Positions 1-64,000 of a stretch of 64,000 nucleotides of DNA are shown here, piece by piece. The stretch comes from Antedon mediterranea (lineage: Eukaryota; Animalia; Echinodermata). Under the pieces are notes generated by a model. That model searched no databases and was not told the origin of the DNA. It saw only the letters and a list, made by a program, of their open reading frames with translations. Each line of letters begins with the position of its first letter. The stretch's first letter is position 1. The stretch covers positions 4,340,001 through 4,404,000 of the forward strand of contig NC_092672.1 of NCBI RefSeq assembly GCF_964355755.1, in the 5' to 3' direction. The position numbers and the translations under genes were made by a program.

Positions 1-1618
1 TAAAGTTGATACTGTAGACAGAGCTTTACAATACATTTTTTTGTAATACACATTTATTGTTTATGTTCGATGATTTTATGGTATACATATTAGTGTTGCA
101 CTACATGGTTGGGTTGTATTATTATCTTTATGTTATAAAGTGTAGCGCAAAAAAAATATTTGACACCACTAACCATATTATTTATGTTGTATACCCTTGC
201 AATTAGGTAATGACTGAAATAATGGTATACAGCAGTCAAAATTTATAACAAAGGATTAAGGCACAAATAATAATACTATAGGGGTGGGCTGTACCATTGT
301 ATTCTTAGGATGTGTTGTAGAAAGAATAATTTCTATGTTGGAAATAGATAATTGTATAAATACAATATGTTAGGTGCTTAACAGTTGTAACGTAAGCAGG
401 GTGTTGAATATTCATGTGTAAATATTCATGAATATTCATGTGTAAATGATTGACATGAGTGATAATGTAAAATAAATCTGTATATAAGTAATGTTTATAT
501 CATGTTTAAGGTAAACGTTTCCTACAATTATAAAAAAAAATGCTTAAACACTTTTCAACATTTATTTGCATGAAACGTGGCATCAGTGCTGTAAAAAAAA
601 ACTTTTTTCTTTGTGTAAAGCCCTGTCTACACTTTCAAACTATGATGTGCCCAAATATGGTAGTGATATGCTTAAATATGGTAGTGATATGACGCCATCA
701 TGTGCATATATGGGCACATCACGTTTTTTTTCACATAAAGTTTGATAGTGTAAACAGAGCTCAAGGGAGTTGTCGTGTTTTGGTGCCAGTAAGGGGCTCT
801 TCCTGCCTCCAAACAGGAGCACAGCTCTCTACCATACCTCCTACTGAAATTTCTTTCTAGTCCCCCTCTGGCACCAATTCGGGAAAGTACATCCATTCAG
901 GGCTGTAAAGTGTGGCTGTTCGATCAAGGTATAGTTGTTTTTTTTTCTTCTCCCAAATGCTAGTTTCTATTTTTAAACAGTTATACTGTATTATTTGAAT
1001 ATGCTCTTGGGTAAAATACAAGAAAAACAATACAATTATGATAATTATACACACAAGAGCATATAAACAATTATTTACTTACTTAGACCCTGTGAGTGAA
1101 TAACTTTACATAACACCTAATTTACAGTACATTGATGAAATCCACTAGCCTTGAGGTTCACTAACATTTTACAGCCCTGAATGTAGAGTTGAGATATTGC
1201 ACTTGCTACATAGCAATGCTACAGTTTGCAAGCTGCAGTGTCTTAAGGTAATTTTATGTTGTTGCTGAGGCACACTATAATGAGTTACATAAGAAGCCTT
1301 GTAACTTGCTGTTATATGTAAAGCATATGTTGAATAAAAACATCATATTTGACAAAATTGTGCGTAATAAATTTTGTTTATTCTTTAGTTGTATGGTAAT
1401 TTATGTTCCATTTTTGTCAACATTGGACCACTTTTAAGTGACAGTATGAGAATAGACATGATTTATTTTACTTGTATATAAAATCTTTTATTTTTATTGT
1501 TACTACTTTTTTACATGTAAGTAGTAGGCATTCATTTCCAATATAATCATTGTACAATAATCATGCAGTAGGCATTATTTTCACTGATAATCCTAAAGGT
1601 CATTGTATGTCACCAAGT

Positions 1619-4600
1619 TTATTCTATTCGTTCATCTCCTTCCTCTACATCTTTTAAACTGAGCACCTCAACACGACCTTTGCCCTTTGTTCCTGACCTT
1701 ACAAGCTCTTCAACATCTTTATAAACACCTGGATCTACAAGACAAACCAATTCTAGTTCATCGTCAAATTCTTCTGATTCTACTTTTGACATCAACGGTG
1801 CTAGTCTGTCTTTGATCTTCCTTGTTTCCTTGCTTGGTATACCAATTCGTAACCTCATCTGTGCCCGTGCTATTTGGAAGTTGTCCGTTTCTTTCAGCTT
1901 TTTGATAACTTCTAAAGCCTAAAAAATAAAATTAATCAATAAACTAGAAGCAACAATAAAGCAGTAATTAAAACATCTTCCTCTCTCCTTCTATGCACAC
2001 TAAATGGAATTGATCTGCGATTAAAAATAAACAAGATATGATGATTAAAAATCTATATTGGCAAAATAGAATTTTTCTAAGTATAGTACTTGCTTTGTTT
2101 GTTAGCGTCCACAATGTTTAAGTTATCGTCCTGAATGTTTGGGTGTTAATAGCTATATAATTACAGAACAAGTGATATTTCGCAGGATTTCAGCAATTCA
2201 CTTCCCCTTAGGACAACAATGCACTGTTAACAACATAGCTCCGGTACAAGCTCCTAAAATTGCATTTTTCACTATCATATCATTGGTATTTATTCATCGA
2301 TCTCTGTTATCTCATTTACTTAATTGAGTACTTCAATATGGCATCTACCAGATCCAAAGGAAAGAAAGATTCTAAGGTAAAATCTATTGAAGACTTAGGC
2401 AAGGACAAGTCAGGCCCTATCCGTATACAGGACGAAACGACTGAGCCTACAGAACACCGGGAAGCAACGTCGAAATCCCCGGTAATGGGTTCACCGATCG
2501 ATAGTGCCACTTTCAGTACTATTCATAATCTGTTGGCTGATGATCCTGATCTCATATCAATTGTGTCACAAAGCATTAGTAACCACATTTTGTCATCACC
2601 GGATCTCTTTAAAAATATTGTACATGCAATAACAACCAACAAAGTGTTAATTTCTGCAATTAGTAAACATATTTTAGACGCGGTCTCGGAATCTGTTTAC
2701 AACAGCGTAACCATGGACAACGCCGCAACTGCGGGCGACATTGATATAATTCGCCGCGAAAATGAAAATCTTGTAGCAGAAAACCGAACCATGATGGACA
2801 AGATCGACGACTTAGAACAGTATAGTCGACGAAACTGCCTACTTTTGCATGGTATGCCTGAATCACCTAGAGAAGATACTGACGAATTAGCTATTAATTT
2901 AATAGGCTCTAAAATAACAGACAGTATTGAACTAAGCGATCTTGATCGAACTCATCGCCTAGGTAAAAGGAAGTTAGACGCAACAAAATCAAAACCACGG
3001 CCGATTATCATCAAATTTACGTCGTACCGTTCCCGATCAGAAGTCTTTAAAAACAAAAAAATGCTTAAAAAGTCAGGTTTCACAATCACAGAAAACTTAA
3101 CATCTAAACGCCTTAATCTGCTTCATAAGACCTCAAACAATGAAGCTGTGGAAGCCGCATGGTCAATCGACGGGCGTATTACATGCATACTAAAAAGAAA
3201 CAAGAAAAAGATGGTAATCAAATCGGAGTCTGATCTTCGCTGTATCTAAATGATCGCCTTTCAGGACGTTCTTCCTTCATGGATCAACGAACAGATAAGT
3301 ACTCTCGTAACCTTTGTGTTATCTGTTACCAATTGAAACTTAACTTTCATCATATTGACATTTCTGACTCTTTGCATGTAATGTTATTGTCTCAAATCAA
3401 AAGTAATATCATCATAATCATTGCATTGACTTCTTATGACGTTTTCTCATGATTTTCACCTTTTGTATTTTACTTACCCATTTTCGCCATCGATTTCGGC
3501 TTGATTTGTTTGTGTTTTATTTCTCTGTTTTTTGTTTTATGTTATTACCATATTCACACAGAGTATTGACCTTTGTATGCTTCAATATTCAATACGTTTG
3601 TGCTTGGGTGGATGGGTGTTAATGTGTGTGTGATGGTGTGTTTGTGTGTTATATCTTATTGGTATCTTAGTTTTTTTCTTCATTGTTTCTCAGTATAAAA
3701 AATCTTTAAATAATCAGATTACATTGCCATGTGTCATTGCTTTGAACACTATTATCATCCAAGTGTTTAAGTGCCTGATTGCCATATTCATGTAGTTTTC
3801 ATAATTGTTTATACCATTCCATAATGTTCTCTTGTTGTTTTGCAATTTTTAGTTCCTTGCCGGAGTTCTGCTTAACTCGCCTTACTTTGACAGTCTTGTT
3901 TTTATGCATTGTTAATTTTTCTTTTTTCCAATATTCAGTTTGATCTAATATTTGTTTATTTATTTATACAGTGTATATTTATTTATATATATTTTATACA
4001 TATATTTTAAATTATATATTAACTAGTATTTTCACTGAACAGATTTCTCTTTTTATATTTTCATTTTTTACTTGATGTACAACCTTAACGCAGATGACGG
4101 AACATCGTACCACGACCGATTATCAAACATAAACTTCTTCCCCTTGCCCAGCTATTCAGACAACCGTAACATTAACAGGAACCTTGGCAATTCTACATCT
4201 AACATTGATCCCGACTCTAATTTTTTCACCAACAGCAACCACAGTCCCTCCCAATATTATGATCCTAATGAATTTCCTGTTGACTCACTTTCTGATTGCT
4301 TCTCCACTATTCATTTCAACTCTAGAAGCATCCTCAAGCACATTGATGAAATTAAACAACTCCTATCATCCATTAATCTGCCTTTCGATATTATTGGAGT
4401 AAGTGAAACTTGGCTCAAGTACGATAATCCTTTGGTCCAACTCCCAAATTATAATTTTGTCTCTAACCACAGAACCCATAAAGACGGTGGAGGAGTCGCC
4501 ATGTATATCCTTGATACTCTACAATTCTCCATTAGAAGTGACCTACACCCACACCCTTCCAACTGCGAATCCATCTTTATTGAAATTAAACGGCCTCATC

Positions 4601-7600
4601 ACAAAAACATTATAGTGGGTACTGTATATAGACCCCCCTCCTCTGACCCAAATCAATTCTTAATTGAACTTGACATTGTCCTTTCCAATTTAACAAAAGA
4701 AAATAAAAATGTTTATATTCTTGGAGACTTTAACATTGACATTCTTAAACATGAATCCGACAATACTGCCCGTCAATTCATTAACACACTGTTTAGCAAT
4801 CACTATCTTCCACTTATCGACAGACCATCCAGAATAACAAATTCCACAGCCTCATTATTAGATAATATTATTACAAATCAATTTGATTGTTCTCATATAA
4901 GTGGTCTGCTATATAGCGATATCTCTGATCATCTCCCTGTTTTTAATATTTCAAACCTCTCTGATAGTTTTACCACTAGCTCAAACAATGAAGAGATCCC
5001 ATCTCTCAGACAGATTAACAATACGTCTCTTAACAACTTTTACCATGATGTCTCTAATCAAACTTGGTTTGATATCCTTAATTCTAATGATCCTGACTTT
5101 GCTTATGACCTCTTTGATAACACACTTAAAGCCCTTTATGACCAACACTTCCCGTTACTGAAAAGGAACAATACAAACAAGAACAAAAAAATTAAATCTT
5201 GGATGTCAAATGGACTGCTAAAATCAATAAAGTATAAACATAAACTCTATGCAAAATTTCTTCACCGCCCTTCTCCTGCCAATGAAATTAAATATAAACG
5301 ATATCGTAATAAACTTAACTCCACTATCAAAATTGCCAAAAGAATCCACTTTCATGATATTTTCACCAAGCAAAAAAATGATATTAAGGCAACCTGGAAA
5401 TCAATTAACTCTTTATTGAACCATAAAAACCGAAACCAACACAAAGGCAATACCCCTGTCAACTGTAACGGAGTACCAACTAAAGACCCCGTCATTATTT
5501 CTAAAGCATTTAATGATTTTTTTGTCGAAATCGGACCCTCTCTTGCTAACAAAATCCCTCCCAGCAATGTTTCTTTCAAAGAATTTCTTCCTCAACCAAA
5601 TCCGAAATCAATGTTCTTAACCCCCGTCCTAGAAGAGGATATCATAAGAATTATCTCCTCCTTCGATAACAATAAAGCTCCTGGTACTGATGATTTCCAT
5701 ACTAAAGCCATTAAACATGTTATCAACCTTATCTCCCTTCCCTTGTGTCACATTTTTAATCTTGTCCTCTGCAAAGGTGTTTTTCCGAACAGGTTGAAGC
5801 TGGCGCGCGTTACCCCTGTTTACAAATCTGGCCCCAAATCCAACCTTTCTAACTATCGTCCTATCTCCATCCTGTCAATCTTTTCGAAAGCCTTGGAAAG
5901 AATTATCTATGATAGAACATTTTCATTTATCAGCAAACATAACATCCTCTTCAAGAGACAATATGGCTTTAGAAAAGGACATAACACCTCCATGGCTTTG
6001 ATCGACCTCACTAACAAAATTATTCATGCATTCGAAAATCGTCAATTTGGAATCGGACTTTTCATCGACCTTTCCAAGGCTTTCGACACCATTGATCATA
6101 ATATTCTTCTTTTTAAATTGTCTCACTATGGAATCCGAGGACCCGCCTTAAACGTTTTCAAAAGCTATCTCACTAACCGCTCCCAATGTACTAAATATTT
6201 TAACTCTATTTCTAATTTTTGCCCTATCACCTGTGGCGTTCCCCAGGGCTCCTTACTTGGCCCGCTTCTGTTCACCTTTTACATTAATGATATCCACCGA
6301 ACCTCAAACCTGCTAAATTTTTTTCTATATGCTGATGACACTACAGTTTTTCATGCCAACAAAAATATCCAAACTCTTTTTGACACCTTTAATACCAACG
6401 TTATCCCCTTGTCCCAGTACTTTATTGCCAACAAACTCTCCCTCAATCATAATAAATGTAGTTACATCCTATTCGGAACCCCGCAGTTGACTAGAGGTAT
6501 TGATGTGTCCCCATTTAAAGTCGTTATTGATAATCAAGAAATCCCCTCTGTTAAGTATAATAAATTTCTTGGCATTATCATCGACAACTCTCTCTCATGG
6601 AAACCCCATATCCAAGAAATTGAGAACAAAGTGTCTAAGAACCTTGGGATCATTTCTAGGCTTTCTTCCTTCCTCCCAACTAATATTCTCAGGACCCTTT
6701 ATTGCACACTCATCCTTCCTTATTTGAGCTATGGTAACATTGTCTGGGCCAACACTTACCCTTCAAACATCATTAAACTCTCTATCCTACAAAAAAAAGC
6801 TATCAGGACTATATCTGGCGCTCATCCACTGTCACATTCCTCCCACTTATTCTCCAAACTCAATCTTCTCAAACTTTCGGACATTAACCTATCCCAGCAA
6901 GGTGTCTTTGTTTTTTTGGCCACTCACTCACTTCTCCCTTGCCATCTAAACGACCTTTTCGCTCCTAATAATACCGTTCATAAATATTATACTAGAACAA
7001 GAAATAACATATATATCCCTAACCATAACACCAATTATTTTCAACATAGCATTAGATATTCTGGACCTCTATTGTTTAACAATTTACCCCCCTCAATTTC
7101 CTGTGCTGCCAACCGCTATTCATTTAATAATAACATAAAAAATTACCTTTTGTCTCATTACTGATCGATATGATTGATATGGTCGTTTTTTCCATGTTCC
7201 GTGACTTGCTATCTTTATTATTCAATTGTCATCATATTCGCTATATGCCATGCAGCTGTACTTTTTTCTGTTCTTTTTTTATTTTTTATTCCAACTTTTA
7301 TCTACTGGTTTTATATATATTTTGTATTTCTTTATTGTCTAATTAATTTATTTTCTTTATTTATATATATTTTTTTTTTTTTTTTCCTTCTCTTATTTAA
7401 ATATTTTGTAAAGGCAATCCCGTCACAAGATTGTAATCTTTTTGGGATTTGCCTTCGTCCATTTTCTTGTTTTATCACTTGCCATTTTGTTTTTGTTACT
7501 TTTGTCTTTTGGACGTGAATAAATGTTCCTTGAATTGAAAAATTGAATTGAATTGAATTGAATTGTGTTTGGGCTGAAATCCACCTAAAGGAGCGTCGGA

Positions 7601-10600
7601 AAGCCATTATTGGTATTGTCTACCGGTCACCTAATAGTTCACTTCACAATAATATACAAATGTATGTACCTATGAGAGAAGTTTTAAATAAGTCGTGTCC
7701 TACAGTTATAATCGGAGACTTTAATTTTCCAGGTATTGATTGGGAAAATTTAGAGTCTAATTTGGATGGTCAGGATTTTTTGGATTTTGTTCAAGATGCA
7801 TATCTTACCCAACATGTTGAATCAGCGACTAGAGGAAATAACATTTTGGATCTTATTTTAACTAATGAACCTAATATGGTGTCTGATGTTGCTTGTGTTG
7901 GTAGACTTGGGTCTAGTGATCATGATATGCTAGAATTTTGTTGTAATATTGATACGCTGATTAATGATAGTACTGAATATGTCTTTGATTTTAGGAGAGC
8001 CAACTGGAATAATATTAGAGATGTGCTTGTAGAAGTGGATTGGCCCAGCCTAACTGAACTTCCATCTATTTCTGAGTCATGGTCAAAATTTGAAGATGTT
8101 TATAATTCTGTCCTAAGGGATAACATACCTTTAAAATTGAGAAGACACAATAGAAAACCGCCTTTTATCAACAGAAAAGTTATTCGTTCAATTTGGAAAA
8201 AGAGAAAACTATGGAAACGTTACTGTAATTCGAGGGATTCCATAGACTTTGAAATTTATAAGAGATTTTCCAATAGGGTCAAGTCTAAAGTAAAGAGTGC
8301 CAAGAGAAAATTTGAGAAAAAAATTGGCTGATAACTGTAAGCGCGATCCTAAGTCTTTTTATAGTTACATCCGATCCAGTACTAAAACTAAAGATTCAGT
8401 GGGGCCCTTAGTTAATGATGAAGGGAATATAGTTGTTGATGACAAGGAAGCTGCTGAAATTTTAAATAATTACTTTACATCCGTGTTTACAATTGATTCT
8501 AATTTTATTCCACCTAATTTACCTAACGAGTTTGAAAATGATGAGATTTTAACCACTGTACTGTTTACCCCGCAGAGACTCTTAAAATTGATGCAGAAAC
8601 TTAAACCTAACAAATCACCGGGACCTGATCATTTGAGTTCAAGAATTTTGTTGGAGACTGCTGGGGCGGATTGCTATAAGCGGTCTATAAACGGTCTTAG
8701 CGCTTAGCCGGCTATAATTCGTGACGTAGCAAGTAGTCTTTATTTATAGACCATTGCTATACCGCGGTCTGACCTGTAAACGGTCTTTAAAATTAAAGCC
8801 TACTCGAAGGAGTCTTAAAACAGTCTAAACCTCTCTTTTTGTTGCTTTTACGTATTATTTATCGTCAAAGACAACCAATTAAACGAGTTTTAAGTGTTAA
8901 ATCAAATAATAACGGTGATTTTATTCTTATATAGGCCTATGGATTTTCTCGCGTAGAAATGTACGTACTGTTATGATTGTGAATTGAACAAGCGTGACGA
9001 ACATTACCTTATTTGGTATTCTACGCGCAAAGTACGCCCTCAATTTGTTACTTTACGCGGTCTTATCCAAGACTGTTTTATAGCAATGGTCTATCAGGAG
9101 TGGCTTTAATAAGACCGTCTATCTGATAAAGCCGGCTTTAATCGGGGAGTTAAGACCGATCAGTTAAGACTGTTTTATAGCAATCCACCCCTAGTGTTAT
9201 TGCGACTCCTTTAGCCCGTATATTTCAGAGATGTTTTGACGAAAATTAAGTTCCTCCTTTATGGAAGAAAGCCAATGTTTCCCCTATTTTTAAAAAAGGA
9301 TCTAAGAAATCACCGGCAAACTATAGGCCTGTTAGTTTAACTTCCCATTTTTGTAAATTGATGGAATCTGTCTTGAGGGATGACATTGATCATCTTGACT
9401 CGTTACATTTACTGAATACATCCCAACATGGGTTCTTGAAAGGAAGATCTTGTCTGACAAATTTACTAATGTTTCTTGAGAAGGTGACATGATATTGACC
9501 AGGGTTTACCAGTAGATGTAATTTATTTTGATTTCCAAAAGGCCTTCGATAAAGTTTCTCATGTAAGGTTGATGAATAAAGTTTTGGCTCATGGTATTGA
9601 AGGTCCATTTGGCATGTGGATACAAAACTGGCTTAGTGATAGATCTCAAAGGGTTGTTGTGAATGGTAGGAAATCTGAGTGGGCCCCTGTTCATAGTGGT
9701 GTGCCTCAGGGTTCGGTCCTCGGACCGGTGCTTTTTCTCATTTTTATTGATGACATAGATTTTTCCATTGATTCTTCATTGTTGAAATTTGCTGATGACA
9801 TTAAATTGTTTGGAAGTGTGCGTTCCGAGGTTGATCCTGAAGTACTACAAAATGATATTGACAAGTTATCACTTTGGTGTCGTGAATCCCTAAAGAGCTT
9901 TAATAGTAGTAAATGCAATGTCATGCACTTAGGATTTAATAATCCGAATCATTCTTATGAACTTGATGGGGTTATCCTAAATGAAGTAACAGAACAAAAA
10001 GACTTGGGAGTGATTATTGATAAATCTCTTAAGACTAGTAAACAATGTGTAGCAGCAGCCAAAACAGCTAATCGAGTTTTAGGTACTATTAAAAGATCCA
10101 TTAAATATAAATCAGTTGATATGATTAAATCGCTTTATATTGGATTAGTCAGGCCTCATCTCGAATTTGCAGTCCAGGCATGGTCTCCTCAACTAAGGAA
10201 AGACATTCTTTTATTAGAAAAAGTTCAGAGGAGAGCAACTAGGCTACCACCTAGTTTGCATGGCATGCCCTATGCAGATAGGTTAAAAGTTTTTAATTTA
10301 ACAACCTTAGAAGAAAGACGACACAGAGGGGACATGATTCAAACATATAATTTTCTTTCTAACAAAGAGGCTATTGATAGTGATTTACTTTTTCAAAAGT
10401 CTGAATATACCGCCACTAGGGGTCATAAACATAAATTGAAAAAGAATAATGCTCGATTAAATTGCCGTAGTCATTTTTTTACCCAACGAGTCGTAAATTC
10501 ATGGAATGCTCTCCCTGCCAGTACAGTAGAAGTTGACACAACCATACTATTTAAAAGAAAATTTCAGAAGACGAGGGGGGCTAATAGAGGGCCACGACCG

Positions 10601-11915
10601 GCCCACCAGCCTCTTGCACCACTCATTTAGAGTGGTGTACGGTGAGTTACGGTGAGTTACATGCCTATTGATTTTCAAGAAAATTGATATATTGGTGATG
10701 TCACAAAAGCTTATACTGTACAGTGTTAAAGTCTGACTTGCCTGTATCTTCCATATGAGATATGATATAGCACGCCCTCTGTATTCCCTGATATATTTTG
10801 TCAAGTATTTTACTCGGTTTCTGAGTGTATTCATTTATTATAGTTAGTACTAATAATTAATCCAATACTAACCTGTTGTTTAGCATTTCTTGTTGGTTTA
10901 ACCGCATAGTGTACATCTTTCATAGCCCTTTCTATGATACCAACTGTGTAGGGGCGTTTTGTCTCCGGATTGATGCATTTATCGGCTACAATTGTTGCTA
11001 TATCTCTGAACATCGACTCCAATTGTTGATGCCGCTCTTTTTCAGACACTTGTAGTTCTCCTTTTGCTAAAATCTAAATGAAATATATTAAATTTATTAA
11101 TATTAATAATGTATATGTAATGAAAAAAAGGAATCTAAGTTTGACCATGACTGATTAAGCCTTGTCTACATTAGCAAATTTTATATGACATAAAATGTGA
11201 TGTTCCTATATATATGGATGGACATGATGATGTCATATCGCTACCATATTTGGGAATATCACTACCATATTTGGGCACATCACACTTTTTTTGTCAAACT
11301 AGTTGATAGTGTAGACAGATCTTTATGTATACATAGGCCTTGTAACTTCTGCTATTGCTGTACCTTCAAGCAGATTTCTGTTGAGTCTTCTGTGGAGAAT
11401 GCTTTCTGTAAGTCTTCTTTCTTTGCAACTTGTCCTTTCGATACATTCGTGAATATTGTATGGGTTTGTAAAACCTCATCAATATCTTTTTCACTTTGAA
11501 TTGAAGACAAAAATAGTATTGATTAATAATGACTGAAATGAATATAAAATTATTAAAAATATTCTTTTTGTACAATTAATAATTAACACGAGAAAAAGCA
11601 GCGTAATCTTGCGCATCAAAATATTTTCAACTTAGGCCCTATGTCTACCCCCACCACCCTAGGCATATGTCGAGCTAGATGGATGGAAAATCCCACGGAG
11701 GGAAATCCACTGCCGTTCACGTCGGCCTACGTACTCTACTACTACTGCCTAGCTAGCCTAGACTATAGAGAGAGAGGTTTTACTTACACTTTGTTGCGCC
11801 ATGATATAACTTTATTTTTATAACAAGCAATCTCAAAACGCTTCCCTGCTTTTTTCATACGAACTATTGCTATGTTCGTTAATCTAATCTGATTTGTTGG
11901 CGTAAATATTGACAT
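1619..11915 (-). CDS. SBDS: Ribosome maturation factor SBDS (252 aa, 4 coding exons)
   Basis: Exons 11915-11788, 11493-11364, 11073-10873, 1918-1619 (128+130+201+300 = 759 nt), all GT-AG and in frame. Translation [36 protein letters not shown]...[11 protein letters not shown]...[14 protein letters not shown]...RAQMRLRI is typical SBDS. Confidence 0.97.
2338..3249 (+). CDS. LINE ORF1p (coiled coil + RRM + CTD, L1-ORF1/Transposase_22-like), 303 aa
   Basis: ATG at 2338. Motifs [39 protein letters not shown] and AWSIDGRI are typical of LINE ORF1. Confidence 0.88.
   Translation: MASTRSKGKKDSKVKSIEDLGKDKSGPIRIQDETTEPTEHREATSKSPVMGSPIDSATFSTIHNLLADDPDLISIVSQSISNHILSSPDLFKNIVHAITTNKVLISAISKHILDAVSESVYNSVTMDNAATAGDIDIIRRENENLVAENRTMMDKIDDLEQYSRRNCLLLHGMPESPREDTDELAINLIGSKITDSIELSDLDRTHRLGKRKLDATKSKPRPIIIKFTSYRSRSEVFKNKKMLKKSGFTITENLTSKRLNLLHKTSNNEAVEAAWSIDGRITCILKRNKKKMVIKSESDLRCI
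4075..7164 (+). CDS. LINE ORF2p: AP endonuclease + reverse transcriptase, 1029 aa, uninterrupted
   Basis: APE motifs GVSETWL, GGGVAMY, GTVYRPP, LGDFN, LDNI, SDHLP. RT motifs [42 protein letters not shown]. Confidence 0.95.
7566..10660 (+). mobile_element. Degenerate 5'-truncated CR1-clade LINE (APE-RT pseudogene) interrupted by a MITE
   Basis: Fragments YRSPNS/GDFN/SSDH (7558-8331), a frameshift near 8320, PGPD (8297-8662), then [13 protein letters not shown] (9193-9490, in-frame stops at 9248 and ~9490), and [21 protein letters not shown] (9569-10630). The 3' end has hairpin CACCACTC-ATTTA-GAGTGGTG and a (GGTGAGTTAC)x2 tail. Confidence 0.92.
8664..9190. mobile_element. MITE (PIF/Harbinger-like) inserted in the CR1 RT region
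   Basis: TIR GGGCGGATTGCTATAA / TTATAGCAATCCACCC (1 mismatch); flanks CTG / CTA (imperfect 3-bp TSD). Removing it restores the CR1 frame [17 protein letters not shown]. Confidence 0.85.
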
Positions 11916-12163
11916 TTTGGAGAATGTTTTACTAAAAAATGTGAGCAGGGTGTATTGCACAATCAACCAAAACAAAAACAATAGCTTTCAAATTATTTTC
12001 TGAAAATATCGCCACCAATATGTTAGTTATTTTTAGTAAAGCTACCTACCAGAAAATCACTGAAGCATAGCAAGAATAGTACAACTCAGATTTTTCCGAG
12101 GAAAAATCCGATTAACTTTTAGACTTTCAACATGATAACATAAAATAAAAAATAAACCAAATC
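11916..12163. promoter_or_regulatory. Probable bidirectional promoter between SBDS and the clathrin-terminal-domain gene
   Basis: Divergent ATGs only 248 bp apart; TSS positions not determined. Confidence 0.55.
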
Positions 12164-15100
12164 ATGGATGGTTCGAAAGAAAGCCAGCTAATTCACATTG
12201 AACCGATTACGCAGGTAAATACATTTGTGTTAATGTTTGTTGATTTATTGTAGCAGGTTAGGCTAGGCCTAGCCATGGATGGAGGATACCTCTGGGCTAG
12301 CTAGCTAGCTAGTTAGGCCTCTAACCTCATTTTCTTCTCTCTCACCTGCCAATCCATTGGAGTTTTCCCCCCATCATCAATCAACCATGCATCATTAAAG
12401 AGTCGCATGCCTGGTTTTTATAGTAAAGTCTGAAATATTTGTTCTAGGTCTATATGGCCAGTCAGGTCCTGGACCATATAAGTGTGCCAATGTGTAATTT
12501 AAGCAAAATAAAAACATTATTTGGCTTCTTTTGTAATTAATTAATAATAATATATTGTGAAATGTAACATTTTTATCTAAAAAAAAGGCATTTTTACTTT
12601 ACTAAATATTTTTCTTTCATAGTAAAATATCACTATCAATTTAGAAGCAAGATTTGATAAAATTGGCAAAGAGGAAGAATAACAAAAATATTCTTTTATT
12701 TTAAGTAAATATTAAAAATAAAATTACAACTTTGCGACTTCAATTTATTTTATTGTATTTTTTATTATTTAAAAAATGACTTTAAAAAATATTATTGAAC
12801 AGTATCATCGTTCATTTTTTATTTAAATGATTACCATTTAATTTGTTTTCAGCTTGTTCATCATGGAATCAAGGCAGATCATGTGACATTTCCCCGTGTA
12901 ACAATGTCATCCAATCGCTGGCTCTGCTGTCGACATACAGATAAAAAGAAAAAAGATGTTGAAAGAGTTACGGCTTTAAATTTAACACGCAAACAACCAC
13001 GAGCACTTTCTTGGCCAATCACAGCTGACTCTGCTATGATGAATCCCCGCAAACCTTGGCTAGCTCTTAAAGGTACTATAAAGGTTTTAGAAATAGAATA
13101 TTCATAATGTATATAGCACCGTTTGATGTAGTCATAGTCATAGTCATATATACTTTATTGTCCATTTAAAAAACAGAAATGTGATTTGAAAACTGGCAAA
13201 ATACAAAAATATAAAATACAATTTACAAAAACACACACAAAAAGTTAAGAGGCTAAAAATTGTTAAAATTAGATAAAAATTATCGGTTACATTTTACCTT
13301 TGTACTCTGGAGTTATATAAGTGTATAGCATTAGGTACAAACGAGCACCTAAACCGTTTTGTTTTGGTATTAAGTGCACGTAGTCTTATGCCAGAATTCA
13401 TGAGAGCAAATTGTTTGTGAAGAGGATGTGTTTCATCATCAATTACAGCAATTGTCCAGTAAAACCCATGATGGGCCTGTAAATCCTCGGTAAACCCTTC
13501 CAGTAGTTTTGGCTAACTACTAAATTTTTGCAGATAATTTCATGAAGTACTTGATGTATACATATTATAACAGCCTTTAAATGAAAGTTTGTGTTCTAAA
13601 TATTGACGTCAAATAAAATTGATTTTTGGGCCAGTGAGAAAACTTATCTACTGGCCAGATTGATGAAGATATTGTTACACATATTGTAGAGTGGTGTAAC
13701 AAAACCAATATGAAACTCAAATTGTTTTGTAATCCAAATAAAAATGTATCCAGTTATATCAAATTTTGTAATTAAATCAATGAATGTTTTATACTGTAAA
13801 TTCAACCCTTTTTTCTGAATTTGTAGATATAAATTCAGTTTTATTTCAATTGTATGATTCACCTACTCATTATTTTAAGTTTCGTTTCCTTTAACACATC
13901 CTTGACTTCCGTCATTTTAGGCTAAAACTTCCTTTAATTGCTATTATTAGTCATATTCGTCTTATTTAAATTATTCTGACAGAAATCTATATTCAAAATT
14001 GAATAATCCTTTGTTGTTTGTACATCCATGCATGTGTGTCACTGTTGATTGGGTGATGACATAATACTTTACTTCATTAATTCATTAAGTTGTGGATCCA
14101 AGGTCCAATCTTTCTACATGTATAATCTTGGATAATTTGTGGTGGTACAGTAGTTTGCTGGGTGACAAGCTAATAATAATAAAAGGATCAAACTGTAAAT
14201 TCAATCTATCTATTGGTATATTTGTATTTTGTGCCTTTAATGTGAAGTTAATTGGCATAAAAGCTGTTACAAACAAGTATCACAGTAATTGAATGAAATA
14301 GATTTAATCATATAGCGCGTCTTATTGTTAATCAGTAGTAAATATTTCGAAATAAAATATCGAATGAATGATGAATGAAAATAAAAACATTTATACTGTA
14401 TATCCTTGGGTTTAATCCCATTTCGGGTCTAATCCCACTTCCTACTTTATGTATGATGTCACTAACAGGCATATCCCCGGGAATAGTCCCAGAATTGACT
14501 TTTTGATGGTCTGGACGTAGGCCTCTCTCTAGCCAGTGCAGATAAGATATGCTTACCAATCATTTTTTATAGTCCACCCCCTAAAGTCAGCCTAATTTGG
14601 TGTTCTAGTGGGGGGGGGGGGGGGGGGGTTATACCAGAGGATATACAGTATATAAAAGGATAAATATACTTTAAATATAATTACTGTATGTAATGGTAAC
14701 ATTTTTTTACAATTTTTTCTGTCAGTTGAGAGTTATTTCCAAGTATTCAACGTAATTGCTCAAAAGCAATTGCATTCGTGTTCACTTAGCGATGACATCA
14801 TCTTCTGGTGCTGGATTAATGACAGCATTATTGGCATGGTAACCGACAGAGCTGTGTATCACTGGGATGTTTCAGGCTCTGGTAAGTTGACCTTTGACTC
14901 TACATTGGATAAATTTCATTTGCAATACTGTATATTCAATTAAATTTATTCCAGCTTTCACATGAACAATACCAAGAATAAAATAACACACATGCTAGAT
15001 ATGGGGGACTCCCAACAGTGAACTCAATAACTTTTGATGGGATGTCCCAGCATTTTCATTCAATAAAATTGATAGTCTAAAGGATCTAAAACAATCATTT

Positions 15101-17416
15101 TCATATTTTGTTTGCTCAAACTTCTACTTACAGGTTCTGAACCACCAGTACTGATGTTTTCAAGAAACAAAAAATTAAGTTTCTGTCAAGTTGTTAGTTA
15201 CAAAACTGATAAAACCGGACAATGGTTTATTTTAGTTGGTCTTACCAGGGCAATAGAGGTATATTATCAAAGACATTATTGTCATTAGGTCTTTTTGTTG
15301 ATTAAAATTGCAGTAGTAAGGTGACGATGCATTTGTTAAGCTGGGTCATCAGTTTTGTTTGGATCACCTCAAGTTATGCCTAGTAACCACAAAGTTATAC
15401 CCTTTCATCCCAACTTACGCCCAATCACCCCAAGTTATTCACGTCAAGTTATGCCCTGTCACTCCAAGTTAGGCTTTGTCTCTATACGTTAGACCCCACC
15501 CACTTCTGGTCAGCAGGACAACCTCTAGGCTGAGTGAATATATATATATTTTGATTTCAGACTGGGGACTGCAATGCAATACGTGGCTATGTTCAAGTTT
15601 ACTCAACAACATACCGCTGCAGTCAACTGATTGAAGCACAAACTGCAAACTTTTCAAGTTATAAATTCTCAGGCAATGTGGCACCATCAACCGTCTTGTG
15701 CTTAGTGAATAGGCCTACGGGATCATATGGCAAGGTAATGGTAAATAAACACATATTGGTACCAAATTTGGCAAGTTGTGCCACACACCTTTTTTAAATA
15801 TAATATACGGTATTTTATTTATCTAACTTGAACTCATGCAATACAGTCAGATAACTTGTGTTGTTGTTGGAATTATTTTTTTTTTTTATTCAAATTTTTT
15901 TTTTCTCATTTGTCGATCTTCTGATGGCATCTGGTTGGTATAATCCCTGGTTCTTAGTTATTCATATAATTTTGACATTACAGATCCATGTTATGGAACT
16001 TGGACCGCACGTACCCGGAAATGCTTCCTTCAGGAATCTTACCGAGCCAGTCAATTTTAGTAAAGGCGGGAAATATGATATACCAATATCTGTCGAGGTA
16101 GGTTCTAACTAATTAATTCTATTGCTGTAGAGAGTTTATTAGCACATTGTACAGTCAAAAGGTTACAGATTATCCCTATTTGATGGCTATGTTAAAGCTC
16201 CGTCTACACTATCAAACTTTATGTGACAAAAAAATGTGATGTGCCCATATATGGACTTGATGATGTCATATCACTACCATATTTAAGCATATCACTACCA
16301 TATTTGAGCACAACATACTTTTTTTTTGTCGAACTAGTTTGATAGTGTAGACAAAGCTTAAGGAAGCAGATTTTTTTTTGAAATTTGGAATTTATTTAGG
16401 TATGTTGTGCCACTGGCTTAGTGTATGTGATGACAAAAGCAGGTTACGTGAAGGTTTGTGATGTGGAATCTGCCATGCATCTCTGTACTGCCAGGGCATC
16501 AGAGTTTACAGTGTTCATTACTGTACCACACTCGGATAAAGGCATTATTGGAGTTAGCAGAAACTGTAAAGTAAGTTTAGTAATTTCATAATGTAAAGCT
16601 TTGTCTTCACTATCAAACTTTATATTTTCAATATCAGTTCTTTCTTCAGATTTGTGCCATATCTTTAGCATTAAACATGACTCTCAAACTTTATGTGACA
16701 AAGAAACTTGATGTGTTCATATATGTACACGATAATGTCATATCAGTATCATATATCACATTTTGTTTGATAGTGTAGACAGGTCCCAACTGAACTGGAA
16801 AAATGAAATGGAAGAATTTATAAAAGCATGGCCAAACTACAGAGGGCACTATATATTTTTTAAATACATCCAAACATAGAGGGTGATATTTAAACATTCT
16901 CATATACAGTATCTATAGTAAATCATAGAGATATTATCTCTATGAGTAAATACAGTAGTTGGTACAGGCATGGAGGTATAAAAAAAGCTAAAAGCCCTGA
17001 AATCATCCGAAGGTAGAGTCATTTGTGTTGAAATGACCAAGTCTGCAGGTAGACCAAATTTGTGATGTCCCCTTCGGGCCATTACCGTTGATTGCTTAAG
17101 GCAATCATTGGCGATAATCCTGAGTTTGTTTTAAAACTCGGATGCAGGAAGTACTCTTCTTTTTTATACCTCCATGGTACAGGCACTTAATAAGCATGAC
17201 ATATGCCAGTATGTATTGTATGTGTATGTATAGTAGAGCATGTTTCTGCAAACAAATAATAAACAAACAAACAATAACATGAATTTAACCTCTTTTATTT
17301 TTAAGGTGTTTCATATGACTGTTAAAGAAAAAGAACTTGTGAATCACATTAGGTCAACATTAAAACGACCAGCAATCGCTAATCGCTTAGAGAGGTCATT
17401 CAGTGGACAGTCATGA
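12164..17416 (+). CDS. Stand-alone clathrin heavy-chain N-terminal beta-propeller protein (373 aa, 8 coding exons)
   Basis: Exons 12164-12214, 12853-13072, 14726-14881, 15134-15258, 15561-15734, 15984-16097, 16400-16570, 17306-17416 (1122 nt), all GT-AG, open frame. Colinear with clathrin residues ~1-360: PITADSAMMNP..LALK (PISADSAIMNP..IALK), FWCWI..MVTDRAVYHW (FWKWI..LVTDNAVYHW), CQVVSYKTD..QW (CQIINYRTD..KW), GKIHVMELG (GKLHIIEVG), GIIGVSR (GIIGVNR). Confidence 0.9.
13127..13455 (-). mobile_element. 3' fragment of a Rex1/Babar-type LINE
   Basis: Minus strand translates DETHPLHKQFALMNSGIRLRALNTKTKRFRCSFVPNAIHLYN (Rex1-type C-terminus), followed by ATGGACAATAAA and a (TGACTA)n tail. Confidence 0.75.
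16969..17176. mobile_element. Non-autonomous P-superfamily-like MITE
   Basis: TIR CATGGAGGTATAAAAAAAG / CTTTTTTATACCTCCATG-type ends; perfect 7-bp TSD GTACAGG (16962-16968 and 17177-17183). Confidence 0.85.
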
Positions 17417-18122
17417 CAAATAGCCAATCAAGATGAATACGTTCATCGACCAATCGTAACGCACCTCAGAGTGGTGTCGTCTTTCAGTGGAAAATCACAG
17501 GTGCCAAAGTGATTTATTTTCTAGTGGCAATCCTTAAGGAGTGCATTTGAAAAGTGCAAGTGGCCAATCATATTAGACAACAGAGTGATGTCATGATTGA
17601 TGAGTGGCCAATAAAGCAAGGCCGACGATCAAATATTCTCTTTCAACAGTACAGTATTTTAAAATTCCAAGAATTATATGTTTTAATCTTGCTTAAAGAT
17701 TATGTTAAAAATTCAACTGAAAACATCTCTATAGATATTTAATTCGCCAAAAATATGCCTGCAATCTCAATTATCTTTCAAATAAACCTTCTTCAAAAGC
17801 TCTAGTATAAACAAATAATTATTTCTTCAGTGGCTTTCATATTTTATTACGGGTGCAAAACTCTTTTAAAACATTTTTTTATCGTTTTAAAATGTTTTTT
17901 ATCTCTTAATTTGTCAGGTACACTTCTGGTTATGATAATAATTGTGCAATAACACAGTACAACTAAACCGTAAAGCTATAAAATCAATGTCATATTTAAC
18001 TTAAGATAAGCTAATCAGAATCTTCCATTTGTTAGAAAGGTAATTTTTCAGCTGTTGTTCAGAGCTTCCAAATGTTTCCTTATAAGAACGAGCGAGGTAA
18101 GATTTGTCTTCCTTGAATTAAC

Positions 18123-18261
18123 TAAAGCTCTGTCTACACTATCAAACTAGTTTGACAAAAAAGTGTGATTTGCCCAAATATGGTAGTGATATGACATCAT
18201 CATGTCCATGGGCACATCACATTTTGTTCACATAAAGTTTGATAGTGTAGACAGAGCTTTA
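18123..18261. mobile_element. High-copy ~130-170 bp MITE family (Harbinger-like, TAA/TTA flanks), representative copy
   Basis: TIR TAAAGCTCTGTCTACACTATCAAACT / AGTTTGATAGTGTAGACAGAGCTTTA. Other full or partial copies at about 1-27, 616-763, 11155-11325, 16193-16360, 16593-16782, 39893-40290, 42400-42514, 44985-45117, 45514-45670, 48187-48349, 51340-51501, 53252-53385, 54659-54700, 61216-61401. Confidence 0.9.
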
Positions 18262-19981
18262 CATTTTTGTCGGTATTTAAATCATGTTTTCAGTAATTCA
18301 TAAATTCATACTTTAATGCATGGTGCTAGAATTTTATTACATAGTATGACAATCATGAATATGCAAATTATATTTAAATTTGAATACATACAGGTGCGCA
18401 AATTCTGCAAAATACCTTCCGATTCAAATTTATTTTGAATTCACATTTTATTTTTATTTTAACTTTACCAAGATACAGGTGCTCAGAACATTGAAGATCT
18501 TGATTATTAAAAAAAGTTTGAAATTGTAAAATAATTTTAAATTTTTTTGAGAGTAATACTAATAGATTTTGTCACCTTTATACTATTTTGTGCAATTTTA
18601 GTATACTTAAATATAAAAAAGAAGTGTTTAAATTTTAAAATAAAAACTAACTGTACTGCTGTACTATTAAGATGTATTAGTGGTTATATCAATGCATTTG
18701 TAAAAAGAAAATGATATGTTCTTCCATAATAATATTTTAATTATTAAAAAGAGAAACTGGAATTGTACATTTTCTATGTACCTTACTTTCTGAAGTATTT
18801 TTGGAAATATTTCCTTGATTTTAAAAATGTGTTTTTAACCGAAAGTTCGGTAAAAATTACCGAATTATTAAATTTTTATCTGTATTATCTTAATTGTATC
18901 CTTTTAAGGAATGGTTTTCATTTATTAAAAAATGGACATGGCATGGACCTGATTTAGGTTGTTAGCTGTTTGTTTAAATAATAATCAACATATGTGTATT
19001 GTATAGCTAAATAGTATTTAAATTATATAGTGTTCAGTTAATAGAAAGCTATTACAGTGTGTTGTATGTATTTCATTCATATTAATTGTAATATTTGTAA
19101 TGTAGGCCTATGTTAAAATAATAAAATTGTTTTAGTTTAATATTAAATGTAAAAATACTACATGTTTTTCAATGTTTGTAAAAAGCTAATATATAAAGGA
19201 AAAAGTAAGTAGTACAAGTATTATATAGTGTAAACCTACTGTAGGATATTTATAGATTTAATATATTTGTTTCAATGAATCATTTAATCTCAAGTTGGAC
19301 AATATTTATTTTATGAAAGTTATTTTAAGGTCTTTCTGAAAAGTATTTATGTAATTAAAACATACTTTTTAGTTAGTTAGAGCAAGCTCTATGCAGGGAG
19401 TTTTTACAACTCCCTGCTCTATGTTACCTTTTATAATTCATCTCCATATATTTCATTTAGTATTCATATTTATTTTCTTTCAATCAACCATATATTTTCA
19501 ATATCAGTTCTTTCTTCATATTTGTGCCATATCTTTAGCATTACAATGCAACTCTTATTTAAAAGGTGCTGCAATGTTTTAATGTTTGAGTTTAGAAATC
19601 CCTTGTAACTGTAAAGAAATATGTTAGTACTGTATTGTGAATGTATATACAGTACAATAAATATTGTAAAAACAACAATACTTCATATTTTGATTATTTG
19701 TATTTATTTATTATTATTATAATAATTGTATTCACAAAATATAATAATAATTTATCATTGATTTTAGCTAATTTTGTAATGCTGCCGAGTTCCGAACTAG
19801 TGTTATTTCAACTGATTTAATCTTTTAAGTACGTAGAAAATTATGTGATAAATAAACAGAGTGGTTTAAAATCCTATATTTTAATACTGCATATATAAAT
19901 TTTGGCAGTGAAGTTAGTTCTATTGAGAAATCGTCACAGATTGGTCAAAATCACTTATTTTGTGCTATCAACTAGACAGTG

Positions 19982-21232
19982 TTAGAAATCCAATGAAGTG
20001 TTACTTGTGCCACCTCCTCCACATCCCTTGGCAGTCTTCAAATGTTCACCCTGTGACCTACTAACCGTCTCTGATAAATCAGGAGGCAGATGTATTTTTT
20101 CTATTGAAAATTTCTTGCGCTTAAGTTTGAATGCTAAGTCTTCAGTATCTAGTGCATAGTTAGCAAGACAGTTCAGCCGTGGAATTTGAACCACATGAAA
20201 CAAGCCATGATATTCCTTGAATGCTGGTGCCTTGTCCTCTCCAGCAAAAGACTCTAACCGGACAACATAGTCACAGAGTCTTTCTATTCTTCTGGAGTAC
20301 ATCTGCTGAAAGAGATGCGTTGGTACTGTTATGGTGCATGCTGCTAAACTCTTTCTAGTGGTTGCTCTCAATTGATGGAGAAACTGGCAGATGGCAGCAT
20401 TTCCTTCAGCGGATGCAATATCTCCCCAAAGTGGTGATCCAAGGGATAGCAAAGCAAGTCTCAAAATATTCTTTGTGGCAGAAGAAGATGTGGTCCTGTT
20501 TGGTACTGTCTGTAAGTTGCAACCAGTAATGTTAATAACTCGTTTTATTTCATTGAGTAAGTGATCAAACTTGGCATTTGTGTCAGAATTGGCATAATCT
20601 TCTGGAGAGCTTGTGGTCTCTTGGTCAAGACTTGTTTGACAATGTTGATAGCACCATAACTTCTCTTTATCAATTTTATTTCCTGGCATTGTCTTTGTGA
20701 GGTCATACACATGACCAAATATGTTGGGTGATGTTGCCAATTCTGTTTTCAACTGAGGTAAGTTCTGGTACCGCCATGCAATCTCCATGTTTCCTTGATG
20801 AGAACCTTTGTCAATTACCGTCTTCTCGGAACTACCAGAAGAACTGCCATGACCCTTTTTAACCTCCCCGGGTGGTTGGACATTTTGAGAGGTAGACAGT
20901 GCACTTTCTACTGGACATGGCAATTCTGTAAGTAAACTATCAGGGTTTGGATCCAAACTTGACAGAAAAGAATAATGACCGCACATCACGCCCTCTGCCA
21001 CAAAATACTTCAGCATCAGGCGAGCAAAACTGGTGTACACATCCTCTTCAATCAGAAGAATGGTACCAACTGCAACACCTCCCCCTAAAATATGATCAAG
21101 CGAAGGGATGCCAGTTGATAGTAGAAGTTGACCATTGTGAAGAGATGGTCGAGTTCCTGCAATTTGAATCCCTTTACCTTGTCCCTTTTTCTGAAAACTT
21201 GAAACAACCCTTCCGCTACTGGGAGCTGCCAT
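19982..21232 (-). CDS. ELP4: Elongator complex protein 4 (416 aa, no introns in CDS)
   Basis: Single ORF with GTRPSLHNGQLLLSTGIPSLDHILGGG..VGTILLIEED, MEIAWRYQ, LAFKLKRKKFSIEKIHLPPDLSE and C-terminal LDF. Confidence 0.96.
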   Translation of the reverse strand: MAAPSSGRVVSSFQKKGQGKGIQIAGTRPSLHNGQLLLSTGIPSLDHILGGGVAVGTILLIEEDVYTSFARLMLKYFVAEGVMCGHYSFLSSLDPNPDSLLTELPCPVESALSTSQNVQPPGEVKKGHGSSSGSSEKTVIDKGSHQGNMEIAWRYQNLPQLKTELATSPNIFGHVYDLTKTMPGNKIDKEKLWCYQHCQTSLDQETTSSPEDYANSDTNAKFDHLLNEIKRVINITGCNLQTVPNRTTSSSATKNILRLALLSLGSPLWGDIASAEGNAAICQFLHQLRATTRKSLAACTITVPTHLFQQMYSRRIERLCDYVVRLESFAGEDKAPAFKEYHGLFHVVQIPRLNCLANYALDTEDLAFKLKRKKFSIEKIHLPPDLSETVSRSQGEHLKTAKGCGGGGTSNTSLDF

Positions 21233-21696
21233 TTTATTAATATTTTATTTTAGTAACGGTCTATTTCACCGCAAAAGTATATATAGCCTAATGTTAATCT
21301 ATACAATGAGTGAATTTACTTCCGTTTTAATAGAAAGGAAAACGGTCAATTAAAAAAGTAAAATAAATGCACAGAACAGTAAAAAGAATTACTTATTATA
21401 AAGATATTATGATTTATAGAAACTCAATATGTTTATTTTAATCATTTAAATATTATTTAATTGTGTTTATTGTTTACTAAATTCTCGCAATTATAGTGTA
21501 CAATCATAAAATTATTGTTTCTGAAGTTGCTTCTCATGTATTTTAGCAGCCACTAGCAGTAAACATCTGTCGCCAAGTGGAAAATCACTAGAGCGTGAAG
21601 CTCACGTTGTTTCACACACTCCCTCTTTCTTCACTCTTCGCTCATCTAGAAAGTTCCATTTTTGTACACTGTTTGTGATTTAGTTTACAGGTAAAA
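21233..21696. promoter_or_regulatory. Probable bidirectional promoter ELP4/CCT6, with a near-consensus heat-shock element at 21644-21656
   Basis: Divergent ATGs 464 bp apart; ATCTAGAAAGTTC matches TTCnnGAAnnTTC with one mismatch. Confidence 0.45.
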
Positions 21697-24600
21697 ATGT
21701 CGATCCAAACTTTAAATCCAAAAGCTGAGGTAGCTAGAGCTGCACAGGCCCTTGCTGTAAATATGAGTGCTGCTAGAGGACTTCAAGATGTACTAAAGAC
21801 AAACCTTGGTCCAAAAGGAACCATCAAAATGTAAGAATCACATACCACACATGGTTAGGCCTATTGCGGCCTCGGTTTATTTTTTGCTCGGGCGTTTTAG
21901 AGACTTTGCCCCGAGTGTCGTTTAGTGAAAATAGAAGCAGAGGCCTAGCCAACATTTAGGTTTTAATTATGAGCTGGGGTATTATATTAATATTATATTA
22001 TGTGCTGTCTAAAATAGGATTAAATAAATAACATTTTTATTTATAAATATATTATTTAATATTAATTGGCGTTTGTTTTTTAGGCATAAATTATTAAATT
22101 GAATAATAATAATATAATATTTTTTTTCTAATTATTTTTTTTGTAGGTTGGTTTCTGGTAGTGGTGATATTAAGCTAACGAAAGATGGCAATGTTCTTCT
22201 TCATGAAATGGTTAGTTAAAAAAGGGGGAAAAATGATTCTTTTTATTTTAATTTTATATATATACAGTATAATATAAACTGTCAATAGACAATATTCCTA
22301 TAATATACATAAAATCATGGGATATTAATTTTTTAACCGAGCAGGCAATCATATTGTTTAATTTATCTTTCCAGCAAATTCAACATCCTACAGCATCACT
22401 CATTGCAAAGGTTGCTACTGCACAAGATGACATCACAGGAGATGGGACGACATCAAACGTTCTCATCATTGGTGAACTATTAAAGCAGGCAGATCTTTAC
22501 ATTTCAGAAGTAATTCATTTTTGCTTTAAAGTACTGATTTCTGGGAGAAATTACTAATTTTTGCATATAATTTATTTTTTAAATAATTATGTTAATTTCA
22601 ATCTTTAAATCTTGAAACTTTAAAAAATGTATTATTAATTCTAATACTAAACAATAAATTGTGAACTTTAAAACATTTTTAACAAGTGATAAATATAAAT
22701 CAACATACATAATTTGCATTTTCTTACTATTGTCTACACGAAAAACAAAATTAATTCTTGTCACATGCAAACCCCTGAAAAACACAAACTTTGAATTGAT
22801 TGTACCAGAACCTGGCTTTAAAAATATATATATATTTTTTTACAGGGATTACATCCTCGCCTTATCACAGAAGGTTTTGACTTTGCTAAAGCTAAAGCAC
22901 TAGAGGTTCTTGAAAAGGTAAAGGTTACACGTGAAATCGACAGGGAAACACTAATCAATGTGGCGAAGACATCACTAAGGACCAAAGTGCATGCTGAGCT
23001 TGCAGATATACTCACAGAGGTAGGTATAGGTTAGCCTAGGTGGTGAATATTAAGTGCTCAACAATTTGGTTTGCTTTTTAATGCTCTGAATACAGTAGAA
23101 CTTCTCTTTTTGGACATTATTAAAAAGACACTGTAACACTGGCAAACCCCTATTCAGGGTACTTTCCTGGTTTCTTTAATAGGAGTGTTTTACTGCGTTC
23201 ATAATTTATAAACAAAAAGCATGAGAGATCTATGTGATCTCTCAATGTGTTTAAAAGCAACGTAAGTGATTTGACCAATCACAAGCGATAGACTATTCAA
23301 ACAGCCGCTTGTCATTGGTCAACTCGCTTGCGTTGTGTCTACATGCTTGTGTTACGTCTCAAACTCAAATATTTTTAGAGAATAAGAATCATTATTCATA
23401 AATTATGCATGAATAAATTGTTCAACCATATTTGGTAAATAAAATACATAACACTGCATTTTCTCCTTGAAGGTTGTGGTAGATGCAGTATTAGCCATCC
23501 GAAAGGAAAACGAGCCAATCGATCTGCACATGGTTGAGATAATGGAGATGCAACACAAGTCTGACATGGACACGACTCTTGTACGAGGACTGGTGATGGA
23601 TCATGGAGCACGCCATCCCGACATGAAAAAACGAGTCAGCGATGCATATATATTTACTTGTAATATTTCAATGGAGTATGAAAAAAGGTAAAAGAATGCT
23701 GTATTTTGTAAATGGGACTTTGCTCTTTTAAGAAATAATAAAAATAGTTCATTCTTATATAGCGCATATTAGCAAGTTTTCAATGCGCTGCACATTATCA
23801 CCCCGATCATTGAAACATACTCCCATAATGCAGCTAGTAATCAGTGCAAAGTTTTGTCTTTACCTAACCGATACCCATTTTATACACCTCGATGGAGAGA
23901 GGCAAACGTAAGTAAAGTATCTTGTCTAAGGATACAAGCAATGCGGCAAGATTTGGATTCGAACCACGATCTCACGATCAGTAAACCAGCGTCCAACACA
24001 CTACACCAAATGCCCTCACAATAAGGAAAAGACTTTGAAGAGCATTGAATTTTGTAGGTAAAATAGGTTGCCAGGATTTCTAGCCTAGAGCTCCCAATTT
24101 CTAAAATTATTCAATATTTCATTACAGTGAAGTAAATGCTGGTTTCTTCTACAAGTCAGCAGCAGAAAGAGAGAAACTTGTGCAAGCGGAAAGAAGCCAT
24201 ACCGATCAAAAAGTACAGAAGGTTATCGAATTCAAGAGATCCGTTTGTGAAGGCACAGACAAAGCATTTGTTATCATTAACCAAAAGGGCATTGACCCAC
24301 TGTCATTAGATATGTTAGCCAAAGAAGGGATCGTTGCATTAAGAAGAGCTAAAAGAAGGAACATGGAAAGGTAATATTTTGGAATTAGGTGTTTTTCATG
24401 GATACATGCGATCTCTAATTGAGAAAGAGTATTTAGTGTTCTTTAATTAAAGATGTATTGTCCCCAAAAACATTTGGCAGTTTTAATATTTATTCACTTC
24501 TGTAACAAACAGGGATGTCACCAGCTTTTTGGAGTGCCGGTCGCTAAAATAACGACAAATCCCCGGGGGGGGGGGGGGGACCCGGGGTTTCCCCGGGATA

Positions 24601-27600
24601 CCCCCCCCCCGGGGGGTTTGTCGTTATTTTAGCGAAACATAAAGAATTAAGAAAATAATAACAACAAATTGCGTCAGGTCTAGGCCTAACCTTGTACCAC
24701 CGGGGAGTCGCCGTTATTATTCGCGAAAACAAAAAAACGCTTACGAAATGAATAGCAATAGATCCTTATTTAGGCCTAATCCCTAATCAAATACTGTAGA
24801 TAAATTATTAGCCTAGACCTTACTACTTGTTGCTCGATATAATGTTCGTGTTCTTTTGCGCGAGAGTTTTTTAGCGTATTCGCGAATTCCGGATTTTTTG
24901 TTTCACAACACTGTTCGGCAAGCATGTAGTGCATGGCCGGCAAGAACAGACACGTGTTTATGGGTTAACTGAAGTTCAGCAACCTGAAGTTATCCCAGGG
25001 ACGTGTAATTATTGTACCATGCTCGGCGATCATAACCGAACGAACTTGCCCGGTCTCACTGAACCATGCGCATGTTTTTTTATTTTTTTTAATAGTTCGT
25101 AGAGTACAAAAATGTAAAACTAGTAACATAATATAATTAAAGCAGGGTGACAAAACATTCAGCAATTAAAAATGATTTTGTTTAGGTCTATGTATGTAGT
25201 TGTACATTTTTAATTACTGCGTACTTGTTTGTATTTTTAATCTGTGCAAAATAAAACGCTTGAATGGTCGCTATGTGAACTTTAAACTTGTACACTGTGC
25301 TGTGTAGCACGTTGTTCGCCATGACTCACAAGCTGTAACAATGAATACCAGGGCAGGGTAGGCCTGGTATTGTGTTACAAATAAATTAACGTACGTAACC
25401 ACGGAAACATTTGCTGTTCTGTAGTCTTTTGTCTTATCTATATGAGGCTAGCTTGTCTGTTATTAACGATGTGCTAGGTAAAATGTTTTAGTACGAATTT
25501 TAGTTAGGCCAGGCCTAATATAAATATCGTAATGATTAATAAATAAATAGTGGTGGTCGGCAGCCTGTAAATCCTGGTCGGAAATGTTGAGTGCTGGTCG
25601 GGGCCGACCAGCGCCGACCAGCGTGGTGACATCCCTGAACAAACAAAAACCCAAAAAATAATTATTTCACTTATAAAAGACAAAAGAAACGTTTAATTTT
25701 AACCAAAGACCATTGTCTGTTAGTATTTTTTGCTTTAGATGACATTTTTTTTCAGGTAAATAAAAAAATTTTTTCGATCCAGTTTTTGGTCAAAGTGAAT
25801 GCAATAACTATTATGTGACATTAAAATGACATTTTAAAAAAGAAAATGAAAAAAAAAAATTTTGTAATGGGACAATATATCTTTGAAGTATTTGTGCACA
25901 TATCTGTAATGATTTGATTGAACTATTATTATTGATTGTTTAATACTTAATAGCTCCCTCTATATTTCTTTCTATTTAGATTGACATTAGCTTGTGGAGG
26001 TATTGCCACAAACTCTGTAGAAGGCCTCACTAAAGAGTGCCTAGGCCACGCTGGATTGGTGTATGAGCATGTACTTGGTGAGGATAAGTACACATTCGTA
26101 GAAGAGTGTGCAAATCCGCAATCTGTTACCATTCTGATAAAAGGGCCAAATAAGCACACGCTCACTCAGGTGAAAGATGCAATCCATGATGGCTTAAGGG
26201 CTGTTAAGAACGCTATAGAAGATGGTAAGTATTTTTTAATCGAGAACCTAAAAAACAATTTCAGGGTAATTTTATTTTTTTTAATGCCAAATTTATTCTA
26301 CTACAATAACTACATTTTTTACATTGCAATTTAAACAGTGTGTATGTTTATCCAAAAACGCTTAAAAATTAAACAAAAAGTACTGTAGTTACTGCGATAA
26401 CTGCAGTAGAGTAATTTTGACATGGACGTGCGAGCAATTAAGCGGTGAAGATGATTAAAATATGCCTCGCGCATGTTTTTATTAGATTACATTAAAGATG
26501 TATTGTCCCCCAAAATCATGAAAAATAAAGATTTTTAAAATCGGACTTTGAATAGGCCATTTTGCAGTTTTAATGAAGTTGTTCACTTCCATAAGAAAAA
26601 AAATGGGGGAAAAAATTATTTCACCTATAAAAAGACAAAATAAACAGTTAAATTACCCAAAAACTCATTGTCTTCCAGACAATTTGACAATTTTTTGCTT
26701 TAAATTACATTTTTCTCAGGTAAATAAATTTTTTTGAGACCCAATTTTTGTGAGAGTGAATAACTATTATGTGACATTAAAATAACATATTCAACAAAAA
26801 AATTTAAAAAAATATTTTTTTAGGGGGACAATATATCTTTAAGGGCAGCAGACCTCTCATCAAGCATGTAACACTTTAATTATTTTTTCCTACAGGATCT
26901 GTTGTTCCTGGAGCTGGTGCATTTGAAATAGTCGTCCACGATGCGCTGGTAAAGTACAAAGATTCGGTCAAAGGTCGTGCTAAGCTTGGTGTTCAAGCGT
27001 ACGCAGATGCAATGCTAGTGGTACCAAAAGTCCTGGCTCAGAACTCTGGTTTTGATCCTCAAGAAACGATGGTAAAACTTCAGGAAGAGTATGCTGAAGC
27101 AGGCCAACCTGTAGGAGTTGACATCAGTTCAGGTAATGAGCAACGGAGTAAAGAGAATTTTTACAATCTTTCAAATACATTCACAAAAAACAAATATGTC
27201 GTACATTTTTTCGTAAATCGTAATTTTTGACAAATGTTTGCATATATTTTTACTAAACAAAATAAGTTTTCGATATATTTTATTACCTTTTGCATTGAAT
27301 CAACAATATGATTATAATATAAATAAGTAAATGATTTATGGATGGTGTCCTCAATATTTTTATATCAAACATAATACGGTTTTTGTAATTTATTTGTAAG
27401 CTTTTGATACCTCCCTACTGTCAATCACACCAAGTTTTCTAAGATTAACCATACTTTATTTCATATTTGGTAGGTGAAGCACTGGTAGCGGCAGATGCTG
27501 GTATATGGGACAACTATTGTGTCAAAAAACAAATTCTCCACTCGTGGTAAGATGAATGATAATTTCACTTTGAATGTACTCTATGTATTTTAACATTTTA

Positions 27601-27833
27601 ATGCCCACTACAGATGGTTTTATGGAGATAAAATCTCTCTTAAATCAACAGTTGCTAGGCTTCAAGTAAAGCACCAATTGCTAGGCTTCAAGTAAAGCAA
27701 TTTTCTAAATTAATTGCTAAATATAAAATTATTAATTTATGTATTCTGATTTAATTTCAGTACGGTGATTGCCAGTAATCTACTTTTAGTCGACGAGATT
27801 ATGCGTGCTGGTCTGTCTTCTCTAAAAGGATAG
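21697..27833 (+). CDS. CCT6: T-complex protein 1 subunit zeta (530 aa, 10 coding exons)
   Basis: Exons 21697-21830, 22147-22210, 22375-22509, 22846-23019, 23473-23687, 24128-24370, 25980-26224, 26896-27132, 27474-27546, 27761-27833 (1593 nt). Motifs [53 protein letters not shown]. Confidence 0.97.
23755..24018 (-). mobile_element. tRNA-derived SINE in CCT6 intron 5
   Basis: Minus strand has a tRNA-like head (TGGTGTAGTGTG A-box-like, GGTTCGAATCC B box), a conserved TATAAAATGGGTA central motif and an L2-like GCGCTATATAAG tail. Confidence 0.7.
24510..25637. mobile_element. hAT-like non-autonomous DNA transposon nested in a Kolobok-like MITE (about 24447-25886) in CCT6 intron 6
   Basis: Perfect 14-bp TIR CAGGGATGTCACCA / TGGTGACATCCCTG with AACAAA duplicated on both sides. 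Host MITE ends are TTAAAGATGTATTGTCCCC / GGGACAATATATCTTTGAA. Confidence 0.8.
26492..26842. mobile_element. Kolobok-like MITE (TTAA TSD), uninterrupted copy
   Basis: TTAA|AGATGTATTGTCCCC ... GGGGACAATATATCT|TTAA; the body is similar to the split copy in intron 6. Confidence 0.8.
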
Positions 27834-28024
27834 ATTAAAATTTAAAAAAATTTTTTTTTTTATCATTATGCTGTTCGGCTGGTTCTTCCTGTATGTGTAA
27901 TTGGCTCGGCTTAGCTATGAACGAATAAATCCTGAAACCAAAAAATATTCAAATAGTTCTGCTCAAATCTTAGATGGACTTACCTTTGGCTCTGCAGTTT
28001 GAGTGTTGAGACACAAATAAGTTC

Positions 28025-28272
28025 TGTCAACTCTCCCAATACCAGACACCTTTGGGCTGGCCTAATATGTTTCTGAAAAGTCTGGTATTCAAAATGTGTT
28101 TTTAACTATGCCTTAATGGTAAAAAAGAATTTGAACTGCAAGAAAAGAATGGTTTTAGGAGAATTTCCGGTATTGGGAGAGTTTCCAGTATTGGGAGAGT
28201 TTCCGGTATTGGAGAGTTTCCGGTATTGGGACAGTTTCTGGTATTGGGAGAGTTGCTGTTGGTTGACAACTG
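28025..28272. repeat. pogo/Tigger-like MITE remnant with an 18-bp tandem expansion (GGTATTGGGAGAGTTTCC, about 5 copies)
   Basis: Repeat at 28158-28252; the inverted counterpart CAACTCTCCCAATACC is at about 28028. Confidence 0.6.
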
Positions 28273-29737
28273 AATAAAATAAAATAAAATAAAAATAAAA
28301 TAAACTTATACATAATTGTCTGCCTTTGCTTGGTTGATGCTGATGAGGTTAGCCAATGGTTATCCACCCTGTACAGGTGAAAATGTATATCCATCAAACA
28401 GCATTTACAAATTTAATCAAATCGATGAAATAATAAATAAAACCTGAATGTGATAAAAACATGTTTTTCTTTCAACGCGAGCTAGCAAATTGTACAGTAC
28501 CTTCTGTCTGTGAAATAATGCTTTTGCCCATACAACAAGCATTCAAATTAGAGTTAAGTATTTGTGGTTATGTTGTGTGTAGGAATTATTAGGCTATTAT
28601 TCAGAGGGTGGGAGATGGAGGAGCGCTCTGGGAAAGGATGAAATATTTCTCCATCCATATACCCCATTCTCTTTGTAGATGTCATTTGTGTATACTTATA
28701 ACTCCATACTGTAATAAGTTATTTGTTATAAATAATTAAATTCTTTTTTGTATTACAAATAAAAATTAGCCTGCAAATGCAGAGTGTGGTTTTATTTTTG
28801 GTTTCATTGTTGATGTAAATTTTCAACTTCTAGTTTGGTTGAAGTTTGTGATTTATGTCCGATACCAGGATTATTATTATAAACGATAACAAACAGCTTT
28901 AGAGTATAATGTGTGTGCTATTGGTTCAAACAATCTCGAATGAAATATTTTATTTATTTTTCTTCAACAAATCTTTATATACGATTTTATAAAGACATTG
29001 ATAAAGCACTAATCATGCAAGAGATCAGGTTATATAATGACAGTAGGACATCCAAAACAAATTCTTTATTATAAATTCATTAATGCATTCATAAATTATG
29101 AATGCAGTTGTCTTATTGAACTGAGATTACGTTTACTTAAAAAACCAAATATGAAAAAATAAAAAAATTTCTATTTTCAAATTTAATTAGGTTTCAAGAG
29201 ATGTTGAAAGACATTTTTTTAAGGAGGGTTTATCCAGGCGACGTTAATAATGTCCCATAGTCAATAGTCAGTCAATATTGACTGGATTAAATTTATCTAC
29301 AAAACGAAATCAGTCAAGCGTATCGTATCCTTGTTTATGTCCCATTTCGAGCAGCAGCAGCCAGTTGAGAAGCAGGTCTCGTGTAAGTTAGACAGGATAT
29401 TTCAATTTCATTCAAGGTACAGTAAATATTTGTTGTTTGATTCAATAAGTAGTTTGTTCAGCGTGGTTTAGTATGCAGGTACATAGATGAAGACAAGATT
29501 CTTATATGTTATCCTCCTGACAAGAGAAAGCCGAGGCGCCCAGCTAGGCCTGTGAGTGAGTGTGATTGAATCAATAGATGGGGAGCAGGTAAGGTGGTAC
29601 GAAAGGTTGAGGTGTGGTCACCCTACACTATAGGGATTTTAAAGGGGAAGTCATGTCAGTGGGTATTTACAGGGAACGGCCTTTTTTATTTCAATAAGTC
29701 TTTTTTTTATTCACCAGGCTATCATTAATCATAGATA

Positions 29738-32700
29738 ATGAATGCTGAACAAGATAATCAGACACCTCCTCCAGCAGAACAACAGCCACAACCTGCTGAA
29801 GAAGGAGCCAACCCACCACCACCTACTGGAGCATATCCTCAAGGATACGGAGCCCCTCCCCCACAACAACCTGGAGCCCCTCCCCCACAACAACCTGGAG
29901 CCTACCCACCGACTGGAGCACAACCTGAAGGATACGGAGCCCCTCCCCCGCAACAACTTGGAGCCTACCCACCGACTGGAGCCCCACCTCAAGAATATGG
30001 AGCCCCTCCCCCACAAAAACCTGGAGCTTACCCACCGACTGGAGCACCACCTCAAGGATACGGAGCCCCTCCCCCACAACAACCTGGAGCCTACCCACCG
30101 ACTGGAGCACAACCTCAAGGATACGGAGCTCCAGCCCCTCAACAACCTGGAGCCTACCCACCCACTGGAGCCCCACCTCAAGGATATGGAGCTCCTCCCC
30201 CTCAAAATGGTGCTCCACCACCGCAGGGTCAGACTGACCTTCCACAACAAGCAGGTTAGCCAGACTGACCAGATTTATTACATACATTAATTAATACATT
30301 TTTTCTAATTCACTTAAAAACCTACTAAATTAAACTATACTGTATTTTTTATACAAAATTTAAATACATTTTTAAATACCACAAAACTTGTATTATTGTT
30401 GCAGTTCATTATTTAAATGGAGTTGTATTGTCAGTAAACAATGATGTATATTGTGTGGTTTGTTGACTGTCACAAAAACTTTTTTTAATATTGAGGATTT
30501 CCGATTTTCTTTTCTTCCTTGTTTCCTTCCTGAATATTTCAGAGTACTGTAGTAAGGTCGTTAACCTTTTCGTTGTGGGAAAATAAAGCATCGGATGATA
30601 TAGAAAAAAGAGTGATTGATTTAGTTAGATTGTAAAGACCCCTTCCCTGCAATTTTGGACGTTTTTTGGAAAATAATACATATATATCACTTTAAAAACA
30701 TTAAACCATGTCATTCCTTGTCTTAAATGTACGTTTTATGGTAAATTATGATAAAAAGTGAGAAACAATGCACTACCTAAGTAGCTCGCGGCGATCGACC
30801 TCTCGTGAACGGTCTTAGGCCTAGCCTAGCTAGGCTTAGTTTTGTAGGCCTAGCTGGTAAACATCGGTAACGTACGAACATCGTACGCGAGATATATACC
30901 TAGCCTGACGTTGTATAGTTGCTGCATTAATTGTCTTTCTATTTTTGCCAGACTCCGTTGATACAAATTGGGGAAAACCCGGTATTTTCGCTGAAAAGTT
31001 AGGAGTCTTCCATTTGTTTTGGCCTCACGATCGATCGAAAAGTGGGCGAATTACAGGTGAAAAACAAAAATATCAATCCGCGCGCAATGCATTTTGGGAT
31101 TTATAGCGGGCCGCTATAATTATTAGAATCGACTTATTTTTCACATTTTTAACCGTTTAAAGACGAAAAAAGTTATCGCAATAGGACCATATAGTATTAT
31201 TTTTACATTGAATATAGTTTGTGATCTTAAATTAGATCTAAAAAACGTAGGGAATGGGGCTTTAGATTATTTGAAACTAAACAATATTTTCAAATTACAT
31301 AGAAAAGTGTGGGAGTTGATGTACCCTGTATGTATTTATCAGTCGACAGGTATATAAAATATACCAAATTGGCTAGTTGAGAATTCTCAACTATTACCGC
31401 AGTACGCCTGTAACGACGAAGCCTACCGGTATAATGGGATAGGCTGATTTCCTTGTTAACTTAAGGGGTCATTTAATTACTGAATTATGATTGGTAGTAA
31501 AGGAAATTTACTGGAATCCTATTGGATGGTAAGGTGGTAGTAGGACCATGTCCATCCCATTGCAGTAATAAAGTTGAGCCACCTGCGACCATTACAATGT
31601 CCTACCATGCTAATGTAGGAGTGGGGAAATGTTATGCTTACTACTGTTTCTTTTAATAATTTAGTACAATTAATAAGAATAAAGAATACACTTAACAATA
31701 TACAACAAATAACATTAATGTACGATGTAGTTTAACACTGTTCTCAACTATAGTCATTTTGGTATACTTGAGCACATTGATAAAGAATAGGATAAACTTA
31801 ACAATATACAACAAATAACATTAATGTACGATCCCGTTTAACACTGTTCTCAACTATAGTCATTTTGGTATACTTGAGCACAGTGATAAAGAATAGGATA
31901 AACTTAACAATATACAACAACAATGTACGATCCCGTTTAACACTGTTCTCAACTATAGTCATTTTGGTATACTTGAGCACAGTGATAAAGAATAGGATAA
32001 ACTTAACAATATACAACAAAAAAACATTAATGTACGATCCAGTTTAACACTGTTCTCAACTATAGTCATTTTGGTATACTTGAGAACAGTTATAAAGAAT
32101 AGGATAAACTTAACAATATACAACAAAAAACATTAATGTACGATCCAGTTTAACACTGTTCTCAACTATAGTCATTTTGGTATACTTGAGAACAGTGATA
32201 AAGAATAGGATAAACTTAACAATATACAACAAAAAACATTAATGTACGATCCCGTTTAACACTGTTCTCAACTATAGTCATTTTGGTATACTTGAGCACA
32301 GTGATAAAGAATAGGATAACCTTAAAAATATACAACAAAAACATTAATGTACGATCCAGTTTAACACTGTTCTCAACTATAGTTATTTTGGTATACTTGA
32401 GAACAGTGATAAAGAATAGGATAAACTTAACAATATACAACAAAAAACATTAATGTACGATCCAGTTTAACACTGTTCTCAACTATAGTCATTTTGGTAT
32501 ACTTGAGCACAGTGATAAAGAATAGGATAAACTTAAAAATATACAACAAAAAACATTAATGTACGATCCAGTTTAATACTGTTCTCAACTATAGTTATTT
32601 TGGTATACTTGAGAACAGTGATAAAGAATAGGATAAACTTAACAATATACAACAAAAAACGTACATTAATGTACGATCCCGTTTAACACTGTTCTCGACT

Positions 32701-35700
32701 ATAGTCATTTTGGTATACTTGAGCACAGTGATAAAGAATAGGATAAACTTAACAATATACAACAAAAAACATTAATGTACGATCCCGTTTAACACTGTTC
32801 TCAACTATAGTCATTTTGGTATACTTGAGCACAGTGATAAAGAATAGGATAAACTTAATAATATACAACAAATAACATTAATGTACGATCCAGTTTACCA
32901 CTGTTCTCAACTATAGTCATTTTGGTATACTTGAGCACAGTGATAAAGAATAGGATAAACTTAACAATATACAACAAAAAACATTAATGTACGATCCCGT
33001 TTACCACTGTTCTCAACTATAGTCATTTTGGTATACTTGAGCACAATATACAACAAATAACATTAATGTACACGATTCTGTTTAACACTGTTCTCAACTA
33101 TAGTCATTTTCATATACTTGAGCACAGTGATAATATGAAAAACATAATAACACTATAATATTTGTAGATGAATGACGCGGACACATACATATGTTCATAA
33201 GTAATTGATATAAATTGACTTTTAAAAGTGGAATTAACACAAATGATTGTAGATAAATATGACGTGAATTGCACGTACACAATGTTGATGAGTAGTATAT
33301 TTATATAAATCGACTTTGAAAAGTGAAATAACATTAATATTTGTAGATGAATATGACGTGGACACGTACATATATTGATTAGTATATTGATATAAATCGA
33401 CTTTTAAAAGTCAAATTAACACTAATATTTGTAGATGAATATGACTTGGACACGATTTACATATGTTGATGAGTATATTGATATAAATCGACTTTTAAAA
33501 GTGAAATAACACTAATATTTGTAGATGAATATGACGTGGACACGTACGGTACATAATGTTGATGAGTATATTGATATAAATCGACTTTTAAAAGTGAAAT
33601 AACACTATTGATTGTAGATGAATATGACGTGGACAAGTACATTTATTGATGAGTATATTGATATAAATCGACTTTTAAAAGTGAAATAATCCTATTAGTT
33701 GTACACTATTGATCATATATGAATATGACGTGAATTGCACGTACATATGTTGATGAGTAGGCCTATATTGATATAATTGACTTCGAAAAGTGAAATAACA
33801 CTGATTTGTAAATGAATATGACGTGGACAAGTACATTTATTGATGAGTATATTGATAAATCGACTTTTAAAAGTGAAATAACACTAATATTTATAGATGA
33901 ATATGACGTGGACACGTACATATGTTGATGAGTATATTGATATAAATCGACTTTTAAAAGAGGAATTAACACTATTGATTGTAGACGTGAATTGCACGTA
34001 CATATGTTGATGAGTGTATTGATATAAATCGACTAAACGTTAAATAACACTATCTTGTACAAGTACCCTCACTTGCACTGATGAAGGGCTAGTGTTGCCC
34101 GAAAACTCTGCTAACTTTTCTGGCTGTTTTACTTTATCGTTTTGATTTAGCTTTTCGCTTCTTTTTTTGTATCTCCATTGAGACCACAGCATTGTTATTA
34201 TTTCAGTATTTTGCCTTTGGATTTACTAATATTAAAAGTGAAATAACACTAATGACTGTAGATGATATGACATTTATGTTGATGTATATATTTTTGTATA
34301 TATAATATGCACACGTACATACGTTGATAGGTATTGATATAAATAGATTTATAAAAGTACGGTAATAGACACTTTATTTGTAGATGAATACGACATGGAC
34401 AAGTTGTAATAAATTCTATCGTTATATCGTATGTTGATGAGTATTGATATAAATCGACTTTTTTAAAGTGGAATAACACTAAAATGTATAGATGGATAGG
34501 CCTCAACAAGTATTGTATTAAGCGGTACTGTATATTGATAGACTTCATACCTGTAATGTCAATGAAATCTGGCAACAAGAATTGTGTTTGATCCTCCTAA
34601 TAGTATTCTAATAATCTTGGTTTGTAAAGGAGGCATGAAAAATCTAAACGCATAGCCAGGGGAGGGGTTGGAGTTTCGAACAAACTTCCCTGTGCCCGTC
34701 CTACGGTTTTTGTGAACTTTTTAGTAGCGTGCAAACGCGACTCTACAGCTCACTATGTCGATCGGTCGGTCGGTAAACACCAACTCAAATTTGAGCACGC
34801 GACTGCAGCCATGTATAGGCCTATGGCCTGTTTATACTAGAAATCAGCAGTGAAAGTATATGTAAATAATATGTGTTAATATAGAATTAGTTTTTTTTAT
34901 TTAATAAATAGTATTAAAGTTGATCTTATTCTTTATCTGTGATTAATTATACTCAAATGACTATAGTTTAAAACAGTATTAAACGGCATCTTACATTAAT
35001 GTTATTTGCTGTTTATTCGAAGTTTATCCTATTCTTTATCACTGTGCTCAAATATACCAAAATGACTATAGTTGAGAACAGTGTTAAACTGGATCGTACA
35101 TTAATGTTATTTGTTGTATATTGTTAAGTTTATCCTATTCTTTATCACTGTGCTCAAGTATACCAAAATGACTATAGTTTAGAACAGGGTTAAACTGGAT
35201 CGTACACATTAATGTTATTTGTTGTATATTGTTAAGTTTATCCTATTCTTTATCACTGTGCTCAAGTATACCAAAATGACTATAGTCGAGAACAGTGTTA
35301 AACGGGATCATACATTAATGTTATTTGTTGTATAATGTTAAGTTTATCATATTCTTTATCACTGTTCTCAAGTATCCAAAATGACTATAGTTGAGAACAG
35401 TGTTAAACTGGATCGTACATTAATGCTATTTGTTGTATATTGTTAAGTTTATCCTATTCTTTATCACTGTGCTCAAGTATACCAAAATGACTATAGTCGA
35501 GAACAGTGTTAAACGGGATCGTACATTAATGTTATTTGTTGTATATTGTTAAGTTTATCCTATTCTTTATCACTGTGCTCAAGTATACCAAAATGACTAT
35601 AGTCGAGAACAGTGTTAAACGGGATCGTACATTAATGTACGTTTTTTGTTGTATATTGTTAAGTTTATCCTATTCTTTATCACTGTTCTCAAGTATACCA

Positions 35701-38700
35701 AAATGACTATAGTTGAGAACAGTGTTAAACTGGATCGTACATTAATGTTTTTTGTTGTATATTGTTAAGTTTATCCTATTCTTTATCACTGTTCTCAAGT
35801 ATACCAAAATGACTATAGTTGAGAACAGTGTTAAACTGGATCGTACATTAATGTTTTTTGTTGTATATTTTTAAGTTTATCCTATTCTTTATCACTGTGC
35901 TCAAGTATACCAAAATGACTATAGTTGAGAACAGTGTTAAACTGGATCGTACATTAATGTTTTTTGTTGTATATTGTTAAGTTTATCCTATTCTTTATCA
36001 CTGTTCTCAAGTATACCAAAATGACTATAGTTGAGAACAGTGTTAAACTGGATCATACATTAATGCTATTTGTTGTATATTATTAAGTTTATCCTATTCT
36101 TTATCACTGTGCTTAAGTATACCAAAATGACTATAGTTGAGAACAGTGTTAAACGGGATCGTACATTAATGTTTTTTGTTGTATATTATTAAGTTTATCC
36201 TATTCTTTATCACTGTGCTCAAGTATACCAAAATGACTATAGTCGAGAACAGTGTTAAACGGGATCATACCTTAATGCTATTTGTTGTATATTGTTAAGT
36301 TTATCCTATTCTTTATCACTGTGCTTAAGTAAACCAAAATGACTATAGTTGAGAACAGTGTTAAACGGGATCGTACATTAATGTTTTTTGTTGTATATTA
36401 TTAAGTTTATCCTATTCTTTATCACTGTGCTCAAGTATACCAAAATGACTATAGTCGAGAACAGTGTTAAACGGGATCATACCTTAATGCTATTTGTTGT
36501 ATATTATTAAGTTTATCCTATTCTTTATCACTGTGCTCAAGTATACCAAAATGACTATAGTTGAGAACAGTGTTAAACTGGATCATACCTTAATGTTTTT
36601 TGTTGTTTATTATTAAGTTTATCCTATTCTTTATCACTGTGCTTAAGTATACCAAAATGACTATAGTTGAGAACAGTGTTAAACTGGATCGTACATTAAT
36701 GTTATTTGTTGTATATTATTAAGTTTATCCTATTCTTTATCACTGTGCTCAAGTATACCAAAATGACTATAGTTGAGAACAGTGTTAAACTGGATCGTAC
36801 ATTAATGCTATTTGTTGTATATTATTAAGTTTATCCTATTCTTTATCACTGTGCTCAAGTATACCAAAATGACTATAGTTGAGAACAGTGTTAAACGGAA
36901 TCGTACATTAATGTTATATGTTGTATATTGTTAAGTTTATCCTATTCTTTATCACTGTGCTCAAGTATACTAAAATGACTATAGTTGAGAACAGTGTTTA
37001 ACTACATCGTACATTAATGTTATGTGTTGTATATTGTTAAGTTTATCCTATTCTTTATCACTGTGCTCAAGTATACCAAAATGACTATAGTTGAGAACAG
37101 TGTTAAACGGGATCATACATTAATTTTATTTGTTGTATAATGTTAAGTTTATCCTATTCTTTATCACTGTTCTCAAGTATCCAAAATGACTATAGTTGAG
37201 AACAGTGTTAAACTGGATCGTACATTAATGCTATTTGTTGTATATTGTTAAGTTTATCCTATTCTTTATCACTGTGCTCAAGTATACCAAAATGACTATA
37301 GTCGAGAACAGTGGTAAACTGGATCGTACATTAATTTTATCCTTTGCTTTACTGTGCTTTGATTTGATAAGCAAGTTTGGTTGCCCCGCCCCCATATGTT
37401 GCCTACTAAATTAGGATTCCCTAGCTTTTCTATAAAAATTGAAGTACCCACAATGCACGTTATACGGAATTCATAGTCTTGTAAAATACAGACACAATAG
37501 TTTTTATCGTATTGTTTTCATTTAAATATCACTAAGATTGTCTTAAACTACAAACAACTAAAATTAGTGAAGGTATGCAAGTGTTTCTAAATATTTATTA
37601 CTGGTAGTATTAATACAATTTGGATTATATCATTTTCCAGAAAGGTAGAAAAAAACATAAAATAGTTGAGAATTCTCAACTAGCCAGGATGGTATAGGAA
37701 ATATAGCTCCAGTCGAGCAGCAAAGTGCTCATTTAACCGTTAAAACGCTGTTTTTTAACTGCGCAGGTCACTGAGCATCGCCAAGTTACAGTGACTTCCG
37801 GTTCGCTTTTCACTTCGCGGCAAGCATTTTGCATGGGAATACCCTTACAAATCTGCTGCAATTTCCACCATCCGGGTTAAATTATATCTTTCTATATTTG
37901 GAAATTGTTACTCCTAATATGGAAGATTATTCCCGCCACAAAATTTTGGTATAAATAGCCCAGGAAAGGACGACAGAGCTTATTGAAGAAAAAAGTGCAG
38001 ATGGAGGTGTTTGTTGAGGTAGGCTACATGATTTATTTGTTTGGTTTCGTAGGGAATCCGGCACTTTTCTCATCAGCACGGAACCTTTATAAAAACTTAG
38101 TGGTTGGTTATTAGGTTATTAATCTATCTTTTCTGAAAGTTTAAGCTTGGTTCAGCTTGTGGGACGGATTCAATATCCGTTCAAAGCTGGGGATATATTC
38201 TAAGCAGACTCCATCTTGGATTCGTATGTTTAGTACAGGCCGTGTGGTTGAGTAATTTCAATCCTTCAAAATCACTATGTGCAATCCGTTTTTAAACCAG
38301 TTAATATACCAAAATATGTTATTAGTAGCTTTATTATTTTGGATTTGGTGCTAGTTTGGTAAATATTGCAATATAATTGTAGATTATTTGGTTGTAAAAA
38401 AATGTACCCAACTTGAAGTATTATCTAGGCCTAGGCTAGGCCTAGCCCATTTGACGGAAACCCAGTGCTATTTGTAGGCGGATAGAGAGGGCCGCAGGCT
38501 AGTTTTTAGTGGCATATCGCCGACTTATTATAATCAATGTGAAGCCATATTATTATTATGTTTAAAATGTTGAATCTATATCCACTGGATTATCGATATA
38601 TATCGTCGGATATTTAAAGAAAGGCCTAAGCCTAGACCTTTTTATTTAATTAATTTAGGACTATATTACGGGAAATTCTTTGCCAAAGAAAAGAAAATAC

Positions 38701-41700
38701 GTTGTGGCTGTTGGAGGTTTGTAAATATATGACAATAATGTAGCCTAGGCTAGGAAGGACTGTAGGTAGGATGAGGTAATTTGGATGGTCGTACATATGA
38801 TATTTATATATACAGTATTGTGTATAGTAGTGATCATGGCGACAAAATTTAGGATGACTAAAGTTGACATTAAAATTAATTAACTATGAATAGCTCATTA
38901 TTGGTGTTTTTTTTTTCTTTCAGGTTTCTAAGAATAAACTATCCGACTTGTGATTCATCTTATGAATATGCTATTTAAATGTTATTGACATTTTTTTTGC
39001 TGCATTTTGTAATTCCGCACTACTTGCTTTATCGCGATTCCAAGATGGCGGCAATTCAAATTTTGATTTGGTAATAATTCGCGAGGTCAACCACTTTGCT
39101 GCCCGACTTATGTATGTAAACTCTTGTGTTTCGCTATTAAAGAGGTACTCTCAACTTTTTGTTGAAAAACCAATGGATATAATAATGGTGTTATTGACAC
39201 ACACATTTAAAAGATGCGATTTATTGTCTGTGTGTTTACATTTTTAATATATTTTTTGGAAGTGAAATACTTTTATTTTAATATACCTTTAAATACACGC
39301 CCTCCCCTTGAAATGAATATCATATCGCCCCCCCCCCCCCCCCCCAGGACATGGTTTGTAATTATTTATTGACTTCCATGATCTACAATTGACCATCCCC
39401 TGGGGGGCTGGTTATTTGAATAAATACTGTAATAATTAATACAAAATGTACTTTATTTTTACTAGCCTGGATACCCTCAAGCAATGAAGCCAACGGACCA
39501 GGTTATAAGTGGGATGACGGACCTGATTCAGACCCTGAAGACGACGATAACGCGCAAGAAAAAGTTGAACAACTGCCAACTAACGTCCAATTCACACCTG
39601 TTCCTGGCTATGAAAGTATCATGTTTAATGATGGTAAATTTTGTTTACATTTAAAATTTATAAATTTTTCTCTTTTATTTAGATCATGTATTATATTCTA
39701 TTAGTAAATACTAAAAGTTTGCAGTTTTATAATATGTCCAGCAATTTTACAATTCCAATCGAGAAATTACCTCTAATTATCCATGCAAATAAAGTCTTTA
39801 TCCTATTAACATGTCATCTTATTAACATGACAGCCATTTGGTTATCCATGAAAATTAAAAGGCTACTGGGTTATATTATGGTGCAGGTTCCCTAAAGCTC
39901 TGTCTACACTATCAAACTTTATGTGACAAATAAATGTGATGTGTCCATATATCCGTCCTTTACGCCTTTATAGCCAACTTCATACATTTGATAAACTCGC
40001 AGCAAAAAAGATAGGAAACTGTAGAGTTAAAGTATCATTGTGCAATTAATGCTTCCTTTTTAAAAATGAATTTTTACTAGTTTAATTTTATGATAAAAGC
40101 TTTTAATGTATTTTGTTGTAATCTTCTGAATTTGTATAGTATTTCTATTTTTTATATTTCATGCCAGTTTCAAATGCATTTCTATTTTATATTACTATGG
40201 ACAATAAAATAATCAGTATCAGTATGGGCAAAATGTCATATCACTACCATATTTAGGCACGTCACCACACTTTTTTTGTCAAACTAATTTGAGAGGATCA
40301 GCTACATCTATGTTCTACAGGCCCTTGTTACTCCACATTCCATGTGTGCATTTTTTTACATTCTATATTATTCTTTTCCTCAGTGTCTGCCCCTCCACCT
40401 GCATATCAGCCTCCACCTCCCGAAAAAAGACCAGAAGAAGTTTTTCAGAGGTACATATGTGACACTTATTTGATCTTTTGCCGTATATAATGCAATGTAT
40501 TGCCATTTTAATAGCAATTTCAATTTGTTTTCCATTTATTTAGTACTGGAGCTATTGGAGAGGAAGAGGTTCGCAATGCTATTATAGAGTTTGTTGCGCA
40601 AAACTGTTGCTATGGAGCTAAACCAGCAAGAGAGATGACCTTTGAAAAAATTCTGCCCTCTAGTGCCCTGCATGTAAGTGAGAACGTCAACTAGCTCTGT
40701 ACTTAAACTCTACATATGCGCATTATTGAACAACTAGTACAGTACTTAAATAATATAAACGTCTGCAAAAAGTTTACAAAATTCTATCAATTCTAACTAC
40801 AGTATTGCTTTTATCAAATATTTCTATTCAATTACAGTAATTATTTTGTGTATTTATGTATTTTCTACACAGTATAAACTTGAAACCCACACCGAGGGGC
40901 GCACAACAAAACGTGAACACGTGCCGTACCGAGGAGGCATGGTAGATGGACCCCAAATGGGTATCCCACCATTACCATGGTCTATGCACTGTCAGCCTGA
41001 TAACTTGTTTATGGATCACACCAAGACTATGGAGGTACCTCATACATCTGATGTTAGGGTAAGCTTGACCATTTTTTTATATTAGATAGTTTTAATATGC
41101 ATAATTTAATCAATATTACAAGAATTAAGAATATATTCGGTAATAGAATATATTTTTTTCATTTATATATATCTTTATACTTTTATTGACAGGTATAGAC
41201 AATACAGTATAACCTTTCATTTGGGACACCACTACTCAGCTCAGGGGACACCTCTGTTCAGGGACAACTCTATTCAGGGAACACCTCTATTATAATTCAG
41301 AGGAAAACTCTATTCAGGGAACACCTCTATTCAGGGGACAACTCTATTTAGGGGACACCTCTATTCAGGGGACACCTCTATTCAGGGGACACCTCTATTC
41401 AGGGGACACCTCTATTCAGGGGACACCTCTATTCAGGGGACACCTCTATTCAGGGGACACCTCTATTCAGGGGACACCTCTATTCAGGGGACACCTCTAT
41501 TTAGGGGACACTTATATTCAGGGGACACTTATATTCAGGGGACACCTCTATTTAGGGGACTATTTAGGGAGCACTCCTATTAAGAGGAGGGTGTCCCATT
41601 AACAGATGTTCTACTGTATACAGATTCAGTTTCTATTTATGTTCAAGTATGACTTTATGTCCTATAACTGTGACAAAATAAATTCATTAAAATAAACTAT

Positions 41701-44143
41701 TTGAACATCTATTTGATTTAATTTTTTTCTAAATTTATTTTGTCTTATAATGTCAGGAATGTCACAACTGCTTTGCAAGAGGTTTTGTCAGATGTGGCCG
41801 TTGCCATGGAAGAGGTCGGGTATGTTGATTTCCAATACAACGAAACTTTTAAAATAAAACAACTATTATTTCTTCATTTGATCCTAATATTTATGCTAGT
41901 AATTATATGAAACAAAAATAAGGTTAGTTTTTAAATCATGTAAAATTTTCTCTTTTTGTGATTTAGGTTCGATGTAGTACATGCAGCGGATCAGGTAGAA
42001 CACATGAACACCGGGATGGAGAGACGGTATCGGAGACATGCCATACATGTCATGGGTCTGGGAAAAATAGGTAAGCCGACATTTAATGATATAGTTTAAT
42101 ATTTTACAATGCTAGCAAATTATCAAACAATATCTATTATTTAACAAAATCTGCTTTTGTTACTTAGGTCTTGGGTAACATGCGATAATGCACAGTATTA
42201 TAATTTAACAAATATATATTACATTTTTTTAAAATTTTATTAGGTGTTTTCGATGTGGCGGAGATGGACGAATCACGTGCCCAGTGTGTGAAGGTTTTAG
42301 GCAGCTACGATTCTTCATTAAACTGTTTGTTAAATAGTAAGATTTTGTTTGATATGCATAAGAACTCTTAATAATGTCAAATATTTAAATATACTTACAG
42401 TCTGTGTACACTATCAAAATAGTTTGACAAAAAAAGTGTGATGTGCCCAAATATTTTAGTGATATGACATCATCACATTTTTTCAAGTTTGCAGACTCTG
42501 TAGACAGAGCTTTATAATCTGTGTTCATATTAATTTCCACTGAACTGTAATATCTAAATTGAGATTTTGTGGGGACAAATCTGTACTGTGTCCTAATTAT
42601 GCAGTAGCGTATTTATTATTTTTTCCTTAGTACCAACCATGTTGATGATTATATTTATGAAACCACTGACTTACCTGACGAACTGATACGCGATGTGCAG
42701 GGGCAAACGTTGTTTGAGCAGACTTTAGCCTATGTGAGTTTTTTTAAGGATTTTCCTAAAATGATCATCTTTGGAACTTACTGATAAGCCTACCCTTGGC
42801 ATACAATTACCCATATTTCTATGAGATATGGGATCTCTATAGGTTTTTCAATACATTAATCTAGACTTTACTGGACTGTATTGTTTTTATTCGTACTGTG
42901 TCCTCCTAGCCTAGAGATAGACTTCCAAAGGTTCTTGACAACCTTAGCCCAAGAACACAGTATCGCTTGGTTCGCACTACATAATGTAACGACGTAGATG
43001 CAACTCAAGCGAGTTGACCAATAACAAGCGACAGTTTGAATAATTCATCGCTTGTGATTGGTCAAATACCTTACGTTCCATTGCGTCTGTTGTGGGAACC
43101 AAGCATTATTTATTTTATTTTATTAACCATCTTTAAAGAGAATCATCCGTGCAGGTCTTCATTAAAACAGAACAGAAAGGGGTCCTCTGTCTATTGGAAG
43201 AAAGTTGGATAGCCGAGTGGTTAGGACACTGTCATACAGATAGACCCGGGTTCAATTCCCGACAACTCCCAGTCCACTCAGCTGTAAATGAGTACCTAGT
43301 TGAAAATACTAAGGAGAAAAAAAGGCGGCGTGGAAAGGAACTGGCCACCCTACCACATAATGCCAAGGCTTAGTACAATGAGCTCCTAACAGCTCATTCC
43401 CCTACGTTCAGAATGAACACGGCACTCACCTTTACCTTACCTGTCTACTGAAATAAAATACATAAAATTATTTTAGCTTTTATAAGAGATAATAACCTTT
43501 GACCTGTTAATTGTTAATTTTGCAGGTTTGGCCAATCTCACAATACGCTCAACCCGAGATCAACCAGAACTCCATTCGTATTGTAGAGACACATCGTTCT
43601 GCTTGGCCGAATGAAAAACAACTTCAGCAGGTACACTATTAACTTATTCTTTTGGAATTGTAACAGAATTTGAACCAATAGATAAAAAATATTATTGCAA
43701 TCCTATCCTGTCTTTACTTTACCTAACCTCTTCGGGCCTCGTTCGTTCTATCAGTGGCGATTTCTTTTGCTTCGTTCCATGTCTTCCATCCTAGTTATTC
43801 TCTCTCTGTTTCTCTGTCCTCCACCATGTTGTTTTGGGACTTCCACATTTCTCCTGCCTTCTGGTTTGCTGTCATACACTGGCAATTGTTTTCCATTCTC
43901 ATCACATGGCCAATCCATTTCCATCTTTTGAACTTGGTCTTAATCCTATCACAGTTTCTAGTTTCTTTTGTAATTGGCATTATTTTGTTATTTCAGCGTC
44001 ACAACCTGCGGGCTGTCCCAGTGAGTGAGGTACACTACAAATGGAACGATGATGCTTCTCGCTTCTGGGTTTATGGCTTTGAGAACACTGTTTATTGCCC
44101 AGATTATCCTCAGACCTGCTGCTGGGGGTGTAATATCATTTAA
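29738..44143 (+). CDS. SSUH2: SSUH2 homologue A with Pro/Gly/Gln/Tyr-repeat N-terminus (560 aa, 11 coding exons)
   Basis: Exons 29738-30254, 39466-39633, 40384-40450, 40544-40673, 40873-41058, 41757-41819, 41967-42070, 42244-42336, 42631-42733, 43526-43630, 43997-44143 (1683 nt, phases consistent). Motifs CCYG, EVPHTS, DnaJ-type CxxCxGxG repeats, VYGFE...[11 protein letters not shown]. Confidence 0.88.
29815..30205 (+). repeat. Coding 63-bp minisatellite (21-aa [21 protein letters not shown], about 6 copies)
   Basis: 63-nt period visible (CCCTCCCCC at 29941 and 30004). Confidence 0.9.
30633..31264. mobile_element. Kolobok-like MITE
   Basis: Ends TAAAGACCCCTTCCCT / AGGGAATGGGGCTTTA are imperfect inverted repeats. 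Confidence 0.65.
31670..33135 (+). repeat. 106-bp tandem array, about 14 copies
   Basis: The TTCTC(A/G)ACTATAGT motif recurs at 31741, 31847, 31946, 32053 ... 33010, 33091. Confidence 0.95.
33135..34500 (+). repeat. More degenerate ~88-bp tandem array, about 12 copies
   Basis: Unit AAAAGTGAAATAACACTAATATTTGTAGATGAATATGACGTGGACACGTACATATGTTGATGAGTATATTGATATAAATCGACTTTT. Confidence 0.9.
34073..34113 (+). ncRNA. Candidate minimal type I hammerhead ribozyme (Penelope-like element pLTR remnant)
   Basis: GCA-CTGATGA-A-GGGC-TAGTGTT-GCCC-GAAA-AC-TC-TGC: catalytic boxes, a 4-bp stem II and a 3-bp stem I, inside a ~180-bp insert that interrupts the 88-bp array. Confidence 0.55.
34920..37335 (-). repeat. 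106-bp tandem array, about 23 copies, reverse complement of the 31670-33135 array
   Basis: Unit ...GTATACCAAAATGACTATAGTTGAGAACAGTGTTAAAC... is the reverse complement of the left-array unit. Confidence 0.95.
39952..40222 (+). mobile_element. LINE 3' fragment (Rex1-like) splitting a MITE copy
   Basis: GCCAGTTTCAAATGCATTTCT...ATGGACAATAAA plus an (ATCAGT)n tail resembles the 3' end of the 13127-13455 element; MITE halves lie on both sides. Confidence 0.6.
41204..41619. repeat. pogo/Tigger-like MITE with an internal 17-bp minisatellite (GGGGACACCTCTATTCA, about 19 copies)
   Basis: Ends TA|CAGTATAACCT ... TGTTCTACTG|TA; tandem array at 41243-41560. Confidence 0.75.
43205..43445 (+). mobile_element. 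tRNA-derived SINE
   Basis: A box TAGCCGAGTGG, B box GGTTCAATTCC, central CTGTAAATGAGTACC motif and ACCTT(T) repeat tail. Confidence 0.75.
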
Positions 44144-47100
44144 GTATACTACTTAGATTTTAGTGATGCACCATGAATTACTAAACATCTAGGCCATAGC
44201 ACGTTAATGTAAACTTAAATCATCTTAGGGCCTTGATGGAAAGTTTTGTCCCGATTTACCTTGTAAATATGGCGGCCTCTGGAGTTATCAAAGTCGCTTA
44301 TTAAATGCTCAAATTTTAAAATGCATATTCAAATGTGACAAAATGCTAGTATTACTTTTGTGGGTGCTTTTTTGTTATATCTGTGGGTTCTATTTTCACA
44401 ATGGTTGTTATTTGAGGGACCCCTTCCCACCAGGTTGATGTTAAATATAATATAACAAAATGTATGCATATAAACTAAAGCAAATTGGTACTGTATTGAA
44501 TATAAAATTTGAAATTTTAAAAATAAAAATCTCCTATCTCCATTTTATTTTCCAAAATGCTAATAAAACCAAAAATCTAGCACATTTAGTCTTAAAATTG
44601 CCCATTAAATAGTGCTGTGTGTTTTATGATGCCATAAGTGAGACATTAGATGTTAAACAAGTTGATGTTGTATACTGCTCAAACCATAGAGTAATTAATT
44701 ACTGACTAATCCCTCCATTTCAACCATCTGTTTATTAATTGTTGTTCTTCTATGAAGGACTATAATAAGTGTGGCCGCAGTCTGTAAAAAGTTATGCTTA
44801 TAAAAATTGTCTATTATATAATGAATTATATACATTAATATGCATTATTAATATTAATACCAAACTATGGTTTCTATGTTACCTATAAATAATAGAGCAT
44901 CAATAATTTCTGATCTTGTATTAGTATATTATCATAAAGAAATACATTTTGGCACACATGGCGTGTCATACCTACTACTGTATATAAAGCTCTGTCTACA
45001 CTATCAAACTAGTTTGACAAAAAAAGTGTGATATACCCAAATATGGTAGTGGTATGACATCATCATGTCCATATATGAGCAAATCACATAAAGTTTGATA
45101 GTGTAGACAGAGCTTTAGCACTGGAATCTAGTTCTACAAAAAGAATCCCCACTGTTGACGCTACAATAGATATTTGTGACAATTGCTTTTTAACAATATG
45201 CATTGTTTACATGTCACAATAATTCTGTATTCCTTGGTGACATTATGCTGTGTCACTGACATGCATTTACTCATTTCATAAATTAGTATTCAATGCCATT
45301 TTGTCTGTAGGCAAAAAAAAGTGAAATTACATATTTTGTAAAATTGTGGATTTGAAATAAATTAATTATAAAATAATGTAGTGAAGAATTAGATATATTT
45401 GCAGTGCCCTTATATTGAGCATTTTATTGTTCAATTGTAATATATTAGCATATTCTCTCATAAAATGAACAAAAGTTAGTTGAAGATTTATAATGTTCTC
45501 TGTAAACTTATGTTGTTGTCCACTATCATAAAACTGTATGTGACAAAAAAATGTGATGTGCCCATATATGAACATGATGATGTCATATCACTACCATATT
45601 TGGGCATATCAGTACCATATTTGGGAACATCACACTTGTTTTGTCAAACTAGTTTGGTAGTGTAGACAGAACAATTATGTCTTTTTTTAAATGTCACTAG
45701 GCTTACAGTACTGATCCAACTGGGTCAGATTTATTATCGTACTTATAAAAAATCATCTTAGTTTTGTTTCCAATCAATTGTTTTGTCAGTCGGTTTTAAA
45801 AATAACTGAAAAGAAAATCTTAGATGAATGTATTCATAGCACAAAAAAAACTGGTTTGATAAATAAAGCGTTAGTTTTTCACTTAAGCAACATTTTTTTA
45901 CTTACACAGAAATATTCCAGCCAATTAGTACTGTAGTTAATTAAGTTATTGTTTTTATTTCAATATATTCTCATTTTTATACATTTTGTTTGTAAAGTTT
46001 CACTTTTTTTTTCTATTGTATATCAACTTTATGCTGAATTCTAAATAACAGTATTAAAATAGTTTTATTTTTACATACTCATTACTAAATCAGTTGATAT
46101 TTTAACAAAACAATTTTTTTTTTATTTGTGTAGGGTACATTTTAAATTACAGTATCTTTCTATGATATGAAAATGCAAATTATTCCAAAATAAGTGTATT
46201 GTTGTCTGTGAAAATAAATATTTAGCATAATCTATTTGAGCATGTTTTTTAAATTTTATAGTGTTTTTTTTAAAGTTTTAATAAGAAATATGCAGCATCA
46301 AAGTAGAATATGTAGTTTGTATTTTATTTTATATGCTCATTATATTTTTAAAGAAATTATCATTAGAGGCTCAAGTACAATTATTCCCTTTTAATGTTGA
46401 AGAAAATAACCTTAAATTTCATGTTAATGGGAACATAGAGATATTAATATCTCTATGATGAAAACCAGAATAATTTGGCTGAATTATTAGAAATATGATT
46501 TTTTGTAATTGACGTTGAAAAATGATAGAATTCACGCCTCAACGCACAAATCCTTGGAGACCTTATCAACTGTCCAATGACACGGCTGAATGAGGATTAA
46601 CGCGAAGGATACATTGTTTTGTCTTGGATTTGAGGAAATGCTTTGTAGGTTTCAATTGATTAGTTACTATGTATCCTAGCAACATAAAGCTAAATACTAG
46701 ACAAGTGGGGTCTTCATAGTGGATAGTTGATAAAAACCTTATCAAGAAGAAAATTTAGTTACGGTCGTAAAATACTGAAAAAGGTAAGTTATAAATGATA
46801 GAATAAGTATTCTGAAATAATTTAAACTACACAGAAATATGTTTTTAACTTAAAGTGTTATTAATTTTTGATAATTTAGTAAATTGATACATATTTATTA
46901 GTTTGGAGTTTTTAGAATAGTGTATTGCGTTACAATTGTGTTATGTAACCAGTATGACGTATGCAGTATATTTTGTTTCGTAATATTATTTTCATGTAAT
47001 TAATAGTTTTCATTTTACTATTAGTATTGTTTAGTATCTTCTATTATTAATTACTTAATATTGAGATTTATTAATTAATTTCACCTACAACGTATATTTG

Positions 47101-47952
47101 AATACCTTACAGCTCTTCTGAATTAAAGTTGACCTTGATAATTATAACTTATTATGAGAGCTGGTTAAATGTAGATATGAATTCATATAAAAATTAAGCC
47201 TATCGAATCTTGTGACGTTATCATATGGCCAGTTGAAGTTAAAAAGCAATTTTTTCATCTCTTTCGTCGAAGTTATACAAATTTTAAAGAGCGTGCACCG
47301 CGCTTCTACGCGCCAAATTTTCTTCCAATTGTTATATTTCATTGCTCAATTCATTATCTTTCGATATTGTTATCCACAAGTTTATTTTGATAATGTCATC
47401 AGTGCCAAAAAATTAGAACATGATGTGTGTCCGTAATTTCACTAATGCTACACTGTATATAGATATACAGTATATACTGTACATAATGTATATGGCATAT
47501 AATAGGTATAACTCAGCAATATAGCGTATAATAGGATGGCATACATCAACATTTTCCGATTGTATGTTAACATACGTGCATGTTTAAAAAATATTAATGT
47601 CAATAAAATGATAAAAATGATCACCTATAATTCGTCAAAGTGACGAATTAAATTCTAGTTAATTACTTAATATTGAGATTTATTAATAATTGAATAGAAA
47701 CATAAATTTTTTAAGAAAGTACAATATATAATCTCAAAAAATAAAACACATCATCCATGTTGGAATTCTGTAATCTGTCACATATTAAATGCCCATTCAC
47801 TAGTTATTAATAATCCTACACCATAACTGCCTACTTTATACCATTAATCTTTCCAAATTTATTTCCATAGGCTATAAAGCACTGTATTTCACATTAATCA
47901 GTTGAAGAAAAAAAAACACACTTTTATTTATTTTTCAAGCCTTTCTATAAGA

Positions 47953-50900
47953 ATGGATCAGCCACAAGTCTTACCAAATCAAGTCCCAGATTCAGACGCT
48001 GGAGCCCAAAATGATAATGCGGGTGAGTAGTGAAAATGTTTAATGTGCAAACTAAAATTTTAGACTTGTTGTTCAATGTTGTTGGAATCGGGGACGGATC
48101 CAGAGGGTAGCGCTAGGCTCGTGCACTCTCTCTTTTGAAAGCTTCTGTTTAAATAATAAATGGATCTTCCATGGTACATGTTGCTGTAAAGCTTTGTCTA
48201 CACTATCAAACTTTATGTAACAAATGTGATGTACTCATATATGGACACGATGATGTCATATCACTACCACATTTGGGCATATAACCACCATATTTTGGGC
48301 ACATCACACTTTTTTGTCAAACTAGTTTGATAGTGTGGACAGAGCTTAACATTACAAAGATGACTTATAATATTCTGAGAGCAAACAACTGAATTATTGA
48401 AAATCATAAATTTTATTCTCGTTCTCAACCACAAGTTTATTACAATTTTTCAATAGCTTGGACCCCACCCACTGACAACGCCCTTGCCACACCTCAGTTT
48501 AACTGGGAAGAAGCACCAGCAGAGGAGGATGATGCAACAAAAATGAAAAAAGATGCAAACTTTGTTGCCGTTTCTGGTTATGAACAGGTTGCTTTCGATG
48601 ACGGTAAGTTGGAATTTTTAAAACATTTTAACCTTTAATAAAAAGACCAGTAAGTATCTGTACAGAATTCTTTTTATAATGTAAATAGTATTTGACTGTA
48701 GAACTGTATACAGTCCAGTTTTACTTGTAAGGTTGATGTATTAAGATTATATTATTGATGTTTTATTTACTTATTAGTTGCTGTAGCCCCTCCTCAATAC
48801 GAACCACCTCCAACAGATCAGAGACCTGAAGAAAAGTTTGAAAGGTAAGATTATAGAAAAATAAAACGCATAAAAACAAAAATATGAAAATTTACCAACA
48901 ATATCTTATTTTTTTATTTGAAAACATATTTATATAGGATAAAAACATATCAGGTATTGCACCTGTTGACATATGGTCCTGTTTTTTTGACATATCATAA
49001 AAAACCTATGATAGTTATATTCGTCACAGACACAAATAAGAAGTTTAGCAACATACTATTAAAAAAACTATAAAAAAATTGTAATTATTGTATGTTTTAA
49101 CTTGTTCTTTATTCATGTATTTTGATGAATATTTCAGCACTGGATCAATTGATGAATCGACCGTCAGAAGTGCAATCATAGATTACAGAAGTCAGCATTG
49201 CTGCTATGGATCAAAACCTGCAAATGAAATGGAATTCAAAACCATTACACCTTCCAGCGCATTTCATGTACGTTTTATAAATTACTTTTTTATGAATCCA
49301 TAAGCCTCATTAAGGAAGCTAATTTATATTAAAAATGACAAATTCAGGAAAGGGGTAAATTGAACCATCTCCAAAAAATATAATAAACTTACCTAAAGAC
49401 CAATAAATTATTAAAATTGATATACCTTAATTAATTGTACCATAACATAATGCCCTCACCCTATTTGAATCACAGACACTAGACTCCTTAACATCAACCG
49501 TTGTTTTTTCATTTACCAAACAGTACCGTGCCACATCCACCTGGCCTGACCCTGTTGGCATGTCCACCCACCTGGCCTGACCCTGTTGGCATGTCCACCC
49601 ACCTGGCCTGACCCTGTTGGCATGTCCACTCATCTGGCCTGACCCTGTTGGCATGTCCACCCATGGAAGTTACATTAAAAAAATAATAAAGTGAAATAGC
49701 AGTGTTGAAATATATAATGTTCTCTCGTTCTATCGTAGTACCATTTGGAATCCTTCTCTGAATCACGCTCCACCAAACGAGTTTTTGTTCCGTTCTATGG
49801 TGGGAATGTCGACGGACCACAAATGGGTGCAGCGCCATTACCATGGGAAATGCCATGCCAACCAGATAATTTATTCATGGATCATACTAAAACTCTGGAA
49901 GTACCTCATACCTCCGAAATCAAAGTAAGATTTTTGGTTTTTTATTTCTTGTTAAGAGGTAGTCACTGTGATATATATATTTTTACAGTTAAAAAATAGA
50001 GATTGAACATCATGATAAATTTAATTAACATAAATATAAATTTTTCAGTCTTGTTATAACTGTTATGCAAGAGGCTTTATTCGATGTCTACGTTGTGCCG
50101 GAAAAGGAAAGGTACAGTAATTCTGTATTTCATTCATGCAATTCATCTTATTTTGTGATTGTTATAAAATTGTATACACAATGTTCCGAGTTAAGAGATG
50201 AACACAGTATCCTCTATCTCTATTAGTAAAGATTTTCATTGTTGCTATACAAATAGGTTACATGCCCTAACTGTAGAGGCAATGGAACCAAACGAGCTCA
50301 CCACAATGGGCAAATGGTGGAGCAATGCTGTGGCGTTTGCAAGGGAACTGGGCGAGCAAAGTAAGTTTTTTATATTGCAATTTTCAAGTTTTTTCAAACA
50401 AAAGTAAGTCATCGTAGGCCTACATCTGACCCCGGAGACCCATATGCTGTATGTCTGGCTGTATGCATGAAGAGCAAACTTTTCGATACATAAATGTGAA
50501 GATATTTCTATTTCATTGTATTATTTATCTTTATAATGTAATTTATGCATTAAAATTCAGCATATTGATCATATTCTTATTGCATAATTAATGCCAGATT
50601 ATATTATCTTTTTTAGCTGTGATATTTGCAAAGGCTATGCTTGTGTTGCGTGTCCAGTCTGTAACGGATACAAACTGTTGCGACACTTCATCAAGCTCTT
50701 CATTACATAGTAAGTAAAAATAAATTATTAATTTTATATTAACAGTTGTAATATTATATTTATTATTGTGGCACTATTTCTTAGTGGTTAATAACAATAA
50801 TGATGGTTGCTGTCCAGGTCAGGGGTTCAATTCCTACTGTACCCCAGAACAAGTATTTTTCTCATACCTGAAAACCATTCCAATTTCAATGAAGCCTCAC

Positions 50901-52358
50901 AACAAGATAACAATTTTTTGTAATTCATTTATTTTATATGTGGTATATTATATTTATATGGCATAGAGAAACTCTAAATTGCTCATTGATATAATGTAAA
51001 TGAAATGGTTAGGATGAGAAAATCTCTGAGAATGAGAAAAAGCATATGTTTTTGTTATTTTCTTTTATTTAATTCCTCTCTTTCCAGCAAATGCCATAAA
51101 ACAGACTATGTACATGAGGATACAGGCTTACCAAACCACTTGATAAAATCTGTCAATGGAAAGTTACTGTTTGATCAGTCAGGAATCCAGGTATGTTTAT
51201 TTGACCATGTGGTCTGTTTACTTTGACTATGACTTCTGTTTACTTTGACCATGTGGTCTGTTTGTCAGTAGCAAGTGACCAGAGCACTCACAGTAGGAGG
51301 TGTGAACATGTTCTCTTTAAAGGTCAAGACAATGGACTATAAAGCTCCGTCTATCAAACTTTATGTGACAAAAATTGTGATGTGCTCATATATGGGCATG
51401 ATGATGTCATATCAATACCATATTTGTGCATATCACTACCATATTTGGGTACATCATACTTTTTTTTATCAAACTAGTTTGATAGTGTAGTCAGAGCTTT
51501 ACACACACACAGCCACTGTCACACACATCCACTATGATCATAACTATGTTCATTGTGCAATTGGGACTGGACAGGTTTAGAGGTGTTTACCACTTGTTGG
51601 TCCCATCCTTTACTAATTGTGTGTCATGCCTATTTCTTTGGATGTACATCTTTGTGAAAAGTTGAATAAATAAAAAAAAAATATATCTGTCTTCGTCTTC
51701 TGTTGTCCGCAAGATTTCATGATGACATACAAACATTTGTGACTGGTATTTGACTGTATTATTTGTGTCCAATTGTCAGGTATGGCCAGTTGCTACATTC
51801 CCTGTAGCAGAAGTTAACACAAATTCAGCAAGGATCGTGGATGAGCATCGCACTGCTAGACCAACAGAAAGAATTGTGCAACAGGTATTTGAGTTTCTCA
51901 AATTGTGATATTTTGTATGTTTTCATCATATTTACCCTCTTTTTGACATTATGAGCCTGTTCAGATGTTACAATTTACACATGTAATGGTTGCGTGTTGT
52001 GTAAATTTTAAGATAAACAGCTGTTTCAAAACCCAACCCAACATGAGGTGGATTTTTTAGTTTAACCGCAAGCTCATTAACCACAAGATAGGGAGCAATT
52101 TGACCTTTTACAGAACAGTTCGTTTGACAGTAATTCCATTTTGCTGTTTATTATAAAATATTATATGATTCATTTTATTATTAAACTAATTTGATTCCGT
52201 TTTAATTTCAGCGACACAATCTTCGTGCTATTCCAGTTAGTGAAGTTGAGTATAGCTGGAAAACCACTGTCTCCAAATTCTGGGTTTATGGCTTTGAAAA
52301 TGCAGTTTATTGTCCGGACTATCCTCAGTCATGTTGCTGGGGCTGCACTATTATTTAA
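47953..52358 (+). CDS. SSUH2: SSUH2 homologue B (404 aa, 11 coding exons)
   Basis: Exons 47953-48022, 48457-48603, 48778-48844, 49138-49267, 49739-49924, 50049-50111, 50257-50360, 50617-50709, 51088-51190, 51780-51884, 52212-52358 (1215 nt). The last nine exon sizes equal those of paralogue A; ends DYPQSCCWGCTII. Confidence 0.88.
49537..49662 (+). repeat. 31-bp minisatellite, 4 copies
   Basis: Unit CACCTGGCCTGACCCTGTTGGCATGTCCACC. Confidence 0.9.
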
Positions 52359-52963
52359 GATATCACAATTCATCATCCACCTCAATATTTTGTACATACT
52401 ATTAACTTTTTAGTTTTATGAATGTTGTTCCATATTTGGTATTTGTAAATTATAAAGTATGGGAATAATTGTATATTTATCTGGTTTTTTTTTTATATAT
52501 TATGTATTATAATGGTTCAAATACGGGTCTTGGTAGTATTGAGCGATTAATACCAGATTCACACATACAAAAATCTTATAAAATGCAATGTACTGTAATA
52601 AATTGTTACCTTGGTATGAAATGTGATGGTGTTTAATTCATCGATGTAAAATCCTGGAACCCAACGTGAGGCTTGTATGGTATTACATCAATGTAACACA
52701 GCCGTATCTGTGTATGTATATTTCTTTTACAGGACGCATACATCACATATGTGTGAAAGTGTTGTGACTCGAAAAGATTATATTTTGTAAGATTTTTGTT
52801 TACTGTGAATTGGGTACAATATTAGTTTATCAAGAAAGCTTTTTAATGTACAAACAACTTTGATTCATTAACAGTACATGAAGTATACAATGTATAAGTA
52901 GTATGTTACAAAAATTATAAAATTTCATCTTGGTTAACTTGTGGAATAATAATTCATTTTTCT

Positions 52964-55900
52964 TTAACTAACATCCCACTCCTCCTGTTCCATGAATGGA
53001 TCATCTGCTTCCAAGAAATCGTCATTGTAACCATGATAGTCATCTTCGTATTCATTATGCCAATCAACTTTTAAATTACCATAGTTATTTGCTCTTAATT
53101 CCTCATCGTCATCCACAACATCATCTTCATCATCGGTATAAAATCCTCCTTTAATACAACAAAAACAATTCGTAATAAATAAATAAAATTAAAGATTTGT
53201 GTATCTATATTTAAAGTACAGTTGTTCTATGTGAAAGATTCTATTTAACTCTAAAGCTCCGTCTATCAAAACTTTATTTGACAAAAAAATGTGATATATG
53301 GACATGATGATGTCATATTACTACCATATTTGGGCACATCACACTTTTTTTTGTCAAACTAGTTTGATAGTGTAGACAAAGCTTAATAAACACCTTACCT
53401 AATATTATAGTGTCATCATCTTCTCTTGTGTACTTTTCCAAAAGAGTAAAACTTGTTGATATGTGTATACTGTTGTTGTGTTTTGAATTTATTGTCTTCA
53501 CAAAATTGCCATCGACACTCGTAGCTACAAGAGATAATTAATTTAAAATCTAATTTTTATGAATAAACAGTAAGGCAGTTTCACGCCTCTGGCTATTTAT
53601 TCTCTGGAAGAGTCTTTTATACGTCCTGTTCCGGCACGTTTAAATCCAACGTCTCATTTTCACAACGCTAAACGCAGTTATGCGCCAATCATTGTGAGCG
53701 TAGCCACGTGAAAACGAAACATTGGCGTTCAATTTTACTTGCCAGTGCCGAATTAGAACCAGTGTGAAAGACCCTTTAAACAATGATTCACAAGTACCGT
53801 ACCTCCTAAATGGAATCTTAAAGGTTTGCCTGTCTTGAGAGCAAAGTCCACTAACACATTGATGGATTCCTCAGTGACATTCACACATCCTGTCACATCA
53901 ATAAACTCCAAATCCATACAGGCAGATCCTATCGAGGCCAAAGCTGAAATAAAGAGCAGTTGGTGGCATATAAACTACACTGAACTACAATAACAAAGCT
54001 ACTTTGCTTAGAAAATAGGCTACAGTACTGTACTGTATGTACTGAACTACATCTTAGCATGCAACACCACAGTGTAGACCTAGTATAAATTATTAAATAA
54101 GTGATGTGCTAATGGACTATACACTTACTTTAGTAGTATGGCAACTTTTTTTTTGTACTTTTATTAATATTCAATTTGTTCGGTTTGTATTGGTTAACCC
54201 TTCAAGGCCGGTTCACACAAGAGCTATGAAAGGCAATACTAACAAATGCGCATATCTAAGTAAAATATGACTGCTCCATCCATTCATAATGCCTAACCAC
54301 TTAATTACAATTGCGGACTCAAAAGAAACAAATTCTTACCATTATCACTGAGTTGATGACAACCTTTCATGCTGAGCTTTCTCAAATTGGTGAGCAAACC
54401 TAAAGATTGCAGTCCACCTTCACTCACCTACAAAGAAACAAGACTCCATAATACTGAAAACCTCACACATAGGAGTCCCTTAATTCTCTGATCCTACCTA
54501 CTTGTATGTAAAATGCATTGTGAATACCAGACATATGTAAGGTAAGTACTTGAAAATGTATTCATAATTCATAATAAATTTCTTCCAAAATCGATAGGTC
54601 ATTGGCTCTGTGTATATTTAAAGTACAATTGTTCTATGTGAAAGATCCCATTTAACTTTAAAGCTCTGTCTACACTATCAAAGAACTTTATGTGACAACA
54701 AATTCTAATAAACTTACTTGATTTATGTAACTAATATTAAGCTCTTCAAGGTTCTTGCAGTAAGAGGTGATGGCATTTATCCCAACATCAGTCACATCTA
54801 TAGAACCTTCAATAAGTAAACATCTATAAATACACAACAAAGGTGGTAAAAAACTTAGCTTAACATACTAACTGATTTACTACAGTACAAATTAGTATAC
54901 TCTATTATAAGCAATGAAAAATACATAGTTAATTCAAATTTTAGTGTAGCTGTAGCTTGGTGGTTACCAATCCCAAGGTCCAGGGTTCAATCCTGACCTA
55001 GTGCTAGGGTTGTAACTCACAACTTTTAACTCCACTCCCTGAGCCTCAAATGAGACTTAGTTTATAAGCACGATAAATTATAAAATAGTTCATCCATCCT
55101 TTAAATGCTGAGTTTGTGCTCACTGTTGGATGCGTATGAAAAAAAATAGATCAATTAATATTACTAATTAATATATCTAATTACCTTATTCCTGGATTGC
55201 TTCCACAGACACTTCCAAGTGTAGCATCAGTCAGTAGTGAATTATGAAGAATCATCAATTTTTCCAAGCTGGTCAAACCAGAGAAACTCAAACTTGCTTG
55301 GCTAACTAAACGTATTATAAAAAGAAATTAGAAAATAAAAATTGGTTTTTGTAATATTTAACTTATGGTACAAAATAATAAAGCACATGGTTTGCAAGCT
55401 TACAAACTATATTAAATTGCTCTTCTATTTTTCTTGCCTGATGCACTACATACAGTATGTTTTTGTACATGCTTATAGATATGCTCTAATGGTTTTGAAC
55501 TGATTGGTGGAGCTGTAGCTTGGTGGTTAACATGCTCGCCTTCCAATCCCAAGGTCTGATTTCAATCCTGGCCTAGTCCAGGGTTTTAGCTCGTGACTCT
55601 TTCAACTCCACTTCCTAAGCCTCAAATGAAACTTAGTTAGTAATTGGCGAGTTTGTGCTCTCTGTTAGATGCGTATGAAAAAAAATCTAGGTGCAGAAAA
55701 AATGGTCATTAACAATTTATATAATGTTACACATTTTTTATACATACATATGAAAAGAGAAAAATGAGCTTACTTTTATTGTAGCTTCCTTTCAATGTCA
55801 AATGCTTTAGCTTTGCTAGTCCCTATAAACAAAACAACAACCATAATTCGTAACATTTTTTAATAGAGGCTATAAAAGGATACTCGGGAATTTGAAGTTT

Positions 55901-58900
55901 GACTGAACCTCAAAATGAGTGAAAAAGCTAGATTAACAACATATAATAATCTAATAACAATAATCTAATCTCACCCTTTCAACAAACACCACCACATCAA
56001 CAATTTCCCTTTCAATATTTACTACCCCTCCTCCAAAACTGCCCTTTCCGACCCCTTCTCCCGTCCTCCTCCACCTTCCTTACAAAGTGTACATACCTTA
56101 CTTAAACACTTTATTGCAGAACTAGTTATAGAAACACAGCCACTGAGGTCAAGATGTGCTATCCTTGGACACCTTTTAGGAAGATGCGACAACCCTTCAT
56201 CCGTAACACTTCTACAACCATCCAATACAAGGTCAGTAAGATTTTCTGACAGCATATAAAAACACTGTAAGAATAAAGATACATCACAAAGTAGTATTGT
56301 TAATTTAGATTGTGCTGTCTATCGTACAAGGAGAGTTATTTAACTATATCACACCTAAAATTAAATAAATGTTGGTTGAATTTGTTAAATTTGAAAAGTA
56401 TTTTATTAAAATGTTATAATAAAAATTTTATATATATATTTTTGTTTTTGTTCTAAGAGATCTTAGAATAAGATTTTTGTTCTCTCTTTTGCTATGGATA
56501 CAGTATATTATGTCACCATGGATACAGTATATTATGTCACCATGGATACAGTATATTATGTCACCATGGTATTCCGAAATAAAAAGATGAATGAATGAAA
56601 TAATAACATACTTGTCCTGAAATACGATAATTTTCACTAACGTCCACATATTCTAATTCTTTGCAATAATGGAAAAGCCACCACAACCTGAAATTATAAA
56701 GAAAATTAAATACAACTAGAAATTAATAATTACTCATTTAATGTAATTACATACTGGAGCAGTATGATTCAACAAGTTCTATCAAATTAGTGTTAACTTA
56801 TATTCTATGACATTTGTTCAACCTTATCCACTACCTCATAACATTTAATATAACCAAACTAACAATCTAACAACAGGTCACTGAGTTCGCCTTGCCAAGA
56901 TAGGAACTTGTAACAGTCCTTTGATCTTATGTCTGGCTGCGACAAATACAAAAAGTACTGTACATATTCTCCGCGGCATGCTGTTTCTATTTATGGAACT
57001 GATTGTGTCGCAGCCACAGATAAACCCTTTGATCTACGAAGCTCAGCATCCTGTTGTTAGATTGTCTTGATACAACTTACCCAACTTACAACTTACCCCT
57101 TTTCACCAAAATTGTTACACTTTTTTAGGCTGATCCACTGAAAAATCAAAAGTATAATACATGCACAACTATACAACTATATTTAAGTGTAATTTCAGTG
57201 TTAAATTATAGTGAAAAAAACATGCTAAAGTATCTGCAGACTGACAAAAATCAACTTTTAATATTATTATAAACCACTTTTTTGCACATGCGGTAAAAGC
57301 TGGTTTTACAGGATTTGTTTTCTAGAACGTTAAACCTGGATGTACAGTATGTATAAAATGGGTTTAATAAAACTGTACACCAAAAACTACTATAGTAGTG
57401 TGTAACCATGTTTGTAGAAACCCACATCTGCTCGTTCTACGAACTACAACGCAAGGTGGTGTTTGGCATGTTGTGCAGGTTAGGGCGGTCAGATGTCATA
57501 AAATGTATTCATGAATTTGCTTTTCCTTCATCCAATCAACATAGTAGATGGATAAAGCTATTGTTCTAACCACGTGACTATGTGGCGTAGTTTTTTTTTT
57601 ATATATCTACATACTGTATATATATATATATATATATATAAACAAATCAGGTAAAGAACATTAATTCTAAACCGCCCGGTGATATACTGAAATTTAATTA
57701 ATTAATTTGAAACGATAAAGATGAGGAAATCTGTGAGAATGAGAAAAAGTCGCCCCAACCGAGACTCGAACTCGGACCGCCTGCTTGATATGCAGATGTC
57801 CTAACCATTAGACCACTGAGGCTTATTTGTTATATTTACAATAATGTACACTAATTTGTTACTGAACTATGGAGAATTTTTTTTTTCTTTTTCCGAAATA
57901 AAAGATGAATGAATGTACAAGACTACTGATTATCTCTATTTACATATACGATACATTACTTTGAGTTGGCTGCACGATGAGGCTAAAAACTTGAGGGAAG
58001 ACTTGGTTACTTTTACTGATGATAAATCAAGCTTGACCAACTTCTTACATCTCTGTCCTATAAAAGTAACATTAAATTAATTAAGCCTAACAAAACGTAA
58101 ACATGCAAGCCCGGATACAGGAGTGCTGTGGGTAGCAGTGGCTTAACGCAGAGGCCCGAGGCCCCTGGTTTAGGGACACCAAGTGGCCCTAAGGCTAGAA
58201 GCATTGGACGTTTTTTAGCCATTTTTAAAGACTATTTTAATGCCTTTTTTCCTCCGAGTCCCCTGTGTTTAACCAGTGAGTGCTCATAGCAGTTACACCA
58301 CTGGTTACTATTATTATTCCACCACCTCCCCCACCTCAACGTGAAACTTTCTGTAGTATTTTGATAATCACTAAAAATTGGGGCCTACCTACCTATGAGT
58401 TCAACTGCCCAGTCTGTGAGCAAGTACGGCGATGATGAAACATCTAATTCCTTTAAATTCCAACATCCTTTTTTCAACAGAATTCTTAATATATTATCGG
58501 TCAACACTGTAATTAAAAGATGACAATTTTCACTTCATGGTGAATTTCGGGATGTCATATGGTAAGATAACAAGGCCGTAGCGAGAGGTTAAAAACAGAA
58601 GAGGCAAAGATGCTTTAAATATAATTATTAATATAAAATATGACGATATGTGCTGGTGAATTGGGGTGGGTAGTGAAAATTGAAAATGTCAGGCGAGGCG
58701 AGCGCCTTGTTTGCCCCATGCTGGCTACGGCCATGATGAATGCAATGTGTGTTACATCCATGTTGCACAACTATTAAAGTAATTCGTCTTGATGCTAGAA
58801 TACACTGGATTTGTTCAGCACTCATTCTTACTTATATCTAAAAATCCTCCAAACAGTCCACGTGTGTCGAGTTTCTCCAACGACTGCCAGCTTTTAAGTG

Positions 58901-61661
58901 CAACGCTCTGCCATCTTTTAGAAACTGTGAAGAAAAAGTGAGAAGAAACATTTAATATGCTGTTGCCAGTATTTTTAGCAGGAATATAACATATATGTAT
59001 ACTGTAGACTCTCGGATTAAAGCTTAAGCACGATCAGTGGGCTGTTTTAAACTGGTAGAAATACCTTGTGGTATTGAAAGTCAGTGCATGAGTCAAATCC
59101 ACCCATTGCTACATTTCTCTCCAAAAAGGCGAATCGAGGGTGTAGTGATAGCGTTTTCCTCTTTTGAAAGCTTCTTTTTGATATAGATTTTTGACAGACT
59201 ATTACATTAATTGTTAGCACTTTCTCGTATAAAAGATCCTGCATCAGCCCCCCACCCTCCTCCTTCACACTAATATTTGTCTTTCAAAAAGAATTACCTC
59301 TTTCAATCTGCACTCTTTCCTTTATACCAAGATATGAAAATATGTACAAAAGAACATCATTAGGAATAACATGAATGCCTTCTACGGCATAATCTCTGAT
59401 ACTGGCTGTAGCTTCTTCATCTTTGACACTGGCCATGTCTAGTTCATCTCTGATACTGGTTGTAGCTTCTTCATCTTTGACACTGGCCGTGTCTAGTTCA
59501 TCTCTGATACTGGCTGTAGCTTCTTCATCTTTGACACTGGCCGTGTCTAGTTCATCTCTGATACTGGTTGTAGCTTCTTCATCTTTGACACTGGCCGTGT
59601 CTAGTTCATCTCTGTTACAGGTTTCTACTTCCATTTCATTCACAATCTGTGTCAAAACAAAGTTAGTCAATCAACAATATGGAAAGTTTACAATCATAAT
59701 TCATTATCAAGAGTACAGTAGGATTGTTTCCTTTTTTTTATTTTCTTGGTGCTTTCGATATTTGGCAAGTCAGATTAGAATTAACAAATTCAGGACACAT
59801 AAAGGATGAAGTGATTGCAGTGTAAGCTATTTTGCGAGTGTTTTGAAATGTTGATATTTTTAACAATTTAATTATTTTTGTTCTTTTGCTTTATAAAACA
59901 AACAAATTTAATCATTGGACATTTTGTTTTATCATGGACCTATACATTTATACTTCAATTGTTTTATCGATAGTATAGATTTTTTTAAATTTTTTTTTGT
60001 TTAAATTTAAATTTTTTTTATTTAATGGTAATGAGTGAAAGCTCTTAAATTATATCAATTCCACACAAAAAAAGTTTATTTTAAAGTACTAAACCTGTTT
60101 TTTGTCGCAACGAATATTTTGAACTTCTCGCCTTTTTCTGTCAGCTGGAAATATTCTCATCAACCTTAAAACAATTAAAATCAATAAAAAATATTCATTT
60201 TTTACTTGACAATTTGATAAATGATTTTCTGATTAATCAGAAAGTTTATATAAAAATGAAAACATTTACTGTATAAGATTATTGGTGTGTTTTTTAAGGC
60301 TATGAAGTCTGTAAAGGCCAATTTACACAAACGAACGGTAACGGTAAGCAGAAAAGCGCATACTGTAGGTTGTCCCACTTGGAATCTGTATCTATCCCGA
60401 GAGGGTTTCCGCTTAAAACACCCAGCTCTGTGTTTTGTGTTTGTGATCATAAGAAAAACCATATAGATCCTATATTTTTGGTTTCTGGTTTATAAAGAGA
60501 TTTTTTTTTATTGGTATATATGGTATATATGGTTTTTCATTTGTTCCAATCATTGTTTTTTGTTTTGTTACTGCAGGGAGTCTAGGCTTAAAGTTTATTT
60601 GTTTGTAACAAAAAACTTATCTAGGCTTCCTTCTACACATGCTTTTTATTATGTTACATCGTGTAATTTTTGTATGTGTAGAAAATTGTTAATAAACGAA
60701 AACGAAACGAAGAGAAATTAAAATAGAAAGTAATAGTATGATGATGATGTAGGGCCACATGCGCACTCCACACCCCTGCCTTTGGATTAGCCTGTGTTAG
60801 TAGTTAACATCGATACCTATCATCTAAACATAGCTCATCTTCTTTTGCCATTAAAGCCATCCTTGCTTCTTCTGGTGTGCTAAATGTTACAAATCCAAAC
60901 CTGAAAATTAAAATAAAAATTATTAAAATCTTTAAAAAAATAATCATTTCTGAGACACATATGCATTAAAGTGCGGAGATAACATTTCATTGTGTTGTCT
61001 TTTCAAGAACATAAGAAAAAATATTTTTTAATCGGCATATTTACCCCTTTGATCTGCGATGATATTTAATGTGATCTTTAACGATAAACACTTTCGTAAC
61101 ATTCCCAAATGATGTAAAGAAATCCCACAATTCCCTTTGTGTTACCTGAAACAAAAACAGAAAAAAAAAATGTGTTTTAAAATACCATAACTTATTAACA
61201 TATCAACAAATATCTAAAGCTATGTCTACACTATCAAACTTCATGTGACGAAAAAAAAATCTGATGCTCCCATATATGGGTACATCACACTTTTTTTGAT
61301 GTGATGTGCCTGCCCAAATATGGTGGTGATATGTTCAAATATTGGTAATGATGTGACATCATCATGTCCATATATGGACACATTTTTTGTCACAGAGCTT
61401 AACAAATTTGATGAACCTAGGCATTACCCTGTAGCTTATGTTTCCAACAAATATGGTGCAGTTATGTTCATCTTGAAAGGAGGGCGCACTAACTTCTGAT
61501 TTATCACGGATATTACGACTTTCTATTGACCTAGATGAGCTTTTAACTGTTTTATTTAATGTTTCTCTGTCACAATAGTAGTAGATCTGATCAACATCTG
61601 TTCCTTCGTCACTGTCTGTATGTGGCAACAAGGGCTTTGAATAATTAAGTGCGTTTCCCAT
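52964..61661 (-). CDS. RRM + F-box + LRR protein (EEED8.10-like), about 747 aa, 18 coding exons
   Basis: Exons 61661-61428, 61145-61045, 60900-60817, 60164-60095, 59646-59298, 58924-58832, 58506-58393, 58057-57960, 57137-57097, 56687-56612, 56264-56097, 55822-55774, 55305-55185, 54823-54718, 54427-54340, 53943-53803, 53524-53399, 53148-52964 (2244 nt, phases consistent). RNP2 IFVGNI, RNP1 KGFGFVTF, F-box IPNDVLLYIFSYLGIKERVQIERVSKRW, cysteine-containing LRRs (LDLSGCVSIT) and an acidic tail. Confidence 0.85.
54945..55685 (+). mobile_element. Two copies of a tRNA-derived SINE (about 54945-55145 and 55507-55685)
   Basis: Shared AGCTGTAGCTTGGTGGTTA head, TTCAATCC B box and GAGTTTGTGCTC..GATGCGTATGAAAAAAAA tail. 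Confidence 0.7.
56862..57065. mobile_element. Short MITE
   Basis: Perfect inverted ends ACAATCTAACAACAGG / CCTGTTGTTAGATTGT. Confidence 0.65.
57751..57822 (-). tRNA. tRNA-like cloverleaf with ATC (Asp) anticodon, probably the head of a SINE or a tRNA pseudogene
   Basis: 72 nt GCCTCAGTGGTCTAATGGTTAGGACATCTGCATATCAAGCAGGCGGTCCGAGTTCGAGTCTCGGTTGGGGCG; all four stems can form; followed by TTTTT, then a body and a (TA)n tail at 57618-57640. Confidence 0.6.
59396..59612 (-). repeat. Coding 54-bp minisatellite (IRDELDTASVKDEEATTS x4)
   Basis: Near-identical 54-nt units within exon 59646-59298. Confidence 0.92.
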
Positions 61662-62526
61662 TATTATATTATTATTATTATGTTTTCTGAATTTTTTAGA
61701 ATGTTATATAATAGGCCTATTAGAAACATTTCGAACAATCTGCAAGAAACAATAATTTACTTTATTATCAATAAAAATCGTATATATATAAAATAGCCAC
61801 AAATACAAAGGTCTACATGATCAATTTATTAGACAAAAAAATTTCAAATAATAAGTAGGGTCGAATCGACCTGCTATTCGCACCATGTCCATGGTGGACG
61901 TTGCCTTCGCATTTCCTAATCCTAGGTTAGATATGTTTCATGCAAGGTTCCTGGCCTAGCTAGACCTGGCTAGTCGAACACCTGATTAAACTAAACGTTT
62001 GGGCTTCTTATTGTTATCTATATATAATATAATTAGTTTAAACAGACTTTCTGTGGTCGAAAATTAATTAAACATGCCTAATATGGTGCAGAAAAACAAT
62101 TAAAAAAATCGCTCCGTATTTTGTACTCACCCAATAAATCAAAACACGGCAGCACCACGTGTTTTCCCGTGTTTTAAACAACGTCACAAATGTGTGTAAC
62201 GCGTTTATAGCCTGATTACATTTTTCGAATCTATTAAATTCAAAGGCGACATATAATTAATATGATCATGGAGGTATTATACCTCCATGATATGATCTGT
62301 ACATTGATCTGCAATTTTTATAAGTTTCAGAAGGTAATGATTATTTTATAATTGCAAGACCTAACCTAGGATATTTAATTAGTAACTGTGTTTTCTTCTG
62401 TAAAAACGCGTTTGTCATCATAGCAACAAACCAGATTTCATGAGTTGAGGCGCGAACATTTGTTGTGAGCAGCAGATTTCACGATCGCAAATTCTAGGCC
62501 TATATTTTTCATAAAATATAGTAAAT

Positions 62527-63992
62527 ATGGATGATCCAGAAAATTTAGATTTTGCTGAAATGACAATAAATGATGATGTAAGGCTTATAAATTGTCAAAA
62601 TAACCATTTATTTCATTTTAGTTACTGTACATTGTAAAAATTAGCTAGGGCCTAGCCTAGGCCTAACTACGTACTACTTCATTGCTTCAAGATTCTTTCA
62701 CTTGTTTTGTTGTTGGTGGCGAAGTATGGGACCGGTACGCGCATTCGCACCCGGTATCGCCAGGAGGTAGGCCTAGGGCCCGGTATCGCCTAGTAGGGTT
62801 TTCTTACCAGAAACAAGTTAAAATCAGTTAAAATATGGTTAAACTTTTCATTCGTCAACGTGTCAACAACAAAACATCACTTATTTAATATCACAGAGCG
62901 TTTCAGTTTCGGAAAAAACAATTATGAATTAAATTGATCGTACGGTACACCATATCCATACTTTTCTCTGCTTGGCCATTCTATTATTTTAATTTAGGAG
63001 ATTATTTAGAGGGTTTTTAATATGTGGGACAAGTTTTATATTTAGAACCGAGTTTTATATTTAACAATTTTACCGTACCTTTTAGCAAACGGAAGTAAGG
63101 ATATGGTGATCGTATCTTTAGCCACGGCATAAATTGATTAAAAATATCCCAATAACATTAAATATTATGTTAGCATGTACTTGATAACATTTTATATCAT
63201 ACATAAAACTCTACCGGGCGCTACCAAGATTTGCATGACCCGGGCAGATATTTCAGATACCATCAGACGGTCGTTTAGTTGTTCGAGGGGTGTAACATGG
63301 GGTTGTGTATATTTTTCCTCATAAATCTATTACTTGTGCTTGAGGCTAGTCTTAAAAAGTTGTTTGTTCTAGATAATGTTTTCAATGTGTATTTAATATT
63401 TATATAGATAAGAATTAAATTGAATTGTTATCTATTTTACCAAATAGAAAAGGGCCTTTGAGAAAAAAATTATAAAAATGTAGGCTACGCTACTGGTCTT
63501 GTTTTCAATATGTATTTAATATTTTTTTATATAGAAAATTAAATTAGTTATTCTTTTTACAAAACAGAAAAGGGGTCTTTGAAAAAGAATATAATATAAA
63601 AGTGTAGGCTACTGTGCTGGTCTTCATGTTTGTTACCACATTTTAAGAAATAAATTAAGAGGTGTTGTATGTTTATGTGCTTGCAGTATTGGTACTGACT
63701 GTCAAATGGCTGCTGTATTTCCCCCTTCTTTCTTCACCATCTTTTTTTCTTTCAGGATTTAATACCTGCTGACTTTTTATATCACATAAAAATAAACCAT
63801 TCAAAACTTATTTTTGGACCATAACATAGTTGTTGCTGCTCAATGGTGTTACAAACTTCTCTACCAGTAATAACTTTCTGATTTTCTAGAAATTGCATAT
63901 TCCCCTGAAAGAATGTGTTGACTTAGAGGAACTAAGGAGAACTGACGGTAAAGGATGTGAGTTTGAAATTGATGAGGATCAGTTACCACAGA
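62527..63992 (+). CDS. First two coding exons of a gene running off the window, possibly FKBP6/shutdown-like
   Basis: Exons 62527-62577 (MDDPENLDFAEMTINDD) and 63890-63992 (KLHIPLKECVDLEELRRTDGKGCEFEIDEDQLPQ) with good splice sites. The LK..V...EL....G.EFEID pattern resembles my recollection of the invertebrate FKBP6/Shutdown N-terminus; identity is tentative. Confidence 0.45.
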
Positions 63993-64000
63993 GTAAGTAA

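Follow-up and report, generated by a model that had tools for sequence, protein, structure and literature searches.

A propeller-only clathrin gene in Antedon mediterranea belongs to an old family shared by echinoderms and vertebrates

Antedon mediterranea carries a gene that encodes the terminal-domain propeller of the clathrin heavy chain and then stops, and we hold it as virtually certain that both this gene and the family around it are real. The clathrin heavy chain is usually viewed as a single highly conserved full-length gene in invertebrates and as two such genes in jawed vertebrates. Within the window (the whole 64-kb stretch of genomic DNA analysed), eight exons and seven GT-AG introns on the + strand yield an open frame of 1122 nt, corresponding to 373 aa plus TGA, without internal stops and with intron phases 0, 1, 1, 0, 0, 0 and 0. 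An earlier note on this DNA had described the eight exons and the 373-aa frame. The spliced product agrees at 373 of 373 residues with protein P0001 of Antedon mediterranea, whose source name, 'clathrin heavy chain 2-like', is automatic. Pfam searches of single exons returned nothing at cut-off. The features of the locus are the following.

11916..12163, no strand: head-to-head gap of 248 bp that separates the start codons of SBDS (11915, minus strand) and the legless clathrin gene
12164..12214, + strand: exon 1 (coding part), residues 1-17; the intron follows Q17 (clathrin Q14) in phase 0
12853..13072, + strand: exon 2, residues 18-91; blade 1, including a lysine-rich loop, and the start of blade 2; carries R32, H45 and T57, family-specific by family comparison
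14726..14881, + strand: exon 3, residues 91-143; clathrin-box region, Q96 (= Q89) and F98 (= F91) retained, the equivalents of clathrin K96 and K98 being Q in the alignment
15134..15258, + strand: exon 4, residues 143-184; W-box Q161 (= Q152) and V163 (= I154), and W173 (= W164)
15561..15734, + strand: exon 5, residues 185-242; arrestin-box region, Q206 (= Q192) and I208 (= I194)
15984..16097, + strand: exon 6, residues 243-280; its 3' intron (clathrin 265) is the sole one absent from the set of the conventional locus L006
16400..16570, + strand: exon 7, residues 281-337; last propeller blades
17306..17416, + strand: exon 8, residues 338-373 and TGA; closing strand and helices H345-354 and H359-370, the outer face of the last helix being polar (family alignment, model)
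17610..17786, + strand: candidate poly(A) signals, the first two AATAAA after the stop (17610 and 17781), a hexamer common in the AT-rich DNA here
19982..21232, - strand: ELP4, an intronless ORF (PAXNEB match, E 2.7e-94), convergent with the legless clathrin gene and delimiting the locus on its downstream side

The end of ELP4 lies 2565 bp past the legless clathrin stop, on the opposite strand. Judging from its spacing, the 248-bp gap on the SBDS side is likely a shared bidirectional promoter. In turtles the upstream neighbour is an EF-hand CaBP-type gene.

Residues 14-365 of the protein are colinear with residues 11-351 of a solved clathrin terminal-domain chain (phmmer, E 4.7e-64). A structure predicted from a 62-sequence alignment (pLDDT 94.5, pTM 0.92), which replaced a model from 7 sequences (pLDDT 79.3), superposes through residues 3-371 on clathrin terminal domain 1-357 with a Z of 48.0, an rmsd of 1.9 A over 356 residues and 34% identity, as compared with a Z of 21.9 for the next unrelated fold in the search. 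Both the colinearity with clathrin residues ~1-360 claimed earlier and the structural check proposed with it were thereby confirmed. Of the two Pfam matches foreseen, Clathrin_propel appeared at 24.3 bits (cut-off 21.3), whereas the partial Clathrin-link match did not appear, neither Clathrin_H_link nor Clathrin-link matching any of the 7 echinoderm members. In the 6 other echinoderm members, Clathrin_propel scored below the cut-off in 5 and gave no match in 1.

Legs were sought with the parts of 32 full-length heavy chains that follow residue 380, by tblastn and as an HMM. In the 64-kb window the best tblastn E-value was 0.028 and the best leg-HMM E-value among 3386 six-frame segments was 1.8; the matching terminal-domain HMM, used as a control, missed a single exon of the eight, recovering five at E <=5e-10 and two weakly, at 0.01 and 0.06. 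The Pfam Clathrin repeat of the leg has no match in P0001, and the leg HMM matched none of the 51 family members as against 64 of 78 outside proteins of at least 450 aa. Neither a trimerisation domain nor the ~1600-1700 aa length of a clathrin heavy chain is found, the frame stopping after residue 373. The claim of a terminal domain alone, with no leg exons before ELP4, thus holds for the entire window. Because legs and trimerisation domain are missing, the protein would be unable to form triskelia or coats.

Six of the seven introns coincide in place and phase with those of a conventional clathrin locus from a metagenome scan (L006), four exactly and two in indel loops. The scan recovered six loci, of which L001 corresponds to exon 2 of the family and L002-L006 are closest to conventional clathrins; L006 is identical to the conventional protein P0026 at 210 of 309 positions, and with 281 bp left any legs of it lie out of view. 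As judged from the shared introns, the legless gene is a DNA-level partial duplication of a clathrin gene. The earlier note had likewise preferred this to a retrocopy, from intron positions compared with human CLTC; its count of six matching introns stands against L006, although the six are a slightly different set from those it named. The duplicated segment would have been the 5' part of a clathrin gene, equivalent to its first eight exons, and probably ended after the two helices capping the propeller; the event would predate the echinoderm-chordate split.

Besides Antedon, named relatives were found in 8 echinoderm genera from five classes and, among vertebrates, in lamprey, lungfish, 2 caecilians, turtles and squamates. 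A FastTree analysis of 156 of 187 proteins placed named members and unnamed relatives in a single clade of 51 with support 1.0, in which the branching among vertebrates and among echinoderms agrees largely with the species tree; taxa are stated for named members only, 27 of the 51 having no name. Rows with a profile span below 240 were left out (21 of 160 in one alignment, 31 of 187 in the FastTree set), among them several turtle isoforms, a Strongylocentrotus model and P0170, P0183 and P0184. In length, 50 of the 51 members range from 254 to 463 aa and are as a rule 370-395 aa; the exception, P0018, has 1087 aa and likewise no leg match. With IQ-TREE (43 rows), 25 family rows share one branch (SH-aLRT 100), which does not stand beside animal-type clathrin; that placement was nevertheless not rejected (p-AU 0.19), and the trees single out no clathrin lineage as the source. 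Names of mammals, birds, teleosts, insects or nematodes do not occur among the matches, the vertebrate search having comprised 7999 candidates sharing 5-residue words. Two chordate-rich Atlas clusters, of 51 and 56 members, may include further species from these groups.

Identity between classes within the family is 27-54%, and identity of members to conventional clathrin is 28-38% (34% between the Antedon protein and P0026). The C-terminal ends of the orthologues coincide across the five echinoderm classes and the vertebrates. Exon 2 compared with L001 gave a pN of 0.22 and a pS of 0.69, hence a dN/dS of about 0.13, dS being close to saturation. The sister of the sea-cucumber protein, P0010, has its whole frame on contigs of at most 2581 bp and reads as if derived from spliced mRNA. 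A recent partial duplicate or pseudogene is contradicted by the open frame, the excess of pS over pN and the clade of 51, and the suggestion of an old gene under selection, for which a dN/dS check had been proposed, is borne out. Its scope is wider than in that earlier reading, the family being common to echinoderms and to vertebrates up to lizards and turtles. We found no published description of a propeller-only family in the literature searched, beyond which most subscription journals lay; in agreement with the earlier statement that no described animal protein of this design was known, the family is apparently undescribed.

Adaptor-site residues were taken from PMC5182127 and PMC11543927. 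The anchor glutamines of three boxes are common to the CHC17 terminal domain and the Antedon protein, and in the family as a whole they occur in 30 of 50 (Q89), 24 of 51 (Q152) and 39 of 51 (Q192) members. The clathrin box has wholly or mostly lost its basic residues (R64 0/48, K98 0/50, K96 8/50), and the Royle box is gone (F9 in 1 of 41, N296 in 1 of 51). All 9 echinoderm members nonetheless retain the clathrin-box residues Q89 and F91, and in these members residual clathrin-box binding may persist. W-box positions are clathrin-like at a frequency of 0.88 compared with a domain mean of 0.52 (P 0.011 as one of eight tests, ~0.09 corrected), and in all 16 vertebrate members E takes the place of the W-box anchor Q152. 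For the arrestin box the excess over background is not significant (P 0.08-0.11), and W164, which is invariant there, may have a structural role. In three of the four sites conservation does not exceed the mean of the domain; four intact adaptor sites are not seen in the sequence, the W box and arrestin box being partly kept. R32 (36 of 41) and H45 (38 of 43) are specific to the family, as compared with 1% outside it.

The protein end has also diverged from that of legged clathrins. Hydrophobic residues occupy position 363 in 2% of 45 family rows versus 88% of 66 legged clathrins, position 366 in 40% versus 86% and position 371 in 11% versus 95%, while positions 348, 349, 352, 361 and 365 are hydrophobic in the family too. 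Since the last helix is polar where clathrin continues, it marks, as far as alignment can tell, a true and adapted C-terminal end. Class I PDZ ligands have the consensus S/T-x-hydrophobic-COOH. An S/T-x-V/L/I end occurs in 17 of 51 family members against 1 of 105 other proteins, these 17 being related proteins of about three lineages. It is absent from the Antedon protein, from all 9 echinoderm members and from 12 of 16 vertebrate models, and none of 57 donor-acceptor combinations revealed a cryptic last exon with such a tail in Antedon.

We propose, with confidence about evenly balanced, that these proteins are stand-alone terminal-domain propellers of an old family separate from CLTC/CLTCL1, likely acting as monomeric peptide-binding adaptors with partners of their own. 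The mechanism, offered with slightly less than even confidence, is that short linear motifs would bind in the central W-box-type cavity near R32 and H45, whose position beside the W box is deduced from propeller topology; the arrestin-box groove could provide a second motif site, and acidic clathrin-box motifs would not be the ligand. Ancestrally the protein probably ended in an S/T-x-L/V tail that anchored it to a PDZ scaffold; in echinoderms, Antedon included, this tail would have been lost. Of the two roles put forward in the earlier note, a repurposed scaffold fits this proposal better, whereas a decoy for adaptors is weakened because the basic clathrin-box residues and the Royle-box residues are lost.

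Instead of binding motifs, the protein could be built permanently, by way of its propeller surface, as a structural subunit into a complex unconnected with clathrin traffic (e.g. ciliary, sperm or junctional). Domain-average conservation of three adaptor sites, the low identity between classes and the new conserved surface residues all suit such a role, and the missing mammal, bird, teleost, insect and nematode names would fit a dispensable, tissue-specific one; we nevertheless regard it as unlikely, given that the W-box pocket chemistry is kept, that the SBDS spacing suggests broad expression in Antedon and that the Atlas neighbours IFT122, IFT140, COPA and Vps16 (0.88-0.90) are leads only. 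According to PMC5182127, adaptor binding to the clathrin terminal domain is degenerate. A decoy or buffer that competes with triskelia for clathrin-, W- and arrestin-box motifs and so tunes endocytosis would profit from this degeneracy, from the complete fold and from the anchor glutamines of many members, but a mimic should have stayed close to its model, and with the observed identity to conventional clathrin and the losses in the clathrin and Royle boxes such a function would be improbable. As the protein stops around clathrin residue 357, near the start of the next linker helices, its two terminal helices could conceivably find a partner in trans, be it CLHC1 or another protein with linker or legs; the polar substitutions at 363, 366 and 371 make this split clathrin very improbable. 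Finally, although the gene model was drawn from 64 kb of genomic sequence alone, the chance of a mis-annotated 5' fragment of an ordinary clathrin gene or of a pseudogene is negligible in view of the in-frame exon-8 stop, the convergent ELP4 2.6 kb further, the lack of leg matches in the remaining 46 kb, the coinciding orthologue ends, the low exon 2 dN/dS and the P0010 frame.

The closest known structure is the terminal domain of clathrin CHC17 (CLTC; PDB 2xzg, 1bpo, 5m5r), which in residues 1-357 has the same seven-blade propeller capped by two helices (Z 48, rmsd 1.8-1.9 A); the Antedon gene also has intron positions in common with a conventional clathrin locus. The Antedon protein is 32-34% identical to it, without linker, leg repeats or trimerisation domain, and the family differs further in the missing basic clathrin-box rim and Royle box, the polar last helix and, in some members, the PDZ-type tail. 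CLHC1 (clathrin heavy chain linker domain-containing 1), another animal gene with only a piece of clathrin, has a linker and is not known to have the propeller. Identity with CLHC1 was rejected on this domain make-up, the legless protein having the propeller and no Pfam linker match. CHC22 (CLTCL1), suggested by the automatic name, is likewise a retained clathrin paralogue of patchy distribution; it is full-length, trimerising and 85% identical to CHC17 (10.64898/2026.08.20.745084) and confined to jawed vertebrates (PMC6548504). Identity with CHC22 was also rejected, with 34% identity to P0026 and members in lamprey and echinoderms: because the family occurs in both, is short (370-395 aa as a rule) and is about a third identical to CHC17, it is older than CHC22 and separate from it. 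CHC17-SAS, a shortened clathrin that also occurs in nature and has its own specialised role, is a splice form of CLTC and not a gene; it loses no more than the last 41 residues and still trimerises (10.64898/2026.08.20.745084). A 62-species survey reports only one CHC-encoding gene in lamprey and a cut-off of 50% alignment coverage (PMC6548504). Aligned with a query of 1675 aa, a protein of 370 aa must fall short of that coverage.

On balance we think it fairly probable, from sequence comparison, that these proteins represent a third clathrin-derived animal gene, one that predates the CLTC/CLTCL1 split and, present already in the ancestor of deuterostomes (perhaps of bilaterians), was retained as far as lizards and turtles. 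It would be a rewired, coat-free adaptor that gained a pocket on its top face, had a PDZ tail ancestrally and links motif-bearing proteins to membrane scaffolds; it would have been overlooked because surveys of clathrin filter it out and common model organisms may lack it. Database entries of ~370-390 aa named 'clathrin heavy chain 1/2-like' are accordingly not fragments. A conserved propeller-only paralogue in echinoderms and vertebrates means a cage-free terminal domain maintained for about 500 million years or more, a natural experiment on which ones among the four adaptor sites tolerate rewiring, for which sea urchin, starfish, lamprey and anole may serve as test material.

Joining the eight exons listed below gave 1122 nt without internal stops, encoding 373 residues followed by TGA, and all seven introns were bounded by GT-AG, as an earlier note had predicted for the terminal-domain-only gene legless clathrin. 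The product matched P0001, its Antedon database copy, at 373/373 residues under the source name 'clathrin heavy chain 2-like [Antedon mediterranea]'.

Exons of legless clathrin
12164-12214, plus strand: exon 1, spliced open frame
12853-13072, plus strand: exon 2, spliced open frame
14726-14881, plus strand: exon 3, spliced open frame
15134-15258, plus strand: exon 4, spliced open frame
15561-15734, plus strand: exon 5, spliced open frame
15984-16097, plus strand: exon 6, spliced open frame
16400-16570, plus strand: exon 7, spliced open frame
17306-17416, plus strand: exon 8, spliced open frame

The gene lies head-to-head with SBDS (start codons 248 bp apart, 11915/12164), and a convergent ELP4 gene 2565 bp past its stop is followed by a chaperonin gene. 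The chaperonin assignment of this neighbour stands (Pfam Cpn60_TCP1), 'CCT6' itself being the label of the earlier note. ELP4, which is intronless, and the chaperonin gene form a second head-to-head pair directly after the first, ~460 bp apart (21232/about 21697). The final SBDS exon was located at 1918-1622 on the minus strand, and an SBDS intron holds two LINE-type elements (4039-7164 and 7552-10630, both plus strand), one with an unbroken 1041-codon endonuclease and reverse-transcriptase frame and the other in pieces. Four copies of a MITE-like element of roughly 150-190 bp with inverted ends were observed (11155-11325, 16193-16362, 16590-16785 and 18122-18265), two of them in legless clathrin introns 6 and 7, and a 58-bp stretch is duplicated at 95% identity in intron 7 (16616-16673) and downstream of the gene (19486-19543). 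An exon at 29735-30259 (plus strand) consists of tandem repeats rich in proline, glycine, tyrosine and glutamine and gave no Pfam match.

The protein could be aligned end to end with a solved clathrin terminal domain (query 14-365, chain 11-351, E 4.7e-64). Its structure model (62 sequences, pLDDT 94.5, pTM 0.92) consisted of the propeller and two closing helices. Superposition of this model on residues 1-357 of clathrin took in 356 residues (Z 48.0, rmsd 1.9 Å, 32% identity), compared with Z 21.9 for the top non-clathrin chain. We detected no leg sequence in the window, either by tblastn with the regions beyond residue 380 from 32 full-length heavy chains (best E 0.028) or with an HMM of the same regions against 3386 segments (best E 1.8); the matching terminal-domain HMM recovered 7 of the 8 exons. 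The absence of leg exons, previously claimed as far as ELP4 and the chaperonin gene, thus holds for the whole window. Having neither legs nor a trimerisation domain, legless clathrin is by these defining features not a clathrin heavy chain.

Exon 2 as a query retrieved 9 proteins, each 233-379 aa long; 8 of them are named and belong to crinoids, starfish, a brittle star and sea urchins, and a profile search brought in one sea cucumber protein. In a set of 1.84 billion representatives, the top 13 matches after the collected proteins P0001 and P0004 were mostly 333-424 aa long and scored above every full-length clathrin. When 16 diverse members served as queries, 32 proteins were obtained; those with names came from lamprey, lungfish, two caecilians, turtles and squamates, and nearly all bear the automatic name 'clathrin heavy chain (1/2)-like'. 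Of the 187 collected proteins, 156 were placed in a tree (31 with short matches were omitted), where a single clade (support 1.0) comprised 51 of them: 8 from named echinoderms, 16 from named vertebrates and 27 without a name. In an IQ-TREE analysis of 43 rows all 25 family rows shared one branch (SH-aLRT 100). The vertebrate members branched in the order lamprey, lungfish, caecilians, turtles plus squamates, and the crinoid members separated from the remaining echinoderms. Clade members measured 254-463 aa in 50/51 cases and none of the 51 had a leg match, as compared to 64/78 outside proteins of at least 450 aa. This composition, the species-like branching and the propeller-only lengths without leg match indicate a single orthologous gene that already existed when echinoderms and chordates diverged, in agreement with the old gene proposed earlier. 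The sole long member, P0018, carries a serine- and charge-rich tail of ~700 residues with neither a Pfam nor a leg match, and represents either a real fusion or a merged gene model. Turtle models P0167 and P0187 join the family gene to an EF-hand sequence lying upstream of it (Pfam EF-hand), which we take to resemble a CaBP gene; these are probably merged neighbouring genes. For four unnamed members (P0100, P0162, P0164 and P0170), all terminating in VTRL, the entire protein was read from contigs measuring 8-216 kb; their lineage may therefore have an intronless gene.

Exon 2 and L001, a family exon 2 from the metagenome scan, use the same splice sites and differ at 20 first, 11 second and 41 third codon positions (pN 0.22, pS 0.69, dN/dS about 0.13 with dS near saturation), which upholds the claim of a selected gene. 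Hydrophobic residues occupy position 363 of the last helix in 2% of the 45 family rows versus 88% of 66 legged clathrins, and position 371 in 11% versus 95%, whereas positions 348, 349, 352, 361 and 365 are hydrophobic in both. From these polar positions with retained hydrophobic neighbours we infer that the face equivalent to clathrin's linker-packing face is now solvent-exposed. Several members, including the 377-aa P0010 (sister of the sea-cucumber protein, with contigs of at most 2581 bp), read complete from short contigs, as spliced mRNA would.

A conventional-type locus, L006, is identical at 210/309 residues to P0026, a conventional clathrin judged mammalian-type from solved-structure alignments. 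Its introns follow residues 14 (phase 0), 83 (1), 133-134 (1), 173 (0), 227 (0) and 323 (0). Since 6/7 legless clathrin introns match these (four exactly, two in insertion-bearing loops), the one after clathrin residue 265 having no counterpart, the origin by DNA-level partial duplication proposed earlier is supported. The protein tree alone does not indicate the parental lineage: sisterhood with P0026-like sequences is not rejected (p-AU 0.19), and the family stem is long.

Adaptor-site residues were drawn from PMC5182127 and PMC11543927. In the clathrin box, Q89 is kept in 30/50 members (9/9 echinoderm), as against R64 in 0/48 (W in 31), K98 in 0/50 and K96 in 8/50. The Royle box keeps F9 in 1/41 and N296 in 1/51, and the arrestin box W164 in 51/51, Q192 in 39/51, I194 in 41/51 and R188 in 1/51. 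W-box position Q152 is Q in 9/9 echinoderm and E in 16/16 vertebrate members. A few additional clathrin-box and W-box positions were included in the comparison. Tested against random columns, the W box alone was more clathrin-like than the domain average (0.88 versus 0.52, P 0.011, one of 8 tests); the arrestin box gave P 0.08-0.11, and the clathrin and Royle boxes were at or below background. Family-specific R32 (36/41) and H45 (38/43), each at 1% outside the family, are suggested by propeller topology to lie on the W-box cavity face. A run of lysine and arginine residues common to the echinoderm members follows H45 in the blade-1 loop (aa 47-51, exon 2); it could bind acidic lipids or serve as a nuclear signal. 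An S/T-x-V/L/I C-terminus, a putative class I PDZ ligand, ends 17/51 members versus 1/105 proteins outside (internal background 3.7%), the carriers being lamprey, lungfish and caecilians (4/16 vertebrates), P0015 and 12 unnamed proteins that form a subclade. It was found in 0/9 echinoderm members, and a search for a cryptic exon supplying it at legless clathrin found none.

The most likely mechanism, held tentatively at nearly even weight, is that legless clathrin keeps a peptide-binding propeller and would act as a monomeric adaptor, having lost the acidic-motif rim and coat-forming parts and acquired its own top-face specificity, with an ancestral form anchored to PDZ scaffolds. A fixed subunit of another complex is conceivable, if unlikely, and a decoy for clathrin adaptors is doubtful. 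Half of a split clathrin is very improbable, and an artefact or pseudogene scarcely credible.

The automatic names suggest CHC22, which 10.64898/2026.08.20.745084 describes as full length and 85% identical to CHC17, and PMC6548504 as confined to jawed vertebrates. Legless clathrin, in contrast, has 373 aa without legs, and its family also includes lamprey and echinoderms; CHC22 identity is thereby ruled out. The latter survey reports one CHC-encoding gene in lamprey and demanded 50% coverage, a threshold that would exclude the family; 'partial', 'truncated', 'fragment' and 'terminal domain' have 0 occurrences in its main text, and the supplements of both papers could mention divergent sequences. 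We found no published description of the family, and 0 papers with the exact automatic name, in a literature covering few subscription journals. Novelty of the family is likely. Public databases already list its proteins, and two chordate-rich clusters of similar size occur in the Atlas. The unnamed members, mostly outside both named groups, may push its range further, and the CaBP-like turtle neighbour offers a synteny marker for seeking remnants in mammals and birds. We conclude that the clathrin-derived gene family to which legless clathrin belongs is real and old, and apparently undescribed.
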